This document shows positions 1 to 64,000 of a DNA stretch of 64,000 nt, piece by piece. The DNA is taken from positions 140,042 through 204,041 of IMG/VR virus record IMGVR_UViG_3300013233_000235. The stretch is one strand, 5' to 3'. The first letter of the stretch is position 1. Each line of letters begins with the position of its first letter. The notes under the pieces are model-generated. The model was given only the letters and a program-made list of their open reading frames with translations, was not told the origin of the DNA and searched no databases. A program made the translations under genes and the position numbers.

Positions 1-1
1 A

Positions 2-1744
2 TATAAGGCCATAGCTAGTGAGTTCCCTGAGTAACTCCACCAACCGCTTGTTACCGACTTTTATACCGTCAGAGGTTATCTCCAGACCGGTGAACACCTT
101 GAGGGCCTTCAACGCAATACCACCTAGGTCCCTGACGGGGGTGTCGGCCAGAGACACATTCAGCTTAGCAGCCCAATCCACATATGTTGTACCACTGGGA
201 ACCATGTCAATACTAACCGGGGGGTATACAGCGTCGTGGGTGGCCATGATGCGACTACGCTGGTATGCGTTCGCGCTACCCGCTACAAGCGTGTGCATCT
301 TGTAACCGGATAGCCGCCACGCCTGCGTTACGCGGGTAAGGTCTGCCGGTGAACTAACAACCCCCATCACCACCTGTAAACTTGCTATATGTTCAGCCAG
401 TGGTAATCCCACAAGGTGGGCATTTATATCGGCCCCATTCAAAAAACGAGCAGATGGGGCAGTCGGCAGGATTAGCGGGGGTACCACCGTATTAACATCC
501 CCGCCGGATACCAGTAGTGATATATACATCATCAAAACAAATCCGTCTGCCGTGGTTAGCATTAGGTCTTCGCGTTGCGGTAACTGTACTGGGTATGCCC
601 CCGGGTATAGGCCGGCGCCGGCGTGCGCCCCCCACGACATCATGATGGCCGAATCCTCGGACATGTAACCATCCAGCGGGCTGTACTCGGCTGTGACGTC
701 GATAATACCCGTTGGCACGCTATCGCCCGTGGTCGCCACAAGGTTGCGCTGGATCTTATTTAGATCTTCGTCCACATATGGTGCGTTGCTAGGATACGTG
801 GATATCAAATCCTGGTACAACTTAACTAGGGGGACTATGGTTTTTTCACCCCCTCTCATAGGCTGCTTAACAACCACCGGTGTGGTTTTTCTACTACCCA
901 TCAGTGCGGACTCATCCTGACTAAGATCATATCGGGACAAAGTTAAGCCAGACGGCCCCACTATATGCTTAACTAATAGATCTAGGGTCGAAGCTTTGCC
1001 AACATTATACCTAATGTATCGGATGTTACGGTATAAAAACAATAGCTGGTCGTTTGACAAATAGGGCATGTATTTATCAAGACCGGCTTCGCTGGCTAAC
1101 CGCGCCGCCATGTGCCAAGTGGATACCTCTAGGGTACCCATGGTTTCCACCCTGCGGGCGGCGATAATATTTGGCAAATGTATGTAAAGAATACCATACA
1201 TCGAGGCCAGATATAGTGGATCGGTAACCATGTATGCGGGCACGTTCCAGCGCACAGAATAACCCTTTAACCACCTGTTAAGATATCTTATTAGACCTGA
1301 CTCGGAGGCACCTATGTACGCTGGATCATGGTAGAGTATCGTAAAATCGTCAGCGGCAATCGCCACATCCACATCCACTGGCCAAAACGCCCTAACCAGC
1401 ACACCCCTATTGGCAGGGTTGGCTGTAATGAGCTCCCGGTGATATATACCACCGGGGCCGTACTCAGCTCTAGTGATCGGGTGGTCGGCAAGAGTAGCCG
1501 CATCCAAACGCATGAGGCTTTTGGTATCAGAAGAGATAATTGTAACCGGGGTATCAGTCGGATGATACATGCCAGATAAATTCAAGTAGTACTTCCAATC
1601 ACGTGGGTCAGTTGATATGACGTAACCCATGGACTCTAGATAATCGTTTTGCTGCTCTATAATGTGCTCTGATTTTATAACCAGGCTTCTGGCTAGTGCA
1701 ATGCAAGAACCCATATATGTTCGGTAATTGGTATCCACACGCAT
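2..1744 (-). CDS. phiKZ-like virion structural protein divergent from the portal; 3' end outside window; missing from ORF track
   Basis: Manual translation is open from ATG 1744 (or GTG 1738, SD AGGAG) to the window edge. Contains DPRDWKYYLNLSGMYHPTD and LFLYRNIRYIRYNVGK, motifs I recognise from phiKZ-like virion proteins. Confidence 0.8.
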   Translation of the reverse strand, partial: MRVDTNYRTYMGSCIALARSLVIKSEHIIEQQNDYLESMGYVISTDPRDWKYYLNLSGMYHPTDTPVTIISSDTKSLMRLDAATLADHPITRAEYGPGGIYHRELITANPANRGVLVRAFWPVDVDVAIAADDFTILYHDPAYIGASESGLIRYLNRWLKGYSVRWNVPAYMVTDPLYLASMYGILYIHLPNIIAARRVETMGTLEVSTWHMAARLASEAGLDKYMPYLSNDQLLFLYRNIRYIRYNVGKASTLDLLVKHIVGPSGLTLSRYDLSQDESALMGSRKTTPVVVKQPMRGGEKTIVPLVKLYQDLISTYPSNAPYVDEDLNKIQRNLVATTGDSVPTGIIDVTAEYSPLDGYMSEDSAIMMSWGAHAGAGLYPGAYPVQLPQREDLMLTTADGFVLMMYISLLVSGGDVNTVVPPLILPTAPSARFLNGADINAHLVGLPLAEHIASLQVVMGVVSSPADLTRVTQAWRLSGYKMHTLVAGSANAYQRSRIMATHDAVYPPVSIDMVPSGTTYVDWAAKLNVSLADTPVRDLGGIALKALKVFTGLEITSDGIKVGNKRLVELLRELTSYGLI

Positions 1745-1805
1745 ACTCCTGTATGGGTTAATGGTATCATAATATTCTTAACTAACCCAACCACGGTGAC
1801 CTTAT

Positions 1806-4247
1806 ATGAAATCCAAACGGGATCGGAATAAACACGTCAAGACGGCGGTCAAGGCAAAGGGGCTTATACAAAGCATCGCTATCCCCGCTGACATTTATAG
1901 TGATAGGGCTATAGCGGCCAGCAGGCATAAAACTAAACCCTCGCGGGGTGGGCCATCTAATCTAGATAAGCTTTTAAAAAGGGCATCTGAAAGGGTGGGT
2001 GATAATGCAGCCTTAATGGATTTACTACCCGATATGGAGTTGCTGCAAGAAATTATTGTATCTGGCATAATGTCCCCTAAAGACATGATGACCAATGCGA
2101 TGAACCTATCACTTACCCCGCTGCGGAGTACAGATGTGCGATATTCCACAGACTTGGAGGGTAAGCTGCGGGAGTTTTTCACCACGGATGGCGGGTACAA
2201 CATTAAAGCCAAGGTGCAGATCATCTTAGAGGAGGCACTGTTTAGATACGGCAGTTATACGCTTGTATGTTTGCCAGTAAATCAGCTTGCCAAAATGGCC
2301 GCTGAAGAGAATGCCCGCGATGCCGACCGTAAAAAGATGTATGGCGCCACCGAGAAAGTAACCCACGGGTATCAGGGCATCATGGGTACCGCCCCGAGAC
2401 TGATCACCGGCGATACCATCGATTTCGGTATAACTGTGACGGAGGATGCCACATACCTAGGGTCTAGCAATGTTGATACAGCCACGGCTGACCGCTTTGT
2501 GGACGTCCCCGGCTTCCAAGCCATGTTCGATAAGTCCGTATTAACACTCATGCCCAATGGGGCCGATGCGGTCGACGGCGATACACACCCCATGGTGATA
2601 AAGATACCGGCGGATGCACTTCTGCCAGTCGTCAATCCATATGAGGTGGATGAACCGGTCGGATACTGGGTACCCATATCCCCAAAAACATCGATGCCCA
2701 TAACCCGCACCCGCAAAGACCGTAGCAATAAATTGCTAGATGCCGCGAAGAAGGCCGGTAAAGATGGTCCACTGGGCGATATGTTTAAGGTTTCAGGACT
2801 GGCTACTAATAAATCTAAGCTTGAGGATGTTGATAACGAGGAGTTGTTTATCAACTTTGAGCGATACCTAGATACACAACTAGCCAGGCAATTGAACGAG
2901 AAGGGTGCCGTTGGAGAAGAGCTTGAGGTCGGTAGTAGCAACGACGTATATCGGAGTGTATTCCGGAGAACACTCAAGTCCATGGAGACGCGGTTCCTGT
3001 ACCTTCCCGCCGAGTTAGTTACATGTGTGGCTGTTAAGTACACAGCCGATGGAATGGGTAAGTCGTTACTGGAGGCCGGCAAGACATATGGTATCCTTAG
3101 AGCGGTCTTATTGTTTTCCCGTGTAATGGCCAGCGTGAAGAATTCTGTTGGCCGCACCCGACTGGAAATAACCCTGGAAGAAGACGAGGAGAATCCCTCC
3201 GAGACAATCGAGGCCATACTACAAAACTACGCAGGATATCAGAGTGATATGTTGCCAATGGGTAGCATGAGTATGCCTGACATTGCCCAATCATTAAGAC
3301 GTGCTGGGGTTGAGGTGGCTGTCGATGGGGGGGATAACTGGCCAAACACCAAGACTGATATTGTCGAAGCGGCAAGATCCGGGTACGTACCCGATGAATC
3401 CATTTTGGAAGAACTGACCGCCTTGCAGTACAAGTCATTTGCACTAGACCCGAATATACTGGAGGATGTCATATCCGGTGATACCGCCACACGGGTGTTG
3501 ATTAAGAATAACCTGTTAACCAAGATCCTGGTGGGCTTATCCACTAAGGTGTCAGCCCACCTGACCCGACATGTGCGACAGTATACCAGAGCTTCAGGGG
3601 TGCTTACCAAAATCGTGCGTGATAGTTTGGAGGGCAGTGCCACTAGCGCAGATGTGCTGAGTGTTATAAATAGCATCACTGTCACTCTACCGGAGCCGGA
3701 TGGCGCCCGAATAGAAAGTCATACCGAGGTCTATGAAAAGTACAGCTCGATGATAGACGATGTTGTTGAGGCGCACATCACCGAGGATATGATGTCTGAG
3801 TTGATGGATGGCGATATAGACTCAGGCGTGATAGAGTCACTGCAAATCTCGGTGGCTGCCCATCTTAAACGGGAGTGGATGCGTAAACAGAATGTGATGA
3901 ACGATGTTACGGAGCTACTGTCCGATACCAAGGGTCTAGCCTCGGCCATATCCTCTCACAACAACGATATATTCAGCATGCTCAAGCCGGTGTTGCTTAG
4001 AGCTATGAAGGGTAATAGCAAACTTGATAAAGCCGCCGCCAAGTTGGAGGATAAACTTAGCAACGAGGAAGAGGATAACGAAGATACAGAATCGAGCGGG
4101 AATGAATCCACAGATGAAACGGGTGGTGGAGAGCCAGATGACACCAACCCACCGGATGAAACGGGTGGTGGAGAGCCAGATGACACCAACCCACCGGATG
4201 AAACGGGTGGTGACGGCATGAGCGGCGATGGCCCACCGGACTTATAG
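1806..4247 (+). CDS. Portal protein, phiKZ gp129-like
   Basis: 813 aa with LLPDMELLQEIIVSGIMSPKDM and GMGKSLLE motifs and an acidic C-terminal tail; head-to-head with a conserved virion gene. Confidence 0.7.
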   Translation: MKSKRDRNKHVKTAVKAKGLIQSIAIPADIYSDRAIAASRHKTKPSRGGPSNLDKLLKRASERVGDNAALMDLLPDMELLQEIIVSGIMSPKDMMTNAMNLSLTPLRSTDVRYSTDLEGKLREFFTTDGGYNIKAKVQIILEEALFRYGSYTLVCLPVNQLAKMAAEENARDADRKKMYGATEKVTHGYQGIMGTAPRLITGDTIDFGITVTEDATYLGSSNVDTATADRFVDVPGFQAMFDKSVLTLMPNGADAVDGDTHPMVIKIPADALLPVVNPYEVDEPVGYWVPISPKTSMPITRTRKDRSNKLLDAAKKAGKDGPLGDMFKVSGLATNKSKLEDVDNEELFINFERYLDTQLARQLNEKGAVGEELEVGSSNDVYRSVFRRTLKSMETRFLYLPAELVTCVAVKYTADGMGKSLLEAGKTYGILRAVLLFSRVMASVKNSVGRTRLEITLEEDEENPSETIEAILQNYAGYQSDMLPMGSMSMPDIAQSLRRAGVEVAVDGGDNWPNTKTDIVEAARSGYVPDESILEELTALQYKSFALDPNILEDVISGDTATRVLIKNNLLTKILVGLSTKVSAHLTRHVRQYTRASGVLTKIVRDSLEGSATSADVLSVINSITVTLPEPDGARIESHTEVYEKYSSMIDDVVEAHITEDMMSELMDGDIDSGVIESLQISVAAHLKREWMRKQNVMNDVTELLSDTKGLASAISSHNNDIFSMLKPVLLRAMKGNSKLDKAAAKLEDKLSNEEEDNEDTESSGNESTDETGGGEPDDTNPPDETGGGEPDDTNPPDETGGDGMSGDGPPDL
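4113..4212 (+). repeat. Perfect 42-bp tandem repeat (~2.4 copies) encoding DETGGGEPDDTNPP in the portal tail
   Basis: GATGAAACGGGTGGTG starts at 4113, 4155 and 4197. Confidence 0.95.
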
Positions 4248-4250
4248 GGG

Positions 4251-4355
4251 ATGGCAATGGTAATCAGATGTACGGGATTTAACTGGCCCCTCATTACGGT
4301 GCTAATTACGCTGGTCACCAGCGTCATACTGGTCATAGAGTGGGGACGTTGGTAG
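4251..4355 (+). CDS. 34-aa hydrophobic ORF, or frameshifted N-terminus of the 4340 gene
   Basis: MAMVIRCTGFNWPLITVLITLVTSVILVIEWGRW, preceded by GGGG immediately after the portal stop. Confidence 0.3.
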   Translation: MAMVIRCTGFNWPLITVLITLVTSVILVIEWGRW

Positions 4356-4828
4356 CCCCCTCAGGTGATCATATTGCCGCCGTTGACCAGTTTGGTGATA
4401 ATGTGATCCTCTACAATACGGTCAGTCGTACGTACCGCATACTGGCCCCCCGGCTGGGTAATTATACCGTCCTGTGGGAGGGTGACGACCCATCCGAGCC
4501 ACCAGCCCGCGCGGCTGATGGGGTGATCATAAGTTCAACTGGGGATGCCTTCGCAACACTGTATATGTGCGGCCGTGGTATACGCATGGTTAGGGTGGTC
4601 AATATGCACACGGGTGGTGATACATTATCCACCGCCTATCTAACTACGGGTGACCCACCACTGAATCGGATTATTTTATACGGGGATGGGTCAGTAGGGC
4701 TCATTGGGTCTGAGGCCACCTACCCGTATATCGGCACCGGCCCATTGTGCCGGCGATATATGCACAAGTGGTTTTTACCACTTATATCTTTGGGTGTATT
4801 TTTTTATAGGACAGGGTGGACTTTATGA
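4340..4828 (+). CDS. Hypothetical beta-rich protein, weakly related to 5084-5962
   Basis: AAVDQFGDNVILY vs VAVDRLGKHVYMY; start uncertain. Confidence 0.55.
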   Translation: MGTLVAPSGDHIAAVDQFGDNVILYNTVSRTYRILAPRLGNYTVLWEGDDPSEPPARAADGVIISSTGDAFATLYMCGRGIRMVRVVNMHTGGDTLSTAYLTTGDPPLNRIILYGDGSVGLIGSEATYPYIGTGPLCRRYMHKWFLPLISLGVFFYRTGWTL

Positions 4829-5010
4829 GTAAATATGGTAAAAAGGTTGGTGGCATGGCCACCACCGTGGTTGTTACTATCGCAAAGCACAAGAAGAAAA
4901 CCATGGCGGCCGTTTTGGCTGTAATCGTGATCATCTTATCAGCCACTGGTGTGGTTGAGTTAAACCCAAGTGATATGCTACAATTACTATCAACCGCTAG
5001 CGACGGTTAA
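4825..5010 (+). CDS. Small membrane protein (holin-like architecture possible)
   Basis: Basic KHKKK followed by the hydrophobic segment MAAVLAVIVIILSATGVV. Confidence 0.55.
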   Translation: MSKYGKKVGGMATTVVVTIAKHKKKTMAAVLAVIVIILSATGVVELNPSDMLQLLSTASDG

Positions 5011-5083
5011 CACCTAGCGCACTCTGTCAATGCAGGGTGCGCCTTATGCTGATCTTGGCAGACACCTATAGTTGGAATTCAAT

Positions 5084-5962
5084 ATGCATACACAAGAACA
5101 TACAAAAGCCGCGTTAGCGGTACATTTCGGTAAACACCCAGTGGTGGTATTATTAACAGATGCTGGGGATCTGACCATAGCCGTTACTGGCAAGGTGGTT
5201 TTTCATATAACTGGTGTCAGCGCATATCCAACTGTGGCCGTGGACCGGCTCGGTAAGCATGTGTACATGTATGGGATATTCGATGGATTATCCACCCCCA
5301 CGCTGGTGGTTGTGGGATTGGACCCTGTGGCCGTTGTGATTAAAGCCTACGTGGATGTGGACCCACTCCTTGAAGTACACATCGTACCAATCGCCGGACT
5401 CGATGTATATTTGCGTGGCTACCACCCCCGCACTGGTGAGATGGTGGAGTGGGTATTTGGGGATGACCAAGAGTCCGTTGATGAGCAGATGGGTGTCCCA
5501 GCCGATATGGATCTGTGTGATATAAACGTGTACGCAACCCAGCGGCTATACCACGGTAATGGGCAGCTCGCCACAACTTCCAACAACATGCCACCATCCG
5601 CCCCACTGTGCATTCCTGGAATTATGGCCGCTGGGTTTATTTCGGCAACGCAGCTCCACAGCATATCGAATGTGAATGGTGCGTGGTATGCTAATACCAT
5701 CCGCGTGGATCCAATGGCCGTGGATGGACAGCACTTACAGATAACCGGCACAATGCGACTGCCAAATATACCAGACGGGGAACAATACGTCCTGGCGGGC
5801 TGTGGCACAATAGCATACTTACCCGATGGTGTGATAAGTCCGGCTATAACTGTGCACACACATTGCGACCAAGGTCTGTGGTATAGTAACCCACTTGGGT
5901 ACGCCACCAGCGGGAATAAGATACCCAGCCTACTAAATCACACAACAGCCGTGGTAAATTAA
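5084..5962 (+). CDS. Hypothetical beta-strand-rich protein
   Basis: Long ORF in a co-oriented operon. Confidence 0.7.
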   Translation: MHTQEHTKAALAVHFGKHPVVVLLTDAGDLTIAVTGKVVFHITGVSAYPTVAVDRLGKHVYMYGIFDGLSTPTLVVVGLDPVAVVIKAYVDVDPLLEVHIVPIAGLDVYLRGYHPRTGEMVEWVFGDDQESVDEQMGVPADMDLCDINVYATQRLYHGNGQLATTSNNMPPSAPLCIPGIMAAGFISATQLHSISNVNGAWYANTIRVDPMAVDGQHLQITGTMRLPNIPDGEQYVLAGCGTIAYLPDGVISPAITVHTHCDQGLWYSNPLGYATSGNKIPSLLNHTTAVVN

Positions 5963-5980
5963 CACAAAGTTGGGGGTCAT

Positions 5981-6559
5981 ATGCTACAGAAGACCTCTGC
6001 GCTAGAAGTACTTAACCCCAAAGGTCGGTCCAACTCTTCATACCTCACTAAAGATGGTACCATGTTCATCTCACCCAAGGTGGGTATATCTGGGCCGGGT
6101 TTAGTAAGGGTTTTTACGAACGATGGTGACGGGTTTAAGGAAGGCAAGGCTTTGTCACCAGATCTAGCTATCCGTTACATCACATTTGGGGAGACCACAT
6201 ATGCCGACGCTGGCAGAAGACTTATAGTGGTGTCATCCGTTGTTAGAAACAGCGGTGGTGTATCCGCTATGGTGGAGTTGTATGAACCCATCGCCGGCAT
6301 GGGCAGCCGTTGGGGCAAACGCGGCGGCGGTTATATACCGCATGAACTTAACGACTACATGTGTCTATCCATTATTGTGGATGATACAACAAATGTATGC
6401 CACATTGCATATAAACTGAGAGGTAAAGATGGACACATCAGGTATGACTTTAAAAAATCCGGTGGAGGAGATTGGTACTGCGATGGAAAAGCTACAGTGC
6501 GCCCACGTGGACTACCGGCAATCCGTGCTGCGATTAAAAGCCCTGTTACCAGGGGCTGA
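5981..6559 (+). CDS. Hypothetical protein with degenerate FG-GAP/propeller-like blades
   Basis: FISPK..GLVRVF..LSP..FGET pattern; SD GGGGG. Confidence 0.6.
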   Translation: MLQKTSALEVLNPKGRSNSSYLTKDGTMFISPKVGISGPGLVRVFTNDGDGFKEGKALSPDLAIRYITFGETTYADAGRRLIVVSSVVRNSGGVSAMVELYEPIAGMGSRWGKRGGGYIPHELNDYMCLSIIVDDTTNVCHIAYKLRGKDGHIRYDFKKSGGGDWYCDGKATVRPRGLPAIRAAIKSPVTRG

Positions 6560-7334
6560 CATCCTAATTGGCACAAGACTTACTACTGACCAGTCGGAGC
6601 TGTACGCCGTACTATCAACCGATGATGGGCTAGTCAGCTACATATACAGTTGCGACGATGGTACTCTTCGAGAGGGCGCGTTCATTAAACACGTCCGCCC
6701 TAAACTGATCCATGATGATCCCGATCATCTGTACAAGGCTATGGCCGTCACTGGTGGGTGTGTGATCACCCCGGTAGAGAAGGGCATCCTGATTACAGAC
6801 TTGTCAAATGGCAGGAACGTGGATGTACTCGTAACACCGTCCCCACCGGATGAGATACAGTTGGCCGGGCCAGGGTACCGCGATATCATTTATACCGGGT
6901 CTAGTGGCGAGACTATGGTGTTCGACACTATTGGCCGCACCACCACATCCGTATTCCCCTCACTGATTGCGCACGCTTTACTCACCGCCGAGGGTGGCTT
7001 CCTAGTGGTAGATAAACACGCCGAGGGTGTGTATGACTACATCCCGGCATTCTACGCTGATGGTCAACTTATCACTGTACACAGTGCGCTACGTATCCCC
7101 GGCGGTGTGTGGGGGCTAAGTGCTGTGACTACCATCGAGTGCGCACATGGCACCACGTTGGTAATCTACCAGATGTCATCCGTATTCCCGGTAACCCCCT
7201 CTATTGTTGTCACCATACCCATTAGTGGTGAAGCCACTATGGAACTCATAATCGATAGCAATGGGTGCTTTAATAACCTTGTACACGCCGATTCTGGCAA
7301 AGACGTTGTAGTAGTTAATGGAGAACCCGTATGA
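6429..7334 (+). CDS. Hypothetical beta-rich protein
   Basis: 301-aa ORF with ATGA coupling to the next gene; start uncertain. Confidence 0.65.
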   Translation: MDTSGMTLKNPVEEIGTAMEKLQCAHVDYRQSVLRLKALLPGADILIGTRLTTDQSELYAVLSTDDGLVSYIYSCDDGTLREGAFIKHVRPKLIHDDPDHLYKAMAVTGGCVITPVEKGILITDLSNGRNVDVLVTPSPPDEIQLAGPGYRDIIYTGSSGETMVFDTIGRTTTSVFPSLIAHALLTAEGGFLVVDKHAEGVYDYIPAFYADGQLITVHSALRIPGGVWGLSAVTTIECAHGTTLVIYQMSSVFPVTPSIVVTIPISGEATMELIIDSNGCFNNLVHADSGKDVVVVNGEPV

Positions 7335-8509
7335 GTGAAAACACGTGTATTGAGAAACTAGAAATACCTGTTAAGGATGATACCGAGTTATCAGCCGCCA
7401 TGAACCGGCGCGGTGAATGCATGATCGGTACAGAAGACGGTAATATGCGCACCATTTGTGTACTCCCATACGACGACGATGAAAACGTGGAACTGTGGAG
7501 TATCAAAACCGGTGACCCAGTGGTCCGCAGACGGGTGCTGTTCAAGATGGCCGCATTCCTATCGGATGGGCAAACACTTGTAGACACCCTTATTTACGGG
7601 CGATTCTTTGTGGCCATGTCAAAGAACCGTATAACCATCCAGGATGTGCTGCGTCGGGCGTCCATCTTTGAAGCCGAGCAGGCCGGTGAGAACGTGGCAT
7701 TAAGGTTGGTTGATGACGACATCGTGGTCTTCACCAGCATCGAGGGGCGCATCGGGGCCACACGGATTAATACCACCACTGGTAGCGATTACGCAGTGTA
7801 CCTACCGAAGCACATCCGTAAACGTCCAAAGGTTTCGCGATGGGTGAGGTGGGTCAAGTCTAAAGAAGGTATGGCTGAGTTCAAACGCAACTACGCTAAA
7901 GGGCCAGACCCTCTTAAAGGGGTGTACACTTTTGACGGAGTAGATGGTAGTGGTAAAACCACACTAATCAATTCGTTAAAGGATCATTATACCGACCTTG
8001 GTGTCGAGGTTATTGTCTTTAACTGGAAGGACTATTTGAACGAATGGTTGGGTGATACAACCACCGAGACCTTAGGGGCTTGTTGGGAAGAGGTAGCCCG
8101 CTTGGTGATTGCTTCCCCAGCGGATGCGCTGGTTCTAGTTGATCGATACGCCATGACGACAGCCGTTTATCAAGGGGATGACTTTAACACGGGGGTTAGT
8201 GACTCTGATGGGGCGTATCAAGTCTACCATGATGCTTACCAACGCATGAACCCCTCTACCTCTTTCATCATGGTGGGTGACGTTACAAAGTTTATCGCCC
8301 GTAGTACCACCGTTGAAGGGGATGCTAACGGGAATAAGGGGTTAGATTTCTACCAGCGCGCACAAACAAGTTACATCATGCTCGGTAGTAAAGCGTGGCA
8401 TAACACCTGCCATATCAATGCCGACAAGCCGGCAGATGAGATCGCAGCGGAGGTACGTAAAACCATCGATGCATGGTTACAAACCAAAACGGAAAAGGAA
8501 GATGTATGA
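7331..8509 (+). CDS. tmk: Thymidylate kinase-like domain fused to an unknown ~190-aa N-terminal domain
   Basis: P-loop FDGVDGSGKTT and LVDRYAMTTAVYQG. Confidence 0.8.
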   Translation: MSENTCIEKLEIPVKDDTELSAAMNRRGECMIGTEDGNMRTICVLPYDDDENVELWSIKTGDPVVRRRVLFKMAAFLSDGQTLVDTLIYGRFFVAMSKNRITIQDVLRRASIFEAEQAGENVALRLVDDDIVVFTSIEGRIGATRINTTTGSDYAVYLPKHIRKRPKVSRWVRWVKSKEGMAEFKRNYAKGPDPLKGVYTFDGVDGSGKTTLINSLKDHYTDLGVEVIVFNWKDYLNEWLGDTTTETLGACWEEVARLVIASPADALVLVDRYAMTTAVYQGDDFNTGVSDSDGAYQVYHDAYQRMNPSTSFIMVGDVTKFIARSTTVEGDANGNKGLDFYQRAQTSYIMLGSKAWHNTCHINADKPADEIAAEVRKTIDAWLQTKTEKEDV

Positions 8510-9027
8510 GTAAGTCATTAGCGTTTAGCATGAAAGAGTTACTACCATTTAAAATGGGCGAGCTTAAACTTAACCGATTGAACCGGTTGACCATGGACGG
8601 CCACCGTATGCCGGGATGTGAGTCGGGGTTCTTTGGTAAAGGTAGCATCAGTTGGGTAGACGGGTCTAATCGCCGAATCATCAGCTATACCAACCCTCGG
8701 TACGCGGCGTTTAGACTTGATGGGCAGAATATCGTAATGCTACAGGGTGAGTACCAGTACCCCGATGGTCGTATCGCCGCAAGTTTGTATTACAATCTTG
8801 ATGGCAAGTTCAAATCACTGGGGCGTTACCACCGTGGCTGTGTTGGGCCATACCTAGTGTTTAGAGACCGGCTGGTTAACACCACAAGCGGCGAAGTGGC
8901 ATTCCCCGGTCGGACTGTTGTAAAGGTATCCATGCCCGGTGATGCCGGCGTGATAAGGGTTGCATTTGAAAATAACCCTACCAGAGATTTCACTGTAAAC
9001 AGGGCTGGCGAGTTAGTTCCTCAATAG
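8506..9027 (+). CDS. Hypothetical protein, 'DG..P' family member
   Basis: LTMDGHRMPG..ISWVDG..NPRY resembles the 19816/20435/20863 genes; SD AAGGA. Confidence 0.7.
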   Translation: MSKSLAFSMKELLPFKMGELKLNRLNRLTMDGHRMPGCESGFFGKGSISWVDGSNRRIISYTNPRYAAFRLDGQNIVMLQGEYQYPDGRIAASLYYNLDGKFKSLGRYHRGCVGPYLVFRDRLVNTTSGEVAFPGRTVVKVSMPGDAGVIRVAFENNPTRDFTVNRAGELVPQ

Positions 9028-9139
9028 CAGTATAAAGACGGCCCCGAAGGCCACCCATACCCACCGGGCTATTATAAGTCGGGTGTGGCATACAAGGGTG
9101 CCCGATAAACATGGGTACCAACTAAAGGATGTTTGTATT

Positions 9140-9718
9140 ATGAAGTTGTATCACTATTCCGCTAATTCACACGATGTGCTTAAATCTTTATATGCACAGG
9201 CCAAACTTACTGACAAAGAAGCTGAGCGCGCGAATGCCTGGGCAGTAGAAAGTCAGGCAGTCGGGCCCTACCATAAGCATATCGCATTGTTTTTTGAGAA
9301 AGTACCCTTGGACGAGCTTGGGGATATCTACGGCGACTACCATGAGATCTGGTACCACGGTAATGAGATTTACGAACACACCGTGTCTACGGAAGATATG
9401 GCCGATCGACCATACGTGATTACTGAAACCGAAACCCACAGGGCCACCATTGGTGAGTTGTGGGATGATGACTATGCACATCGTGGTAAGTATTACACCA
9501 CCCTAAATAAAAGGCAGCAGGATAATAATGAGCGTGGGCATACCATGTCCGCCATGGTTAAAGCTGCAAAACCTTTTGTCGGTGGCACGCGGGCCGCCTT
9601 CGAGGCCAACCGTGGCAAAGAAGATTTGTTGTACGCAGCCAATGTGCCGCACCTTATGTACTACGCGGGTGCGTTTGAGATACCTGTTCGTAAGATTGAG
9701 AAGGTGACTGTAAAATAG
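9140..9718 (+). CDS. Conserved jumbo-phage hypothetical protein
   Basis: MKLYHYS..YHKHIALFF..YEHTV..YAANVPHLMYY; SD AAGGA. Confidence 0.75.
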   Translation: MKLYHYSANSHDVLKSLYAQAKLTDKEAERANAWAVESQAVGPYHKHIALFFEKVPLDELGDIYGDYHEIWYHGNEIYEHTVSTEDMADRPYVITETETHRATIGELWDDDYAHRGKYYTTLNKRQQDNNERGHTMSAMVKAAKPFVGGTRAAFEANRGKEDLLYAANVPHLMYYAGAFEIPVRKIEKVTVK

Positions 9719-9725
9719 CAGTAAT

Positions 9726-9834
9726 AAGTCAGCCCCTTCGGGGGCTTTCTTTTTTATTTGTTTCCATACATTTTCAGAACCATATAACTACTATGAAGAG
9801 GCATCTTGATCTCTTACATTGGAGTTTAGTTATG
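9726..9834 (+). promoter_or_regulatory. Family-A cassette repeat copy 1 (terminator + early promoter + hairpin + SD)
   Basis: GCCCC-TTCG-GGGGC-TTTCTTTTTT ... CATATAAC-TACT-ATG-AAGAGG-CATCTTGA-TCTCTT ... GGAGTTTAGTT-ATG. Confidence 0.9.
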
Positions 9835-10440
9835 AATGACTTATTAATGCGCTTAGTTGTCACCAGTGGTGTTAAGCTGAGATGTGACCACCGGGTGGTT
9901 GCGGTATCGCCCGATCGAGCCTGTACGTGGGCGGCGATACTAACCATTGGGGCTGAACACCCCATCCTCCCAACCATGGGTGGTTGGGATAATGTCCACG
10001 CCGTCCCACTAGCCACACCCGGTCGGGGGGTGCTAAACGACAACGATGCCACCCGACGGTTTACCCAGGCGATCGTAGATGGGGTCGGGCGTGGGCACGG
10101 GCTTCTATCAGACCGTACACGTGCCATACAGGGCCTCAACATGGGTGTGAGACTGCCGGAGTTGTTTGAGGGATACATGTGGTCAAAACTGGCCACAAGA
10201 CATGGGCTGGGTAACAGCCGGGCACTTTTTTACGCTGCATACGGGCTGTGCGAGCGGCAGGGCGACTGGTGGGAGGTACTGACCCACATGGAAGAGTACC
10301 AGCGTAGCGCACGCCAGCTTGTTGGGTTGGCTGGTGTGCGTACAGGGGGGGATCACGGGCTACTGTATATGAACAGTCGCCCGGAGTTACGAGATGCTGC
10401 ATTGGACACACTCATCGAGTATGTAAGGGGGGTGAAATGA
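9832..10440 (+). CDS. Hypothetical protein, 'CxW..P' family
   Basis: DRACTWAAILTIGAEHPIL; true start follows the repeat's SD. Confidence 0.75.
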   Translation: MNDLLMRLVVTSGVKLRCDHRVVAVSPDRACTWAAILTIGAEHPILPTMGGWDNVHAVPLATPGRGVLNDNDATRRFTQAIVDGVGRGHGLLSDRTRAIQGLNMGVRLPELFEGYMWSKLATRHGLGNSRALFYAAYGLCERQGDWWEVLTHMEEYQRSARQLVGLAGVRTGGDHGLLYMNSRPELRDAALDTLIEYVRGVK

Positions 10441-11366
10441 GTAGGGTGGTTAAAGAGCAGTTCGGCCCACTCCACGAGATGTTGCTCGCATCAATGTCAT
10501 CCCATGGGCGTAACCGGCTGGTAAGTATGACCGGCATGGGTGTGGACGGCACCTGGTGGGATAGGGTGCTCACAAAGGGCCGTCGCATCACACCAACGAA
10601 GTTGTGGTCCTACCTGGATAACGTCTACGATCCCGCAAAGGACCCCTTTACCCCCCGTGAACTTATTGATGCCGCTATTGAGTGGGACTGGGGGGTAGGG
10701 GTAACACCAACCAATGCTGCGGCCACGAGCCCCATCGTTAAGGAGTTCTGGTGGATCAGGGTTAACCACCACATCAGCACTACCCAGCTGTGTAGGTCCA
10801 TACACATGTGCTCAAGCCAAGTGTACAACATGGAGTCCGGCGACCGAGGGTGCTCATTAGAGCACAGCCTGCAACTGGCAGAGGCATTTATAAGCATCGG
10901 TGTAAGCAGAGAGTTGGTAGCCGCCGCCATTCTCAGATCTTTCTGCCCAGATCCTCGCCGTCATGCGCTGATGGGTACCGTGCTGAACATACTGGTTATG
11001 AGCCGGTGTACGTTAGCACCACTGCTGCTGATCATGGGTGGGCCTGATCTAACCAGAGCCCGCTTCCTGACTGGAGAGGGTGTTTCAATAACCACCATTG
11101 CGGCATGGACCCGGCATGCTACAAATAAGTATAGAGAGTTACGATCTATACTGGAGACGGGGGCCGTTGGTAACAGGCAGGTATTGTGGGAGGCACTTAT
11201 GATGAGGGATGTGCCCCAAGGTGGATTGGCAAAACACCTCGGTACAAACCCACGCCTATTTAAATACATGCTAGCCATAGGCCGAGGGGTTGGGGAATTG
11301 GATCTCACTCCGATCCAAAATATGCCATTGCGGGACGATGTTATAACGGGGGTTTACGTATGCTAA
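10437..11366 (+). CDS. XRE-type HTH-containing protein
   Basis: RVNHHISTTQLCRSIHMCSSQVYNMESGDRGCSLEHSLQLAEAF; second degenerate HTH near the C-terminus. Confidence 0.7.
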   Translation: MSRVVKEQFGPLHEMLLASMSSHGRNRLVSMTGMGVDGTWWDRVLTKGRRITPTKLWSYLDNVYDPAKDPFTPRELIDAAIEWDWGVGVTPTNAAATSPIVKEFWWIRVNHHISTTQLCRSIHMCSSQVYNMESGDRGCSLEHSLQLAEAFISIGVSRELVAAAILRSFCPDPRRHALMGTVLNILVMSRCTLAPLLLIMGGPDLTRARFLTGEGVSITTIAAWTRHATNKYRELRSILETGAVGNRQVLWEALMMRDVPQGGLAKHLGTNPRLFKYMLAIGRGVGELDLTPIQNMPLRDDVITGVYVC

Positions 11367-11749
11367 ATACGCTGGTTAAGCAGGGGCCGTTCACGGTCCC
11401 TACCGGTCTATCGGATAGAGCGCTACTGAGGGTAATATCGGCCAATATACCCCACATCCCCACCATGCACCGTGACCCCGCCGCAGTGGTGGTGGCATTG
11501 GCCATGGTGTGGGGAAGCATGTGCACAGAAGATCGACGAGATCTGTATGCCAACTACAGGACTGGATTGGACATTTACTTATGTCCAGACGAATACGCTG
11601 TCAAAATAAATGGGTTGAAATCACCCATAGTCGCAGCCGAATGCGGTATGTGGGTCAGATCACTACCAGCGGATGTCCGCAAACGGCTTACCCACATGGT
11701 GAGTAAAGCCATATCGAAATACCGGGCGGATACCCCGCCACCAACATAG
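11360..11749 (+). CDS. Hypothetical protein
   Basis: Overlapping ORF in the operon; SD GGGGG. Confidence 0.65.
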   Translation: MLNTLVKQGPFTVPTGLSDRALLRVISANIPHIPTMHRDPAAVVVALAMVWGSMCTEDRRDLYANYRTGLDIYLCPDEYAVKINGLKSPIVAAECGMWVRSLPADVRKRLTHMVSKAISKYRADTPPPT

Positions 11750-11778
11750 GGTGCACATTGCGTCCCGAGGAGCTAGTA

Positions 11779-12543
11779 ATGATTAAAACTGTAGAAGAAC
11801 TGAATGAAGTATTGCCCGAGGGCTACCTCGCCGAGATTGGTGAGGGTAGTGGGGATGACACACACCACCAGCTTACCGTGATGAGAGGGGATGCACTGAT
11901 CATTAAGTATCTGTACAATGCCAACAGGTTCCCTAACATCTGGGTAGATGGGGACTACCTCGCCATTGTACAAAGCATAGACCGTAGCTGCATCCGGTTC
12001 TATCGGTTGGACATGGTGGGACAGGGGATGCTCTACAGCCTCATCTTCACCGGGTATGTGTTCGAGGTACCCGTGAGTATGTTAGAGGATGTGGTGGCCA
12101 CTCTACGGGCTTTAGAACTGGCTATAACTGCATACACCCCTGGCTTGGTGGACGTCGAGTACGCATCTTTGGCGCCGGGGGCATCCGCGATGTTTAAACA
12201 CATGGCTGTATCAAGGGGGTTCATACAGAAGAACCGTGGGGCAAGGTTGCACAGCGATTACTACATCCGTGACCCCGAGAATGGTGTGTCGCTGTATGAG
12301 AACACACTTTACCGGGAGGGCCGATGGTTTGGAGAAGGGGAGTACACAACGTTCGACGTGCGTATGGATGCTACCCGCTGGTCTATCTCTAACAGGATTC
12401 GCACAGGCACTGGTAAGAGTATCAGTCAGTGCATCAACGTGTATCGCCCAGAGCTGGCGCCTGGCCAGGCAGCCATGGTGTCGCTCATAAACGAATCACA
12501 CATGGTGGAGTTATTAGCTAACTCCACTGTTGTGGTTGCATAG
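11779..12543 (+). CDS. Hypothetical protein
   Basis: SD GAGGAG before ATG 11779. Confidence 0.7.
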   Translation: MIKTVEELNEVLPEGYLAEIGEGSGDDTHHQLTVMRGDALIIKYLYNANRFPNIWVDGDYLAIVQSIDRSCIRFYRLDMVGQGMLYSLIFTGYVFEVPVSMLEDVVATLRALELAITAYTPGLVDVEYASLAPGASAMFKHMAVSRGFIQKNRGARLHSDYYIRDPENGVSLYENTLYREGRWFGEGEYTTFDVRMDATRWSISNRIRTGTGKSISQCINVYRPELAPGQAAMVSLINESHMVELLANSTVVVA

Positions 12544-12592
12544 TGGGCACGGGGCTTTCTTAACCGTAAGCCCCATAGCTGTGTATGTGATG

Positions 12593-12695
12593 GCCCCCTC
12601 GGGGGCTTTCTTTTTTATTTGTTTCCATACATTTTCAGAACTATATAACTTGTATGAAGAGACATCTTGATCTCTTGTATAGGAGTTTAGTTATG
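12593..12695 (+). promoter_or_regulatory. Family-A cassette repeat copy 2
   Basis: Same architecture; loop CATCTTGA. Confidence 0.9.
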
Positions 12696-13430
12696 AGTAA
12701 AATGGTTAACTCGCTTAAGAAGGTGCCCAATACACCACGCAATTTCATGCACGAGGGGCGCCTTAGAAACCTCTTGGTACATATGCGGGAGTCGGACCCA
12801 TCCGCTATTACGCCAGAGAACATGTTCGTCATGGCGGACATCCCGGTAGATTTTACCCGGCTGGCTTTACCCGAGATCCACGCCAGTGGTGCGACCCAGC
12901 CGATTTCTATCGCCGCCCTGACACGTCTTATCAACGGTGTCCAAATTGGCCGCATACGGTCGACAGATGGGTCGTTTGTGGTGGCTGCCTTTCCTAGATG
13001 GTATGATTCGGGCGCTGGTGCTATTAGCGTCGCCATATGTGTGGAAGGGGCGACAAATTCGGCTCTGGATATTAACATTATACATGGTCGGCGTATACTC
13101 CATGTTGCATGTGGGCATAAGCGGGCGTGGATAATCACGGATCTGGGTGCATGGCTTGTAGGCTGGGATGTCGATAGCCAGGGATCTGTACATATCCAGG
13201 AAGGGGCGGTACCACTCGGCGATGGGGGCCCATTGTACAACACTCGCATCCAGATGATCTATAATGCGGATGTGGATGAAGATAACAATCTTACATACAC
13301 GGCCGTATGCTATAATGGGGGGGAACCAACCGCTGCATACGAGGTCTGCGTATCCCCGATGACAGGTCAACACGATGCACCGTCCGATATGAGTGTGTCC
13401 GAATTGATGGACACACTTAAAACAAACTAA
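12693..13430 (+). CDS. Hypothetical protein, paralog of 62263-63030
   Basis: RLRNLL, AWIITDLGAWL, GGPL..MIYNADV shared with 62263. Confidence 0.8.
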   Translation: MSKMVNSLKKVPNTPRNFMHEGRLRNLLVHMRESDPSAITPENMFVMADIPVDFTRLALPEIHASGATQPISIAALTRLINGVQIGRIRSTDGSFVVAAFPRWYDSGAGAISVAICVEGATNSALDINIIHGRRILHVACGHKRAWIITDLGAWLVGWDVDSQGSVHIQEGAVPLGDGGPLYNTRIQMIYNADVDEDNNLTYTAVCYNGGEPTAAYEVCVSPMTGQHDAPSDMSVSELMDTLKTN

Positions 13431-13440
13431 GGAGTTAGAC

Positions 13441-13845
13441 ATGAACCGAGTAAGCTTAGTGAGAGCGCTAAAAGAGTTTTGTAAGTCCACGGGCACCAAG
13501 CTATCCGATTACGTGGTAGGTGCAGGTGGTGCCATGATGTTGGAGAGTCGCACTTTGCGCTCCGAAACCGATGATGTGGATGTTGCTACTTCACACCGGG
13601 TGTGGGATCTGTTGTACAAGTTACCACACCGGGAAGAGTATTTCGGGGACACTGAGATACGTGCCTTTGGCAAAGTGGATGTACACCTGGTTGATAACCC
13701 GGTGGTTATTGAAACACTGGTATCAAAAGAGGGTGTCATATATTGGGACCCTGAGACCGTGCTACGGTTCAAGCAATACCTCAACAGAGATAAGGATCAG
13801 AAGGATATAACCGCCCTAAAGAAGTACATCGCTAGTAATAAGTAA
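13441..13845 (+). CDS. Pol-beta superfamily nucleotidyltransferase-like protein
   Basis: YVVGAGGAMML..LRSETDDVDV and C-terminal NRDKDQKDI; SD AGGAG. Confidence 0.7.
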   Translation: MNRVSLVRALKEFCKSTGTKLSDYVVGAGGAMMLESRTLRSETDDVDVATSHRVWDLLYKLPHREEYFGDTEIRAFGKVDVHLVDNPVVIETLVSKEGVIYWDPETVLRFKQYLNRDKDQKDITALKKYIASNK

Positions 13846-13846
13846 T

Positions 13847-13957
13847 AAGTCAGCCCCTTCGGGGGCTTTCCTTTTTATTTGTTTCCATCAATTCTTAGAA
13901 CTATATAACTTGTATGAAGAGACACTTTGATCTCTTATTGTGAAGGATGTTGATATG
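13847..13957 (+). promoter_or_regulatory. Family-A cassette repeat copy 3 (divergent 3' end)
   Basis: Terminator, TATATAAC and CACTTTGA-loop hairpin are conserved; SD is AAGGA. Confidence 0.9.
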
Positions 13958-14047
13958 AGTAAAGTATGTAAGAACCCCACAGGCCCAAATGGCCGGGTTA
14001 GTTACGGACTCGCCCACGGTACCACCCTCTCCAACGAGCCACACTAG
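13955..14047 (+). CDS. 30-aa peptide, first ORF of the cassette
   Basis: MSKVCKNPTGPNGRVSYGLAHGTTLSNEPH; SD AAGGA; starts ATGAGTAAAG like other cassette genes. Confidence 0.5.
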   Translation: MSKVCKNPTGPNGRVSYGLAHGTTLSNEPH

Positions 14048-14060
14048 GGATAAAGGCGCA

Positions 14061-14690
14061 ATGACCAACCATAGGGTTAGCCCCAACTACACACCCCCAG
14101 CAACCCCGCTAGGCGATTATCTGCGTGCCGTCATGGCGCACCAGGATATAACCTGGAGGGGACTTTCCAATCGCGTGGGATGTACACCCATCTCATTGGC
14201 CGCCATCGCATCAGGTGAATCCCGCTTTCCGGATGTATCCCAAGAAAACCTTCTGATGTATTGTAAACACGTTTACAAAGATAGGTTTTGTAAGGATGCT
14301 TGGCGCAGAGCTATGTCCGGCATACCAACGGGTAATAAGGAGGTGCACGCAGCAATGGCCACCCCTTTGGGGGACGCTATGCGGGAGTTCCGCCGAGAGC
14401 ATGGGATCACCTATAGCCAGTTCGCCCGCATGTGTGGTATCAATCACACGTACCTGCGGTCAATCGAGCGTGGTAAAGTGAAACTTAGCTTTGCCAACGG
14501 CGTTTATATATCAAAAGGTATACGCGCCAATGGGGACCTAGATGTGGCAGCGACACGCCTACTTGATTTGGTGTCTAGCACCATGGTGCAACCCACTTAC
14601 ACGGATATGGCTATTAGAATATCCGCCCTTAATGAAACCAAACAACGCAGGCTTTCTGACCTGCTACTTAAGTTGGAGACAGAGAAATGA
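14061..14690 (+). CDS. Tandem XRE-type HTH protein
   Basis: Two TPLGD-led HTHs, e.g. FRREHGITYSQFARMCGINHTYLRSIERG. Confidence 0.8.
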   Translation: MTNHRVSPNYTPPATPLGDYLRAVMAHQDITWRGLSNRVGCTPISLAAIASGESRFPDVSQENLLMYCKHVYKDRFCKDAWRRAMSGIPTGNKEVHAAMATPLGDAMREFRREHGITYSQFARMCGINHTYLRSIERGKVKLSFANGVYISKGIRANGDLDVAATRLLDLVSSTMVQPTYTDMAIRISALNETKQRRLSDLLLKLETEK

Positions 14691-14929
14691 ATAATGCCGT
14701 AACAAGATACATCAAACAGTTCGTACCAATGCATCCCGAGCGGATTTCCAAGATGGGTAAGGCCATCGGGTGGGATGGTAATGAGCTATACCACTGGCTG
14801 CGTGGTGAACGCCCAAACCCATCCTTGGCGTACATGGAGCGGATCTCCCGTTACCTGAGCCGGGGTAACCCTGAGTTTGAACCAATCCGGTTCGATCAGC
14901 TAATAGAAGGAGTGAACAAACGTGATTGA
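14687..14929 (+). CDS. Small Cro/XRE-like HTH protein
   Basis: ISKMGKAIGWDGNELYHWLRGERPNPSLAYMERISRYL. Confidence 0.7.
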   Translation: MNNAVTRYIKQFVPMHPERISKMGKAIGWDGNELYHWLRGERPNPSLAYMERISRYLSRGNPEFEPIRFDQLIEGVNKRD

Positions 14930-15440
14930 GAAAACAGATGTAAGAAAGCTGTGGCTCATGGGTCGCATGGCCGGTATGGTTGACACCATCCGTGGTGAGC
15001 GGATGGCTGGTAATATACACATACCCATTGGGGAGCATATGCGGGATGGTGTGTACAAGCACCAGTTTGTGAACGATAAGCTGGTACGGTCCATTGCGCA
15101 GATCCGAGCGGTGATATTGGCGGCCTTAGTCGCCCCACCGGCTGAGTACCTGCCGATACTGGCACTGCTGAGCCCCGAAAACCCCGTCCCATATGGTAAA
15201 GGTTGGCCTGAAGAGTATGCCCCCGTGCATATGGCGGTGCACGGGTGCTACTTACTAAACACCCCCCTGCTATTGACCGAATTGGTGGAGGTGGTTACCT
15301 ACAGCCTCTTCGACATCCCTGATGAAAACATGGATGTGGCCATTGCCGCGATTCGGTCCTACTACGCTATGGGGGCCACCGGGGAGTCGCTAGCATTGTA
15401 CGAGGCATTAGAGGTCTATGACACCATCCCAAAAGGGTAG
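14922..15440 (+). CDS. Hypothetical protein
   Basis: GTG start with SD AAGGAG; overlaps the upstream stop. Confidence 0.7.
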   Translation: MIEKTDVRKLWLMGRMAGMVDTIRGERMAGNIHIPIGEHMRDGVYKHQFVNDKLVRSIAQIRAVILAALVAPPAEYLPILALLSPENPVPYGKGWPEEYAPVHMAVHGCYLLNTPLLLTELVEVVTYSLFDIPDENMDVAIAAIRSYYAMGATGESLALYEALEVYDTIPKG

Positions 15441-15447
15441 ATGCACA

Positions 15448-15687
15448 TTGCCCCCAACCTCACCATGTGGTGCATGGTTGGATAAGCGTGTACGTGAGGG
15501 GGTGATAACTAGGGGCCAGTGGGTGGCTGCACTACCCATCGCGTATGGTACCTGGAGGAAGATCGAACTGGGTCGTATCCCCATTACCGAGGCGACAGCC
15601 ATGCGCCTACAGCGGACTGTTATACGTGTGTTGGGTCACGACCACTTAGATAGTTGGTGGGGTTGTGTTAACACACACCCGCTGTAA
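15448..15687 (+). CDS. Small XRE-like HTH protein
   Basis: TSPCGAWLDKRVREGVITRGQWVAALPIAYGTWRKIELGRIPIT; start uncertain (TTG 15448 or ATG 15418). Confidence 0.6.
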   Translation: MPPTSPCGAWLDKRVREGVITRGQWVAALPIAYGTWRKIELGRIPITEATAMRLQRTVIRVLGHDHLDSWWGCVNTHPL

Positions 15688-15700
15688 ATTGCGGCATAAC

Positions 15701-15811
15701 AAGACTCCCTTAATCGGGAGTCTTTCTTTTTTATTTGTTTCCATACATTCTTAAGACTATATAACTTGTATGAAGAGACGCATTGATCTCTTGTATAGGA
15801 GTTTAGTTATG
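15701..15811 (+). promoter_or_regulatory. Family-A cassette repeat copy 4 (different terminator hairpin)
   Basis: AAGACTCCC-TTAATC-GGGAGTCTT, then the conserved core; loop CGCATTGA. Confidence 0.9.
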
Positions 15812-16351
15812 AACGAAGAATTATCTAAAGCGTGTGCATCCATAGCGGATACCCCGCAGTTGGAATTGACATTTGATGTCAACCGCATTAGCGGTATGCC
15901 CGATGGGACAAGTGCCAATATCTTGTCACGATTGTTGGGTGTTCCGCTATCATTCCTAACTGCGGTTGCCGGGGTGAGTTGCAAGAAAGCCGCTCTGGCG
16001 AATATTTGCACAGCAGTAACACGCCCCGGCCTATCGGTGGTATACGCCGTACGGGGCGGTACACTGCATGTACAATTCTTGGTTGCTGGGGAGTACGAGC
16101 ATCTACGGATAGATGCCCCTGAGGATCCCATTCTAGGCATGGGGGTGTCGGGGTTAACCGCATGGGTGGTTACCACACAGGGTGTCTACAAACACCAGTT
16201 GAATGACTTCGAGCCCCCGCAAGTGTTTACATACCCTATAACGGGTATAACGGGCATGGCGGTAAGTGGTACGGGGATCATCATTGATGTCTTGCTGCCC
16301 GACGGTGTTGAGCGATCAATGCATCTGCGTGTGGAGGCCGATAGTGAATAA
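15809..16351 (+). CDS. Hypothetical protein, distant member of the 12693/62263 family
   Basis: ILGMGVSGLTAWVVTTQGVY vs ILHVACGHKRAWIITDLGAW. Confidence 0.7.
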   Translation: MNEELSKACASIADTPQLELTFDVNRISGMPDGTSANILSRLLGVPLSFLTAVAGVSCKKAALANICTAVTRPGLSVVYAVRGGTLHVQFLVAGEYEHLRIDAPEDPILGMGVSGLTAWVVTTQGVYKHQLNDFEPPQVFTYPITGITGMAVSGTGIIIDVLLPDGVERSMHLRVEADSE

Positions 16352-16967
16352 GTCCATATTAATGGTCTGCGACCCCAAGATCTTTGCTGTGCAGGATCGG
16401 TATCTGGTAACCAGACCTGACAGACCCTGTACGTGGAGAACACTGCATCGGCTGGCCCGCACTTACCCAATCGTTGACAGATACCTAAGTGTTGGGTGCC
16501 TGCTGCCAAATCCTGCCCCACACCGCCGTAGCAAGTTCATAGACGAAGGCACCGCCGAACTGTACGGCATTATCGCAGACTATGTGGCCAGTGGGTACGC
16601 CCACTATAAGTTCGGAGTAGAGGTCGCCAAACACCTGCGCGCCACCACATGTGTGCAGAGCATGAGTGGTACGCTGAACTGGCTGGCTATCTTACCACAC
16701 GTCTATCCGGAGTTACGCCCACTTGTGTTAAAGATACATGGCTTGGATGGGTTAGATAGCGTTATGGTTGCTAAGGCCGTGCGGTTAGCTATAAGCATAT
16801 CTAAGTACAGGCACCGCCGGACCACCTATTCCGAGGTATACGGAATAACGCCAGCAAACGAACGACAGTTGTTCAGCAGAGGATACACCTGCAAACATAA
16901 AGAAAAGATTATATCTAACCTAAAAGAGGGGGGCGAGTTATGGGATACATCATCGGTTCTATGGTAA
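16344..16967 (+). CDS. Hypothetical protein, 'CxW..P' family, HTH-like C-terminus
   Basis: DRPCTWRTLHRLARTYPIV; GTG start with SD GGAGG. Confidence 0.75.
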   Translation: MNKSILMVCDPKIFAVQDRYLVTRPDRPCTWRTLHRLARTYPIVDRYLSVGCLLPNPAPHRRSKFIDEGTAELYGIIADYVASGYAHYKFGVEVAKHLRATTCVQSMSGTLNWLAILPHVYPELRPLVLKIHGLDGLDSVMVAKAVRLAISISKYRHRRTTYSEVYGITPANERQLFSRGYTCKHKEKIISNLKEGGELWDTSSVLW

Positions 16968-17680
16968 AGAGGCTACGGGAAGTACAAGGGCTATCTGTAA
17001 AGGGCATGGCCCTCTTATACGGGGTTGGTCACCAAAGTCTCCGTAATGCCGAACACGGGGTTTACTCGCTAACCCCGGATGCTTTCCAAAGTATCGCAAT
17101 GGCTAGCGAGGAAGTGTATGCTAAAGCGGGGTTTACAAGGGCAGAGATGGCCACTGCCGCTGCTGACATGTACCTGGCTAGACACCGTGAAGTCATGAAA
17201 GACTTCTCATCGAAGAAGGTTGGGCCACGTAAAGAGTATAAGGTGCTGTTACGTAACGCTCGCCTGAATGGACACATATCGTCAACGCTGCTAGCCCAAG
17301 AAATGGGCATAACCCCATACAACTTCGGTCAGTTGGAATGCGCGGGGAGATCTGTTAAGGGCCCCATGTTACACCGATGGTTATTAGCACTTGAACAATA
17401 CCAGTGTGAGCGGCCCGTGCTTATAGAGATAGTGGCTGCCAGATATGGGATCTCTATAAGTATAGCTGGGGAGGTGTTCAACCAGATATACAGTGCTATC
17501 CTGGCCAGCGGTATCACCACCCAACGGTACCTTAAAGAAACGGGTACCCGGTCAACTACGCTACAGGTGCTGAATGTGCACCGCAGGGTGATGTGGAACA
17601 TGTGCATGGCCCACAATCGGTGGGTGGACGATAATGGTTTATTAGGCGATAGTTGTAAAATAAATATGGAGGAGCTATAA
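16940..17680 (+). CDS. Tandem XRE-type HTH protein
   Basis: VKRLREVQGLSVKGMALLYGVGHQSLRNAEHG and ARLNGHISSTLLAQEMGITPYNFGQLECAG. Confidence 0.8.
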   Translation: MGYIIGSMVKRLREVQGLSVKGMALLYGVGHQSLRNAEHGVYSLTPDAFQSIAMASEEVYAKAGFTRAEMATAAADMYLARHREVMKDFSSKKVGPRKEYKVLLRNARLNGHISSTLLAQEMGITPYNFGQLECAGRSVKGPMLHRWLLALEQYQCERPVLIEIVAARYGISISIAGEVFNQIYSAILASGITTQRYLKETGTRSTTLQVLNVHRRVMWNMCMAHNRWVDDNGLLGDSCKINMEEL

Positions 17681-18348
17681 TGAACATTGGTTTACAACGG
17701 GCGCTGGCAGGGTCCATAACGGGTGTGGTCAGCGAGACTGCCCGGCGCGCCATACAGCGGGACGATGCATCTTGCAGTTGGTACACAATGCGTAGACTGG
17801 CCCTACTGCATCCGCAGGTTGGTACAGCACTCAACCTTAACAGGCTGCTACCCACGGTCATTCGCAACACCACCTCGCAGACGGTGTGTGATAACACCGG
17901 GGAGTTCTACAGCGAGATCAGTACACGGCTTAAGATAACACATGCAGACCACCCTGATCTGGAGGCGTGTCTGCGCCACCTGGGTACAGACACGCTGAGA
18001 CCGCACCCTGCCGATGCGATCAACTGGGTAAATATGCGTTACTCACCTGGGCACCTGTGGACCCTATTTGGCAAGATGTACGGACTAGGCGAGTTATCTA
18101 CCCACCATCTGAAGCAAGCTGTGTGGCTGGCTGCCGCCCTGGGCACGTACACGGTTCTGCCCAAAGATTACACGGCAATGTATGGGCTCACCAACCGTGA
18201 GGTCAGTTCGGTATTCTCCATTGGGCGAGGGACTAGAGAAAAGTTGGCGGCCCTGGATAAATGGTCCCAGGTGTCTCCACGGGTCTCAGCCCATGGGGAC
18301 CTGCCCATATTAACGCACTGGCTGATGTTATTGCAACTACACTCGTAA
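17680..18348 (+). CDS. Hypothetical protein, 'CxW..P' family
   Basis: DASCSWYTMRRLALLHPQV; SD GGAGGAG. Confidence 0.75.
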   Translation: MNIGLQRALAGSITGVVSETARRAIQRDDASCSWYTMRRLALLHPQVGTALNLNRLLPTVIRNTTSQTVCDNTGEFYSEISTRLKITHADHPDLEACLRHLGTDTLRPHPADAINWVNMRYSPGHLWTLFGKMYGLGELSTHHLKQAVWLAAALGTYTVLPKDYTAMYGLTNREVSSVFSIGRGTREKLAALDKWSQVSPRVSAHGDLPILTHWLMLLQLHS

Positions 18349-18407
18349 CAAACAAATCTGGGTATACTACCCTAACTAACGCCGCAGATGCGGCAAGGAT
18401 ATTGACT

Positions 18408-19106
18408 ATGGAAAACCAAAGAATAGAAGCAGTTGAAACCAATGCGGCAATTTTAGAGGTCATGTTAAACTGCGGGTATGACCCCACCTACAGTCACGAC
18501 ATGGCCGCAGGCCGGGTGACATTGGCCGACGCGACATTGGCCCGCATACACGCGGAGGACCACCGTATACCCGCCCCCCTCCGCCGTATTGTCGGCGGGA
18601 TTGACGAGCTGGTAGATCAGGAGCTGAATAGATTGGGGCACACGGCGGTCTCAGTGGAAGCCAATCTTGGCAAAGGCCTATGCTATTGGGCCGGATGGAA
18701 ATATAGGTATGTCAAAAGTGGTCAACGTATGTATCACGCACCAGCCCCCGTGGACATGTTGCTAGAGGCACACAGGATGTCTGGGGAGGCTGTGGATACC
18801 GGCTTACTGAAAGCCGTGCTCACAGTGGACGTATACAGCGACCGAGTGCAACGTATGGCTGTGGCGGCCACGATGTTCCGGACGGCCTACACACTGTCTC
18901 ATCCAGAGATGGCTGTGGCTGTAGGGTTGGAAAGGCCCGAGCTAGGGCGCTACCTATGTATGGGTGGGGATGAGTCGGGTGTACTGTTAGATGCGTCCAA
19001 GACGTTTTATCGGTACATGTGGACTCACCGGGTTAAGCTTGGCGAGCTCGTCCCCGACTGGCTCAACCCTGTTGATTTCAACAGCGCTTATGGTGAATCG
19101 ATATGA
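18408..19106 (+). CDS. Hypothetical protein with degenerate C-terminal XRE-HTH
   Basis: FRTAYTLSHPEMAVAVGLERPELGRYL; SD AAGGA. Confidence 0.65.
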   Translation: MENQRIEAVETNAAILEVMLNCGYDPTYSHDMAAGRVTLADATLARIHAEDHRIPAPLRRIVGGIDELVDQELNRLGHTAVSVEANLGKGLCYWAGWKYRYVKSGQRMYHAPAPVDMLLEAHRMSGEAVDTGLLKAVLTVDVYSDRVQRMAVAATMFRTAYTLSHPEMAVAVGLERPELGRYLCMGGDESGVLLDASKTFYRYMWTHRVKLGELVPDWLNPVDFNSAYGESI

Positions 19107-19696
19107 ATGAGTTGCTGACGAAGGTCTTGGGTGACCGCCAGCTAAACTTGACCCCGTCTGAAGAGAGGGCTATTTATACACCCGGCGTCGGTATGAGCTG
19201 GATAAGTCTTGGCAGGATTATCACCAATAACCCCATCCTGATGGGGCAGGGCTATTACGCCCATCTGTCAGCTGTACACTGCGATCCAAAAACATGCGTG
19301 TTAGTGGGTGGGGATGAGATGTCTACGGCTCTGGCTATCTCGATGAAAGAGTTAGCTACCTATGGTGATTCCACGTCATTGGATAACCATAAGTACTTCC
19401 TATCCAGGGGTGCCAAGCCTACTGGCATCATGGCGAGCTTGTGGATATACCACTTAGAGCGACATGGCATAACCAGTGCATCAGCGCTGTACAGAGAGGT
19501 GTATGGCCTAGATAAGCAACAGGCTAAGGCGGCGTGCGAGCTTGTCTGGGTGACCACCATGCGTGGGAGGACGGTCAGCAGGATCGCCAGCTATGCGGGT
19601 TACCGCGCCAAAGAGGTTTCCCAACTATGGGTGGTTGGGGCAAAGTCGTCCAAGAAGGATGAGGTAATCCACCGTTTACGGGAACTCATGGGGTAG
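19103..19696 (+). CDS. Hypothetical protein, 'CxW..P' family
   Basis: GMSWISLGRIITNNPIL; VYGLD..TVSRIASYAGYRAKEVSQLW. Confidence 0.75.
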   Translation: MNELLTKVLGDRQLNLTPSEERAIYTPGVGMSWISLGRIITNNPILMGQGYYAHLSAVHCDPKTCVLVGGDEMSTALAISMKELATYGDSTSLDNHKYFLSRGAKPTGIMASLWIYHLERHGITSASALYREVYGLDKQQAKAACELVWVTTMRGRTVSRIASYAGYRAKEVSQLWVVGAKSSKKDEVIHRLRELMG

Positions 19697-19711
19697 TTAA
19701 CCCCCAGAATA

Positions 19712-19818
19712 AAGTTAGCCCTTCGGGGCTTTCTTTTTTATTTGTTTCCCTATATTCTTAGAACTATATAACTTGTATGAAGAGACACTTTGATCTCTTG
19801 TATAGGAGTTTAGTTATG
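19712..19818 (+). promoter_or_regulatory. Family-A cassette repeat copy 5
   Basis: Conserved architecture; loop CACTTTGA, 3' block GTATAGGAG. Confidence 0.9.
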
Positions 19819-20403
19819 AGCGATTTTCTGACACACAGGTGTCACATGTTAAGTACACGCACCACCACCGGGGGGTCCGAGATGACCACCATCGACGGCC
19901 TTGATCTACCACGGGCGGTTAACGTAGGCGGGCATATTGAGTTGAAGAGAGGGGGTGTTACATATCGCACTGATAAGCATCCGCCTTGGAAGCCCTTTAC
20001 AGTGTTGTCAAGCTCGGGACGCCACGCCAACGGGGTATTGTTGGAAATGCACTGCGGGTGCGATGGCACATACCCGTATGTCCTGTTTATCGATGGTCGG
20101 TGCCACGTACTAGGTAAACATTTTGGTGACATCCCAGAGAATGGTTGCGTGTTTGAACAGGGTCTCTGGATGTACGGCCATGGTCTTCTAGACTACCATG
20201 AGTCTGTGGTTATAGCCATCGGTGAGTACACCGGCACCAAACCTAAGCGGCAGCTCAACTACAAGGTAATTGCAATGGATACCCCCAAACAAGAGTTCGT
20301 AATAGAGATTATACCCAATGCTGAAAATAGCATTGTGTATCAATTGCGGGTAACCCTGCCAGCGTGGGGTCCCCGCGCACAAGTGATACAACGCGTTAAG
20401 TAA
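19816..20403 (+). CDS. Hypothetical protein, 'DG..P' family
   Basis: TIDGLDLP..GGVTYRTDKHPPW..CVFEQGLWMYGHG. Confidence 0.75.
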   Translation: MSDFLTHRCHMLSTRTTTGGSEMTTIDGLDLPRAVNVGGHIELKRGGVTYRTDKHPPWKPFTVLSSSGRHANGVLLEMHCGCDGTYPYVLFIDGRCHVLGKHFGDIPENGCVFEQGLWMYGHGLLDYHESVVIAIGEYTGTKPKRQLNYKVIAMDTPKQEFVIEIIPNAENSIVYQLRVTLPAWGPRAQVIQRVK

Positions 20404-20434
20404 TACACACACGGTATATACCAGGAGCTTAATT

Positions 20435-20866
20435 ATGAAAAACGAACAAGCATTAAAAGACAAATTGCTGTATGTTAAAGCGGAGTCCGTAAAAACGATC
20501 TCCTCCACGTTCGCCAATGGGGATCGTATCAGTCATCTGGAGGTGGACGGCATGCATATCCAGGGGCTGGATGGGTCGTCCGACGGGCGGATCGGGTGGA
20601 GTGACGGCGTCAACACATGGGTGAGCCAGCCATACCCGCTTTACCATAAAGCGGTCGGTGGACCCCAACGCTGCGGTGGGGGGCACAACCACATTGGGGT
20701 TATACTCCGCGTAAGGGATGGTGGTAGACGTCATCGGCTGTGCCTAGTTTACCGTGGCGCTGTGTACTACACTGGCGGGCTGGTTAAGAAAACCGGTGAT
20801 GACATCCTATTCAAGAACCTACTTTGGGTTGGTGGTGTGGGTCCACGGCCAGTGCCCCAGTCGTGA
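20435..20866 (+). CDS. Hypothetical protein, 'DG..P' family
   Basis: LEVDGMHIQG..IGWSDGVNTWVSQPYPLY; SD AGGAG. Confidence 0.75.
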   Translation: MKNEQALKDKLLYVKAESVKTISSTFANGDRISHLEVDGMHIQGLDGSSDGRIGWSDGVNTWVSQPYPLYHKAVGGPQRCGGGHNHIGVILRVRDGGRRHRLCLVYRGAVYYTGGLVKKTGDDILFKNLLWVGGVGPRPVPQS

Positions 20867-21444
20867 GCCAGTCGGAGTGGATGACACCCTACCAATCATT
20901 CCTGATAAGTGTCTCCCCCCAACCCCCCGATGGTGACATTATCTGCATTGATGGGCATCCCCTGCCCAATATAGGGCGTGTCGGCAACGGGTTAACCCTG
21001 GACATATCCGGTGAGCCATGGGTGACGGGTCCCCACCCGCCGTACGTGATGCTCAATGGGGTGCCAGGTGGCATCGCCATCGTATTGGTGTTCCGATGTG
21101 ATGATCTTGGCACGATGGTCATCGTTGATAAAGGCGGCCCGGTTATAATGGGGAGGTTAGTCAGGGAGGTCCCCGCGTGTGGTCCAAATGGCACAATTGT
21201 TTGTGAGCAGCGTGTGTGGTTACACGGCTTGGGGCACACCGACCTACACGGGCAGCTAAAGAAAGCCGTTAAATACACCCGGACGTGGGATGCGATCTGC
21301 ATTAGCACAGCCAACGTCAAGTCTGAGTGGGTTATCACAGCCACCAGGGGTTGGCCCACCAATCCCGACGTAGTGGATAACCCATGGGAGCCAACGTATC
21401 TGTGCCGTTGGGAAGATGCCCACTGGGCATTTGCACGTATGTAA
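20863..21444 (+). CDS. Hypothetical protein, 'DG..P' family
   Basis: CIDGHPLP..GEPWVTGPHPPY..IVCEQRVWLHGLG; start uncertain. Confidence 0.7.
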   Translation: MSQSEWMTPYQSFLISVSPQPPDGDIICIDGHPLPNIGRVGNGLTLDISGEPWVTGPHPPYVMLNGVPGGIAIVLVFRCDDLGTMVIVDKGGPVIMGRLVREVPACGPNGTIVCEQRVWLHGLGHTDLHGQLKKAVKYTRTWDAICISTANVKSEWVITATRGWPTNPDVVDNPWEPTYLCRWEDAHWAFARM

Positions 21445-21446
21445 TT

Positions 21447-21552
21447 AGTTAGCCCTTCGGGGCTTTCTTTTTTATTTGCTTCCCTATATTCTTAAGCCTA
21501 TATAACTTGTATGAAGAGACGCATTGATCTCTTGTATAGGAGTTTAGTTATG
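21447..21552 (+). promoter_or_regulatory. Family-A cassette repeat copy 6
   Basis: Conserved architecture; loop CGCATTGA, 3' block GTATAGGAG. Confidence 0.9.
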
Positions 21553-23481
21553 AGTGAAAGATATATCAGAGATCTGAGCCTTAAGTTACAGAGGTGGACA
21601 GATGCGTATGCAAGTGGCACCCCACTTGTGTCAGATAGTTTATACGATGCCGTCCATAAGGAGTTGGACAAAGCGGTCGGCGGATCGGCTGAGAAGTTCG
21701 TACCGCAGACCCTGACAGTGGCCACCACTGGTAAGCACCGCGTCCCCATGACCACTCTCAAAGATGTTTACACGATTGAGGATATTGGCAGATTCGTGAA
21801 TGGTTTTCCAGAGGGTACCCGCTTTATAGCGGAGCCAAAGATGGATGGGATGGCTATCAGCCTAACATATGAAAACGGCGATCTGGTCAAAGGGTTAACC
21901 CGGGGTGATTATGTTAATGGGGAGCTCTGTACTGAATCCATCAGCTACGTCCCAAGCGTGCCTATAACACTCGGTCTGGATATCGATATGGAGGTTCGGG
22001 GTGAGCTTGTTGTTACCCACGAAAGCTTTACACCAGACATGGGTGTATCGCCACGCAACTTTGCCGCAGGCAGCCTTATGAAGGGGGACCAAGAGCGGAA
22101 CAAGCATCTAACGTTCATCCCATACGCTGTGACAGTGGCGCGCGGTGAATACGGGGAGTTAACAAGTCTGCACGACAAACTCATGTGGCTGGGGACCATC
22201 GGGTTCCAAACCAATCCGGCCAAGATACTGCTGGGCACCCGCGTACAAATCATCGATTGGATGAAGGATATGCATGAAAGTTGTGACCCGCAGGCACGGC
22301 CAGAAGCTTACATGTGCGCGATTGATGGGTTAGTGCTAAAGGTCGATGACTCTGAGCTGTTTGCCGACGCTGGTGGTACCAGCAAGCACCCCCACGGGGC
22401 GATCGCCTTTAAGTACAACTCAGCTAGCGCTGTCACCACGATCGTGGCTGTGGAGGAGTCTATGGGCCGCTTTGGCGAGATAACTCCAGTGGCTATCGTG
22501 GAGCCTGTGACCATCGATGGTAATGTGGTTACCCGTGCCACCCTCCACAACTACGCCAAGGTTCTAAGCAAGGGTGTATTCATTGGTGGGGAATGCGTAC
22601 TGATGCGGGCAGGTGGTGTGATACCGGACCTGGTTGCTATGACGGAGAATGTTGACAAGTTGCCAATCGTATCCCCGCCATCTGTATGCCCAAGCTGTGG
22701 TGCCGCAACAATCGTCACCGCCGACCTTATCAACACCACCTGTAGTAGAGAAGACTGGTCGGAATGTAAGGCGCGTGCGGTGCGTACTGGGGCATACATC
22801 GTGTCTAAGAAGGTGCTAAATATACAGGGGCTTGGTGGAAAGACTATCGAGAAGTTGTATGACCTTGGTGTCAAGTTAACCACCTTGCACCATGTGCTGA
22901 CACTTTCCAAGGATGATCTGGTAAAGGCCGCAGGTAACGCTATGGGGAAAAAGGTATATGACCGCATCCAGTCGGCGGCTGAGATGTCATGCCAAACATT
23001 CATAAAGGCCATGTGCATAAAGGAAATCGGCAACCATGCATCCGTTATATTGTCCGAGCATGTGGGTCACCACCCCCAGGGTTTTCTCGACTTATCGGGG
23101 GAATCTATCGGGCTTATCAATGGTTTAGCCGAAGATGAAGTTGGGCATTTGGTGGAATTCTTTGGCGATACCGCGAGGCAAGCGGCGGCATGGCGTGGTC
23201 ATGATCTGGTGACAGACCCTATGTCGCCTGAAGATGACCCCGCTAATAAAAACGCTGATGAGTTGGTAGCTAGGTTCAGCAACGCTGGATTCGATACGTC
23301 TCACAAGGTGTGTGTAACCGGATCGTTTGAGGGTTGTAACCGCGATGATATTCACAAGGCCCTAAGCAACGCTGGGTTCACACCCACGAAATCAGCCAGT
23401 GCGAATACCGCCCTAATAGCCGGCGATAAACCGTCGGCATCAAAGGTGGATAAATCGGGCGCGATGTTCTGTGCGTTTTAA
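21550..23481 (+). CDS. ligA: NAD-dependent DNA ligase
   Basis: Ia motif AYASGTPLVSDSLYD; EPKMDG; TRGD; EVRGE; PRNFAAGSL; IDGLVLK; AIAFKY; RATLHN; RAGGVIP; C4 Zn finger; HhH; BRCT-like end. Confidence 0.95.
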   Translation: MSERYIRDLSLKLQRWTDAYASGTPLVSDSLYDAVHKELDKAVGGSAEKFVPQTLTVATTGKHRVPMTTLKDVYTIEDIGRFVNGFPEGTRFIAEPKMDGMAISLTYENGDLVKGLTRGDYVNGELCTESISYVPSVPITLGLDIDMEVRGELVVTHESFTPDMGVSPRNFAAGSLMKGDQERNKHLTFIPYAVTVARGEYGELTSLHDKLMWLGTIGFQTNPAKILLGTRVQIIDWMKDMHESCDPQARPEAYMCAIDGLVLKVDDSELFADAGGTSKHPHGAIAFKYNSASAVTTIVAVEESMGRFGEITPVAIVEPVTIDGNVVTRATLHNYAKVLSKGVFIGGECVLMRAGGVIPDLVAMTENVDKLPIVSPPSVCPSCGAATIVTADLINTTCSREDWSECKARAVRTGAYIVSKKVLNIQGLGGKTIEKLYDLGVKLTTLHHVLTLSKDDLVKAAGNAMGKKVYDRIQSAAEMSCQTFIKAMCIKEIGNHASVILSEHVGHHPQGFLDLSGESIGLINGLAEDEVGHLVEFFGDTARQAAAWRGHDLVTDPMSPEDDPANKNADELVARFSNAGFDTSHKVCVTGSFEGCNRDDIHKALSNAGFTPTKSASANTALIAGDKPSASKVDKSGAMFCAF

Positions 23482-23492
23482 ATAGCAGTATA

Positions 23493-23603
23493 AAGTCAGC
23501 CCCGATTAAGGGGCTTTCTTTTTTATTTGTTTCGCCCATATGTCAGAACTATATAACTACTATGAAGAGACACTTTGATCTCTTACTTTGGAGTTTAGTT
23601 ATG
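23493..23603 (+). promoter_or_regulatory. Family-A cassette repeat copy 7
   Basis: Terminator loop GATTAA; loop CACTTTGA, 3' block ACTTTGGAG. Confidence 0.9.
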
Positions 23604-24284
23604 AGTAAAGTAAACGTAGATGTAACCCCCGCGATGGTAGAAACCTCATTAGCGGTATGCCTGTCCCGGAATGGTGGTACCAGTGTGCGGGAGTTTGTCG
23701 AAAAGACCAGCGCCTACTGGAAAGCCATCTTGACTGAAGAGGCTGGGGAGGTGCTGTGCGAATTGGGCATAAAGCCCTGGAAACCTCTTAAGAAGGTGAA
23801 CGCACTGCTGGAATGCGCAGACTTGTATTACACGTTACTGGCTGCCGCACACCAGCCCGGCTCGGGGGTAGGTAACGTGTACGAATCCGTGGCAGATTGG
23901 ATGTCGGCACCACCGCGCGATGACATCCCCGAGGGGTTGGTTGACAAAGGCCTCACGCTGGTACACGTGGCGTCAGATCCGATGAGTACGGTCGCCGACA
24001 AGTTGGGGGAGACCGCCATGATAATGGTGGCGATCCTCAAACAGTTGGGGTACTCCCCCGCCGACATGCTTGGGGCGTTCAAATGGAAGAACGCATTGGT
24101 AGAACGACGGTACGAGTTTACACCGACAACTGATGGGAAGGTCGTTATCTACAACAGCGGGGTGATGTCCGATGATACCGCGCTGGGCCACATCATCCGT
24201 GAGCGGGATCTCGCGATGGATCTCCATAAACCATACATGGAGATGTGCGGGGAGATCCGCAACCGTCTGGCACCTGTAAAATAG
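23601..24284 (+). CDS. MazG-like all-alpha NTP pyrophosphohydrolase
   Basis: ILTEEAGEV ... LLECADLYY (EExxE..ExxD) and KWKNALVERRY. Confidence 0.65.
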   Translation: MSKVNVDVTPAMVETSLAVCLSRNGGTSVREFVEKTSAYWKAILTEEAGEVLCELGIKPWKPLKKVNALLECADLYYTLLAAAHQPGSGVGNVYESVADWMSAPPRDDIPEGLVDKGLTLVHVASDPMSTVADKLGETAMIMVAILKQLGYSPADMLGAFKWKNALVERRYEFTPTTDGKVVIYNSGVMSDDTALGHIIRERDLAMDLHKPYMEMCGEIRNRLAPVK

Positions 24285-24293
24285 CAGCATAAG

Positions 24294-24324
24294 TAGACCC
24301 CCTATTAAGGGGTCTATTCTTTTT
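24294..24324 (+). terminator. Intrinsic terminator
   Basis: TAGACCCC/GGGGTCTA stem followed by TTCTTTTT. Confidence 0.8.
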
Positions 24325-24329
24325 ATGTA

Positions 24330-24435
24330 AATCTGGAATCAACGTATTTTCAATGACATATAACTAAAATGGATATAGGCGTTTTGACTTATATCTATTA
24401 ATGGCTTAACAGCCAGGAGTTTTACTATGACAAAT
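24330..24435 (+). promoter_or_regulatory. Family-B cassette repeat copy 1
   Basis: AATCTGGAATCAA..TCAATGACATATAAC-TAAA-ATG-GATATAGG-CGTTTTGA-CTTATATC..TGGCT-TAAC-AGCCA-GGAG..ATGACAAAT; near-identical to 58211-58314. Confidence 0.9.
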
Positions 24436-24768
24436 CTAAAAGCGTTAGTAGTGTTCACAAATCAGTCATCCACCTATCCAGGTGTAAGCCGGTTGGTACA
24501 CAAGGCGTTAGATGGGTACAATGTTGGAGTTATGAGTATCGGTACCGTGGACCTGGAAAACAATGCGGAGGATAGAGCAATGATGGTACAACTGTTGCAG
24601 AGAAAGCAGCACGAATACAATCGGGTTGTTTACATCGATGGGGGGGATGGGAAGGCTTCTCATACCGTAGCATCCCACGCAGGTGCGTGGGATATGGTAA
24701 TCCACGTGAATGCAGACAAAGTGGTAACAGGTTGCAGTAGATCATGGGGTGAGGATATCACCCTATAA
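24427..24768 (+). CDS. Hypothetical protein
   Basis: SD AGGAG; bounded by a B and an A repeat. Confidence 0.75.
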   Translation: MTNLKALVVFTNQSSTYPGVSRLVHKALDGYNVGVMSIGTVDLENNAEDRAMMVQLLQRKQHEYNRVVYIDGGDGKASHTVASHAGAWDMVIHVNADKVVTGCSRSWGEDITL

Positions 24769-24838
24769 AGTCAGCCCCTTCGGGGGCTTTCTTTTTTATT
24801 TGTTTCCATACATTTTCAGAACTATATAACTTGTATGA
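24768..24838 (+). promoter_or_regulatory. Family-A repeat copy 8, partial (terminator + promoter; hairpin/SD replaced)
   Basis: Matches other copies up to TATATAACTTGTATGA, then diverges abruptly. Confidence 0.88.
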
Positions 24839-24894
24839 TAGAATAACCACATCACCTATTGACCACTATACTCTGGGTAACAAAAGGATGCTGT

Positions 24895-25212
24895 ATGAAC
24901 ACTATACAAGTAGAAGGAAAGATGTACCCAGTGATCGATATGTCAACCCACCCCACAAATGGGCTCATGCTCGTGGCTTTCGCCAAAGGTGTGGCGGTGG
25001 TTAGACAGGACGCACTAGGTACCAATTATGTGGATGTGGTTATACCTTACCAGGTCCCTAACCCTAGGGACATCAGGGTCCATGTAAATGCGGCTTTATC
25101 AAATGGCTATTTTTCGGCCGACTTAACCTATACGCACGTGGGCACCCCATGTACGTTCAACCTAATAATCCCAGCAATGGGGGGAACAGATGATGAAACA
25201 CACATTCGGTAG
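24895..25212 (+). CDS. Hypothetical protein
   Basis: SD AAGGA before ATG 24895. Confidence 0.65.
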   Translation: MNTIQVEGKMYPVIDMSTHPTNGLMLVAFAKGVAVVRQDALGTNYVDVVIPYQVPNPRDIRVHVNAALSNGYFSADLTYTHVGTPCTFNLIIPAMGGTDDETHIR

Positions 25213-26026
25213 TAGATTAACAATGGGCAAAGTTGCCTTTAAGGATGACGATAACTACATCGCCATCGAGGAGGTAGTAGAAGATGGCGCTGCTAAATAC
25301 GTCATGCTGGCATACGCGGGCGGCCAACAGCGGTACCAGATGGTTCGTATGCCGACATCACCAGAGCGGTGGCGTGGGGCTGCGGTATACATGCGAGGGG
25401 GTGCATATGTGGCACACATCTCCAGACACCTGGTTACCGGGGAACACGGTATCCTGATACGACTGTTCCTGGCCACGGGTGGTTATGTGGGCCAGTGTTA
25501 CCAGCAGGATAGTGGTAACACCAGCGCAATAGGCCATAAGGCGTTGGACCACGCCGTCGAGTCCATCATCGCTGGGTCGGCCCCGGTGTTACTGGCCGGG
25601 CATGATGCTTATCCGATGGATCTTAATGAAGGTATGGATTATATTGAGGCCGACAACCCGGGTGTTGACACAGTGCAGGTGGCCGGCGATGGTAGCCTGG
25701 ATATCAGTGCCTACCACGGCGACGTGTTATTCACCGTAGAGCGCACGGGCGACGATGGTAATCTGGTGAGACACAGTGTCCGTAAACACAGCCGTACAGA
25801 TGGGGCGATTAGTGACAATGGTGATTATCTGGTGCTGGTGCAGCGCAAGCTTGTAAAGACATCATTTATCACCCGACTGCTCACTTACAAGACAACACAG
25901 AATGGGTTAATGCCTATCTCCACAGCAACTGTGGGTAAGCACGGGGGGTATTTCTCAAAGGCCGAGTTGTCAGTGCGCCTAGGTAAATTTGTAGATGCCT
26001 CCATGGCATACGTTAACTACAATTAA
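25190..26026 (+). CDS. Hypothetical protein
   Basis: SD GGGGG; ends at a terminator. Confidence 0.7.
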   Translation: MMKHTFGSRLTMGKVAFKDDDNYIAIEEVVEDGAAKYVMLAYAGGQQRYQMVRMPTSPERWRGAAVYMRGGAYVAHISRHLVTGEHGILIRLFLATGGYVGQCYQQDSGNTSAIGHKALDHAVESIIAGSAPVLLAGHDAYPMDLNEGMDYIEADNPGVDTVQVAGDGSLDISAYHGDVLFTVERTGDDGNLVRHSVRKHSRTDGAISDNGDYLVLVQRKLVKTSFITRLLTYKTTQNGLMPISTATVGKHGGYFSKAELSVRLGKFVDASMAYVNYN

Positions 26027-26055
26027 AAAATGGCCCGTTTGGGCCCTTTTTTTTT
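26025..26055 (+). terminator. Intrinsic (possibly bidirectional) terminator
   Basis: A6-T-GGCCC-GTTT-GGGCC-C-T9. Confidence 0.85.
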
Positions 26056-26093
26056 AGTCCGGTATTAAACCTTAATGCATAGGGAAGATGTAA

Positions 26094-26432
26094 ATGAAAG
26101 CCATATTGCGAGTGGATAGTGTGAGTAAAGTGAGCGTGGATCGAATGGGTGCAGGTACGTTGACCACGACTCTTACAGGTGGCCGCACACACCAGGTTAG
26201 TACAGACGGGTTGAGCAATGCTGACATAACGGCTTTGCGTGCTAACAAATACGGGGTGGTTTATAGTGATGGTAGCATCTTGTTGCTGAGCATCAGGGAC
26301 TTGATACACTTAGCTTTGGCTGCACTCGATGACGATATAAATAACAATCTACCATTACTCAGGATGGTTGGCCAATCTGTGGAGCATGGTGGTAGTGCCA
26401 CCGCCGCTATCCTACTAGAGTTGGGGATCTGA
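26094..26432 (+). CDS. Hypothetical protein
   Basis: First ORF of the operon after the terminator. Confidence 0.7.
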   Translation: MKAILRVDSVSKVSVDRMGAGTLTTTLTGGRTHQVSTDGLSNADITALRANKYGVVYSDGSILLLSIRDLIHLALAALDDDINNNLPLLRMVGQSVEHGGSATAAILLELGI

Positions 26433-26434
26433 CT

Positions 26435-27535
26435 GTGGCTAATAGTTACGTAAGCGGGCTATTAAAGCGGAAGGTGTATAAACATATAACCGATGCATCC
26501 GGTGACGGGGTTGTAACAATGGCGTTCACACCCACCGACGGCGGGGGGGCCCTAGCCATCAGGCGTAGAGACGCCGCCGGTGTACGAGTTGTATCACTGG
26601 ATACATCTATAACACATGTGGGTGAGTACTTTACAGGTATGGCGGCCATAAGCGGTGATGGAAACTTGGCGATAATAATCACATCGGTTGGGGATAGTCA
26701 TAAAGTCCGCATGTACCGTTACGATGGTAGCACGTATCGGGATGTTGGTACGCATACGTTGGCAACTGGTGGTGGATTACACACCGGCATCAACTTAAGT
26801 TGGACCGGTGTTACCTACGTACTCCATTCCAACCTAACCCCCTGGGAAGCACCCAGTGCAATCGTAGTAACCAATGTCAACGGCAGCCCAGAGGTAATAG
26901 GGCAGGCGGGCGTGGGCTACGTATCCATATCTGATGATGGTACACAGATGCTAGGGGTGAGTCGCTGTTCTGCCACAGATGTTGGTAAGGCGGTTATCTA
27001 CGACCTATCTGGCGGAACTGTCGCCACCATGGCTAACCTGAGCATGGCTATACCTGGTGGGGCTAAAATACCCCACGCCGCAGGCACTATGTCTGGTAAC
27101 GGTAAGAGTGTGGTTATTCCTATGTACACCATGCCGAGAGCGGGTGGTAGGGATGGTATATCTGCACTAATGCGGTTCACTAAATCCGACGCCACCGGGG
27201 CGTGGGAATACATGGGTGCTGTCAACTTATACAGCGGGTGTATAACCCCCCCATTGCTGGAGAGTACCACATCTATAGTCAGCTGTTACACAGGTGAACA
27301 TATGTGCATAGCTGGGGTGGATGATGGTGGTGAAACCATGATCCGTTTTTATAAATACGCTACCCCTAGGTGGTTAATGGTAGAACACTCCATCGACAAT
27401 GGTTCAGTGCTATCCGCTATGCGTAGGCTACCGCCTATGTACCTGCGCAGTCATGGGGATCAGGCCTTGCTTGTTAGAGCCACCAATTCTGGTGTAATGG
27501 AAGTCACAATGTTTTACGACCAATTCGGGGGATAA
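26435..27535 (+). CDS. Degenerate beta-propeller protein
   Basis: Blade motifs AISGDG, SISDDG, TMSGNG. Confidence 0.7.
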   Translation: MANSYVSGLLKRKVYKHITDASGDGVVTMAFTPTDGGGALAIRRRDAAGVRVVSLDTSITHVGEYFTGMAAISGDGNLAIIITSVGDSHKVRMYRYDGSTYRDVGTHTLATGGGLHTGINLSWTGVTYVLHSNLTPWEAPSAIVVTNVNGSPEVIGQAGVGYVSISDDGTQMLGVSRCSATDVGKAVIYDLSGGTVATMANLSMAIPGGAKIPHAAGTMSGNGKSVVIPMYTMPRAGGRDGISALMRFTKSDATGAWEYMGAVNLYSGCITPPLLESTTSIVSCYTGEHMCIAGVDDGGETMIRFYKYATPRWLMVEHSIDNGSVLSAMRRLPPMYLRSHGDQALLVRATNSGVMEVTMFYDQFGG

Positions 27536-27539
27536 CAAC

Positions 27540-28667
27540 ATGGTAACCATAACTAAAGCAGCCATTCTAGATGGTATAGATATCGGTGTCACAGATATAG
27601 CGGTGTCATTGGATGGGTCCTTAATGCTGGTCGGTGATGCAGCCGTTGGCACGGTACACGTCTACGATTATGGCCCAACTGGATACACCCTCACGGAGAA
27701 GCTGCACCCCCCGGGTATTAGAAACTTCGGATACGCCCTTGGAATAAGCCCTGATAATACCACAATCATTATCGGGTCGTCTGTGGCACTCATCGGCGAC
27801 CAGGTGCTATCCCCTGAGAGGGCCTTCGCAACCATCCTAGAACGGCCTCTAGGGGCTCTATTCTTTATGGAGTCAGCTTTCATCGATGTTGGCCTTAACG
27901 GCCTAACACCGGCATGCTATAGCTTCTCAGCGGATGGTCTCACCTTATCTATTGCGGCAGCCCGACTCCAGGGTGAGGTATTCATGTTCGAGGGGGAAGA
28001 GACCGCTGTTACTGGTGACGACCCCCTATCCGTGCAGATCTACAAGTACGGGCTTGCAGCAGGATGGGCTATTGAGAAAGAATATGTGGTGGGTAATATG
28101 GATAACCTCCGCCAAGCTTATGGTGGGACGGCATGGTTAGACCCCCTGGGCACATCTATCTGGATGACCACCAATTGGGGTTGGGGTGCCGGCTCTGGCA
28201 CACGCTTACATCGGGCAGAAATGGTTAGTGGTTTTTGGGCACCACCGGTGCTGGTGGTGCCGGACATCGGCGATACGATCGTGTACTCCACCACCCCCAC
28301 GACCATGCTGTATAGTGACACTAGCCGCGTACCAGGGTTAGGCTGTGCATACACTCTCCCACTCCCACCGCCAATGGGCGCACTGCCGGCATTACTGCCA
28401 AAGCCCGCAGGCGCTGATCCATTAATGTATGCTAAGAATGTAGCCATCTCACCAGATGGTGCACTTATAGCAACAACATCTAGACGCGAGGATGCGATAA
28501 CTGGCAACATACATATCACCCGTGGCGGGACATACCTTGGGGCGATATGGGTACGCAATGTTAAAGAGACTGATTACGGGGAGATAATCCGACTTGTAAA
28601 CACCCCACTTGGATACAGAGTCATCACGAATGAGGGCGCTAGCGTAAATATATACGAGTGCGTTTAA
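27540..28667 (+). CDS. Degenerate FG-GAP-like beta-propeller protein
   Basis: AVSLDGSLMLVG..GTVHVY; FGYALGISPD; VAISPDG. Confidence 0.75.
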   Translation: MVTITKAAILDGIDIGVTDIAVSLDGSLMLVGDAAVGTVHVYDYGPTGYTLTEKLHPPGIRNFGYALGISPDNTTIIIGSSVALIGDQVLSPERAFATILERPLGALFFMESAFIDVGLNGLTPACYSFSADGLTLSIAAARLQGEVFMFEGEETAVTGDDPLSVQIYKYGLAAGWAIEKEYVVGNMDNLRQAYGGTAWLDPLGTSIWMTTNWGWGAGSGTRLHRAEMVSGFWAPPVLVVPDIGDTIVYSTTPTTMLYSDTSRVPGLGCAYTLPLPPPMGALPALLPKPAGADPLMYAKNVAISPDGALIATTSRREDAITGNIHITRGGTYLGAIWVRNVKETDYGEIIRLVNTPLGYRVITNEGASVNIYECV

Positions 28668-29752
28668 ACATAACACTGGAGAGAGATATGCGTATAGTTG
28701 TAAATGGCCCACCGATGTATGGGAGGCACATGGCGTCTTCCGACGATGGTACGATGCTGGCAATAGGTATGGTTGGGGACGCTAGAATAGAGGGTGTCCC
28801 TGTATGGGTAGTGGACCTATACCACGTTGTTATGGGTAAACCCAAACTTATAGACAGGCTGACCGGGCAGTGCGGTGAAGGCACCCCCAGAATAACAGAT
28901 CTGGTCATGGCTGATTACGGTCAGAGATTAACCATATCCAGTTCAACGGGGGTAACCACTTACCACATATGGCCGCATGGGGCCAAGAAGCGTCCAGATG
29001 TGAGTGAGTCTTACTGCTATGATGCTAAGGTGGCTATTAGCTCTGATGGTGGCACCATTATGGCAAGTCGGACGAGTGCCACGGCGTACGGTGGTATAGC
29101 TAGTAGACTCGGCATCATGAAGCCCCATGAACACCCAGACTTACTACCACGGTATTTTAAATCGGTCAAGGGTAAAGTCAGGGTTATATCCGGTGGCGTT
29201 TCCAACGATGGTACGACTATCGCGGTAGCCACAACGATGTGGTGTGACGGCCGATACCTAGCTAACCAACTAGCCATATGTGGTAATTGTGGGGATATAC
29301 GTAAATACCCTGTTGACACATTCTCCCCGGATACCCCACCGGTGCTGTCCACTGGTGGTGGGACAGTATGGCTATCCCAGGGTGCGGGCGGTAGAAGCAT
29401 AAACATCTATACCAAAGATGGTAAGTCGAGACTGTTTATGTTACTCCCTGATAACCTGACTGTTGTTGGCCGGGTGTGTCTAAGTGTCACACAGCGGTAC
29501 CTATATATCGGCGTGTTCGACGCCAGCATTGGGAGTACCCAGGTGTGGATGGTAAGCACGGCTCGGCGGGAATATACCCCGCTACCGAATAAAATCTTCG
29601 GATTGAACCTACCTTATCCGGGTGTTACAGCTTGGTCCGTTGGGACAAGCGGGTTATACATGCTATCGGGTGACACCAACATGGTGTACCTTGAAAAGAC
29701 TACGGGCATTAGCCCTTTAACACTAAGTTCTCTAAGGAGTTGTGATGAGTAA
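28658..29752 (+). CDS. Degenerate beta-propeller protein
   Basis: YGRHMASSDDGTMLAIG; VAISSDG; VSNDGTTIAV. Confidence 0.7.
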   Translation: MRLNITLERDMRIVVNGPPMYGRHMASSDDGTMLAIGMVGDARIEGVPVWVVDLYHVVMGKPKLIDRLTGQCGEGTPRITDLVMADYGQRLTISSSTGVTTYHIWPHGAKKRPDVSESYCYDAKVAISSDGGTIMASRTSATAYGGIASRLGIMKPHEHPDLLPRYFKSVKGKVRVISGGVSNDGTTIAVATTMWCDGRYLANQLAICGNCGDIRKYPVDTFSPDTPPVLSTGGGTVWLSQGAGGRSINIYTKDGKSRLFMLLPDNLTVVGRVCLSVTQRYLYIGVFDASIGSTQVWMVSTARREYTPLPNKIFGLNLPYPGVTAWSVGTSGLYMLSGDTNMVYLEKTTGISPLTLSSLRSCDE

Positions 29753-30005
29753 CGCCTTCAACGGGTACTTCGATAACACCATCAGTGGTGACCACGGTAG
29801 AAGGCACGCCCTTAAGGGCGATGCTGTTATGGCCACCTTCATACAACTGGACGATACGGGCCTATGGCTGTACAGCGAAGAGGATACAAGATCCGAGCAG
29901 CTGTGGGCACTGCTAGCCCACTACACTTCCACCACCGGTAGCACATCCATACAGAAAATGTACAAGGAACTAATGGGGTGGGCTGAACATAACCTAGAGG
30001 TTTAA
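29745..30005 (+). CDS. Hypothetical protein
   Basis: SD AAGGAG; coupled in the operon. Confidence 0.65.
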   Translation: MSNAFNGYFDNTISGDHGRRHALKGDAVMATFIQLDDTGLWLYSEEDTRSEQLWALLAHYTSTTGSTSIQKMYKELMGWAEHNLEV

Positions 30006-30008
30006 CAC

Positions 30009-30929
30009 ATGAGTATTATATCGATATACTCGTTGGGCACCGTGGCTGAGAACAAGCTTCCGGACACCGATGTGGTAGAGATATACCCCAATGAAACATT
30101 ACCACTAATGGATGGGGAACTTGATGTATCCATATCGCCGGTCGAGTCATCTGGCATCGATCGTGAGGGCCGAGGTTACACAGCATCTGCTAATGTGGCT
30201 AACACCCTGTCGTGCAAATGGTTAAAGAGTACCTTTAGAGACACGTGCCCCGATGTAAGGCGCGGTGAGCGCGTGCTAATCATCAACATCGGCAACAGTA
30301 TGGATTTCTGGTTCATACCGTTGGGGCTGGATGACCACTTGCGGAGGTTGGAGACCGTGCGCTTCTCTATCAGCGCATTCCCAGAAAACGAGGATGAGGA
30401 CCCCAGTGTAGATAACAGATATTTCATTGAGCTAAGTTCTCACAAAAAGACTATAACAGTTAGTACCTCTATGCGGAATGGTGAAGTCGCTAGTTATGTC
30501 ATGCAGTTGAACATGGATATAGGCCATGCGACCCTGGTGGATAACACCGAACAGATCATCCAGATGGACACCGCCAATAAGCACATCTGGGCCCAAAACA
30601 GTGAGAAGGTATTGGCCGAGCTTAATAAGCGTGACCTTAAGTTACAAACACCAGATGGATCAGAGATCCATATGCGTGGGGCTGACATACTTGCGCATAA
30701 CGGCAATGGTGTAAAATTCGAGATGGTGGGGTCAAATACAACATCGACCTCACCCGGTAACCACGTGGTTAATGCCACTAACCATATTGTCAATGCTAAG
30801 ACTTTCCATAACAAACCCGTGATTGGCGGGAAGGCCACATACGGAAAGATCAATGCTGGCAAAGTCAGTGCTGGCCAGATTGGGGTAGGCATCCTCGTAG
30901 CAGGTAAGTTTAACTATCCAAAACCATAA
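30009..30929 (+). CDS. Baseplate central spike/hub-like protein (phiKZ-like)
   Basis: YSLGTVAENK..WL..TCPDVRRGERV OB-like N-terminus followed by a beta-helix-like repetitive C-terminus. Confidence 0.6.
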   Translation: MSIISIYSLGTVAENKLPDTDVVEIYPNETLPLMDGELDVSISPVESSGIDREGRGYTASANVANTLSCKWLKSTFRDTCPDVRRGERVLIINIGNSMDFWFIPLGLDDHLRRLETVRFSISAFPENEDEDPSVDNRYFIELSSHKKTITVSTSMRNGEVASYVMQLNMDIGHATLVDNTEQIIQMDTANKHIWAQNSEKVLAELNKRDLKLQTPDGSEIHMRGADILAHNGNGVKFEMVGSNTTSTSPGNHVVNATNHIVNAKTFHNKPVIGGKATYGKINAGKVSAGQIGVGILVAGKFNYPKP

Positions 30930-30969
30930 ATAACACCCAGAGCCACATCGGCTCTGGGTGTTATTTATG
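30925..30969. terminator. Perfect 20-bp inverted repeat between convergent genes
   Basis: CATAAATAACACCCAGAGCC-ACATC-GGCTCTGGGTGTTATTTATG. Confidence 0.85.
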
Positions 30970-30985
30970 TTTAAAAGGTGTGTTA

Positions 30986-31456
30986 CTAACACATGCGGAT
31001 GATTGGTATACCCATGTAATTGGCCACACCTCTGGCACAGGCCTGTGCCTGATTTTTAGTGCTGTCACTAGGTGCAACCATTAACCCAGCGGACCTCACA
31101 TCCGTGGCCTGAAAGCCCTCGTCCCCAATTACAGACATTACCGTGGCCGATACCGCATTCTGGAAGGCCGTATTAGCAGTTGTTAGTTCTCTAACAATAC
31201 CGTGGGTCTCTAAGAATTTGGCGACCTCTTGCGTTTCATAGCGGGTTGGCGTGAATGTGCCGGGCCTCGCTTTAGCCGTCCATAAGTCGGCCGAACCACC
31301 CTCCTCGACACATATTTGCATTAAGGCATCATTGCCGTCGGGCACCTCGGTTAGCCGGATTTGCCAGCCCTTGGCAATCTGTCCCTTGACAACCGCCCGC
31401 ATGTAATCCATGTTTTTAAGCACATACGCGTTACTACACATTATCGTACAATACAT
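30986..31456 (-). CDS. Hypothetical protein, possibly degenerate SLOG/DprA-like fold
   Basis: DGNDALM..EEGG..LW and C-terminal ARGVANYMGIPII. Confidence 0.45.
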   Translation of the reverse strand: MYCTIMCSNAYVLKNMDYMRAVVKGQIAKGWQIRLTEVPDGNDALMQICVEEGGSADLWTAKARPGTFTPTRYETQEVAKFLETHGIVRELTTANTAFQNAVSATVMSVIGDEGFQATDVRSAGLMVAPSDSTKNQAQACARGVANYMGIPIIRMC

Positions 31457-31469
31457 CTAGGTAAATCTC

Positions 31470-32810
31470 CTATACCGATCCGGCATTAATATCCCCAACA
31501 TATATCTCGTCAGGTGGGTAGACCACAGTTGGTATTGTGTCGCTATCGCGGCAATCGATTATATCACTAGCGCTAATGGTGACTGGGATTACAGCGGTCC
31601 CATCGCCATCATCAGTCTCTAATAACGCCTCGGTGTCGTCACCATAGCCCACATCGGTATCTACCACAACTGTATCATCAGAAGAAGCGACATCATCGGT
31701 GGTGGTACTGGCGTCACCAACACTTGTATCGGCAGACTCGCCGGTGGCATCGGTTGTGGCCGTGGCATCTTCTGCGGATGCACCGCCGGTATCAGAAGAC
31801 CCATCGGTGCTATCAGTGGTGGCGTCATTGGATGTGTCCACACTATCCGTAGATACATCGCCGGCATCGGAGGTGCTGGCGTTATCACCATCGCTTGTAC
31901 CGACATCTGTGGACGTGACATCATCGGCCGGGACCTCTGTTACCACCTCCACCCCATCATCTGAAGACGCAGTTATGGTGGATGACCCATCCTCGTGCAC
32001 TTCCTCGGTAGTAGTGGTGGTGGTAACGGTTTCAGACCCGTTAGCTTCGACCACATGCACTTCCTCGGTAGTGGTGGTTGATGTAACCTGTGTAGTTGGG
32101 TGGTTAGTGATGTGGCTGTTTATGGTCTCCCTTAGGGCGGAGACCTCCACCTTAAGGTTCTCGTTGTCGGATATCAATTGCTGTAAGTGGTAGAAATACA
32201 GGTTAACATCTTCCCGCATTCTGCCAAGTAACTGCAATGTACGACCGTCTTGCTCGCGCAATGCCTGACCCGATGTGGCCAGCGGCCTGGCGTCCACCAT
32301 CGCCTGGGTCATTTTATCGATGGCATCGGTGAGTGGGTTAAGCTTCTCGACATCATCGATGGTGTGTGTATGTGGACCGGGTGGGTACAACCCCGGGAGA
32401 TTACGGATATGGCTAAATACAACCACCCTATCGGCCGCTAATCGGATAGCATCCCTGAGATTACGCAGCAGCTCATCGGATGTACCCTCGTACCCACCCA
32501 CCAATTGGCAGGTCAGTAGCAGTTCCCCATACACCGCAGGATTTATTAACTCGATGGCAGTTGCAGCTTCGTGCCCTGTTGCTGCTACCACTTCAGGCTC
32601 AATGCCTAGAAAGCGGTAGTCCACCCCTAGCACCAATGGGGCGCTATCCAACGGTCTACGTAGATAATGACCCTTGGTGTAAAATATACCCTCATTGCAG
32701 ATGATGATACGGCTTCCATCCTCAGCTGCATTGTGGGGCTCGTCAACAACTAAGTTGGCGGGGTTTTTTGCCGACTCATCGTAATGCCGTTTAAATATAC
32801 CGGTAACCAT
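31470..32810 (-). CDS. phiKZ-like virion (tail-tip/baseplate) protein with Asp/Thr-rich tail
   Basis: NPANLVVDEPH..FY..LGVDY..QLVGG..YPPGPHTH N-domain shared with 43559 and 45251; low-complexity acidic C-terminus. Confidence 0.7.
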   Translation of the reverse strand: MVTGIFKRHYDESAKNPANLVVDEPHNAAEDGSRIIICNEGIFYTKGHYLRRPLDSAPLVLGVDYRFLGIEPEVVAATGHEAATAIELINPAVYGELLLTCQLVGGYEGTSDELLRNLRDAIRLAADRVVVFSHIRNLPGLYPPGPHTHTIDDVEKLNPLTDAIDKMTQAMVDARPLATSGQALREQDGRTLQLLGRMREDVNLYFYHLQQLISDNENLKVEVSALRETINSHITNHPTTQVTSTTTTEEVHVVEANGSETVTTTTTTEEVHEDGSSTITASSDDGVEVVTEVPADDVTSTDVGTSDGDNASTSDAGDVSTDSVDTSNDATTDSTDGSSDTGGASAEDATATTDATGESADTSVGDASTTTDDVASSDDTVVVDTDVGYGDDTEALLETDDGDGTAVIPVTISASDIIDCRDSDTIPTVVYPPDEIYVGDINAGSV

Positions 32811-32820
32811 GTATCACCCC

Positions 32821-33213
32821 CTAGGCTGTGTCGCCGAACCATCTAACCCGTAGATATCCGTAAACAGAAACGGCCATGTACATGGACTTACGACGGATAG
32901 GCTGTATGCCACCGAGCTTCATGGATTCATTAAAAATCCGGTTGGCTTTGGCCCAGCCCCAGCCTTCATCCAATGCATAGTCGTGAAGACATGCCTCAAT
33001 GAAATACCGATCGATGGGCGGGAATAAACCCCACATCACGCGAAGTGTGCTGGCGCCATCCGTGATAAACCCTTTGGGGATAGTGATCCCACTCGCTTGG
33101 TCCTTATATTCTTCAACAAAGAGGTATAGGACCCGGCCACCAATCTTGTTTGGTATGATAGGTTGTACAGGGATCGGCGTATGGTCGGAAATATCGTATT
33201 TACTCTTATACAT
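32821..33213 (-). CDS. DUF1353-family protein
   Basis: ITIPKGFITDGAS..W..FPP..EACLHDY. Confidence 0.8.
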   Translation of the reverse strand: MYKSKYDISDHTPIPVQPIIPNKIGGRVLYLFVEEYKDQASGITIPKGFITDGASTLRVMWGLFPPIDRYFIEACLHDYALDEGWGWAKANRIFNESMKLGGIQPIRRKSMYMAVSVYGYLRVRWFGDTA

Positions 33214-33218
33214 ATTGG

Positions 33219-34937
33219 TTATCCAAGTAAGAAGGCATTGCCGGCATCCGTTAGACCAGTGTCGGACCCTGGGGCCCCCACTATGCCACGTGCACCATCG
33301 CCTGATAAAGATACAGCGGTGCCGAGATAATCAGCGGCTAGAGAGCCTGTGACGCCTAGCTCGACACCGGCCAACCAGGTCCCTGAAACGTCAGCGAATG
33401 TGTACACCAGCCCGGCGTCATTGGCAGAGGAATCCGACATTGGACAACCCACAATAATGGCCAGTCCGTCGCCAGACATCCCCACTGCGTGACCAAACTG
33501 GTCATTTAGAGCAGGGGTGGGTGCTGTAAGAGTGGCCGCTAATGTGGGCACGCCTGTAACCACGTTGAACACATATGCGGCACCGCCACCAGACACAGCG
33601 GAATCATCGCCCTCCGCGCCGATAACCACGCGGTCACCAGCGGCGCTTATGGCCGAACTTATGCCGAACTTATCGTAAGCCGACACACCAGTCGCCGTCA
33701 GGGTGCCAGATGGGCTCCAAGCACCAGATGTGGATGTGTACACAAACCCCGTACCGGAATCAATACCTAAGGTGGCATCAGTGGGTGCTGTTATTACGGC
33801 GGTAACCCCTTGATCGGCTATCGCAACGCTGTAACCAAAGTAACCACCCTGCGACAGCACGGCCGGCACGATGTTGGCGGACTGTACATATGCGCCAGTC
33901 ACATCCGCGGTAAAGACATATACAGTGCCCACGGTTGTCAATAAACCATTACTCTTCGTGGGTGAGCCAATGATGATCTCATTGGTAACCCCTGCGATCG
34001 CAACGCTGTATCCGAACCATCCGATATCCGTGTGGTCTGTGGGTATCAGCTCCTGTGTAACTGCGTAACCTGTGCCAGCATCCGTAATCACGTAAGCTTT
34101 ACCAGCCCCAGCAACTCCGGCCGCATTGACATCGTTACTAGCACCCACCACGATAACACTGCCATCGGCATTGACATCGATAGAGGAGCCAAAATATGCC
34201 GAAGGTGCGGCTGACGGGCTAGTTAACCGGGCAACCTCAACCCATATGTTGGATACGAGTTTTAGTATGAAAACCGCACCACCGCTTGCTGACGTATTGG
34301 AGTCTGTTGGGGCGCCTATTACGGCTACATCACCGCTGTCACTAATAACCACCGCGCTACCATACCCACCCGATGTGGATGCCAAGCTTGGTGGTAGTGT
34401 AGATATAACCCCATTGATTGCCAGTGCATCCACGATGAAGCTGCTAACGGGGCCCCAATTAGAAAGACCCCCCGAAACCGCCTCGTGTTTGATGCGTACG
34501 AAATGTTCGACAGATGGTGCTAGCTGGATACCCGCCACACCCAGATCGTAAACACCGGTATTACCTGCTTGTCTACCACTCGCGTGTACGATGGTGGTAA
34601 AGGCGAGATCTGTGGCGATCTCTATAAACATGGCAGCCATGGTTTCAGACGTAAGATCTGTGGCAATGCCATTGAAAGCGCCACTACGGATAATGGGGCT
34701 CTGGTTTATACTGACGGCGGTGTTGGCCGGGCTAGCTACAACTGGGGCGCCAATGCCGGTAACCACATTACCCTTGATATCATGCCCACCGGCTTTAACG
34801 CCATCATGGATGGTTATCACGGGTGGGTTGCGACCATAGTCAATGATCAACTCATCCCGTATACCGGTTATGTTTGCCATGTTACCGGATATGCACGACT
34901 TCCATAAGAAATCGCCTAATAAAAATCTAGTACTCAT
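33219..34937 (-). CDS. Fibre/adhesin with IHDG..GG N-motif, Fn3-like domain and FG-GAP propeller
   Basis: ITIHDGVKAGGH; seven [FY]GxSVAIS..G..GAP repeats. Confidence 0.8.
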   Translation of the reverse strand: MSTRFLLGDFLWKSCISGNMANITGIRDELIIDYGRNPPVITIHDGVKAGGHDIKGNVVTGIGAPVVASPANTAVSINQSPIIRSGAFNGIATDLTSETMAAMFIEIATDLAFTTIVHASGRQAGNTGVYDLGVAGIQLAPSVEHFVRIKHEAVSGGLSNWGPVSSFIVDALAINGVISTLPPSLASTSGGYGSAVVISDSGDVAVIGAPTDSNTSASGGAVFILKLVSNIWVEVARLTSPSAAPSAYFGSSIDVNADGSVIVVGASNDVNAAGVAGAGKAYVITDAGTGYAVTQELIPTDHTDIGWFGYSVAIAGVTNEIIIGSPTKSNGLLTTVGTVYVFTADVTGAYVQSANIVPAVLSQGGYFGYSVAIADQGVTAVITAPTDATLGIDSGTGFVYTSTSGAWSPSGTLTATGVSAYDKFGISSAISAAGDRVVIGAEGDDSAVSGGGAAYVFNVVTGVPTLAATLTAPTPALNDQFGHAVGMSGDGLAIIVGCPMSDSSANDAGLVYTFADVSGTWLAGVELGVTGSLAADYLGTAVSLSGDGARGIVGAPGSDTGLTDAGNAFLLG

Positions 34938-34942
34938 TATGA

Positions 34943-36598
34943 TTATCCGAGTGCATAAACCGCACCGGCCTCGTTGCCATTTGTACCTTCACCGAAAGCG
35001 CCGACAGCGCCAACTGTACCATCGTTGCCGATAGCCCCGGAGAAGCCATAGTAGTCATAGCTACTGCTATTAGAAGCTGTTAGCTCAGACCCAGACTGTG
35101 CCCATGCGCCACTATCCTTAGTGAACACGTAGGCTGACCCACGGTAACTGGCGCTAGCATAGGACCCAATCAAGATTGTGCTGCCATCCCCACTTATATT
35201 AACGCTGCGTCCAAAGTTATCACCGGCGGCGATCTCACTCGGCACTATTCGGATAGCCGGGCCCCAAGTGTTAGTGGCCAAGTCTTGCTCAAAGATGTAC
35301 GCACCACCAGCATTGCTGCCATTGATGTCTTCCCCATAAGCCCCAACCACGGCAACTGAACCATCCGCTGAGATATCCACCGAGAACCCAAAGTAACCGT
35401 ATAGCTCGGGGTTAGGGGTGCTAAGCGTGGCCACCTCCGGCCAGTTGCTACCCTGGTTCTCGAAGATGGTGACCTCACCACCATCGCCAACTAAGGTGTC
35501 AGACAGATAGGATCCGGCTATGATGAAGTTCGTGTCACCCGATATGCTTACAGACGTGCCAAGATGATCACCAGTGGTATGGTTCCCAGGATTCAACTCC
35601 GTGCCGCTATCCCAATTGCCAACACCGCCTTCGAATACCCATACGTTGCCAGACGATGTACCATTAACATCATCAAGGTCGGCACCGATTACACAGAAGA
35701 TTCCGTCATCGCTCAGTCTGACATCGATGCCAAATTGATCACTATCGTTACCCGTACCGGCGAGCAGGTCCTGTTCGGCCCAGCCACCATTATCCTCGAA
35801 GATTATAACAGCACCATCATCATTACCACCGTCATCAAACAGGGGGGCACCTACTGCACAGATCGTACCATCGAAGTTGAGGGCCACACTGTAGCCAAAG
35901 TGGTCGACTGGGTTGGAGTTCTTAGGATCACTTTCCAGGATATCGTTCCACACCCATTTGCCGGCAACCGACTTGTAAATATCTACAGCCCCTTCATCCG
36001 TTTGGTTATTATCCCCTAGGTAGGAGCCCACGGCCATGGTGCTATTGTCACCCGAGATTGCGATGGAGTGCCCTGACCTATCCCCGCCAGCGGGGTTGGC
36101 TGGGTATACAATTTCGATCTCTTTTGATAACGCGGCAGCGACTGTCGTAAATGACGTGACAGCAGACCAAGCCGAGATGGGGGCTAGATTACTTTCGAAA
36201 CGCACACGGATGTAATATGCCAACCCTTGGGTGAGTACCACCCCGGCCTGTGCCATATCGTGGCTGTTAAGATCGGTCAACCCCACAGTGCTATACACCG
36301 TGGTCGCAAAGGTCGGGTCCAGACTTAGCTCATAGTAACTCAAGATGTGTGCGCCGTCGCCCACCATGGTGCCCGTTGTGACAATTGGCGCAACAACGAT
36401 TCCACTCGACCCATCTAAAGGGGAGGTGATGATAGGGGCCGCAATGGTGAATCCTACGGCCACAATGCCGTTACCACCCACGGTTGACCCATCTTGGATG
36501 TGCATGGGTCCGCGACCTTCCCGAATGGTTAGGCACCCGGTGGGGCCCACGTAAGTGGACTCCGAGGCTGCGGTCATGGTTTTTATTTGTACACGCAT
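34943..36598 (-). CDS. Fibre/adhesin with FG-GAP propeller (acidic loops)
   Basis: MHIQDGSTVGG; FGYSVALNFDGTICAVGAPLFDDGGNDDG repeats. Confidence 0.8.
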   Translation of the reverse strand: MRVQIKTMTAASESTYVGPTGCLTIREGRGPMHIQDGSTVGGNGIVAVGFTIAAPIITSPLDGSSGIVVAPIVTTGTMVGDGAHILSYYELSLDPTFATTVYSTVGLTDLNSHDMAQAGVVLTQGLAYYIRVRFESNLAPISAWSAVTSFTTVAAALSKEIEIVYPANPAGGDRSGHSIAISGDNSTMAVGSYLGDNNQTDEGAVDIYKSVAGKWVWNDILESDPKNSNPVDHFGYSVALNFDGTICAVGAPLFDDGGNDDGAVIIFEDNGGWAEQDLLAGTGNDSDQFGIDVRLSDDGIFCVIGADLDDVNGTSSGNVWVFEGGVGNWDSGTELNPGNHTTGDHLGTSVSISGDTNFIIAGSYLSDTLVGDGGEVTIFENQGSNWPEVATLSTPNPELYGYFGFSVDISADGSVAVVGAYGEDINGSNAGGAYIFEQDLATNTWGPAIRIVPSEIAAGDNFGRSVNISGDGSTILIGSYASASYRGSAYVFTKDSGAWAQSGSELTASNSSSYDYYGFSGAIGNDGTVGAVGAFGEGTNGNEAGAVYALG

Positions 36599-36610
36599 AT
36601 GTTACCCCTA

Positions 36611-37306
36611 CTAAACTGAGGTTGATTGCAGGTTATCGTGCAAGGCCTTAGATATGTTCAGTGCCCGTAGATCTGGCTCCGTCATCCCGTCCAGTAACCG
36701 ATCAATGGAGGCTGCCGCATTAAACACCTTCCCACGATTAATGAGGATGGCTTTGTAAAGAGCCTGTGCAGCAGCCAAGGTATCAATGGTCAAATATCCA
36801 CGCTCGAACGATGGGATCGCCCCGGGTGCGTCATTGCCCACCGACGGCATGATCCCAGAGAATAAGGTAACCTCGCCGAAGCCTTCAGTGTATGCGTAGA
36901 CGACTCCGCTGACATCCGATACAGCTTGGCTGCCAGACTTAATAAGCAGACCATCATACATGAACCGTGCCTTCAATGTGTTGATCCGGGCCTGCTTCAG
37001 TTGCATACGTCTTTTTGCTAACAGTTCCATGACTGTCAAATCCCTAGCTGCTCGCACAACAGTGATTAGTGAGTCTTCAGCAATCCGATCAACTGTCACC
37101 AGTTTCTGCCAATCCTCGCAGGGTGGCGTGGTGGTGGTGATAGGGATGATCTTAAGCACATTCGCTAGTTGTAGCGCCCCGCTTAAGACCCGTGGTACCA
37201 GGTCAGCAGGTACCCCGTATTTACCGCACACTTCTTTAACTGCGTCCATGGTGTATTCCATTGGACCAGCTACCCGTAACGTACCTCTATAGATCTCGCA
37301 ATACAT
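36611..37306 (-). CDS. Tail-fibre assembly-like protein (DUF4376-like)
   Basis: LAKRRMQLKQARINTLKARFMYDG motif; located among fibre genes. Confidence 0.5.
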   Translation of the reverse strand: MYCEIYRGTLRVAGPMEYTMDAVKEVCGKYGVPADLVPRVLSGALQLANVLKIIPITTTTPPCEDWQKLVTVDRIAEDSLITVVRAARDLTVMELLAKRRMQLKQARINTLKARFMYDGLLIKSGSQAVSDVSGVVYAYTEGFGEVTLFSGIMPSVGNDAPGAIPSFERGYLTIDTLAAAQALYKAILINRGKVFNAAASIDRLLDGMTEPDLRALNISKALHDNLQSTSV

Positions 37307-37315
37307 GTCTTATAC

Positions 37316-39001
37316 CTACCCTAAAATTAATGCGCTACCAGCGCTGGCTAACAATGTGCTATCAGATGGCGCGCCGGCTATGACGTAATCACCATCTTTG
37401 GAACACCCAATGCTGCTTCCAAGCAACCCTCCGGCACCCGTGGTGGAACTCACAATGGGTGGTAATGCCGTCCACGCCCCGCTGACCAATTTATAGATGG
37501 CTACGGCGCCGGTGCTTGCCCCTGACACGGCGTTAGTTACATAAGGGGTGCCTACAAACAATAACCCCACATCGTGGGCTACGGCCATTGCATACTGCCC
37601 ACCAGAGACATCCACAGCAGTAAGAGCCGCGATGGTTGCTGTCCACACACCCGGCGCCGATTCAGCGTAGATGTGAATGGTGCGCGTACCTGGCTCCGAT
37701 ACGAATAAGTGGCCCGAACCCTTATCGAACTCCACAGTGTCACCGTAAAAGGCGTCAAGTGTGGGGGTGGCCGAAAATAGTTCGGCTTCTGTCCACAGTG
37801 TTCCGCTCTTTGTGTACACGAATGCCCGGCCATAGATCGATGTCAACGCCCCCTGGTTGGTACCTACAGCGATAGCGGTGCCATCAAAGTTGATACTAAC
37901 CGAATTACCATACCGCTGATAAACAGTGGATGTGGTGGGGGTGAGTTCCGCCGACCATACCCACAGGCCTGTATTGTTTTTAACGTACACCAGTGCGGCA
38001 CCAACCAGGTTATAATCGATGCGCCCTAAGACCATGGTGTTACCATCGCCAGAGATATCGATAGACATACCAAGTAGGCCCGATGGGATCGCTGTTGGTG
38101 ATGTGATGGTCTGTTTAAGTACGAAGAATCCAGAACTGTCTGGGCTGTAAACGTATACCGCCCCAGCATTGGTAATCGTCGCACCGGTGGTGTCATCCAA
38201 GTATGGTGCGCTTACAATCAGATCTCCCGACGGGGTGAATGTAATCGCCGTGCCGTAATAGTCATACGCCACCGGGTTGGGGTCTGTAAGTTTCTGTGTC
38301 TCCACGTACTGCCCGTTTACCATGGCGCTGATGTATACAGACCCTGCATCAGCCAGACCGTTGGCATCTTCTCGACTTGCGCTAACGGCTAACCGTTGTT
38401 TATCCGGGGATATCGCTACGGCCGACCCAAGGCCATCCCCCGCTGCTATATCACTGCTCTTGAATACCTGTAACTCCAAGCTGGGTGTGGAGGCCGCGAC
38501 AGTGAAGCTTATCGGCGTAGACCATTCGCTGACACCACCAGTTTTAGAGGTGTGTTTTACACGGGCGTATATAACACCCACTGGTAGAGTTGCGCCAACT
38601 TCTAGCAGATTGATACTCGTTAGATTGACGCTATCTTCCCCTGAGAAGTACGTACTGGTTAAAAAGGTGCTATCTGTACTGATCTCCCAGATGGCCCCGG
38701 CTTGCGTGTCTGCGCTGCGATCCTCTTTAATGCCATTGAACTGACTGGTCATGAGCAATGGGCTAGGCAGGACGCCTGTAAGGCCGTTCAATGGGGATGT
38801 GATCACAGGGGTGGCCACCCCATTGATACCGAAGGACCCGAGTGGGTATCCACCGGGGGTGCTGCCATCACCGATACGTAGTCTCGGCAATGTGTCTCTC
38901 CAATCGATGAATAGTTCTCGATCAAGCTGGACGCTATTAAACATCAGATTGTCTTGGTAGCTTTTTAAAGGTACCGGTGTTGTAAGTAGTAATGTAGGCA
39001 T
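37316..39001 (-). CDS. Fibre/adhesin with FG-GAP propeller
   Basis: LRIGDGSTPGGY; LGSAVAISPD, YGNSVSINFDG, VIAGAP. Confidence 0.8.
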   Translation of the reverse strand: MPTLLLTTPVPLKSYQDNLMFNSVQLDRELFIDWRDTLPRLRIGDGSTPGGYPLGSFGINGVATPVITSPLNGLTGVLPSPLLMTSQFNGIKEDRSADTQAGAIWEISTDSTFLTSTYFSGEDSVNLTSINLLEVGATLPVGVIYARVKHTSKTGGVSEWSTPISFTVAASTPSLELQVFKSSDIAAGDGLGSAVAISPDKQRLAVSASREDANGLADAGSVYISAMVNGQYVETQKLTDPNPVAYDYYGTAITFTPSGDLIVSAPYLDDTTGATITNAGAVYVYSPDSSGFFVLKQTITSPTAIPSGLLGMSIDISGDGNTMVLGRIDYNLVGAALVYVKNNTGLWVWSAELTPTTSTVYQRYGNSVSINFDGTAIAVGTNQGALTSIYGRAFVYTKSGTLWTEAELFSATPTLDAFYGDTVEFDKGSGHLFVSEPGTRTIHIYAESAPGVWTATIAALTAVDVSGGQYAMAVAHDVGLLFVGTPYVTNAVSGASTGAVAIYKLVSGAWTALPPIVSSTTGAGGLLGSSIGCSKDGDYVIAGAPSDSTLLASAGSALILG

Positions 39002-39006
39002 ATTCC

Positions 39007-39225
39007 CTAACCATCCTCTTTTTCAGGCACTCCAGTGAAGAAGGAGCTTTTATCGTCACCAACGCAGTAAGATACCAACGCAGATAACGCCGTATAGTTC
39101 ATAATAATAGCGTCTGTATTTTCGGCATTGGTCCTACTGCCGGATAATTCGCTATTCTCACGCATGTATTTACCAGCCATATTGTACCAGTTGGTAAAAT
39201 ACTCAATGTCTTTCTCAGTGCGCAT
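39007..39225 (-). CDS. Small hypothetical protein
   Basis: Tightly packed in the operon. Confidence 0.6.
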   Translation of the reverse strand: MRTEKDIEYFTNWYNMAGKYMRENSELSGSRTNAENTDAIIMNYTALSALVSYCVGDDKSSFFTGVPEKEDG

Positions 39226-39436
39226 TATACATCCTTTCTAATTTGGCATAGTAGGCTTGTAAGTACTGAGTGTTCTTAGAGAACCACCTCATCACCTCGG
39301 GGTCATTTATCTCCGCCACCGACAATGCTGCTGACTCCATCTTCAATATGTCCAACACCCGCAGTATCTCACCATAGATGTCTGGCTTTTTTGTGAGGGT
39401 GGACAAGTTGGCAAACATTATATCTTCTCTAGCCAT
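39215..39436 (-). CDS. Small hypothetical protein
   Basis: SD AAGGAG. Confidence 0.65.
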   Translation of the reverse strand: MAREDIMFANLSTLTKKPDIYGEILRVLDILKMESAALSVAEINDPEVMRWFSKNTQYLQAYYAKLERMYNAH

Positions 39437-39462
39437 ATCGGGCTCCTTACCTGTAACGCATA

Positions 39463-39492
39463 TAAAACACGAGGTGGGGAAACCCCACCTCG
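39463..39492 (-). terminator. Intrinsic terminator after 39573-40592
   Basis: GAGGTGGGG/CCCCACCTC stem followed by GTGTTTT on the minus strand. Confidence 0.7.
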
Positions 39493-39572
39493 CGCCCTAG
39501 AATGGCCACTATGGGCTCTTCCCTTTCTAATAACCACGTTACCAAAATAACGTGGGTGTAACTAGCGGAACC

Positions 39573-40592
39573 TTATACCAAGGCATCCATTTCCTGCACA
39601 GACAGGCGAACCTGTGCTGCTTGGAACATGCTCATGCTGAAGGACTTGGTCACTGAATCCAGAGAGGTTAACACCTGGGTGTTAATCCACTTGCTGGTAG
39701 CAGGATCAAGCATCATTGCATTCACATTCAAGAAGTCACCAGAAAGACCATGGATCTCACTGTGGACCGCTTTAGCAGTAATGGAATCGTAGGTGTAAAC
39801 CTTACCATTGATTTTACCCATCAGTGCTGCGGCACCGGCACCGGCTTCGCTTTTCAGCTCGTTGATGGCGGCGGTCAGACTGGAGTGATCAGTTGTGGTA
39901 AGAGTGGTGATGTCACCGGTTACGATACCCTGTGCTGTCTCGTAATCAGTCAATGCTTTGTTAGCATCGACGATTGCTTGATCAACGGTCTGGCGGTAAG
40001 AGGCTAAGTCGCTAGCAGCGCCTTCTGCAACACCGGCCACTTCATTGATAGCACCAACCAGGTCGCTTTTATATGAAGTGGTAAGGTTAGCAACATCGCC
40101 CATATCAGCAACGATGTTGTTGATGGCAGCCTGCACTTCACCAAGAGTATCCATCGCAGCGGTAGCACCACTAACAACAGATTCTTTCATGGTTGCGATT
40201 TTGCTATCCATCAACTGGGTAAGCGTATCCGCGATGTTTTGATCAGCATTGATTGCATTTGAAATCTCAATCAAGGTGTTCAACGCATCAGGTGCGCCAC
40301 CGATCAAAGCTTGGATCTCACTACGGAATGAACCAGCGACGGTCGCATCACCATTGACTTGGTCAACAACCAATTTCAGCGCAGCCAATTCGGATACCGT
40401 GGCGAAGGTCTGTACGACAATGGCACCATTGACATCCAAAGAACTCAAACGCATGACTTTATCAGTGGTATTGTACCAGATACGACCAGCAACAATCGGA
40501 GATGGATCAACTGACAACTGCTCAGCATTCAGATCTTCGATCGCAGAACCTGGTACCAGGCTGATTCCATTAAACTGTTGATACTTTGACAT
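39573..40592 (-). CDS. Tail-fibre-like protein
   Basis: GAPDALNTLIEISNAI, LTTSYKSDLVGAINEV and LTTTDHSSLTAAINEL fibre motifs; SD AAGGA. Confidence 0.75.
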   Translation of the reverse strand: MSKYQQFNGISLVPGSAIEDLNAEQLSVDPSPIVAGRIWYNTTDKVMRLSSLDVNGAIVVQTFATVSELAALKLVVDQVNGDATVAGSFRSEIQALIGGAPDALNTLIEISNAINADQNIADTLTQLMDSKIATMKESVVSGATAAMDTLGEVQAAINNIVADMGDVANLTTSYKSDLVGAINEVAGVAEGAASDLASYRQTVDQAIVDANKALTDYETAQGIVTGDITTLTTTDHSSLTAAINELKSEAGAGAAALMGKINGKVYTYDSITAKAVHSEIHGLSGDFLNVNAMMLDPATSKWINTQVLTSLDSVTKSFSMSMFQAAQVRLSVQEMDALV

Positions 40593-40658
40593 AGGTAAAT
40601 CCTTAAAAGGTATGATTAAGGTCCCATTCCCATTCCCTGCCCGTCACATGCATTCGCA

Positions 40659-40910
40659 CTAACGGGGCTTTTTACCCAGAGCTCTGTCGCGGTATCTACG
40701 TAAAGTCAGAAGAACGCGATCAGTAGACAAACAACACGAGTTTGTGTGCCTTGTATACCACTCATCTTCAGGAACACTACTCTTGTAGACATAGCAATTC
40801 GTATCCAAATCGTAGCGTAACAGCTCGTTACTAGGGTCAGCCCCTATGAAAGCCGCAAAGTGCATGTTCTTTGACGGTACAGAGATTTCGTACGGTTTTT
40901 CCTTGCTCAT
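40659..40910 (-). CDS. Small hypothetical protein
   Basis: SD GGAG. Confidence 0.65.
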   Translation of the reverse strand: MSKEKPYEISVPSKNMHFAAFIGADPSNELLRYDLDTNCYVYKSSVPEDEWYTRHTNSCCLSTDRVLLTLRRYRDRALGKKPR

Positions 40911-40950
40911 TTTAAACTCCGCATATCATTAAAAATAATGCACCACAGTA

Positions 40951-43557
40951 TTAGACTTTTCCAAGGTCAATGGTGTCATTCACAGTGAGCACATCTGCGA
41001 CCTTGATGGCCCCTATATTAACCAATGCGTCGATGGCCGCTTGTACCGATACTGGTACCGCCGTATCAAGCTGGCCAGCAATTAGCAAAGGCGCCTGGTT
41101 AGCCACCTCGCTGTTTACTAATGCTGGTACTTGGCTGGTCACCTCGGCTGGTAACTTAGCAGAAACCTCAGTGGGTAGTCCTGCCGCAACAGCGGTGGTT
41201 ACAGCACCGGGCAGTTTGGAATCCACATCCGTGGTTACAGCGCCGGGGACAACGGCATTGACAGCGGTTGTTATCAGAGCCGGAGCTTGGTTAGCCACCT
41301 CGGCTGGTAGTTTAGCAGCAACCTCGGTGCCCACAGATGTGCCAATCTGGCCAGTCACCTCGGCTGGCAGTTTAGCAGCAACTTCTGTGGTTACAGCGCC
41401 TGGTACTGCCGTATTTACAGCGGTTGTTATCAGGGCTGGTGCCTGTTTAGTCACTTCGGCTGGTAACTTAAGACCAACTTCCGTTGCCACCAGTGGTGTG
41501 GCTTGGTTAGCCACCTCGGCTGGTAACACATTACCCACTTCTGTTGCAACGGAGGTGCCAATCTGCGTACCAACTTCCGCCGGTAGTTTAGCAGCAACTT
41601 CTGTGGTTAATGCTGCTGGTAACTGGGTACCAACTTCCGCCGGTAGTTTAGCAGCAACTTCTGTGGTTACGGCGCCTGGTACCGCCGTATTTACAGCGGT
41701 TGTTATCAGAGCCGGAGCTTGGTTAGCCACCTCGGCTGGTAGTTTAGCAGCAACTTCCGTTGCTACCAAGGGTGTGGCTTGGTTAGCCACCTCGGCTGGT
41801 AACACATTACCCACCTCTGTTGCAACGGAGGTGCCAATCTGGCCAGTCACCTCGGCTGGCAGTTTAGCAGCAACTTCTGTGGTTAATGCTGCTGGTAACT
41901 GGGTACCAACTTCCGCCGGTAACTTAGCAGCAACTTCTGCGGTTACAGCGGTGGGTAGCTGCTTAGTAACCTCAGTACCAACGACTGTGCTAAGTTGTAG
42001 CGCCACGGTGTCGGTGATAATGGGGGTCGCCAGCGTGGCGATCTCAGTGGCTAGGTTAGCCGATAACTGTTTGGTTACCTCGGCCGACACACTGGTTGGC
42101 AACGCCGCTGCTAGGGCTGTGGTAATCTCTGTAGGTAATTTGGTACCTAGCTGGTTGGCGATATCCACGGTGATCTGGTCCGTCAACTGTGTTGTTACCT
42201 CCGCCGTAACAGCGGCCGGTAACAGCTTGCCAATCTCCACAGTGATGCTATTACCGATTTGTGCACCCACCTCAATCGCAACCAGATTAGGGAGGTTTGC
42301 CACCATATACACTGCCACCTCATTAGCGAGGTTTGTACCTAAGGTGTTGGTTATGATGGTGGTGAGATTACCCAGGTCGGTGGCCTGCTGTGCCGTGATG
42401 TTCTGGATGTGCGCCGGTAAGGCTAGTTGTACACCCAGTGTGTCAATAGCCGCCCCTACTGCATTCGCAACCACGGTTGGCAAGGTGTCTGCCACAAACG
42501 CCGTCAATGCGGTACTAACACCGGCATTAACACTATCCGGTATAGTGACGCTCTTTATAGAGTTCATGGATGTGGTGACAGCTGCCGCCACGTTATCCGC
42601 TATAACCGTGGACTGATTAACCAGGTCTGTAACAAGTTGCTGACTTATATCGCTAAAGTAAGCTGGCGGGGAGTATGGTGCTGGTAGCTTCCCAACCTCT
42701 GTGTTAACTGTGGCCTGGATCTGGCCTGGAATATCTTCAATCGTGAGTTTTCTTCCGACCTCCGCTGTGACAGCATCTGCCAATGTTGCACTACCCAGTT
42801 GCTTGGTAACCTCCGCTGATACCCCAGCCGGAAGTGTGTTGGCTAGCAAGGGGTCCCACAACGTTGTTAATGCCGCCGACACCTTACCGGGAATGTCTTG
42901 GGCAGTTAGTGCACCAACCAGCTGCGTGGCTATCTTACCGGGGATGTCTTGGGCTGTAAGGCTAGTTAGTACCTGTGCGGCCACAGCCTCACCAAGCCTG
43001 TTATTGAGGCCCAGTGTGATACCATCCGTGACTGCTTGTGCGATGGTGCCCGGCAGGTTCAGTGTGGTTATCTGGGACGTAACCTCTGTACCGATCTGTA
43101 AAGGCACGTTCATGGCGGTGAAGGCGGTGGTTATCTGGTTGCTGACCTCTGTGGGTATGGTTGTACTCTTTAACAGAGTTACCGCGGTATCAAGCAACAG
43201 CTTGCTGGTAGTGTCAACCACTGTGCGTAACGCCTTAAGATCGGTGACGTCCGCAGCTGTCATCAACTGAATATGCGATGGCAGTATTGTGGTTAGATCG
43301 ATGTTACCAACTGCGGTGGCAGCGGCAGCATCCACGGTGCTGTTAATACCATTTACAGCGGCAACCACATCGGCCGATAGCAACCCCAGATCAATCCACG
43401 GGGAGTTTGCAATACCTGGGCTAAACCATAGTGAGCCATCCACGGTGATAAGGGCTGGCATTGATATAACAGTCGGTGTTGGCGGCACGGCCGCGTATAC
43501 CGGTAGTACGAAGTCTGACTTAAACTCCAACCGGCTTAGTACTTGAATGCTTGGCAT
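40951..43557 (-). CDS. Repetitive Ala/Val/Thr-rich fibrous virion protein
   Basis: EVAAKLPA (8 aa) and EVxxQxPxxxTT (12 aa) units; 276-nt higher-order duplication. Confidence 0.75.
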   Translation of the reverse strand: MPSIQVLSRLEFKSDFVLPVYAAVPPTPTVISMPALITVDGSLWFSPGIANSPWIDLGLLSADVVAAVNGINSTVDAAAATAVGNIDLTTILPSHIQLMTAADVTDLKALRTVVDTTSKLLLDTAVTLLKSTTIPTEVSNQITTAFTAMNVPLQIGTEVTSQITTLNLPGTIAQAVTDGITLGLNNRLGEAVAAQVLTSLTAQDIPGKIATQLVGALTAQDIPGKVSAALTTLWDPLLANTLPAGVSAEVTKQLGSATLADAVTAEVGRKLTIEDIPGQIQATVNTEVGKLPAPYSPPAYFSDISQQLVTDLVNQSTVIADNVAAAVTTSMNSIKSVTIPDSVNAGVSTALTAFVADTLPTVVANAVGAAIDTLGVQLALPAHIQNITAQQATDLGNLTTIITNTLGTNLANEVAVYMVANLPNLVAIEVGAQIGNSITVEIGKLLPAAVTAEVTTQLTDQITVDIANQLGTKLPTEITTALAAALPTSVSAEVTKQLSANLATEIATLATPIITDTVALQLSTVVGTEVTKQLPTAVTAEVAAKLPAEVGTQLPAALTTEVAAKLPAEVTGQIGTSVATEVGNVLPAEVANQATPLVATEVAAKLPAEVANQAPALITTAVNTAVPGAVTTEVAAKLPAEVGTQLPAALTTEVAAKLPAEVGTQIGTSVATEVGNVLPAEVANQATPLVATEVGLKLPAEVTKQAPALITTAVNTAVPGAVTTEVAAKLPAEVTGQIGTSVGTEVAAKLPAEVANQAPALITTAVNAVVPGAVTTDVDSKLPGAVTTAVAAGLPTEVSAKLPAEVTSQVPALVNSEVANQAPLLIAGQLDTAVPVSVQAAIDALVNIGAIKVADVLTVNDTIDLGKV

Positions 43558-43558
43558 G

Positions 43559-45250
43559 TTATCTCCTTATCTTCGCCTTTAAGAACGAGGGGTTGGCTAG
43601 AATGGCGCGGATATTATTTGCATCGACAATCTCCACGCGCATGGCGTCTCTTCTCCACACGTTATCAATATCTAACACGTAGATCTCGACTTCCGGGATG
43701 TCTTCATTAAGCTGGTGGTTAATCAAATGGATAGATTTAGCCACATCAGATGTGTACCGGTATACCCCATCCGTGATTGTTTTAATTGCTAGCTCGGTAC
43801 TGATTAGCCGGCTAGTAACAGTCACCATGGATGCATCAACTTCCGTCATCCGATCCATGAGTAACAGATGCTCATTATGCGCAACTATGTGCTCGTTACC
43901 AATCTCTTCCAAGATGGGTTGTACGACTATCCTGCTATTCACACCGGTGGGTGTTTCAAAGGATATGGTGTTGAGCCCACGCATAGACAAACGCACCATC
44001 TCCATAGCGAACTGGCCATTCGACCCTTCAACCCACAAAGTGGCTGTCACAAAACCGGTATTGAGTCTGTGGTTATAGATGGTCGAGGTACTGGGTGCCG
44101 TGGTGCGACCGATGTACGCGTTCTGCAATGGTGCTTGTATAATGGCGCGTATATTTACGGCCACATCGGTGGTTACCACGATATTCTTACCATCGACCAT
44201 CCGCGTGCTGGCGACAGCCCTACGCCATACACCCTGATCGTTAACCCATAAACACATCGATGGGTACATGGTGTTAAGGTTATGCACCATGGGGTGGTCA
44301 GTTTTAGGGACCAGGGATTCATATATGAAAGAACCTGTCCCCATCAGACGCACGGTTATTCTTACGCGCAATGGCTCGTCAGATGTAATAACCACTACAT
44401 CGGGGTGGGTCATCGCCACATCCGATAGTGGGATACTGAACAGCCCATCCGAGTCCTGCGCCCACACCTGCACATCTAAATCGTAACTATTCAGACCGTG
44501 TACAAACGTGTGAACCAACTCGGCGGTGTCGCTGCTATAGGCCTTACCGCTGGATAATGGTACTTGTGCGAAATACCCGTTCTCGATGGTGTTCTTAATG
44601 GATGCCTGTAACTCCAACAGTGCGTTGAACTCGTTGCGCATTGCTAAGAAATCACCAAGGACCGTTGCCTGCTGCACGTCCAGTGTGGACTGGCGAAGCT
44701 CCAGGTCGGTCACCTGCTTGATACCCACAGTGTCCGCTTGTGGGGCAAGTGGTTTTACAGCCTCTTTTATGGCCTCGATGCCCTGCGTTAATGCGGAGCA
44801 TGCTAAGTCATTGTTAAGAAGTGGATTTGTATGACGCGTGTTATATTCCAGGTTTCCCCGGAATGATAGCCACGTGGCTGGGTCCAGCTTATCGAATGGG
44901 GCACTGTTAATTGAATCCAGCAGACCTTGGTCAACATACCCTGTACCAACCGCCTGGTAACGTACACGGATGTACTTGTAAGCGCCCCTGATTACTAGGT
45001 AGCTATACACCTCCTCCGATGTCACCTCGCTGACAGACAAGAACATGGGAGAGAAGAATACATCACGCTGAGCTATAAGGGGGGTCCAGACAGGTATTGT
45101 TAGGGAATCCCCACCCTCAACTATCAGACCCCTGCGGTAAAAAGCACCGGCTGACAAGATGACACCCACTGACGATGTCAGCGAGTGTATCTCATCGGGT
45201 ATAAGGTTATCCACACTAGCAGCGGTGTGGTCGTACGAATAAGTAGCCAT
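43559..45250 (-). CDS. phiKZ-like virion protein with four HxLN beta-domain repeats
   Basis: DNLIPDEIH N-domain; VHGLNS, VHNLNT, NHRLNT, NHQLNE. Confidence 0.75.
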   Translation of the reverse strand: MATYSYDHTAASVDNLIPDEIHSLTSSVGVILSAGAFYRRGLIVEGGDSLTIPVWTPLIAQRDVFFSPMFLSVSEVTSEEVYSYLVIRGAYKYIRVRYQAVGTGYVDQGLLDSINSAPFDKLDPATWLSFRGNLEYNTRHTNPLLNNDLACSALTQGIEAIKEAVKPLAPQADTVGIKQVTDLELRQSTLDVQQATVLGDFLAMRNEFNALLELQASIKNTIENGYFAQVPLSSGKAYSSDTAELVHTFVHGLNSYDLDVQVWAQDSDGLFSIPLSDVAMTHPDVVVITSDEPLRVRITVRLMGTGSFIYESLVPKTDHPMVHNLNTMYPSMCLWVNDQGVWRRAVASTRMVDGKNIVVTTDVAVNIRAIIQAPLQNAYIGRTTAPSTSTIYNHRLNTGFVTATLWVEGSNGQFAMEMVRLSMRGLNTISFETPTGVNSRIVVQPILEEIGNEHIVAHNEHLLLMDRMTEVDASMVTVTSRLISTELAIKTITDGVYRYTSDVAKSIHLINHQLNEDIPEVEIYVLDIDNVWRRDAMRVEIVDANNIRAILANPSFLKAKIRR

Positions 45251-46234
45251 CTAACCCACCTTCATTATTGATAGACCGCAGGCTATGCCAGGGCCAGCAA
45301 TGACGCATGTCACGGGAACGCCATCGGATGACTGAACCTCCAAACCTATAATCTGATTTGTAGATACTCCAACAACAGACCCGTAAATGGGGGATGTTGT
45401 AACCGGTAGGCCATCTATAACGTAACGGAATATGCCCCTCAGTTTTGTACCATCAACATCCAGAATGGTGGGGTTGCCAGCCATGTTCACCATATAGGTG
45501 CCACTGACACCCGGTTTAATAACTACCCCGGTGGGCACCCACGTATTTTCGCCAATGTTTCCGAGGTCCTTGGAAGCACTACCCGTATTAGCTTGGAAGT
45601 AAATCTGTCTACTGGACTCTGTCGCCTGGACGACGGATTCAGCGAGGGTGCGCATGCTAGACACGATTGGGAAAACCAGTGAATCATTTAGATCCTGGAT
45701 ATCGGACATGCTGATGTTGCGCGACGGATTCTCTAGAGCGACAGCCATGCCGGCCATCGCCTCTAGAATTCTTGGTACACCGTCTATGGATGTGAAGGGT
45801 ACATTGTGCGGAGTGTGTGGGAAGGTTGCTGGTACGTCGGCGATTGCATCCCAGTCGGTCGTGGTCAGTGCGGTCAGTGTGTCCAGACCCTGTTTCACGA
45901 TCTGTGGGACCACATCAGCCAATTCCCCACCGAGCGTCCTATAGACTAATACGTAAGACCCGCTGGTGGTGGGGTCCATGAAACCGAACCCCCCAACCAC
46001 GCGCTTATTCGTATTATCGGTGGCGGTTTCGTACGGATAGGCCATGAATATCTCATTGCCTTCTGTTAGAACTGTTCCTGATTCCTTATCAATCACCACC
46101 AAGCTATCCGCGTAAAACGGGGACACATCTGGTATGACGTAATTCAGTGAAACCCCGTTAGCGGCGGTTATGGTATGAACTTCGTTTGGGATCAAATTCT
46201 CCGGCAACGTCCCCAGTGGATCGAATGGGTACAT
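45251..46234 (-). CDS. phiKZ-like virion (tail-tip/baseplate) protein
   Basis: YPFDPLGTLPENLIPNEVH..PFY..YRTLGG..W..I.DVPATFP. Confidence 0.75.
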   Translation of the reverse strand: MYPFDPLGTLPENLIPNEVHTITAANGVSLNYVIPDVSPFYADSLVVIDKESGTVLTEGNEIFMAYPYETATDNTNKRVVGGFGFMDPTTSGSYVLVYRTLGGELADVVPQIVKQGLDTLTALTTTDWDAIADVPATFPHTPHNVPFTSIDGVPRILEAMAGMAVALENPSRNISMSDIQDLNDSLVFPIVSSMRTLAESVVQATESSRQIYFQANTGSASKDLGNIGENTWVPTGVVIKPGVSGTYMVNMAGNPTILDVDGTKLRGIFRYVIDGLPVTTSPIYGSVVGVSTNQIIGLEVQSSDGVPVTCVIAGPGIACGLSIMKVG

Positions 46235-46293
46235 ATTTCTCTCCTTATATGGGTGGTTCGCATATAATTAAATTGAATGGAACAGTGATTATT

Positions 46294-47514
46294 ATGTTTG
46301 AATTGGTAAAAATATACGTACGTACCGGCCGAAAGTGGGAGACCATATCGGCGGACGGACTGGCGGTTGGTGACCTTTTAGATGGTTATCGGGAGACGCG
46401 GCTTATCATATTAGGCTCGGGGGTCCCCATCACCACTGTTGATCTTAAAACACTTTGTATCGGCATCCCCGCAGAGGAATCCACCATGGGCATCGTGGCC
46501 TGGCTGGGCCTGCTCCAATCCATACCTAGGGACGCTGTTGTAAACCATCGCCGGCTAACCGAACTCGGTAAGATGCGGGTATCCAACGTATCCAACTATG
46601 CGGTATCTGTTGGCATTGGGGATGGCAGCCATGGGGATGGGGGTAGCGTGGCTATCGCCAGTGGGGCTGATATAATCATGCGGAACACTTCTGACGACGA
46701 CGTCACCAGTTACTTGCAGGAGAACTGCTTATTCTGCATTAACGGGTACGTGTTGACAAGCACGCTGGTGGGTGACAATCTGGTTATAGACCTGGGAGCA
46801 CCTTTCGCATGGGCCAACAGCCCTCGCCCATACACCGTAGATATTATCGACCTGAGTGAGCTAGGTTCGTGGGAGTGGGTACCATTTGCCGACTGTGCAT
46901 TGACCAGACAGCCTGATATGGATGCTGATCGCATACTCAACCATAGTCGGGTGCATGTCAACATCCCAAACCTCCATGAGTACACACCCATTGTGATACT
47001 GGATGGGATGCCCCACTTCTTAGATGGTACCTACGATGTGGTCAGTAAAGATACGCTGGAGATAACATTGGACCATACCAGGGTTACGGCCAACGTAATG
47101 AACTACCCCATTAGCCGTAACCTCACTGGCAATAAGACAAGTGGGTTTGTCTCCTATGACTTCGATCCGATTATGTACATGGGCGTACCTCAGAGTGGCA
47201 TGCTACTTATCAAGAATACAGACATCAACCTAGATATAACCCACCTCGGTGGCACGGGTATACCCGGTATGTACACCACTGGCGCACCAACCGACGGGCT
47301 GTTAATTGATACGCGTGGCAGGCCACATAGTTACCAATACGGGTTATCTAACGGTTACATCTGGGGGGTTACATGTAACCTCGGTTACCGTAAGGGGGAT
47401 CTGATGGAGGGGCAGTTTGGTGTGACGTACCGTGGGCACGTCCCCGTTGATGACAAACACCCTCGTTTAGAGGATGCACGGCTGTTGAACCTATACACAC
47501 TGACTTCGGTATAA
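46294..47514 (+). CDS. phiKZ-like virion structural protein
   Basis: ENCLFCINGY and TPIVILDG motifs; typical divergent position. Confidence 0.65.
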   Translation: MFELVKIYVRTGRKWETISADGLAVGDLLDGYRETRLIILGSGVPITTVDLKTLCIGIPAEESTMGIVAWLGLLQSIPRDAVVNHRRLTELGKMRVSNVSNYAVSVGIGDGSHGDGGSVAIASGADIIMRNTSDDDVTSYLQENCLFCINGYVLTSTLVGDNLVIDLGAPFAWANSPRPYTVDIIDLSELGSWEWVPFADCALTRQPDMDADRILNHSRVHVNIPNLHEYTPIVILDGMPHFLDGTYDVVSKDTLEITLDHTRVTANVMNYPISRNLTGNKTSGFVSYDFDPIMYMGVPQSGMLLIKNTDINLDITHLGGTGIPGMYTTGAPTDGLLIDTRGRPHSYQYGLSNGYIWGVTCNLGYRKGDLMEGQFGVTYRGHVPVDDKHPRLEDARLLNLYTLTSV

Positions 47515-47546
47515 AAGAACCCACGCCCGTTTGGGCGTGGGTTCTT
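47515..47546. terminator. Perfect 14-bp inverted repeat between convergent genes
   Basis: AAGAACCCACGCCC-GTTT-GGGCGTGGGTTCTT. Confidence 0.85.
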
Positions 47547-47551
47547 ATGAG

Positions 47552-48154
47552 CTATACCGCGATTTCTATCAATGATGCTTCCAATAATGCCACTTGCCGC
47601 TCTAGTCGTGTGCACCGATCCCGCCAGTGTTTCACTTCGGCATGACTGGAGGTTCTAGCGGCAATGGAGCCAGCCCTAGCCGCCAATAGCTTTGCCATAG
47701 CAGCTGGGCTAATAGCCTTCGAAGTCGGATAACGGTGGGTGGTTACTTTCGGAGCAACCCCTATAAGGTCACTAATGACATCTGATAACTGGGCTTTAAC
47801 CTCACCCAATAACACGTCGTCGGGCAGTAACCCGATATCAATGGAGAGTATGATGTCATTTACCGTGGCTGATATACCCGGTGGTGCCCCGACTATCAGC
47901 GAGCTGGGCATGGCTAGCCTAGCACTGGATATCACGCTGGACAACGTTATAATTTTAACGCCAGCCACCTTGTCAGCATCATACTTGGATTTGGACAAGC
48001 CGTTGGCCAAGTAATACGTGGGGTACACGTCGATACCCCTAGCCACCAGTGATGTAAAATCCTCGATGGCGGTGCACTTGTAAGACCCAGTGGGGTCTAT
48101 GTTAAACGGTGGTTCTAATACATAGACCCCCGATGCATCGATGAGTGGTATCAT
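47552..48154 (-). CDS. Conserved phiKZ-like hypothetical protein
   Basis: GVYVLEPPF..YKCTAI..DVYPTYY..IDIGLLPD. Confidence 0.7.
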   Translation of the reverse strand: MIPLIDASGVYVLEPPFNIDPTGSYKCTAIEDFTSLVARGIDVYPTYYLANGLSKSKYDADKVAGVKIITLSSVISSARLAMPSSLIVGAPPGISATVNDIILSIDIGLLPDDVLLGEVKAQLSDVISDLIGVAPKVTTHRYPTSKAISPAAMAKLLAARAGSIAARTSSHAEVKHWRDRCTRLERQVALLEASLIEIAV

Positions 48155-48156
48155 TA

Positions 48157-49482
48157 TCAGGCTCCGACTGGTAATGCTGCGAGATAACTCTCCCTAAGCA
48201 TGATGCGATGTTTAACGCCGTTGGTGATGTAAGCGATGTAGGCCAGCTCGCCATCCTGCATTAATTCCATACCTTGCGTCAGCGGCATTATGTTACCGAC
48301 CACCCTTACCGTTTCAGCTAACCGTAACCCTTCCTCGATCATGCGTATAGCATCGATGGTGGGGGTTTTTAATTTGGATAGGTTGGAGTCATTTACCCGG
48401 ATGTTAGCATAGTCCGGGTACAGTTCACGGAAGGGCGTATTGGCCCCAGTACCATCGGGAAATGTTAGAAACGCTATGGACTTATACATGGCCACAGTCG
48501 TATCGACGTCCACATCAGGATCTATCACTGCCGGGTATCGGACATTCAGCGCTTTTTCTCTGAAGTTGAACGGATTCACCATTGGCGAATATGCGTATGG
48601 TGTGGGCCCACTTGACCTGATAGCCTCACAGTCCCATGCTGGGATGATGGTTATCGAGTCTTGTATGATGATGTCTGGTATTCGGGATTGCCAGTATGCC
48701 GGTGTCTCGCCGGTGCGCCGTAGGACATATGTCCGGATAGCATCCAGTTGTTTTTGTGGATCGAGTGCCTGCTCTCCGAAACATACTAGCAACCATGTTA
48801 ACATCATGGATCTGCTGGTGTTTGGATCGATCCATTTAAGGTTCATGGTTTTAGCAGCAGTCATCGGGTCATTACCGGCAGTATCCTGCTGGGCATTAAC
48901 CCGATCCTCATAACTAACCTGGCTCGCAATGGTGGAGACCGTTGAATAGGATTGTTTGAGGTCATTGATGTCCGCAATGGGTGGTACCACCCTGATCTCA
49001 TACCCCCCATACTCTGATGAGAAATAACTATCGGCTAACCACACTTTCACATCTGACACGGCACCACCCGCATTATGTGTCCATGCCACCCATGCTGGGT
49101 ACTCAGCCCCATCAGCCACAATCACGGGGCCTGTGGATATGTTTGTTAAGCCGGGGTTTCTAGCTGAGATGATGTTTAGGTAGTTACCACCGCTAGAAGC
49201 ATTGATGATAAAGTCATCGAGTGTGGATAGCATATCCGTACTCGTAACCTCGGGGATGTCGTTCTCGACACCTTCCACGGCACATGAGAATACTGTTACA
49301 CCGATACTATCGTACTGCCGTGATGCCAGCTCTATTTGATGTGTGCTGAATGTCCGTGAGCGTCTAGAAAGCTCCCCGATTGGAGAGGTTTTTCCGGACA
49401 CCCGATCCAGCAATTTGTTGATTGTGCAAAATGCCCTAATTTTATAACCCATAATGTTCACCATAAGTGGATGTGCGTACAT
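48157..49482 (-). CDS. phiKZ-like virion structural protein
   Basis: SPIGELS..SRTFS..KVWLADSYFSSEY..EIRVVPP; start may be 49452. Confidence 0.7.
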   Translation of the reverse strand: MYAHPLMVNIMGYKIRAFCTINKLLDRVSGKTSPIGELSRRSRTFSTHQIELASRQYDSIGVTVFSCAVEGVENDIPEVTSTDMLSTLDDFIINASSGGNYLNIISARNPGLTNISTGPVIVADGAEYPAWVAWTHNAGGAVSDVKVWLADSYFSSEYGGYEIRVVPPIADINDLKQSYSTVSTIASQVSYEDRVNAQQDTAGNDPMTAAKTMNLKWIDPNTSRSMMLTWLLVCFGEQALDPQKQLDAIRTYVLRRTGETPAYWQSRIPDIIIQDSITIIPAWDCEAIRSSGPTPYAYSPMVNPFNFREKALNVRYPAVIDPDVDVDTTVAMYKSIAFLTFPDGTGANTPFRELYPDYANIRVNDSNLSKLKTPTIDAIRMIEEGLRLAETVRVVGNIMPLTQGMELMQDGELAYIAYITNGVKHRIMLRESYLAALPVGA

Positions 49483-49507
49483 AGAAATAACACAAAAAGG
49501 ATTGATT

Positions 49508-49954
49508 ATGAATATGGCTATTGATAGAGGTTACATGTGTTTCATATGGGAGACCACAACTGTGCGCACCAAAGCTATCGTACTTGGTTCAGTATGGGCG
49601 CTAATACTGATTACGCTGGCATCCATATTTTTACCAGCATCGGATGTCACCGCTAACACAATAACCACCATGACGCCTGAAGTAGTTAAGGCTGATATGC
49701 CACCTATCGTGGAAGTTATGACCATGCCCGCCCTGGAAACACCCACGGTGAACAAACAACCCCCAGTGGCACAAGTGCAACCACCCAAGGTAAAGCCGAC
49801 TGTGATCAGCCAGCCTAAGAAGGCACCCGAAGTCACTGTAAAATGTACACCCACCCGGGCACCACCGGCTGTTAGCCCACCCGCTAAGATTAATAATCAC
49901 GCCAATCTTAATAGAATGAACAGACTTAACAAACTACTAAACCAATACAGATAG
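49508..49954 (+). CDS. Membrane-anchored Pro-rich protein (i-spanin-like position)
   Basis: TM segment AIVLGSVWALILITLASIFL; SD AAGGA; precedes a lipoprotein. Confidence 0.5.
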   Translation: MNMAIDRGYMCFIWETTTVRTKAIVLGSVWALILITLASIFLPASDVTANTITTMTPEVVKADMPPIVEVMTMPALETPTVNKQPPVAQVQPPKVKPTVISQPKKAPEVTVKCTPTRAPPAVSPPAKINNHANLNRMNRLNKLLNQYR

Positions 49955-49962
49955 GAACTTTT

Positions 49963-50256
49963 ATGCGACTACCCTTGCTTATCACCGCATCCCTTCTAAG
50001 TGGGTGCATGAACATCACCTATAACCGCCCACCACCTGCGCCAACCCCTGTGCCTGAAAAGAAGTGTGTGGTACAGGAATCCGATTATATTAAACTGGTA
50101 GGTCTTTCAGCCGGCTCTTTACCAGAAGCCCTTGATGATCCTACTGATGCCGCCTATGAGGCTTACGCCACTGCTTTAATAACCGTACTGTTGACGTATC
50201 GTCAATCCGCATCCATCTTGATCAAAGGACTCACCGCCCGTGCCGAATGTAATTGA
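49963..50256 (+). CDS. Lipoprotein (o-spanin-like)
   Basis: Lipobox LLSG-C followed by a Pro-rich linker. Confidence 0.6.
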   Translation: MRLPLLITASLLSGCMNITYNRPPPAPTPVPEKKCVVQESDYIKLVGLSAGSLPEALDDPTDAAYEAYATALITVLLTYRQSASILIKGLTARAECN

Positions 50257-51640
50257 GTCTAACGATGATGGCGTGCCAGGTATACTTGTGGACTTTGATG
50301 TTCCGGCAACTGTGGCTAAGCATGTGGATATATTTACCGATGGCGGGGCAAAGCCTTCCCATGGTTCCGCAGGATGGGGTTTCTGGGCAGAGGACTCAGA
50401 TGGTACAACTTATAGTGCGCACGGGTACTTGGGTAGTATGTCTACCAACAACCGTGCTGAGCTACGTGCATTTAAGCGCGCACTACAGATGACGATACAC
50501 ATGGGATGGAAAAATATTACCATCTTGTCCGACTCAGAGTATGTAATCAAGGGTACTAAATGGGCCAGAGATAAATGGCGTAATAATAAGTGGCTTAAAC
50601 CCAATGGTGATGCGGTGCCTAACAAAGACTATTGGGTGTCCATACTCGATCTAGAGGATATACTCAAGGTTGAGGGCGTCAAGTGCGCTGTTAAGAAGGT
50701 AAAGGGCCACAGTGGTAAAGATGATGGTAATAATAAAGCCGACATGCTGGCCACACTGGGTAGGCTAGATGGCGAAGGTGGTGATTTCACTGAGTCAATG
50801 GTTGTGGCTAAGACCGGCGATGCACCGGTCAAAGTGAAGTCAGCTAAGTTCAATAAGATGTTGTCAGGCAAGAGGTTGTTCTTTATGGTCAACTCACCCG
50901 CACCAGTGGCCCCTGAAGGACGTACGGCGTATTACCAGACATCTTATCAGGATGAGGTAAAAGATGCCCCAGGCGAAGATCTAGGTGTGGACTTCGGTAG
51001 CACCACTTACTCTGTGCTACACTCTGTTGAGCCCATTGCGGAAGTGGAAGCAGTGTTGGAATATCAGCATGCGGTCACTCCAGATGATTTTGTTAGCCCA
51101 GTCATGATGTACCTAAGTAATGTGACCAAACCAAACGTGTGGCATGAGTTGGGTAACTACGGTAACAACCGTCTGAAGCACAAGCGTTTATCCGCTCGCA
51201 TGGTCGATGGCTTACCAATCACACGCTTTCTACGACCCCCGCGTAATGCGTATAGAGCACTAGACAAAATGGCTGACTTAGATCAGATCCTACATACGGT
51301 GTTATCAAGCGAGGATAACAACTACGAGATTACAGATATAACAGAAGAGCTGTACACAACGTCCGCCAAAGGTGTGCGTAAGATCAGTGATCTATTTAAG
51401 GAGCCTAGGCTACCTGTCAGCACCACATATGGCGGTAAGGACATAAAACTCAACCTAGTGGTCGGCATAGACCTACCTCCCAAGAACAACATGAGTGCCA
51501 TAGGTAAAGCCACCGGCGACCTAGAAGTACTACTTGTTAAATACGAGTCATACGACGATGGTTTTAGATACTGCGTTGTCATCAAATCCGAACAAGGCGA
51601 AGCAATATATTCCAGTCCCGCTAACTTAGAGGTGGCATAA
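50240..51640 (+). CDS. rnhA: Ribonuclease HI with phiKZ-type C-terminal extension
   Basis: IFTDGG, TNNRAEL, SDSEYV, VKGHSG, NNKADMLA. Confidence 0.92.
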   Translation: MPNVIESNDDGVPGILVDFDVPATVAKHVDIFTDGGAKPSHGSAGWGFWAEDSDGTTYSAHGYLGSMSTNNRAELRAFKRALQMTIHMGWKNITILSDSEYVIKGTKWARDKWRNNKWLKPNGDAVPNKDYWVSILDLEDILKVEGVKCAVKKVKGHSGKDDGNNKADMLATLGRLDGEGGDFTESMVVAKTGDAPVKVKSAKFNKMLSGKRLFFMVNSPAPVAPEGRTAYYQTSYQDEVKDAPGEDLGVDFGSTTYSVLHSVEPIAEVEAVLEYQHAVTPDDFVSPVMMYLSNVTKPNVWHELGNYGNNRLKHKRLSARMVDGLPITRFLRPPRNAYRALDKMADLDQILHTVLSSEDNNYEITDITEELYTTSAKGVRKISDLFKEPRLPVSTTYGGKDIKLNLVVGIDLPPKNNMSAIGKATGDLEVLLVKYESYDDGFRYCVVIKSEQGEAIYSSPANLEVA

Positions 51641-51647
51641 CGCCACC

Positions 51648-51676
51648 CCCACCCATGGTGCTAGGCCATGGGTGGG
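51648..51676. terminator. 11-bp inverted repeat between convergent genes
   Basis: CCCACCCATGG-N7-CCATGGGTGGG. Confidence 0.75.
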
Positions 51677-51687
51677 AGTTATGCATG

Positions 51688-53277
51688 TTATTTGTAGATT
51701 TCTTTAATTTCCTCTAATGAGGTTTCTAGGGCAGTTTTCATAACCCACTCCCTACCCATGAGCATGTGTTTTTCGGTTATCATGCTTACCACCTCTAGAT
51801 GCTTGGTAAGCTTTGCGAAGAAACTGCTTAGTGTGCGTAAGAGTGCGGTGCGTGCATCCATTGTCCACTGCACAACCGCGATGATTGGCGAGCCAATGGG
51901 GTTGGAATCACCCTTGCGCGATTTCTCTAACCCCTCCATGGTTTTCTCAAGATGTTTTACTATCTTCTCAATCGTGTTGGCGGCCTTTTCTATACGCTTA
52001 TCCATTGAGGCGTAATACGCGATTGCAACCTTGGGGGGTATGGGAAGGTAATCAATTTTGTCGACCTCAATCGCAGCAGCCTCAACACCCGTTTGTGGGG
52101 TTGCGGTAAGGGATTCCTCATCTACACTCAGCCCTATACGCATTGTCCCAGGTAGTGAGTCGTAGTAATACTCTGTTACACCAGGGGTGTTAACAGCGTG
52201 TTCCTTTTTAAACAGTTCTAGTAGTTGTGTATCCACCACCTCCTCACGCCAGCTCACGAGGTCAGCAAACATCTGATTAGCAGCATCCTCATGCCTTGCT
52301 TCCTGATCGGGCGACAACTGTTTGTGGGTTGGTGAGCCTTTCTTAATCCTGCCTGGAATCTTATTGGCGGCCTTATCCTCGATAAATAGTTTAAACCCTT
52401 CCATTGCAGAATCGCCCAGTTTTTCAGCGGACTCGGTTATTTTCACAACGGCATCTAGTAGGGCACCATGATCGGCCAGGGTGTCCTCGAATCCTTGGAA
52501 GTTACCAATCTTACCATGGTCCTCAAGCGTTAGCACCCTACCCATATCCTTAAACAGACCCTTGTGCTTATTCCGGTAATCGACATCCAGTGGGAAGAAT
52601 GTAGCTGACGCAATGATCTTGGCCTTTTCGCTATCTTCGCCATAAGCTTTTATGACTTCCAATTCCATCGCAGCGTGTTTATCCTCGGCATGCTTCAGTG
52701 CGTCGGTTAGCTTCTTTAGCTCGGCTTTGGCTTTGGCTTCCTCGGCTTTACTGGCGTTCTTAACAGCTTCTTCAGCGGCTTTAATGCGCTCTTCCGTTGG
52801 GATGACGGCTGTTAGATCGCCGATGTTATCTTGCACATTAGCTATGTTAGCATTAGCGCGGTCACGCCGGTTAGACCGTTCCCCGGTTTTACCGCCGCTT
52901 GGTGTCTTAGACTTCTCGTATGCACCACCTGAAGCACCAGACTTACCAGACGAACTACCGCCGAACATGAACGTTAATGCTCTGGCGATCCACTTTAGAA
53001 TGCGCCCGATCAGGCTGACAATAGCCCCCCATACGCCTTTAATCATAGAGCCGATACCCTGGCACCCGGCGTGGTATTCACTACTCTTTTTAAGCACCAC
53101 ATCGATGGCAGCATCGTATTGCTCAGGCCCAACATCAATGTCTTCGAATGTCATCGCCTCATCTAGCAGTGCCTGTAGGCCCGCTGCTGATTCCTGCTGG
53201 GCATTGGCTGTTTCGATTTCCAGTTCGTCGGCATAGTCCACCAGCGTGCGTCGGTGTAAGTCTTCAATGTATCCCAT
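51688..53277 (-). CDS. Internal head protein, phiKZ-like paralog family
   Basis: Acidic propeptide followed by GIGSMIKGVWGAIVSLIGRILKWI amphipathic helix. Confidence 0.65.
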   Translation of the reverse strand: MGYIEDLHRRTLVDYADELEIETANAQQESAAGLQALLDEAMTFEDIDVGPEQYDAAIDVVLKKSSEYHAGCQGIGSMIKGVWGAIVSLIGRILKWIARALTFMFGGSSSGKSGASGGAYEKSKTPSGGKTGERSNRRDRANANIANVQDNIGDLTAVIPTEERIKAAEEAVKNASKAEEAKAKAELKKLTDALKHAEDKHAAMELEVIKAYGEDSEKAKIIASATFFPLDVDYRNKHKGLFKDMGRVLTLEDHGKIGNFQGFEDTLADHGALLDAVVKITESAEKLGDSAMEGFKLFIEDKAANKIPGRIKKGSPTHKQLSPDQEARHEDAANQMFADLVSWREEVVDTQLLELFKKEHAVNTPGVTEYYYDSLPGTMRIGLSVDEESLTATPQTGVEAAAIEVDKIDYLPIPPKVAIAYYASMDKRIEKAANTIEKIVKHLEKTMEGLEKSRKGDSNPIGSPIIAVVQWTMDARTALLRTLSSFFAKLTKHLEVVSMITEKHMLMGREWVMKTALETSLEEIKEIYK

Positions 53278-53288
53278 TCTAAATCCCC

Positions 53289-54101
53289 TTAAATGATTTC
53301 TGTGAGTTTGTCCAGACTATCGCTGAATGCACTATTTAGAGCAGTGATGTTATGATGCACCACTGCCAGCATCTCGATCTCTTTTGCGAGTGTTAACATG
53401 GTGGTGGCCAACATGGTGGTGGTGGCCTTGTTTTCGCTCACTATGCGGTCATCCCCTTTAGCGGCGGCAACATATGCCACTACTGCTTTACCAAGGGTGG
53501 CATCGTACTCGGCTAGCTTCTTCACGTTCACCTCGGCCATCACCACATTGATCTCATCAATGACTTTACCGGCTTCGATTAACTCGAACTGGCTATCATA
53601 GATCTCTTCCGCTTTAACGGCCGATTTAGGGCTATTAGCCTTGCGTTTAAAGTAAGGGGCCATATCTTTCCGGATGTCTCTCACATTCGCGTAAGACATA
53701 CCCTTAGGGTCCCATACCCGAAGCTGTTCGGTGGTGGTGGTAACCGCGTGTTTGAAGTATGTGGTAAGGGGCTGGATCAGGCGCTCGTTGACATCACTGA
53801 GTTCTGTTATAGCGCTGAGTAACACCCGGGAATAGTCCAGGATGAAACCGCTGAACGTAACCGGTTTATAGAGAATCGTGCCATTAAACGCCGCAGGGCT
53901 AAACGCCTTAAGGTCACTTTCCATACTACGGCCGATGGACACCACGTCTTGTACATCGTGGGCCATAGAGTCTAGGCCATATCGGGTGCGATTGGCTAGT
54001 ACGCGTATATTCTTTTTTAGGAATCCCTGGATATCTTCTGTCACCCCTTGCATACCTGGGTCACTATCTTCGTTTAAAACGTTTCTGATGGAAATGGTCA
54101 T
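53289..54101 (-). CDS. phiKZ-like virion/head protein divergent from uvsX
   Basis: YKPVTFSGFILDY motif; SD GGAG before ATG 54101; synteny. Confidence 0.65.
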   Translation of the reverse strand: MTISIRNVLNEDSDPGMQGVTEDIQGFLKKNIRVLANRTRYGLDSMAHDVQDVVSIGRSMESDLKAFSPAAFNGTILYKPVTFSGFILDYSRVLLSAITELSDVNERLIQPLTTYFKHAVTTTTEQLRVWDPKGMSYANVRDIRKDMAPYFKRKANSPKSAVKAEEIYDSQFELIEAGKVIDEINVVMAEVNVKKLAEYDATLGKAVVAYVAAAKGDDRIVSENKATTTMLATTMLTLAKEIEMLAVVHHNITALNSAFSDSLDKLTEII

Positions 54102-54193
54102 TATTAGGTCTCCGTCTAATTCCATAAATATCCAGCATTTACCGGATCTAATGTGAGTAATACACTTAACATACAATCAGCAAGGGCGCTAAC

Positions 54194-55609
54194 ATGTTTG
54201 ACAATATACCATCCGCATTACCGTTAATACCATACCCCAACGTGGGCTGTCTTATGGATATACCCACCGCCTACTCCGTACTTGGTTCTAAGGGTGAGTC
54301 TATATTGGTAGGTGGGCAAGTGCCCATCTTCTCCGTCGCAGGCCCTGGGAACGTAGGTAAGTCCGAGTTAACTAATTACCGTGTTTGTACGGTAATTGGT
54401 AGATACAAGAATAGCTTCGGCATGGTCTATGATACGGAGGTGTCTGCGCAATACAGTCGTTATGTGCGCGCACTGAGTAGATTCCCCGAGTTTGACGGTA
54501 TGGATCTAACTATAGACAATCCCCGGTTTAAGTTAGTTGTATCCGGTGACATGTTAGGGGATGCGTGGTTCGAGGGTATACGCACGGTTCTTACCAAATC
54601 CCGTATGTCCGCTAATCGTAAGACCGAGGCGACACCATTTCTGCGTACAGATGGGTCTATCCTAAAGTGGCCCGCACCATGGGTTTTCGATATTGACTCC
54701 CTGTCTATGTTCAAGGGGGCCGCCCAGACAAAGCAGTTAGACGATAACACTATCGGATCATCTGAACAGAACACCGTATTCATGGGCGATGGCAAGACCA
54801 AGACCTTACTCATGACGATCTTGCCAAACCTTGCCCATAAGAGTTCGACCTCCTGGCTGGCGGTTGCACACGTGGGCACCACCATCAAGATGGAGAAATA
54901 CGCACCCGATGCGCCCAAGCTGACGTTTGCAAAATCGGGTATTAAGAAGAAAGGTGTTCCGCCCATCTTCGACAGCATCAACGGTATGTTGATCGAGATA
55001 GCTGGCACCACGGTGTGTACTAACTCCAGCAGTGATAAGTCGGCCAGGTTCCCTCTACGCGAAGAAGATCGTAGTAAGAAGGGTACGGCTATCGATCTAA
55101 ACGTAATGCGTGGTGTGACCACCCGTAACAAGTACGGCAACAGCGGCCAGACTTGGAACTTCGTAACATCCCAGCGTGATGGTCTTAATGTTGAGCTTAC
55201 AGAGTTCCTGTACGTCAAGGATGCTGAGGGGTATGATGTTGGATTTGGCCTTAGCGGATCTAATACTAACTACGTGCTCGATCTAGCACCGGATACCAAG
55301 TTACAGCGCACCAACGTGCGCATCAAATTACAGACTACACCGATGTTGCGTAGGGCATTAACCATTACGGCCGACCTGTTGCAGATCAAGCTATTGTGGG
55401 GTCCTGAGAAAATCGATCCGGACCTATTATGTGACCCAGCGACACTCTACGCCGATCTTAAGGCTATGGGGTATAACTGGGATGAGTTACTTGACACCCG
55501 TGAGTACTGGCTATATGACCAGTACTCAAAGAAGGAAAAGCCATTCCTCTCTACCATAGATCTTCTGCGGATGCGCAAAGGGTTGTACAAACCATATTGG
55601 ATGAAATAA
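54194..55609 (+). CDS. uvsX: UvsX/RecA-like recombinase
   Basis: NVGCLMDIPT, Walker A AGPGNVGKS, YDTE, Walker B DIDSLS, RNKYG; C-terminal YKPYW. Confidence 0.88.
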   Translation: MFDNIPSALPLIPYPNVGCLMDIPTAYSVLGSKGESILVGGQVPIFSVAGPGNVGKSELTNYRVCTVIGRYKNSFGMVYDTEVSAQYSRYVRALSRFPEFDGMDLTIDNPRFKLVVSGDMLGDAWFEGIRTVLTKSRMSANRKTEATPFLRTDGSILKWPAPWVFDIDSLSMFKGAAQTKQLDDNTIGSSEQNTVFMGDGKTKTLLMTILPNLAHKSSTSWLAVAHVGTTIKMEKYAPDAPKLTFAKSGIKKKGVPPIFDSINGMLIEIAGTTVCTNSSSDKSARFPLREEDRSKKGTAIDLNVMRGVTTRNKYGNSGQTWNFVTSQRDGLNVELTEFLYVKDAEGYDVGFGLSGSNTNYVLDLAPDTKLQRTNVRIKLQTTPMLRRALTITADLLQIKLLWGPEKIDPDLLCDPATLYADLKAMGYNWDELLDTREYWLYDQYSKKEKPFLSTIDLLRMRKGLYKPYWMK

Positions 55610-55610
55610 C

Positions 55611-55958
55611 ATGTGTGATATCAATGATAGAATCTACGATGCTCTGGATGAGCATGTGGAGGGCTTAGCGGCCGAGTTATACATTACGGACATTCGCTCT
55701 AACTTGGGTGACCCCGCCATGGTCGGTGAATGGTACTTGGAGAAAGATTTGATCAAGTACAATGCTATTTACTGGGGGTTACAGGTTAGCCGCATCTGTG
55801 GGAACGATGAACGGTTCAGTGCCGACTCCCTCGCCTATACCGATTCGGTCGATGGATTCATGGCGGTATTTAACACCCGTGTACTGCCTTACCTAGTTAG
55901 TGATAGCATGAACTGTTGCGCGGTCATAGCCCCGCCCACGGTGAATGGCAATGTCTAG
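55611..55958 (+). CDS. Hypothetical protein
   Basis: Packed between uvsX and the RNAP subunit gene. Confidence 0.7.
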   Translation: MCDINDRIYDALDEHVEGLAAELYITDIRSNLGDPAMVGEWYLEKDLIKYNAIYWGLQVSRICGNDERFSADSLAYTDSVDGFMAVFNTRVLPYLVSDSMNCCAVIAPPTVNGNV

Positions 55959-56619
55959 GGCCAAGGTTGAGAAGTTCTGGCTTGAGGCCATCCGCGAGTT
56001 GGAGGATGGTGATGTGAACGTGGACATCCATAAAGAATTGCTTAAAGGGCTGTCCAATAAAGAATTTGAACAGCTGATGCAAAACTTTAGAGATAAGGTT
56101 GAGTACCCGTCAATGGTGGTACCCAATGGTGCGGAGTTCACACTCAATACTGCCCGCAGTCGTAAAGTTGGGGAACGGCTTGGAGTCAACTTTTTTCAGC
56201 GCATCGTTTACACAGATCCCGCCACCGGTGAAACAATCGTGACACCTGAGAAGTACATCGTGTCTCACCAAACTGCCCGTCGCCAAAAGGAGCATTTGAT
56301 CAAGAAGCAATCCATACCAGAGGGGGACTCTGTTATCGATGCCGCCACTGGTCAGGTAACTGGGGCTGATAAAGGCTCACGGATGTCTCTCCCAGAACTA
56401 CAGGCACTCGAAGGTAAGCGTATGCACGCTGGCCTAGCTGAGACCACCCATATACGCGGCGGTGATGGGAAGGCATTACAAGCCATGCGTAAATCGATCC
56501 AACAAACTGGTAGGTTTAGCCTAGCCCCTATTCAGGCGGCAGGTACTAAGACTACATCCACACAAACCATGCGTGCAACATTGATAGCAATGTTACTGGA
56601 TACCGAAATTGGAAAGTAA
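55945..56619 (+). CDS. Virion RNA polymerase split beta subunit, C-terminal part (phiKZ gp149-like)
   Basis: RRQKEHLIKKQS..ATGQVTGADKGSRMSLPELQAL..IRGGD resembles the RpoB C-terminus. Confidence 0.8.
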   Translation: MAMSRAKVEKFWLEAIRELEDGDVNVDIHKELLKGLSNKEFEQLMQNFRDKVEYPSMVVPNGAEFTLNTARSRKVGERLGVNFFQRIVYTDPATGETIVTPEKYIVSHQTARRQKEHLIKKQSIPEGDSVIDAATGQVTGADKGSRMSLPELQALEGKRMHAGLAETTHIRGGDGKALQAMRKSIQQTGRFSLAPIQAAGTKTTSTQTMRATLIAMLLDTEIGK

Positions 56620-57055
56620 AACCGTTGTTGTAGACATGCAGTACCTTAATCGGCTTTTGGCTGTCTGTATAAAGCGGTTATACCCCGTGGAGGGCTACGG
56701 GCAATGTACCCGCGAATTGCTGTTCCATTACCGATATATGCCGCACACCGACATCGCAGTTGACGGTGATGCACTCAATGTCTTGGAGAGGGAAGCTGCG
56801 GGCGTATTCCAACCGTATGCGACAAGGCTCCTAGCAGATTACTTAATCGAAATATCCTTCGTCGGACACACACTGGAGACCATATGCGATATACTGGGCA
56901 GTGGCAGTGGCCCATACTTTTCTGCGGATACCCGTGAGGACGGAATAGAGGCTGTGACAACCGCCTTTGCAGATAGACCCACACTACTTGTATCTAGGTT
57001 AGCGAGCATGCTTGGGGAGGCTGATATGGCCTATATGGGTATAACCAATGGGTAA
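56609..57055 (+). CDS. Hypothetical protein
   Basis: Overlapping operon gene. Confidence 0.6.
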   Translation: MESKTVVVDMQYLNRLLAVCIKRLYPVEGYGQCTRELLFHYRYMPHTDIAVDGDALNVLEREAAGVFQPYATRLLADYLIEISFVGHTLETICDILGSGSGPYFSADTREDGIEAVTTAFADRPTLLVSRLASMLGEADMAYMGITNG

Positions 57056-57764
57056 GCTGAAGAGGGTATTAGTAACATTAGACTCCCTACTGGATACGAG
57101 ACTGGGCACAGTGGCGTTACTTAACCCAGACTGGGCAGAAGCACTTCTTAATTCGGGTGGCTATCAGCGGCGGATAGGGAACAAGCTTAGCCGCATATGT
57201 CCGATGATTGATGATGATGCCGTGGATGAGGCTTGGGCTGCGCGCAGTGTGTCGTCCTTATTGCGCTCTGGGCCAACTCCGATCATGGCGGTCTTACGAG
57301 GCTCTGTGGCTGAATTCGCACTGCCTGGAGAACATGGGTCGCCGGGTCACCAGCTTGAGATCGTTGTGAACTACCACCCATACCTGCTTACGGAGGAGGA
57401 GCTGGTAATGCAACGGGATATAATAAAGACCGTTACAGGGTGTCATAAGGTGCGACATGTGTTCGTACCACTTGATGAGTTTTCGCCTGATACATTCGAC
57501 CCATATGAGTCTGTGGTGTACCATGAGCTGGATGACTGGATGACGATGTTCTACAGTCGGTTTGCCGGGCACACGCCACGGGATGTGACCTTCTATTATC
57601 CGGAGATTGTTCTGGCTAAAGAGGATGAGTATAAAAAGATGCCTGATGGTTTTGCCCCAACAATGCTGTTGCCATACATTGCTGAGTTAGGGGTTGTACC
57701 AGTGGCTAGACCTTTATACGAGTACAGCCTACTTACAGAAAGACCGTATAGCGATGATACGTGA
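57048..57764 (+). CDS. Conserved phiKZ-like hypothetical protein
   Basis: LDSLLDTRLGT..VNYHPYLLTEEE. Confidence 0.75.
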   Translation: MGKLKRVLVTLDSLLDTRLGTVALLNPDWAEALLNSGGYQRRIGNKLSRICPMIDDDAVDEAWAARSVSSLLRSGPTPIMAVLRGSVAEFALPGEHGSPGHQLEIVVNYHPYLLTEEELVMQRDIIKTVTGCHKVRHVFVPLDEFSPDTFDPYESVVYHELDDWMTMFYSRFAGHTPRDVTFYYPEIVLAKEDEYKKMPDGFAPTMLLPYIAELGVVPVARPLYEYSLLTERPYSDDT

Positions 57765-57767
57765 CAT

Positions 57768-57797
57768 AGACAGGCGGTAACCCGCCTGTCTTTTTTA
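57768..57797 (+). terminator. Intrinsic terminator
   Basis: AGACAGGCGG-TAAC-CCGCCTGTCT followed by a T tract. Confidence 0.85.
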
Positions 57798-58181
57798 TTT
57801 GTTTATAAGGTCGTCATAGTTAAGCTCAACATCCATCCCCTCCATCTCAGTGGCATCCACTATCTCATTGTTTATACGGTCCAGGCTGGCTACCACTTTA
57901 ACGGTGCGGCCTTCACCATTCTCAATGCGGCGCGGTGGTGGTACGAGCTTAGCTGCTTGTACCAGGGCTGCTGCTAGTGCCGCCACGCTATCATTTGATT
58001 CTTTGTCGATAAGCATGCGCTGCCTGTCTGTGGCCGTCTTAGCCATATCGGTTAATAACCGGCGGTGCTCCTTAGGGTCGTCAATGTTACGTAACAGAGC
58101 ATAACGACGTCTGGTCACATCTTCGATCTGGGCGTGGGGATTAGATATGAGTTCATCAGTGCTGTGCTTATTATCAGTCAT
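57795..58181 (-). CDS. Hypothetical protein
   Basis: SD AGGAG before ATG 58181. Confidence 0.7.
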   Translation of the reverse strand: MTDNKHSTDELISNPHAQIEDVTRRRYALLRNIDDPKEHRRLLTDMAKTATDRQRMLIDKESNDSVAALAAALVQAAKLVPPPRRIENGEGRTVKVVASLDRINNEIVDATEMEGMDVELNYDDLINK

Positions 58182-58210
58182 GTTTTTCTCCTGGGGGTCT
58201 ATACTATCGC

Positions 58211-58314
58211 AATCTGGAATCAAGCATATCTCAATGACATATAACTAAAATGGATATAGGCGTTTTGACTTATATCACTATGGCTTAACAGCCAGGAGTT
58301 TTACTATGACAAAT
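58211..58314 (+). promoter_or_regulatory. Family-B cassette repeat copy 2
   Basis: Near-identical to 24330-24435, including ATGACAAAT. Confidence 0.9.
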
Positions 58315-58611
58315 TCAAATGGTCTTATCGTTACCACATCCCCCACCGCGTTACCACAGGGTGTCGCCGAACAGATCGGGTGCGCAGACGCCCTAACCAT
58401 CAACTTATCCTACCGCAGCCGTGGTAGTGAGCGGATGGATGCGATACTTGATGCACTGATGAGCGGGTTGCATAGCAGCCGTACACTTCTAACCGAATGC
58501 CCCGAGGAGGCGGCCCTGGGCACATGCCACGGCTACCGCATTATGACCCCCCTGCCGGATGGGTCCTATAGCCTGGTATCCCCGGGAGGGTTAGTAGAAA
58601 TCCTCTCGTAA
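58306..58611 (+). CDS. Hypothetical protein
   Basis: SD AGGAG; bounded by a B and an A repeat. Confidence 0.75.
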   Translation: MTNSNGLIVTTSPTALPQGVAEQIGCADALTINLSYRSRGSERMDAILDALMSGLHSSRTLLTECPEEAALGTCHGYRIMTPLPDGSYSLVSPGGLVEILS

Positions 58612-58719
58612 AGTCAGCCCCTTCGGGGGCTTTCTTTTTTATTTGTTTCCCTATATTCTTAAGCCTATATAACTTGTATGAAGAGACGCATTGATCTCTT
58701 ACTTTGGAGTTTAGTTATG
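58611..58719 (+). promoter_or_regulatory. Family-A cassette repeat copy 9
   Basis: Loop CGCATTGA, 3' block ACTTTGGAG. Confidence 0.9.
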
Positions 58720-60207
58720 AGTAAGTATCCAGATGTGCGCAAGGCCGAAGTGGTGTCCAAACTGCTAAGTCATGCTTGTTCCAGCTATTACGCTGGCACC
58801 CCTATTCTATCGGATTATGAGTATGACATGATTCGAAACGACGAGGGCGATTGGCTACGTACAACCGGTGCGGTTGCCGTAATGTACACCTCTATCCCCA
58901 TCCGCACCAAGGTTGACAATCTGGGGTGGTCATATGTGCCGCAACCGGTGGAGTGGTGCCCAGAGCCCGATATGATTAATCGCAACTACCGGTGGTGCGC
59001 TTTGTATGCGCACATACCCATACCTGTGGGTAAGATTGTCATAGCGAGATGGGTGGGTGGCAAGTTGGTGGACATCATCACCCCGCCCATTAACGGCTGG
59101 GTTACCGACCTATCACACCTCATCGGTAAATGCGACCTACCCATGGATGTTACAAAATCCTGGGGTGATGCGGATCTACACGTGTTGGGCACGCTGGCAC
59201 CGAGCGACGCCGTTACGTATAAGTTCCGTCGCATACCAGTGCACATCGGGGACCCCCTATCCGACGTCCCCGAAGTCACCCGGGCCATTGCTGCCACCAT
59301 CGGCTTTGATACGATCCAGACCACGATAATAGATGTGGATGATCGTAAAGATTGGGCGTTATCTGAGGGAGATTTGCTGTATGCCACGCAGCCCGTACCA
59401 TTCGAGGGTAATGGTTTTTTACCGGGGCTGGTGCGTGTGGCGGGGTATTCCGCCACACACTGGGGTAACGCCAAGGTCGTAGACGGTAGTGCGGTGTCAC
59501 AGGTTAATAGTCTGATAAACACACGGGGGCAGTTTATCAAGCCCGTTACCCAAGTTCAGGTGGTGTGCCCGGCATGTGGCGGTGAGGTAAGAAGCGTAGA
59601 CCTAGTCAGCGAGTTTGTCTCGGATGTCACCATAGATGGTGGCATCCTACATCAGTGTTTGCGGGCTGAAAGTGACAGCGAGTGCTGCCCTGGCCAGTTG
59701 GCCGCTGCCATCATGGCGTTACCATTTGCGTATCGCCCTGAGCATCGGGATGAAAATATCCACGGCGTCATATTACGTGGTGACCACAATACTGTGGCGG
59801 GGTATTCTGATGGGGACTTGACGGTGGATTACAATAGTTGGCGACATCTGTTGCAATCACCGCCGCCAAATTTGGTTGCCACTCACCGGGATTTCTGGGC
59901 GTGCTTGGAGCAGATGGTTAAAGAGGGTTTATCTAAGCGGGCCTACGCAGACGCCATGGTCAAAATGTATACCGGTGTAACATTCACACCCCTGGCCGAC
60001 ATGGACATACGCCGCATTGGTTCAGCTACACCCAAGCTGCTAGTGGCTGCGTTTGAAAAGGATCCACTCTTGGCTGAGTTTATGGATGTCAGTGAGGACA
60101 CGTTGTCCGTCGGGGAAGACTACAAAGGCACTGTTGGCATAGACCTCACCACAGCTAGTGGTATACAGGAGTTTCACGCATACGCCATTAAGAACCTATT
60201 GAGTTAA
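58717..60207 (+). CDS. Catalytically dead NAD-ligase-derived protein 1
   Basis: YYAGTPILSDYEYD (Ia); IARWVGGKLV; HVLGT; IGFDT; CPACGG..QC..CCPG; no KxDG. Confidence 0.8.
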   Translation: MSKYPDVRKAEVVSKLLSHACSSYYAGTPILSDYEYDMIRNDEGDWLRTTGAVAVMYTSIPIRTKVDNLGWSYVPQPVEWCPEPDMINRNYRWCALYAHIPIPVGKIVIARWVGGKLVDIITPPINGWVTDLSHLIGKCDLPMDVTKSWGDADLHVLGTLAPSDAVTYKFRRIPVHIGDPLSDVPEVTRAIAATIGFDTIQTTIIDVDDRKDWALSEGDLLYATQPVPFEGNGFLPGLVRVAGYSATHWGNAKVVDGSAVSQVNSLINTRGQFIKPVTQVQVVCPACGGEVRSVDLVSEFVSDVTIDGGILHQCLRAESDSECCPGQLAAAIMALPFAYRPEHRDENIHGVILRGDHNTVAGYSDGDLTVDYNSWRHLLQSPPPNLVATHRDFWACLEQMVKEGLSKRAYADAMVKMYTGVTFTPLADMDIRRIGSATPKLLVAAFEKDPLLAEFMDVSEDTLSVGEDYKGTVGIDLTTASGIQEFHAYAIKNLLS

Positions 60208-60273
60208 ACGCGGCGTGTGTTGCTACACCGCATCCCCATCCTGGGGGTGTGTACTACATAAAGGGTATATTAC

Positions 60274-60726
60274 ATGACTAAAGTTATTGCGGTAATGCTG
60301 TTGTTATTTACATCACAGGTGTTAGCTGAAGAAATTGGTTCGGTTAACACGGCGTTTAAATTGTTTGGCTCTAGTGACCGCATCGTTATCGAAGCCTTTG
60401 ATGACCCCAAAGTGGCTGGTATCAGCTGCCACCTAAGTCGGGCTGTCAAGGGTGGGTTAAGCGGGGCCATTGGGTTTGCCACCGATTCTTCGGATGCGTC
60501 TATAGCCTGTAGACAGGTCGGCCCAATCGTCGTTAAGGGTAAGCTTAAGGACGGTGAGTCGGTATTCTCTAAAAGCACATCCTTTCTATTCAAGAAGATG
60601 CGGGTGGTGCGTTTCTTAGATACCACACGTAACGTATTCATATACCTGACATATAGCGATAAACTGATCGATGGTAGTCCAAAGAATTCCATCTCATCAG
60701 TACCCATCGTTGTATGGAATAAGTGA
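60274..60726 (+). CDS. creA: CreA-family periplasmic protein
   Basis: Signal peptide; EEIGSVNTAFK..IEAFDDP..SDASIACRQVGPI..YSDKLIDGSPKNSIS. Confidence 0.9.
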   Translation: MTKVIAVMLLLFTSQVLAEEIGSVNTAFKLFGSSDRIVIEAFDDPKVAGISCHLSRAVKGGLSGAIGFATDSSDASIACRQVGPIVVKGKLKDGESVFSKSTSFLFKKMRVVRFLDTTRNVFIYLTYSDKLIDGSPKNSISSVPIVVWNK

Positions 60727-60728
60727 TT

Positions 60729-60837
60729 AGTTAGCCCTTCGGGGCTTTCTTTTTTATTTGTTTCGCGCATGTATCAGAACTATATAACTTGTATGAAGAG
60801 ACACTTTGATCTCTTATAGCGAAAGGGTTTAATTATG
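60729..60837 (+). promoter_or_regulatory. Family-A cassette repeat copy 10
   Basis: Loop CACTTTGA; divergent SD AAGGG. Confidence 0.9.
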
Positions 60838-62151
60838 AATGATTCAAATAGTAGCATGTATACCGACGCCTTCATCCGCCGGTCTTTAAAGAAAGCCCAC
60901 CTTGCGCACAGCCATGGTGAGACATCTGAGATGGCCGATGATCAGTATGACCAACTGATGTTTGTGTTGCACCAACGGGTCGGATCATTCCAACCGCTGC
61001 GACAGGCTTACCCAACACACGCCCCTGTAGAGGGTACGCCCGTCGAGCGCATAAAACGGGTGATGGGTATGTACCGGTTCACACTACCGGATGATACCCG
61101 GGTATATGCCCACTGGGGTGAGCAGATTATCGCAGCTGTTTACACGGGGGGTGTGTTAACTGCGGTGGGGGCTGAATCCAAGTGGTCCCAGGACCCCGGT
61201 GAGCTGGCAGAGGTTGGCATCCCCCCGGCTATCCCCCACATCGGCGATGCCGTTGTATACGGGTGGTCCAATAAAGTCACCGGCCGCTTCGAAGCCGTTT
61301 GTTTAAAGGCTGCCCAGTCACCCAGTCTGGAAGCGTTAGGATTCGACACCCCTCCCGCAGTGAATCCATTACTGGTATCATTACCAGCCATCAGTGTGGT
61401 CGGCGACAGGTTCCACACAACCTCCTACCATATAAACGATATCCTGGATTTTCCACCCACGATGGTATTCCCAGATGGTACCCCGGTCGATGCCCATAAC
61501 ACCGAGCTTGATTTCGACGGAACCTTCAAGTCAGATTCCCCGGATACCCACTCATGCCCAGCATGTGGTGGGGATGTTACTAAGCTTGATGGTAATGGTG
61601 TATACCAGTGCATCGTGGCAGCGGCCGGTTTACCGGGTGAGTGCCCCGGTCCGATGACGGCCATGATGAGTCTCGGTTCAGAGCTAGCCAAACTTTGCAG
61701 ATATACCCCAGACATGCCGGTGGGTTATACATTTGGGGATATGGCTCTGGAGTTTGATTTACCATTGATGGCGCTACAAGACTGGTTGCAGCGCATGCTG
61801 TTGATACACGGTACGGAGGATAACCACATCCCATACCGCACATATGCGGAAACTATGGCGGCCATCGCTGACAAAGATATGGTTAGCCGTATCGAGATGT
61901 ATCTGGGTGATATCCGGGTTATAGACATCTCTCCGGATAAGGTTATCCGGTTATCCAGCACCCTCACGCGGGGGGTTCAGCGCCTTGTTAACAACGCACT
62001 GCTGTCGTCAACTGCGTATGACCTGCTAATCCCACATGGGGATGCTGGTCCCGCAAATCTCGATGTGGATGATTTGCGGGACCATCCCGTCATTCTAGCG
62101 TTGCTGGAAGAGGCGCAAGATGCTGAAGCACGCCGCGCTGTTAATCTATAA
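60835..62151 (+). CDS. Catalytically dead NAD-ligase-derived protein 2
   Basis: MADDQYDQL; TRVYAHWGEQIIAAVYTGG; LGFDTP; CPACGG..YQC..ECPG. Confidence 0.8.
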   Translation: MNDSNSSMYTDAFIRRSLKKAHLAHSHGETSEMADDQYDQLMFVLHQRVGSFQPLRQAYPTHAPVEGTPVERIKRVMGMYRFTLPDDTRVYAHWGEQIIAAVYTGGVLTAVGAESKWSQDPGELAEVGIPPAIPHIGDAVVYGWSNKVTGRFEAVCLKAAQSPSLEALGFDTPPAVNPLLVSLPAISVVGDRFHTTSYHINDILDFPPTMVFPDGTPVDAHNTELDFDGTFKSDSPDTHSCPACGGDVTKLDGNGVYQCIVAAAGLPGECPGPMTAMMSLGSELAKLCRYTPDMPVGYTFGDMALEFDLPLMALQDWLQRMLLIHGTEDNHIPYRTYAETMAAIADKDMVSRIEMYLGDIRVIDISPDKVIRLSSTLTRGVQRLVNNALLSSTAYDLLIPHGDAGPANLDVDDLRDHPVILALLEEAQDAEARRAVNL

Positions 62152-62156
62152 GTAAC

Positions 62157-62265
62157 AAGTCAGCCCCTTCGGGGGCTTTCTTTTTTATTTGTTTCCATAC
62201 ATTCTCAAGACTATATAACTTGTATGAAGAGACACTTTGATCTCTTATAGTGGAGTTTAGTTATG
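62157..62265 (+). promoter_or_regulatory. Family-A cassette repeat copy 11
   Basis: Loop CACTTTGA, 3' block ATAGTGGAG. Confidence 0.9.
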
Positions 62266-63030
62266 AGTAAAGATACAGTGTGCAGTCTTACAGGTGATCC
62301 TGCTGACTCGCTGGTTACTTCCGATACCCCGCCTAGCCACTTTGCATCCCGCGATAGGCTGCGTAATTTTGTGTCTGTGCTGTGTGCCACGGGTGTTGTA
62401 AGGTTAAATGTTGGGGCTCTTTATTACCATGCGGATATTCCGTCCGACTTCGTCGAGCTGCTAATGCCGCACACCAGGGCTGGTGGCAAAGTTAAGGTAA
62501 AGCCTGATTTGGTAAATATGTCAACCGATATACGCATGTTAAGGCGCGATTCGGGGTCATCGTCACATGGAGTCATGGTGGCACCCATATCGACCACTGG
62601 TGCAGAGTTGCACGTGGCCGTATGCATGGAGGATGATGCAGGGTCTATTACAACCGAATTGTCTGTCAAAGGGTCCACCCTACTAGAGATAGCCTTTGAT
62701 GTAACATTTGGGGTAGGCCACCTATGGTTGATTACGGATGCTGGGGCGTGGCTGTACAGATGTGGGACCGACAGCGGTGGTAAGTTGCGAGCACCCGTTC
62801 CTTCCGAGCCGCGTGGGGGTGGTGGCCCATTGGGTGGCCGGGTGGTTAACATGGTCTATAGTGCGGATGTGAATACTGCGGGTGTGTTGGTATATTCTGC
62901 GGCCAATATCGGCATCGGGGTACAGGGAAAGACTTATGAGGTGACCATGTCTCCGGAAGGTGATGGCCAGGTCGGCGCCGGCGTGACCATGGGTGAAATG
63001 CTGGCTAATATATCGGGCAGCGAGGGGTGA
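62263..63030 (+). CDS. Hypothetical protein, paralog of 12693-13430
   Basis: RLRNFV, LWLITDAGAWL, GGPLGG..MVYSADV, YEVTMSP. Confidence 0.8.
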   Translation: MSKDTVCSLTGDPADSLVTSDTPPSHFASRDRLRNFVSVLCATGVVRLNVGALYYHADIPSDFVELLMPHTRAGGKVKVKPDLVNMSTDIRMLRRDSGSSSHGVMVAPISTTGAELHVAVCMEDDAGSITTELSVKGSTLLEIAFDVTFGVGHLWLITDAGAWLYRCGTDSGGKLRAPVPSEPRGGGGPLGGRVVNMVYSADVNTAGVLVYSAANIGIGVQGKTYEVTMSPEGDGQVGAGVTMGEMLANISGSEG

Positions 63031-63071
63031 TGCGTCCGCACTTTGCGGTTTAAGGTGCACCCCCTCCTATA

Positions 63072-63179
63072 AAGTTAGCCCCTTCGGGGCTTTCTTTTTT
63101 ATTTGCTTCCATACATTCTTAGAACTATATAACTACTATGAAGAGACACTTTGATCTCTTATATAGGAGTTTAGTTATG
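63072..63179 (+). promoter_or_regulatory. Family-A cassette repeat copy 12
   Basis: Loop CACTTTGA, 3' block ATATAGGAG. Confidence 0.9.
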
Positions 63180-64000
63180 AGTAAAGATACAGCGTGTAAT
63201 CCCGTAGATGATTACGCACGTACCGCCCTGATAAAGGCCCATTACGAGTATGACTGCAACATACCCACCGGTTTATCAGATTGGCAGTACGATCGGATGA
63301 TGGCCAAGTTATATCCACAGGGTACGCCCTTTACACCCGGTATTAGCGTGTACCGTGCCATACAGCATACCCCCAGGAATACCCACGTAGATCGAATACC
63401 ACGGGTATTGGGGGTGCGCGGTAGTATGCACAATACCCCACATACGCGTGTGTATGCCTACAGTGGCGAGACGATTATTGCCTTACAATACATGGGTGGG
63501 GAACTTGTGGGAACGTGTGCGGAGTCCGATTATATCCCTGATTCGGCCATAGATCCGATTGATGCGCCCTCTGATATACCCGCTGTCACCGCAATCGTGG
63601 TGTACGGGTGGGTCGAGGAGAGTGGCGGTGGGTTTAGGGCGATCTGTGTGGCCAATGGTGATACGTGGTCCCTAAAGGAGCTGGGGTTTACCACGCCGGA
63701 TGATGCCACAGACCTATACGAGTCGTACAAGCCCACAATCGCGGTGACGTCGGATGTTTTCAGCACGGCTGTTTGCCACTTACCAGATGATTCCCCACAC
63801 ACGATATGTCGGGAGTTCCTACCTGACGGTACCCCCGTGGATGCCCATAACACCATGCTGGATTTTGACGGTAAGTACACCAGTAATCGTGTGGATGATT
63901 ATGCCTGCCCAGCCTGTGGCGGTAAAGTTGAAAGCACTGAAGAGGATGATGTGTACTACTGTATAAACGCTATGCGGGGCGTTGCTGGGGGTTGCCCCGG
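63177..64000 (+). CDS. Catalytically dead NAD-ligase-derived protein 3 (runs off window; missing from ORF track)
   Basis: Manual translation: MSKDT..LSDWQYDRM..TRVYAYSGETIIALQYMGG..VVYGW..LGFTTP..PDGTPVDAHNTMLDFDG..CPACGG..YYC..GCP. Confidence 0.85.
   Translation, partial: MSKDTACNPVDDYARTALIKAHYEYDCNIPTGLSDWQYDRMMAKLYPQGTPFTPGISVYRAIQHTPRNTHVDRIPRVLGVRGSMHNTPHTRVYAYSGETIIALQYMGGELVGTCAESDYIPDSAIDPIDAPSDIPAVTAIVVYGWVEESGGGFRAICVANGDTWSLKELGFTTPDDATDLYESYKPTIAVTSDVFSTAVCHLPDDSPHTICREFLPDGTPVDAHNTMLDFDGKYTSNRVDDYACPACGGKVESTEEDDVYYCINAMRGVAGGCP

What the first reader, a model, noticed from the sequence alone, without database searches (positions are those of the whole stretch)
58717..64000. 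Expanded family of catalytically dead NAD+-ligase paralogs, each leading its own early cassette
Seen: 58717, 60835 and 63177 align in order to the intact LigA at 21550. Ia motif: SDSLYD vs SDYEYD / ADDQYD / SDWQYD. Motif I: TRFIAEPKMDGMAISLTYENG vs TRVYAHWGEQIIAAVYTGG / TRVYAYSGETIIALQYMGG, with the catalytic Lys gone. EVRGE becomes HVLGT / VVYGW, IGFQT becomes IGFDT / LGFDT / LGFTT, and the C4 Zn finger is intact. The OB domain appears largely deleted and BRCT is absent in the two complete copies. The ORFs are long, open and mutually diverged, so they do not look like decaying pseudogenes. Established: subdomain Ia binds the NMN part of NAD+ through its Tyr/Asp residues. Inference: these are repurposed pseudo-enzymes, such as nucleotide/NAD-derived signal binders, nick or end protectors, or decoys against host defence or repair.
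Basis: partly seen in the sequence, partly recalled or inferred. Interest (0 to 1): 0.85.

Follow-up and report, generated by a model that had tools for sequence, protein, structure and literature searches.

The report
Dead NAD-ligase copies in a jumbo phage
A distant phiKZ-like jumbo phage from a metagenome carries three diverged, selection-maintained genes that descend from NAD+-dependent DNA ligase but have lost every catalytic residue, each behind its own copy of the phage's repeated early-type promoter; what they bind or do is untested.

Summary
The quoted motifs are all in the sequence at the stated coordinates. The three ORFs (58717-60207, 60835-62151, 63177 to the contig end) form one family: p2 and p3 are 41% identical (E 9e-53), and p1 is linked to them only around the Zn finger.

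Descent from LigA is statistically supported for three modules:
- Domain Ia: hhalign E 1.6e-6.
- The Cys4 zinc finger: all four Cys invariant.
- The HhH domain: E 1e-5 to 5e-8.

A profile of the three, searched against 1.84 billion proteins, found only itself, one repeat-protein artefact and one true LigA. The middle region is only moderately supported as a shrunken nucleotidyltransferase domain (E 0.011; 0 of 60 column shuffles reach the score). No OB or BRCT domain is detectable.

The motif I Lys and Asp, motif III Glu, and motif IV and V Lys are lost or gapped, and no Lys is invariant, so these proteins are not ligases. Synonymous sites between p2 and p3 are saturated (pS 0.79, pN 0.41), so the genes are under purifying selection.

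Each gene follows a terminator, a CTATATAACT promoter and a conserved leader, an element present 14 times in the contig. The family has no relatives anywhere. It is not closest to the phage's own LigA. Function is inferred only: ligand or DNA binding without catalysis.

The parts
58616..58631 (+). Intrinsic terminator closing the preceding unit
   Evidence: GC stem plus T run; conserved in all 9 aligned junctions
58665..58716 (+). Early-type promoter motif CTATATAACT, conserved leader with an AAGAGA/TCTCTT hairpin, and GGAG ribosome-binding site, for cassette 1
   Evidence: 11 copies in the window, all on the + strand, 0.1 expected by chance. 14 copies of the longer element in the 204-kb contig.
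58717..60207 (+). Paralog p1, 496 aa: Ia-like (aa 9-48), degenerate middle region, Cys4 Zn finger with an insertion (aa 281-326), HhH-like C-terminal region (aa 327-496)
60274..60726 (+). CreA homologue with a signal-peptide-like N-terminus, second gene of cassette 1
   Evidence: Pfam PF05981, E 1.9e-54. Up to 73% identical to CreA of marine proteobacteria. No promoter element between it and p1.
60733..60746 (+). Intrinsic terminator of cassette 1
60780..60834 (+). Promoter, leader and ribosome-binding site of cassette 2
60835..62151 (+). Paralog p2, 438 aa: Ia-like (aa 11-50), middle region (aa 51-237), Zn finger C241/C244/C259/C270, HhH-like region (aa 273-438)
62162..62177 (+). Intrinsic terminator of cassette 2
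62211..63030 (+). Cassette 3: promoter and leader plus an unrelated 255-aa ORF (62263-63030). This ORF is a paralog of 12654-13430.
   Evidence: 28% identity over 229 aa, E 2e-21
63077..63091 (+). Intrinsic terminator of cassette 3
63125..63176 (+). Promoter, leader and ribosome-binding site of cassette 4
63177..64000 (+). Paralog p3: the first 274 aa only, cut by the end of the contig. It ends just after the fourth Cys.
   Evidence: (41% identical to p2, E 9e-53)
21498..23481 (+). The same promoter and leader, followed by the intact but divergent NAD+-dependent DNA ligase (CDS 21550-23481)

Best explanation
The three genes are a lineage-specific family of non-catalytic proteins descended from an NAD+-dependent DNA ligase.

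What they keep:
- The N-terminal Ia helical module, including the Asp-x-x-Tyr-Asp residues that hold the nicotinamide nucleotide in LigA.
- A shrunken, residue-stripped remnant of the nucleotidyltransferase sheet.
- The Cys4 zinc finger.
- A degenerate helix-hairpin-helix region.

What they have lost: the OB and BRCT domains and every residue needed for lysine adenylylation and nick sealing.

Each is transcribed as its own short unit from the phage's repeated AT-rich promoter. By analogy with phiKZ-type phages, this promoter is read by the injected virion RNA polymerase at the very start of infection (inferred).

The most likely mode of action is binding without chemistry. The retained Ia pocket would hold NMN, NAD+ or a related nicotinamide nucleotide, and the Zn/HhH scaffold would hold DNA or a protein partner. 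The proteins would then sequester, sense or compete rather than ligate, plausibly in the contest over NAD+ or DNA repair early in infection.

Shown: homology of three modules, loss of catalytic residues, purifying selection, and the cassette architecture. Inferred: early timing, ligand identity and biological role.
For: Family:
- p2 and p3 are 41% identical, E 9e-53.
- p1 is linked to p2 and p3 at E 6e-5 and 1e-4.

LigA descent:
- Profile against PDB: the top three hits are E. coli LigA through colinear Ia and Zn stretches, E 0.005.
- Against 1.84 billion representatives, the only true hit beyond self is a bona fide LigA, E 5.6e-4.
- hhalign: Ia E 1.6e-6; Zn plus HhH E 1.1e-5 and 5.3e-8.
- The Ia sub-HMM hits all 51 LigAs tested, up to 21.6 bits.
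- NTase remnant: E 0.011, 0 of 60 shuffles. The alignment runs colinearly through motif IIIa, the LGF helix and the motif IV 'DG'.

Dead as a ligase:
- Motif I K and D, the R118 equivalent, motif III E, R169, motif IV K and motif V K are replaced or gapped.
- No invariant Lys in the family.

Ia residues: the equivalents of E. coli D32, Y35 and D36 are invariant. Ia with the NTase domain forms the NAD+ pocket, with the nicotinamide stacked on tyrosines (PMC7470946).

Selection: pS 0.79 (saturated) against pN 0.41; 66 of 110 identical residues use different codons; no stops in 496, 438 and 274 codons.

Expression signals: terminator, promoter, leader and SD before each gene.

Phage type and promoter class: the phage has a phiKZ gp149-type virion RNAP subunit. 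Conserved ~10-nt AT-rich motifs mark early promoters in such phages (PMC7598289).
Against: - No independent structural confirmation. AF2 on the family alone gave pLDDT 35. The second model and its Foldseek hits to LigA used an alignment that contained LigAs, so they are circular, and the TM-scores are only 0.13-0.20.
- The middle-region alignment is unstable between methods.
- Single-sequence searches find nothing.
- The AMP half of the NAD+ pocket is destroyed, so tight NAD+ binding is not assured.
- The HhH-like region is acidic (net -8 and -11, against -1 in the phage LigA) and its hairpin Gly residues are partly lost in p2. This argues against strong DNA binding.
- No relatives exist, so conservation across phages cannot be examined.
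- Early timing rests on analogy only.
Confidence: 0.55

Rival explanations
1. DNA nick or end binders that do not seal. They would occupy nicks, gaps or ends through the remaining ligase scaffold, either protecting phage DNA or blocking the host's LigA and repair on host DNA (dominant-negative host shut-off).
For: The Zn finger and HhH region are the part with the strongest profile match. [quoted passage not shown]
Against: OB is absent, and the NPRNAAAGSLRQ DNA-contact loop is deleted. The proteins and their HhH-like parts are acidic. The p2 hairpin Gly is replaced by Asp. This reading does not explain why the NMN-contact residues of Ia, which do not touch DNA, are the best-kept residues.
Confidence: 0.2
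2. Non-catalytic partner subunits of the phage's active LigA or another enzyme. They would act as regulators or scaffolds, in the way dead paralogs activate deoxyhypusine synthase or phage ligases work as heterodimers.
For: The intact LigA is driven by the same promoter class, so co-expression is likely. Heterodimeric NAD+-ligases of T5-like phage PR1 are in the PDB (9hu3, 9i5i). There is a precedent for dead-paralog activators (PMC3663545).
Against: The family resembles canonical LigAs more than the phage's own LigA, so there is no sign of co-evolution. The phage LigA has all six modules and needs no complement. Three diverged copies are more than a simple partner role needs.
Confidence: 0.1
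3. The resemblance to LigA is convergent or due to chance. On this view this is an orphan family with a generic zinc ribbon and a helical N-terminus.
For: Pairwise BLASTP to LigA is weak. Ribosomal L37Ae zinc ribbons also appear at E 0.6-1.4. There are no library hits. The independent AF2 model failed.
Against: Three separate modules match in LigA order. LigA is the top hit in both PDB and the 1.84-billion-protein library. HhH alignments extend about 150 columns beyond the ribbon. The Ia sub-profile alone hits all 51 LigAs tested.
Confidence: 0.07
4. They are still enzymes: a nucleotidyltransferase or other activity using a relocated nucleophile or a different substrate.
For: The motif IV 'DG' is invariant. 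p1 has a Lys directly after the motif I Gly.
Against: That Lys is not conserved in p2 or p3, and no Lys is invariant. Motif III Glu, the motif IV and V Lys and the Arg residues are all gone.
Confidence: 0.05
5. Decaying pseudogenes of a ligase that are no longer expressed as proteins.
For: Catalytic residues are lost.
Against: Open frames of 496 and 438 codons. Synonymous sites are saturated while 41% amino-acid identity is kept. An intact promoter, SD and terminator precede each gene. GC3 is like that of the other genes.
Confidence: 0.03

Closest known systems
Bacterial and phage NAD+-dependent DNA ligase LigA (E. coli LigA, PDB 2owo, 5tt5, 4glx)
   Same: Same module order: Ia, then NTase-like, then Cys4 Zn finger, then HhH. 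The Ia D-x-x-Y-D residues, the four Cys, the motif IV 'DG' and several structural Gly and Pro are kept.
   Different: No motif I Lys or Asp, no motif III Glu, no motif IV or V Lys, no OB domain, no BRCT domain. The region between Ia and Zn is 185-230 aa instead of about 335. Below every curated family threshold.
E. coli LigB-type reduced LigA paralogs (from my own knowledge; NCBIfam NF005987 is the model)
   Same: A second, reduced LigA-family gene in a genome that also holds a full LigA, and it lacks BRCT.
   Different: LigB keeps the catalytic lysine and is an active, if weak, ligase. Here the chemistry is gone, and the NCBIfam scan at E<=1 listed no LigB hit for any paralog, whereas the phage LigA hit LigB at 2.1e-37.
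Engineered NAD+ sensors built on a bacterial LigA adenylation domain (PDB 8jyd)
   Same: Use of a LigA-derived module as a non-sealing binder of NAD+; this is an analogy for the proposed mode of action.
   Different: The sensors are engineered and (from my own knowledge) keep the full NAD+ pocket. The phage proteins have lost the AMP-binding half of that pocket.
Early transcription units of phiKZ-type (RNAP-encoding) jumbo phages
   Same: A highly conserved ~10-nt AT-rich motif sits upstream of many short same-strand units. The phage encodes a homologue of the phiKZ gp149 virion RNAP subunit.
   Different: The motif sequence and the conserved hairpin leader are specific to this phage. Timing has not been measured.

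Membership tests
NAD+-dependent DNA ligase (LigA) family | Motif I KxDG with the adenylylated lysine | tested here: not met
   The Lys and Asp columns are a gap or Pro, His or Tyr in all three. No Lys is invariant in the family.
NAD+-dependent DNA ligase (LigA) family | NTase motifs III (Glu), IV (Lys) and V (Lys), and the Arg residues of TRGDG and NPRN | tested here: not met
   E152 becomes T or W, R118 becomes P or E, R169 is gapped, and K264 is gapped or becomes D or S. Motif V is gapped in p2 and only ambiguously aligned in p1 and p3.
NAD+-dependent DNA ligase (LigA) family | NTase fold of the central domain | tested here: inconclusive
   hhalign E 0.011-0.035; shuffles reach the score in 0 of 60 and 4 of 200 runs. 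The independent AF2 model failed. The second model is circular.
NAD+-dependent DNA ligase (LigA) family | Domain Ia with NMN-contact residues (E. coli Y22, H23, D32, Y35, D36) | tested here: met
   Ia profile match E 1.6e-6. The D32, Y35 and D36 equivalents are invariant. The Y22 equivalent is kept only in p3, and H23 is not kept.
NAD+-dependent DNA ligase (LigA) family | OB-fold domain between NTase and Zn finger | tested here: not met
   No significant match to a 51-sequence OB profile (13 of 60 and 35 of 60 shuffles reach the score). MAFFT hints of a C-terminal OB remnant are unconfirmed.
NAD+-dependent DNA ligase (LigA) family | Cys4 zinc finger | tested here: met
   The four Cys columns are invariant across 3 paralogs plus 51 LigAs. 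PDB stretch 242-263 matches LigA 405-426.
NAD+-dependent DNA ligase (LigA) family | HhH domain | tested here: met
   hhalign covers 150-155 columns through the HhH region, E 1.1e-5 and 5.3e-8. The hairpins are partly degenerate and the region is acidic.
NAD+-dependent DNA ligase (LigA) family | BRCT domain | tested here: not met
   p1 and p2 end after the HhH-like region, and there is no BRCT hit.
NAD+-dependent DNA ligase (LigA) family | Curated family thresholds (Pfam PF01653, PF03120, PF03119; NCBIfam LigA) | tested here: not met
   No hit passes. The best is NCBIfam LigA, E 0.28, on the p3 Zn finger.
NAD+-dependent DNA ligase (LigA) family | Adenylylation and nick-sealing activity | not testable with these tools
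   Needs purified protein.
phiKZ-type early (virion-RNAP) transcription units | Conserved AT-rich ~10-nt motif upstream of short same-strand units, in a phage encoding multisubunit RNAPs | tested here: met
   CTATATAACT occurs 11 times in the window, all on the + strand, with 0.1 expected. gp149 homologue. Definition from PMC7598289.
phiKZ-type early (virion-RNAP) transcription units | Transcription within the first minutes of infection by the virion RNAP | not testable with these tools
   The phage is uncultured, so there are no expression data.
Known anti-defence or defence protein families | Sequence match to a described family | tested here: not met
   No PHROG, PADLOC, Pfam or NCBIfam match. 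No precedent in the literature searches.

The most novel reading that the evidence does not exclude
A jumbo phage has turned the NAD+-specificity module of DNA ligase into a set of early-expressed, non-catalytic nicotinamide-nucleotide binders. These would sequester or sense NAD+, NMN or NAD-derived molecules to blunt NAD+-centred host immunity, or to steer the NAD+ economy before the phage nucleus forms. That would be a new class of anti-defence protein derived from a replication enzyme.
Probability: 0.15. Interest if true: 0.8.

Novelty: new variant of a known kind. Interest (0 to 1): 0.5.

Why it matters
LigA is one of the most uniform enzyme families known; its domain pattern is highly conserved across species (PMC7470946). 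I found no report of catalytically dead derivatives, in phages or bacteria, in the searchable literature.

This case shows that the ligase scaffold can be stripped of chemistry and of the OB and BRCT domains while selection keeps the Ia nicotinamide-nucleotide residues and the zinc finger. It therefore points to a binding function that could be tested directly.

If that function concerns NAD+ or repair during the first minutes of a nucleus-forming phage infection, it would add a new type of player to phage-host conflict.

The limits are real. The family exists in one uncultured metagenomic contig, the host is unknown, and no relatives are available for comparison.

Tried and rejected
1. Megablast of the region and tblastn of p2 against 50,697 phage genomes: no match.
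2. Word-indexed search of 5.8 billion proteins with p1 and p2: self only. dN/dS across relatives is therefore impossible. I used the p2/p3 pair instead; dS is saturated, so only a bound is available.
3. AF2 with the three-paralog alignment: pLDDT 35, unusable.
4. AF2 of p1 with a LigA-merged alignment, followed by Foldseek: this returns LigA, but it is circular and has low TM-scores. I do not count it as evidence for the fold.
5. Looking for the missing end of p3 at the other contig end: L007 is unrelated and does not overlap.
6. Looking for further copies near the other promoter elements (L002, L003, L007, L008): none.
7. ORF 62263-63030, which lies between p2 and p3, as a fourth member: rejected. 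hhalign E 0.23; it belongs with 12654-13430.
8. The idea that the copies are recent duplicates of the phage LigA: rejected, because the phage LigA ranks 47th of 52 LigAs against the family profile.
9. The BLASTP hit 21511 against 58678 (44% over 55 aa) is inflated by the shared untranslated leader, which reads as 'MKRRIDLL...'. I ignored it.
10. The leader hairpin: folding energy is not better than shuffles (z -0.58), so it is supported only by sequence conservation.

Full report
**Where the window comes from**

The window is the last 64 kb of a 204,041-bp metagenomic contig (JGI Ga0172420_10000008, also held as IMGVR_UViG_3300013233_000235). The contig ends exactly at window position 64000, so the third gene of the finding is cut by the assembly. 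Nothing in 50,697 phage genomes is similar at the DNA level.

The gene content shows a distant phiKZ-type jumbo phage:
- A 224-aa protein at 55945-56619 matches PHROG 3233 (E 3.9e-65) and phiKZ gp149, annotated 'RNA polymerase beta subunit' in the RefSeq phiKZ record. Identity is about 39%.
- phiKZ-type virion proteins, a baseplate protein, a UvsX-like recombinase and an RNase H are also present.

**The observation**

The ORF at 21550-23481 is a genuine NAD+-dependent ligase:
- Pfam adenylation domain 1.2e-37 and OB 9e-19.
- NCBIfam LigA 5e-101.
- All near-invariant catalytic residues are present.
- It is itself divergent, at most 33% identical to anything in 5.8 billion proteins.

The three ORFs of the finding form one family:
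- p2 (60835-62151) and p3 (63177 to the end) are 41% identical over 269 residues, E 9e-53.
- p1 (58717-60207) is tied to them only around the zinc finger, E 6e-5 and 1e-4.

**Is the family derived from LigA?**

Pairwise BLASTP is weak (best E 0.018 for the Ia segment). Single-sequence library scans find nothing. Profile methods do find it:
- A profile of the three proteins searched against all PDB sequences gives E. coli LigA as its three best hits (E 0.005). The hits run through two colinear stretches: Ia (profile 13-47 against LigA 10-44) and the Zn finger (242-263 against 405-426).
- The same profile, read against 1.84 billion representative proteins, returns four proteins: the two complete paralogs, a repeat-rich RHS/FG-GAP protein that I regard as an artefact, and a canonical 707-aa LigA at E 5.6e-4.
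- Profile-profile comparison aligns about 150 columns from the Zn finger through the HhH domain: E 5.3e-8 against that LigA and E 1.1e-5 against a 26-sequence LigA alignment.
- The Ia part alone gives probability 90%, E 1.6e-6.
- An Ia-only HMM hits every one of 51 LigAs tested.
- In alignments with 51 LigAs, the four Cys columns are invariant in all 54 sequences.

I take descent of the Ia, Zn and HhH modules from a LigA as established at the level sequence statistics allow.

**The middle region**

This is the weak point. There are 185-230 residues between Ia and the zinc finger, against about 335 for NTase plus OB in E. coli LigA (domain limits from PMC4797296).

Evidence that it is an NTase remnant:
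- The three-paralog profile against LigA NTase plus OB gives E 0.035. Four of 200 column-shuffled controls reach that score.
- The cleaner p2+p3 profile against a 51-sequence NTase profile gives E 0.011, and none of 60 shuffles reach it (about 4.6 sd above their mean).
- That alignment runs from motif IIIa, through the 'L..LGF' helix, to the 'DG' of motif IV.
- A second, weaker alignment covers the motif I strand, 'Y.nG.L' and motif III.
- Against an OB profile nothing exceeds the shuffles.

Evidence that the alignment is not secure:
- MAFFT alignments and a plain HMM place some segments elsewhere. p1 'AVTYKF' falls under motif V, and one HMM hit lies across the OB domain.
- Individual motif equivalences such as IGFQT/IGFDT therefore cannot be relied on.

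Structure prediction did not settle it:
- With the family alone, AlphaFold gave mean pLDDT 35.
- With an alignment that also contained LigAs, it was confident only for Ia, residues 101-160 and the Zn finger of p1.
- Foldseek then returned LigA adenylation domains. This is circular, and the TM-scores are 0.13-0.20.

**Catalytic state**

Whichever alignment is used, the residues that define ligase chemistry are gone:
- The motif I Lys and Asp are gapped, or replaced by Pro, His or Tyr.
- The Arg of TRGDG becomes Pro or Glu.
- The motif III Glu becomes Thr or Trp.
- The NPRN Arg is gapped.
- The motif IV Lys is gapped, or replaced by Asp or Ser.
- Motif V is missing or only ambiguously aligned.
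- No lysine is invariant anywhere in the family, which argues against a relocated nucleophile shared by the three.

What is kept is informative:
- The equivalents of E. coli D32, Y35 and D36 in Ia are invariant in all three copies.
- Only about 15% of aligned columns are invariant in this family, so the chance that three named columns are all invariant is roughly 0.003 (my rough estimate).
- In LigA, Ia and the NTase domain together form the NAD+ pocket, with the nicotinamide stacked on a pair of tyrosines (PMC7470946).

**Not pseudogenes**

- The frames are open for 496, 438 and 274 codons.
- Between p2 and p3 the proportion of synonymous differences is 0.79, which is saturated. The non-synonymous proportion is 0.41.
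- 66 of 110 identical residues use different codons.
- GC3 matches that of the phage LigA.

This is the signature of long-term purifying selection. A numerical dN/dS cannot be given because dS is saturated.

**Cassette architecture**

Each paralog is preceded by the same composite element:
- A GC-rich stem with a T run.
- Then TTTATTTGTTTCC.
- Then the invariant CTATATAACT.
- Then a conserved leader, GTATGAAGAGAC..TTGATCTCTT.
- Then GGAG and the ATG.

The scan finds + strand terminators at 58616, 60733, 62162 and 63077, exactly at the unit boundaries.

CTATATAACT occurs 11 times in the window, always on the + strand, against 0.1 expected. The longer element occurs 14 times in the whole contig.

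The units are:
- p1 plus a CreA homologue.
- p2 alone.
- An unrelated 255-aa ORF.
- p3.

The intact LigA has the same promoter.

In jumbo phages that encode their own multisubunit RNA polymerases, a phage-specific, highly conserved AT-rich motif of about 10 nt marks the early promoters read by the virion enzyme (PMC7598289). Calling these units early is therefore a reasonable inference, not an observation.

The leader creates a spurious in-frame extension ('MKRRIDLL...SLVMS') in four ORFs. This inflates one BLASTP hit between LigA and p1.

**Origin**

The family profile scores canonical bacterial LigAs at 12-35 bits, but the phage's own LigA at only 1.8 bits, ranking 47th of 52. The copies are therefore not recent duplicates of the gene at 21550. 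Either they split from it before it diverged, or they came from a separate LigA. Calling them 'paralogs of 21550' goes beyond the evidence.

No relatives exist in the phage genome collection, in 5.8 billion clustered proteins or in 1.84 billion representatives. None lie near the other promoter copies of the contig either.

**Function**

Nothing here tests function.

The pattern of retention is: the Ia nicotinamide-nucleotide residues, the zinc finger and the motif IV 'DG' are best kept; the AMP pocket, the DNA-contact loop, OB and BRCT are lost. This points to a binding protein rather than an enzyme.

Binding of a nicotinamide nucleotide by Ia is the most specific prediction I can make. DNA binding through the HhH-like region is possible, mainly for p1. 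It is weakened by acidity (net -8 and -11, against -1 in the phage LigA and a mean of -2.4 in 26 LigAs) and by loss of a hairpin Gly in p2.

Rival readings are listed with their tests: nick or end binder or dominant-negative blocker, partner subunit of the ligase, chance resemblance, residual enzyme, and pseudogene.

**Comparison with what is known**

Active phage ligases have been linked to counter-defence: ORF55 against Avs (10.1101/2025.06.06.658234) and a PhiKMV ligase. Jumbo-phage surveys describe NAD+-ligases and stand-alone ligase DNA-binding domains (PMC7824862). I found no description of catalytically dead LigA derivatives.

The family fails the membership test for LigA on the catalytic motifs, OB, BRCT and every curated threshold, while meeting it for Ia, the Zn finger and HhH. 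It is best filed as a new, non-catalytic variant derived from a known family.

**Verdict**

- The NTase-remnant claim is moderately supported.
- The paralogy to the resident LigA is doubtful.
- The biological role is open.

Interest is moderate. This is an unusual fate for a very conservative enzyme and makes a testable prediction. It is, however, a three-gene orphan family in a single uncultured phage, without structural confirmation.

Noticed in passing
window 60274-60726 (+): A host-like CreA gene (PF05981, E 1.9e-54) with a signal-peptide-like N-terminus sits as the second gene of the first cassette. It is up to 73% identical to CreA of marine Alphaproteobacteria, Magnetococcales and Oceanospirillales, which hints at a marine proteobacterial host and a recently captured periplasmic protein that is probably expressed early.
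   Followed up: partly
window 13914, 15770, 19777, 21511, 23562, 58678, 60793, 62224, 63138 (+): The conserved untranslated leader contains an ATG in frame with several downstream genes. Mechanical ORF calls therefore gain a false 13-residue extension ('MKRRIDLL..SLVMS'), and unrelated genes appear similar at their N-termini.
   Followed up: yes
window 58674-58681 and the equivalent position in every copy of the element: Just downstream of CTATATAACT the element reads TGTATG. It thus contains TATG, the motif that overlaps the start site of phiKZ late promoters (PMC7598289). If transcription starts there, every transcript would begin with the AAGAGA/TCTCTT hairpin. The hairpin's energy is not better than shuffles (z -0.58).
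   Followed up: partly
window 62263-63030 and 12654-13430 (+): The ORF between p2 and p3 is a diverged paralog (28% identity over 229 aa, E 2e-21) of another gene that also follows a CTATATAACT motif (12641). Neither matches any family in Pfam; the 62263 ORF also has no PHROG, NCBIfam or PADLOC match (12654 was scanned against Pfam only).
   Followed up: partly
window 19816-20403 / 20824-21444; 16266-16967 / 17680-18348 / 9793-10440: Further diverged paralog pairs and triplets lie among the promoter-led units. Tandem duplication followed by divergence seems to be a general habit of this phage's putative early regions.
   Followed up: no
window 33219-34937, 34943-36598, 37316-39001 (-): Three consecutive paralogous proteins of about 560 aa carry FG-GAP repeats (PF14312, E down to 1e-54). 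They lie next to tail-fibre-like genes and may be alternative receptor-binding proteins.
   Followed up: no
window 21550-23481 (+): The phage's functional LigA is unusually divergent: at most 33% identical to any of 5.8 billion proteins, and below the NCBIfam equivalog cut-off (339 against 369 bits). Pfam does not detect its Zn finger, although the four Cys are present.
   Followed up: partly
window 13989-14690 and 16940-17680 (+): Two proteins with Cro/C1-type HTH domains lie in the promoter-led region, which is unexpected for a phiKZ-type lytic phage.
   Followed up: no
window 50240-51640 (+): A 466-aa protein has an N-terminal RNase H domain (E 1.6e-24, with an overlapping weaker RVT_3 hit) and about 290 further residues that match nothing.
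   Followed up: no
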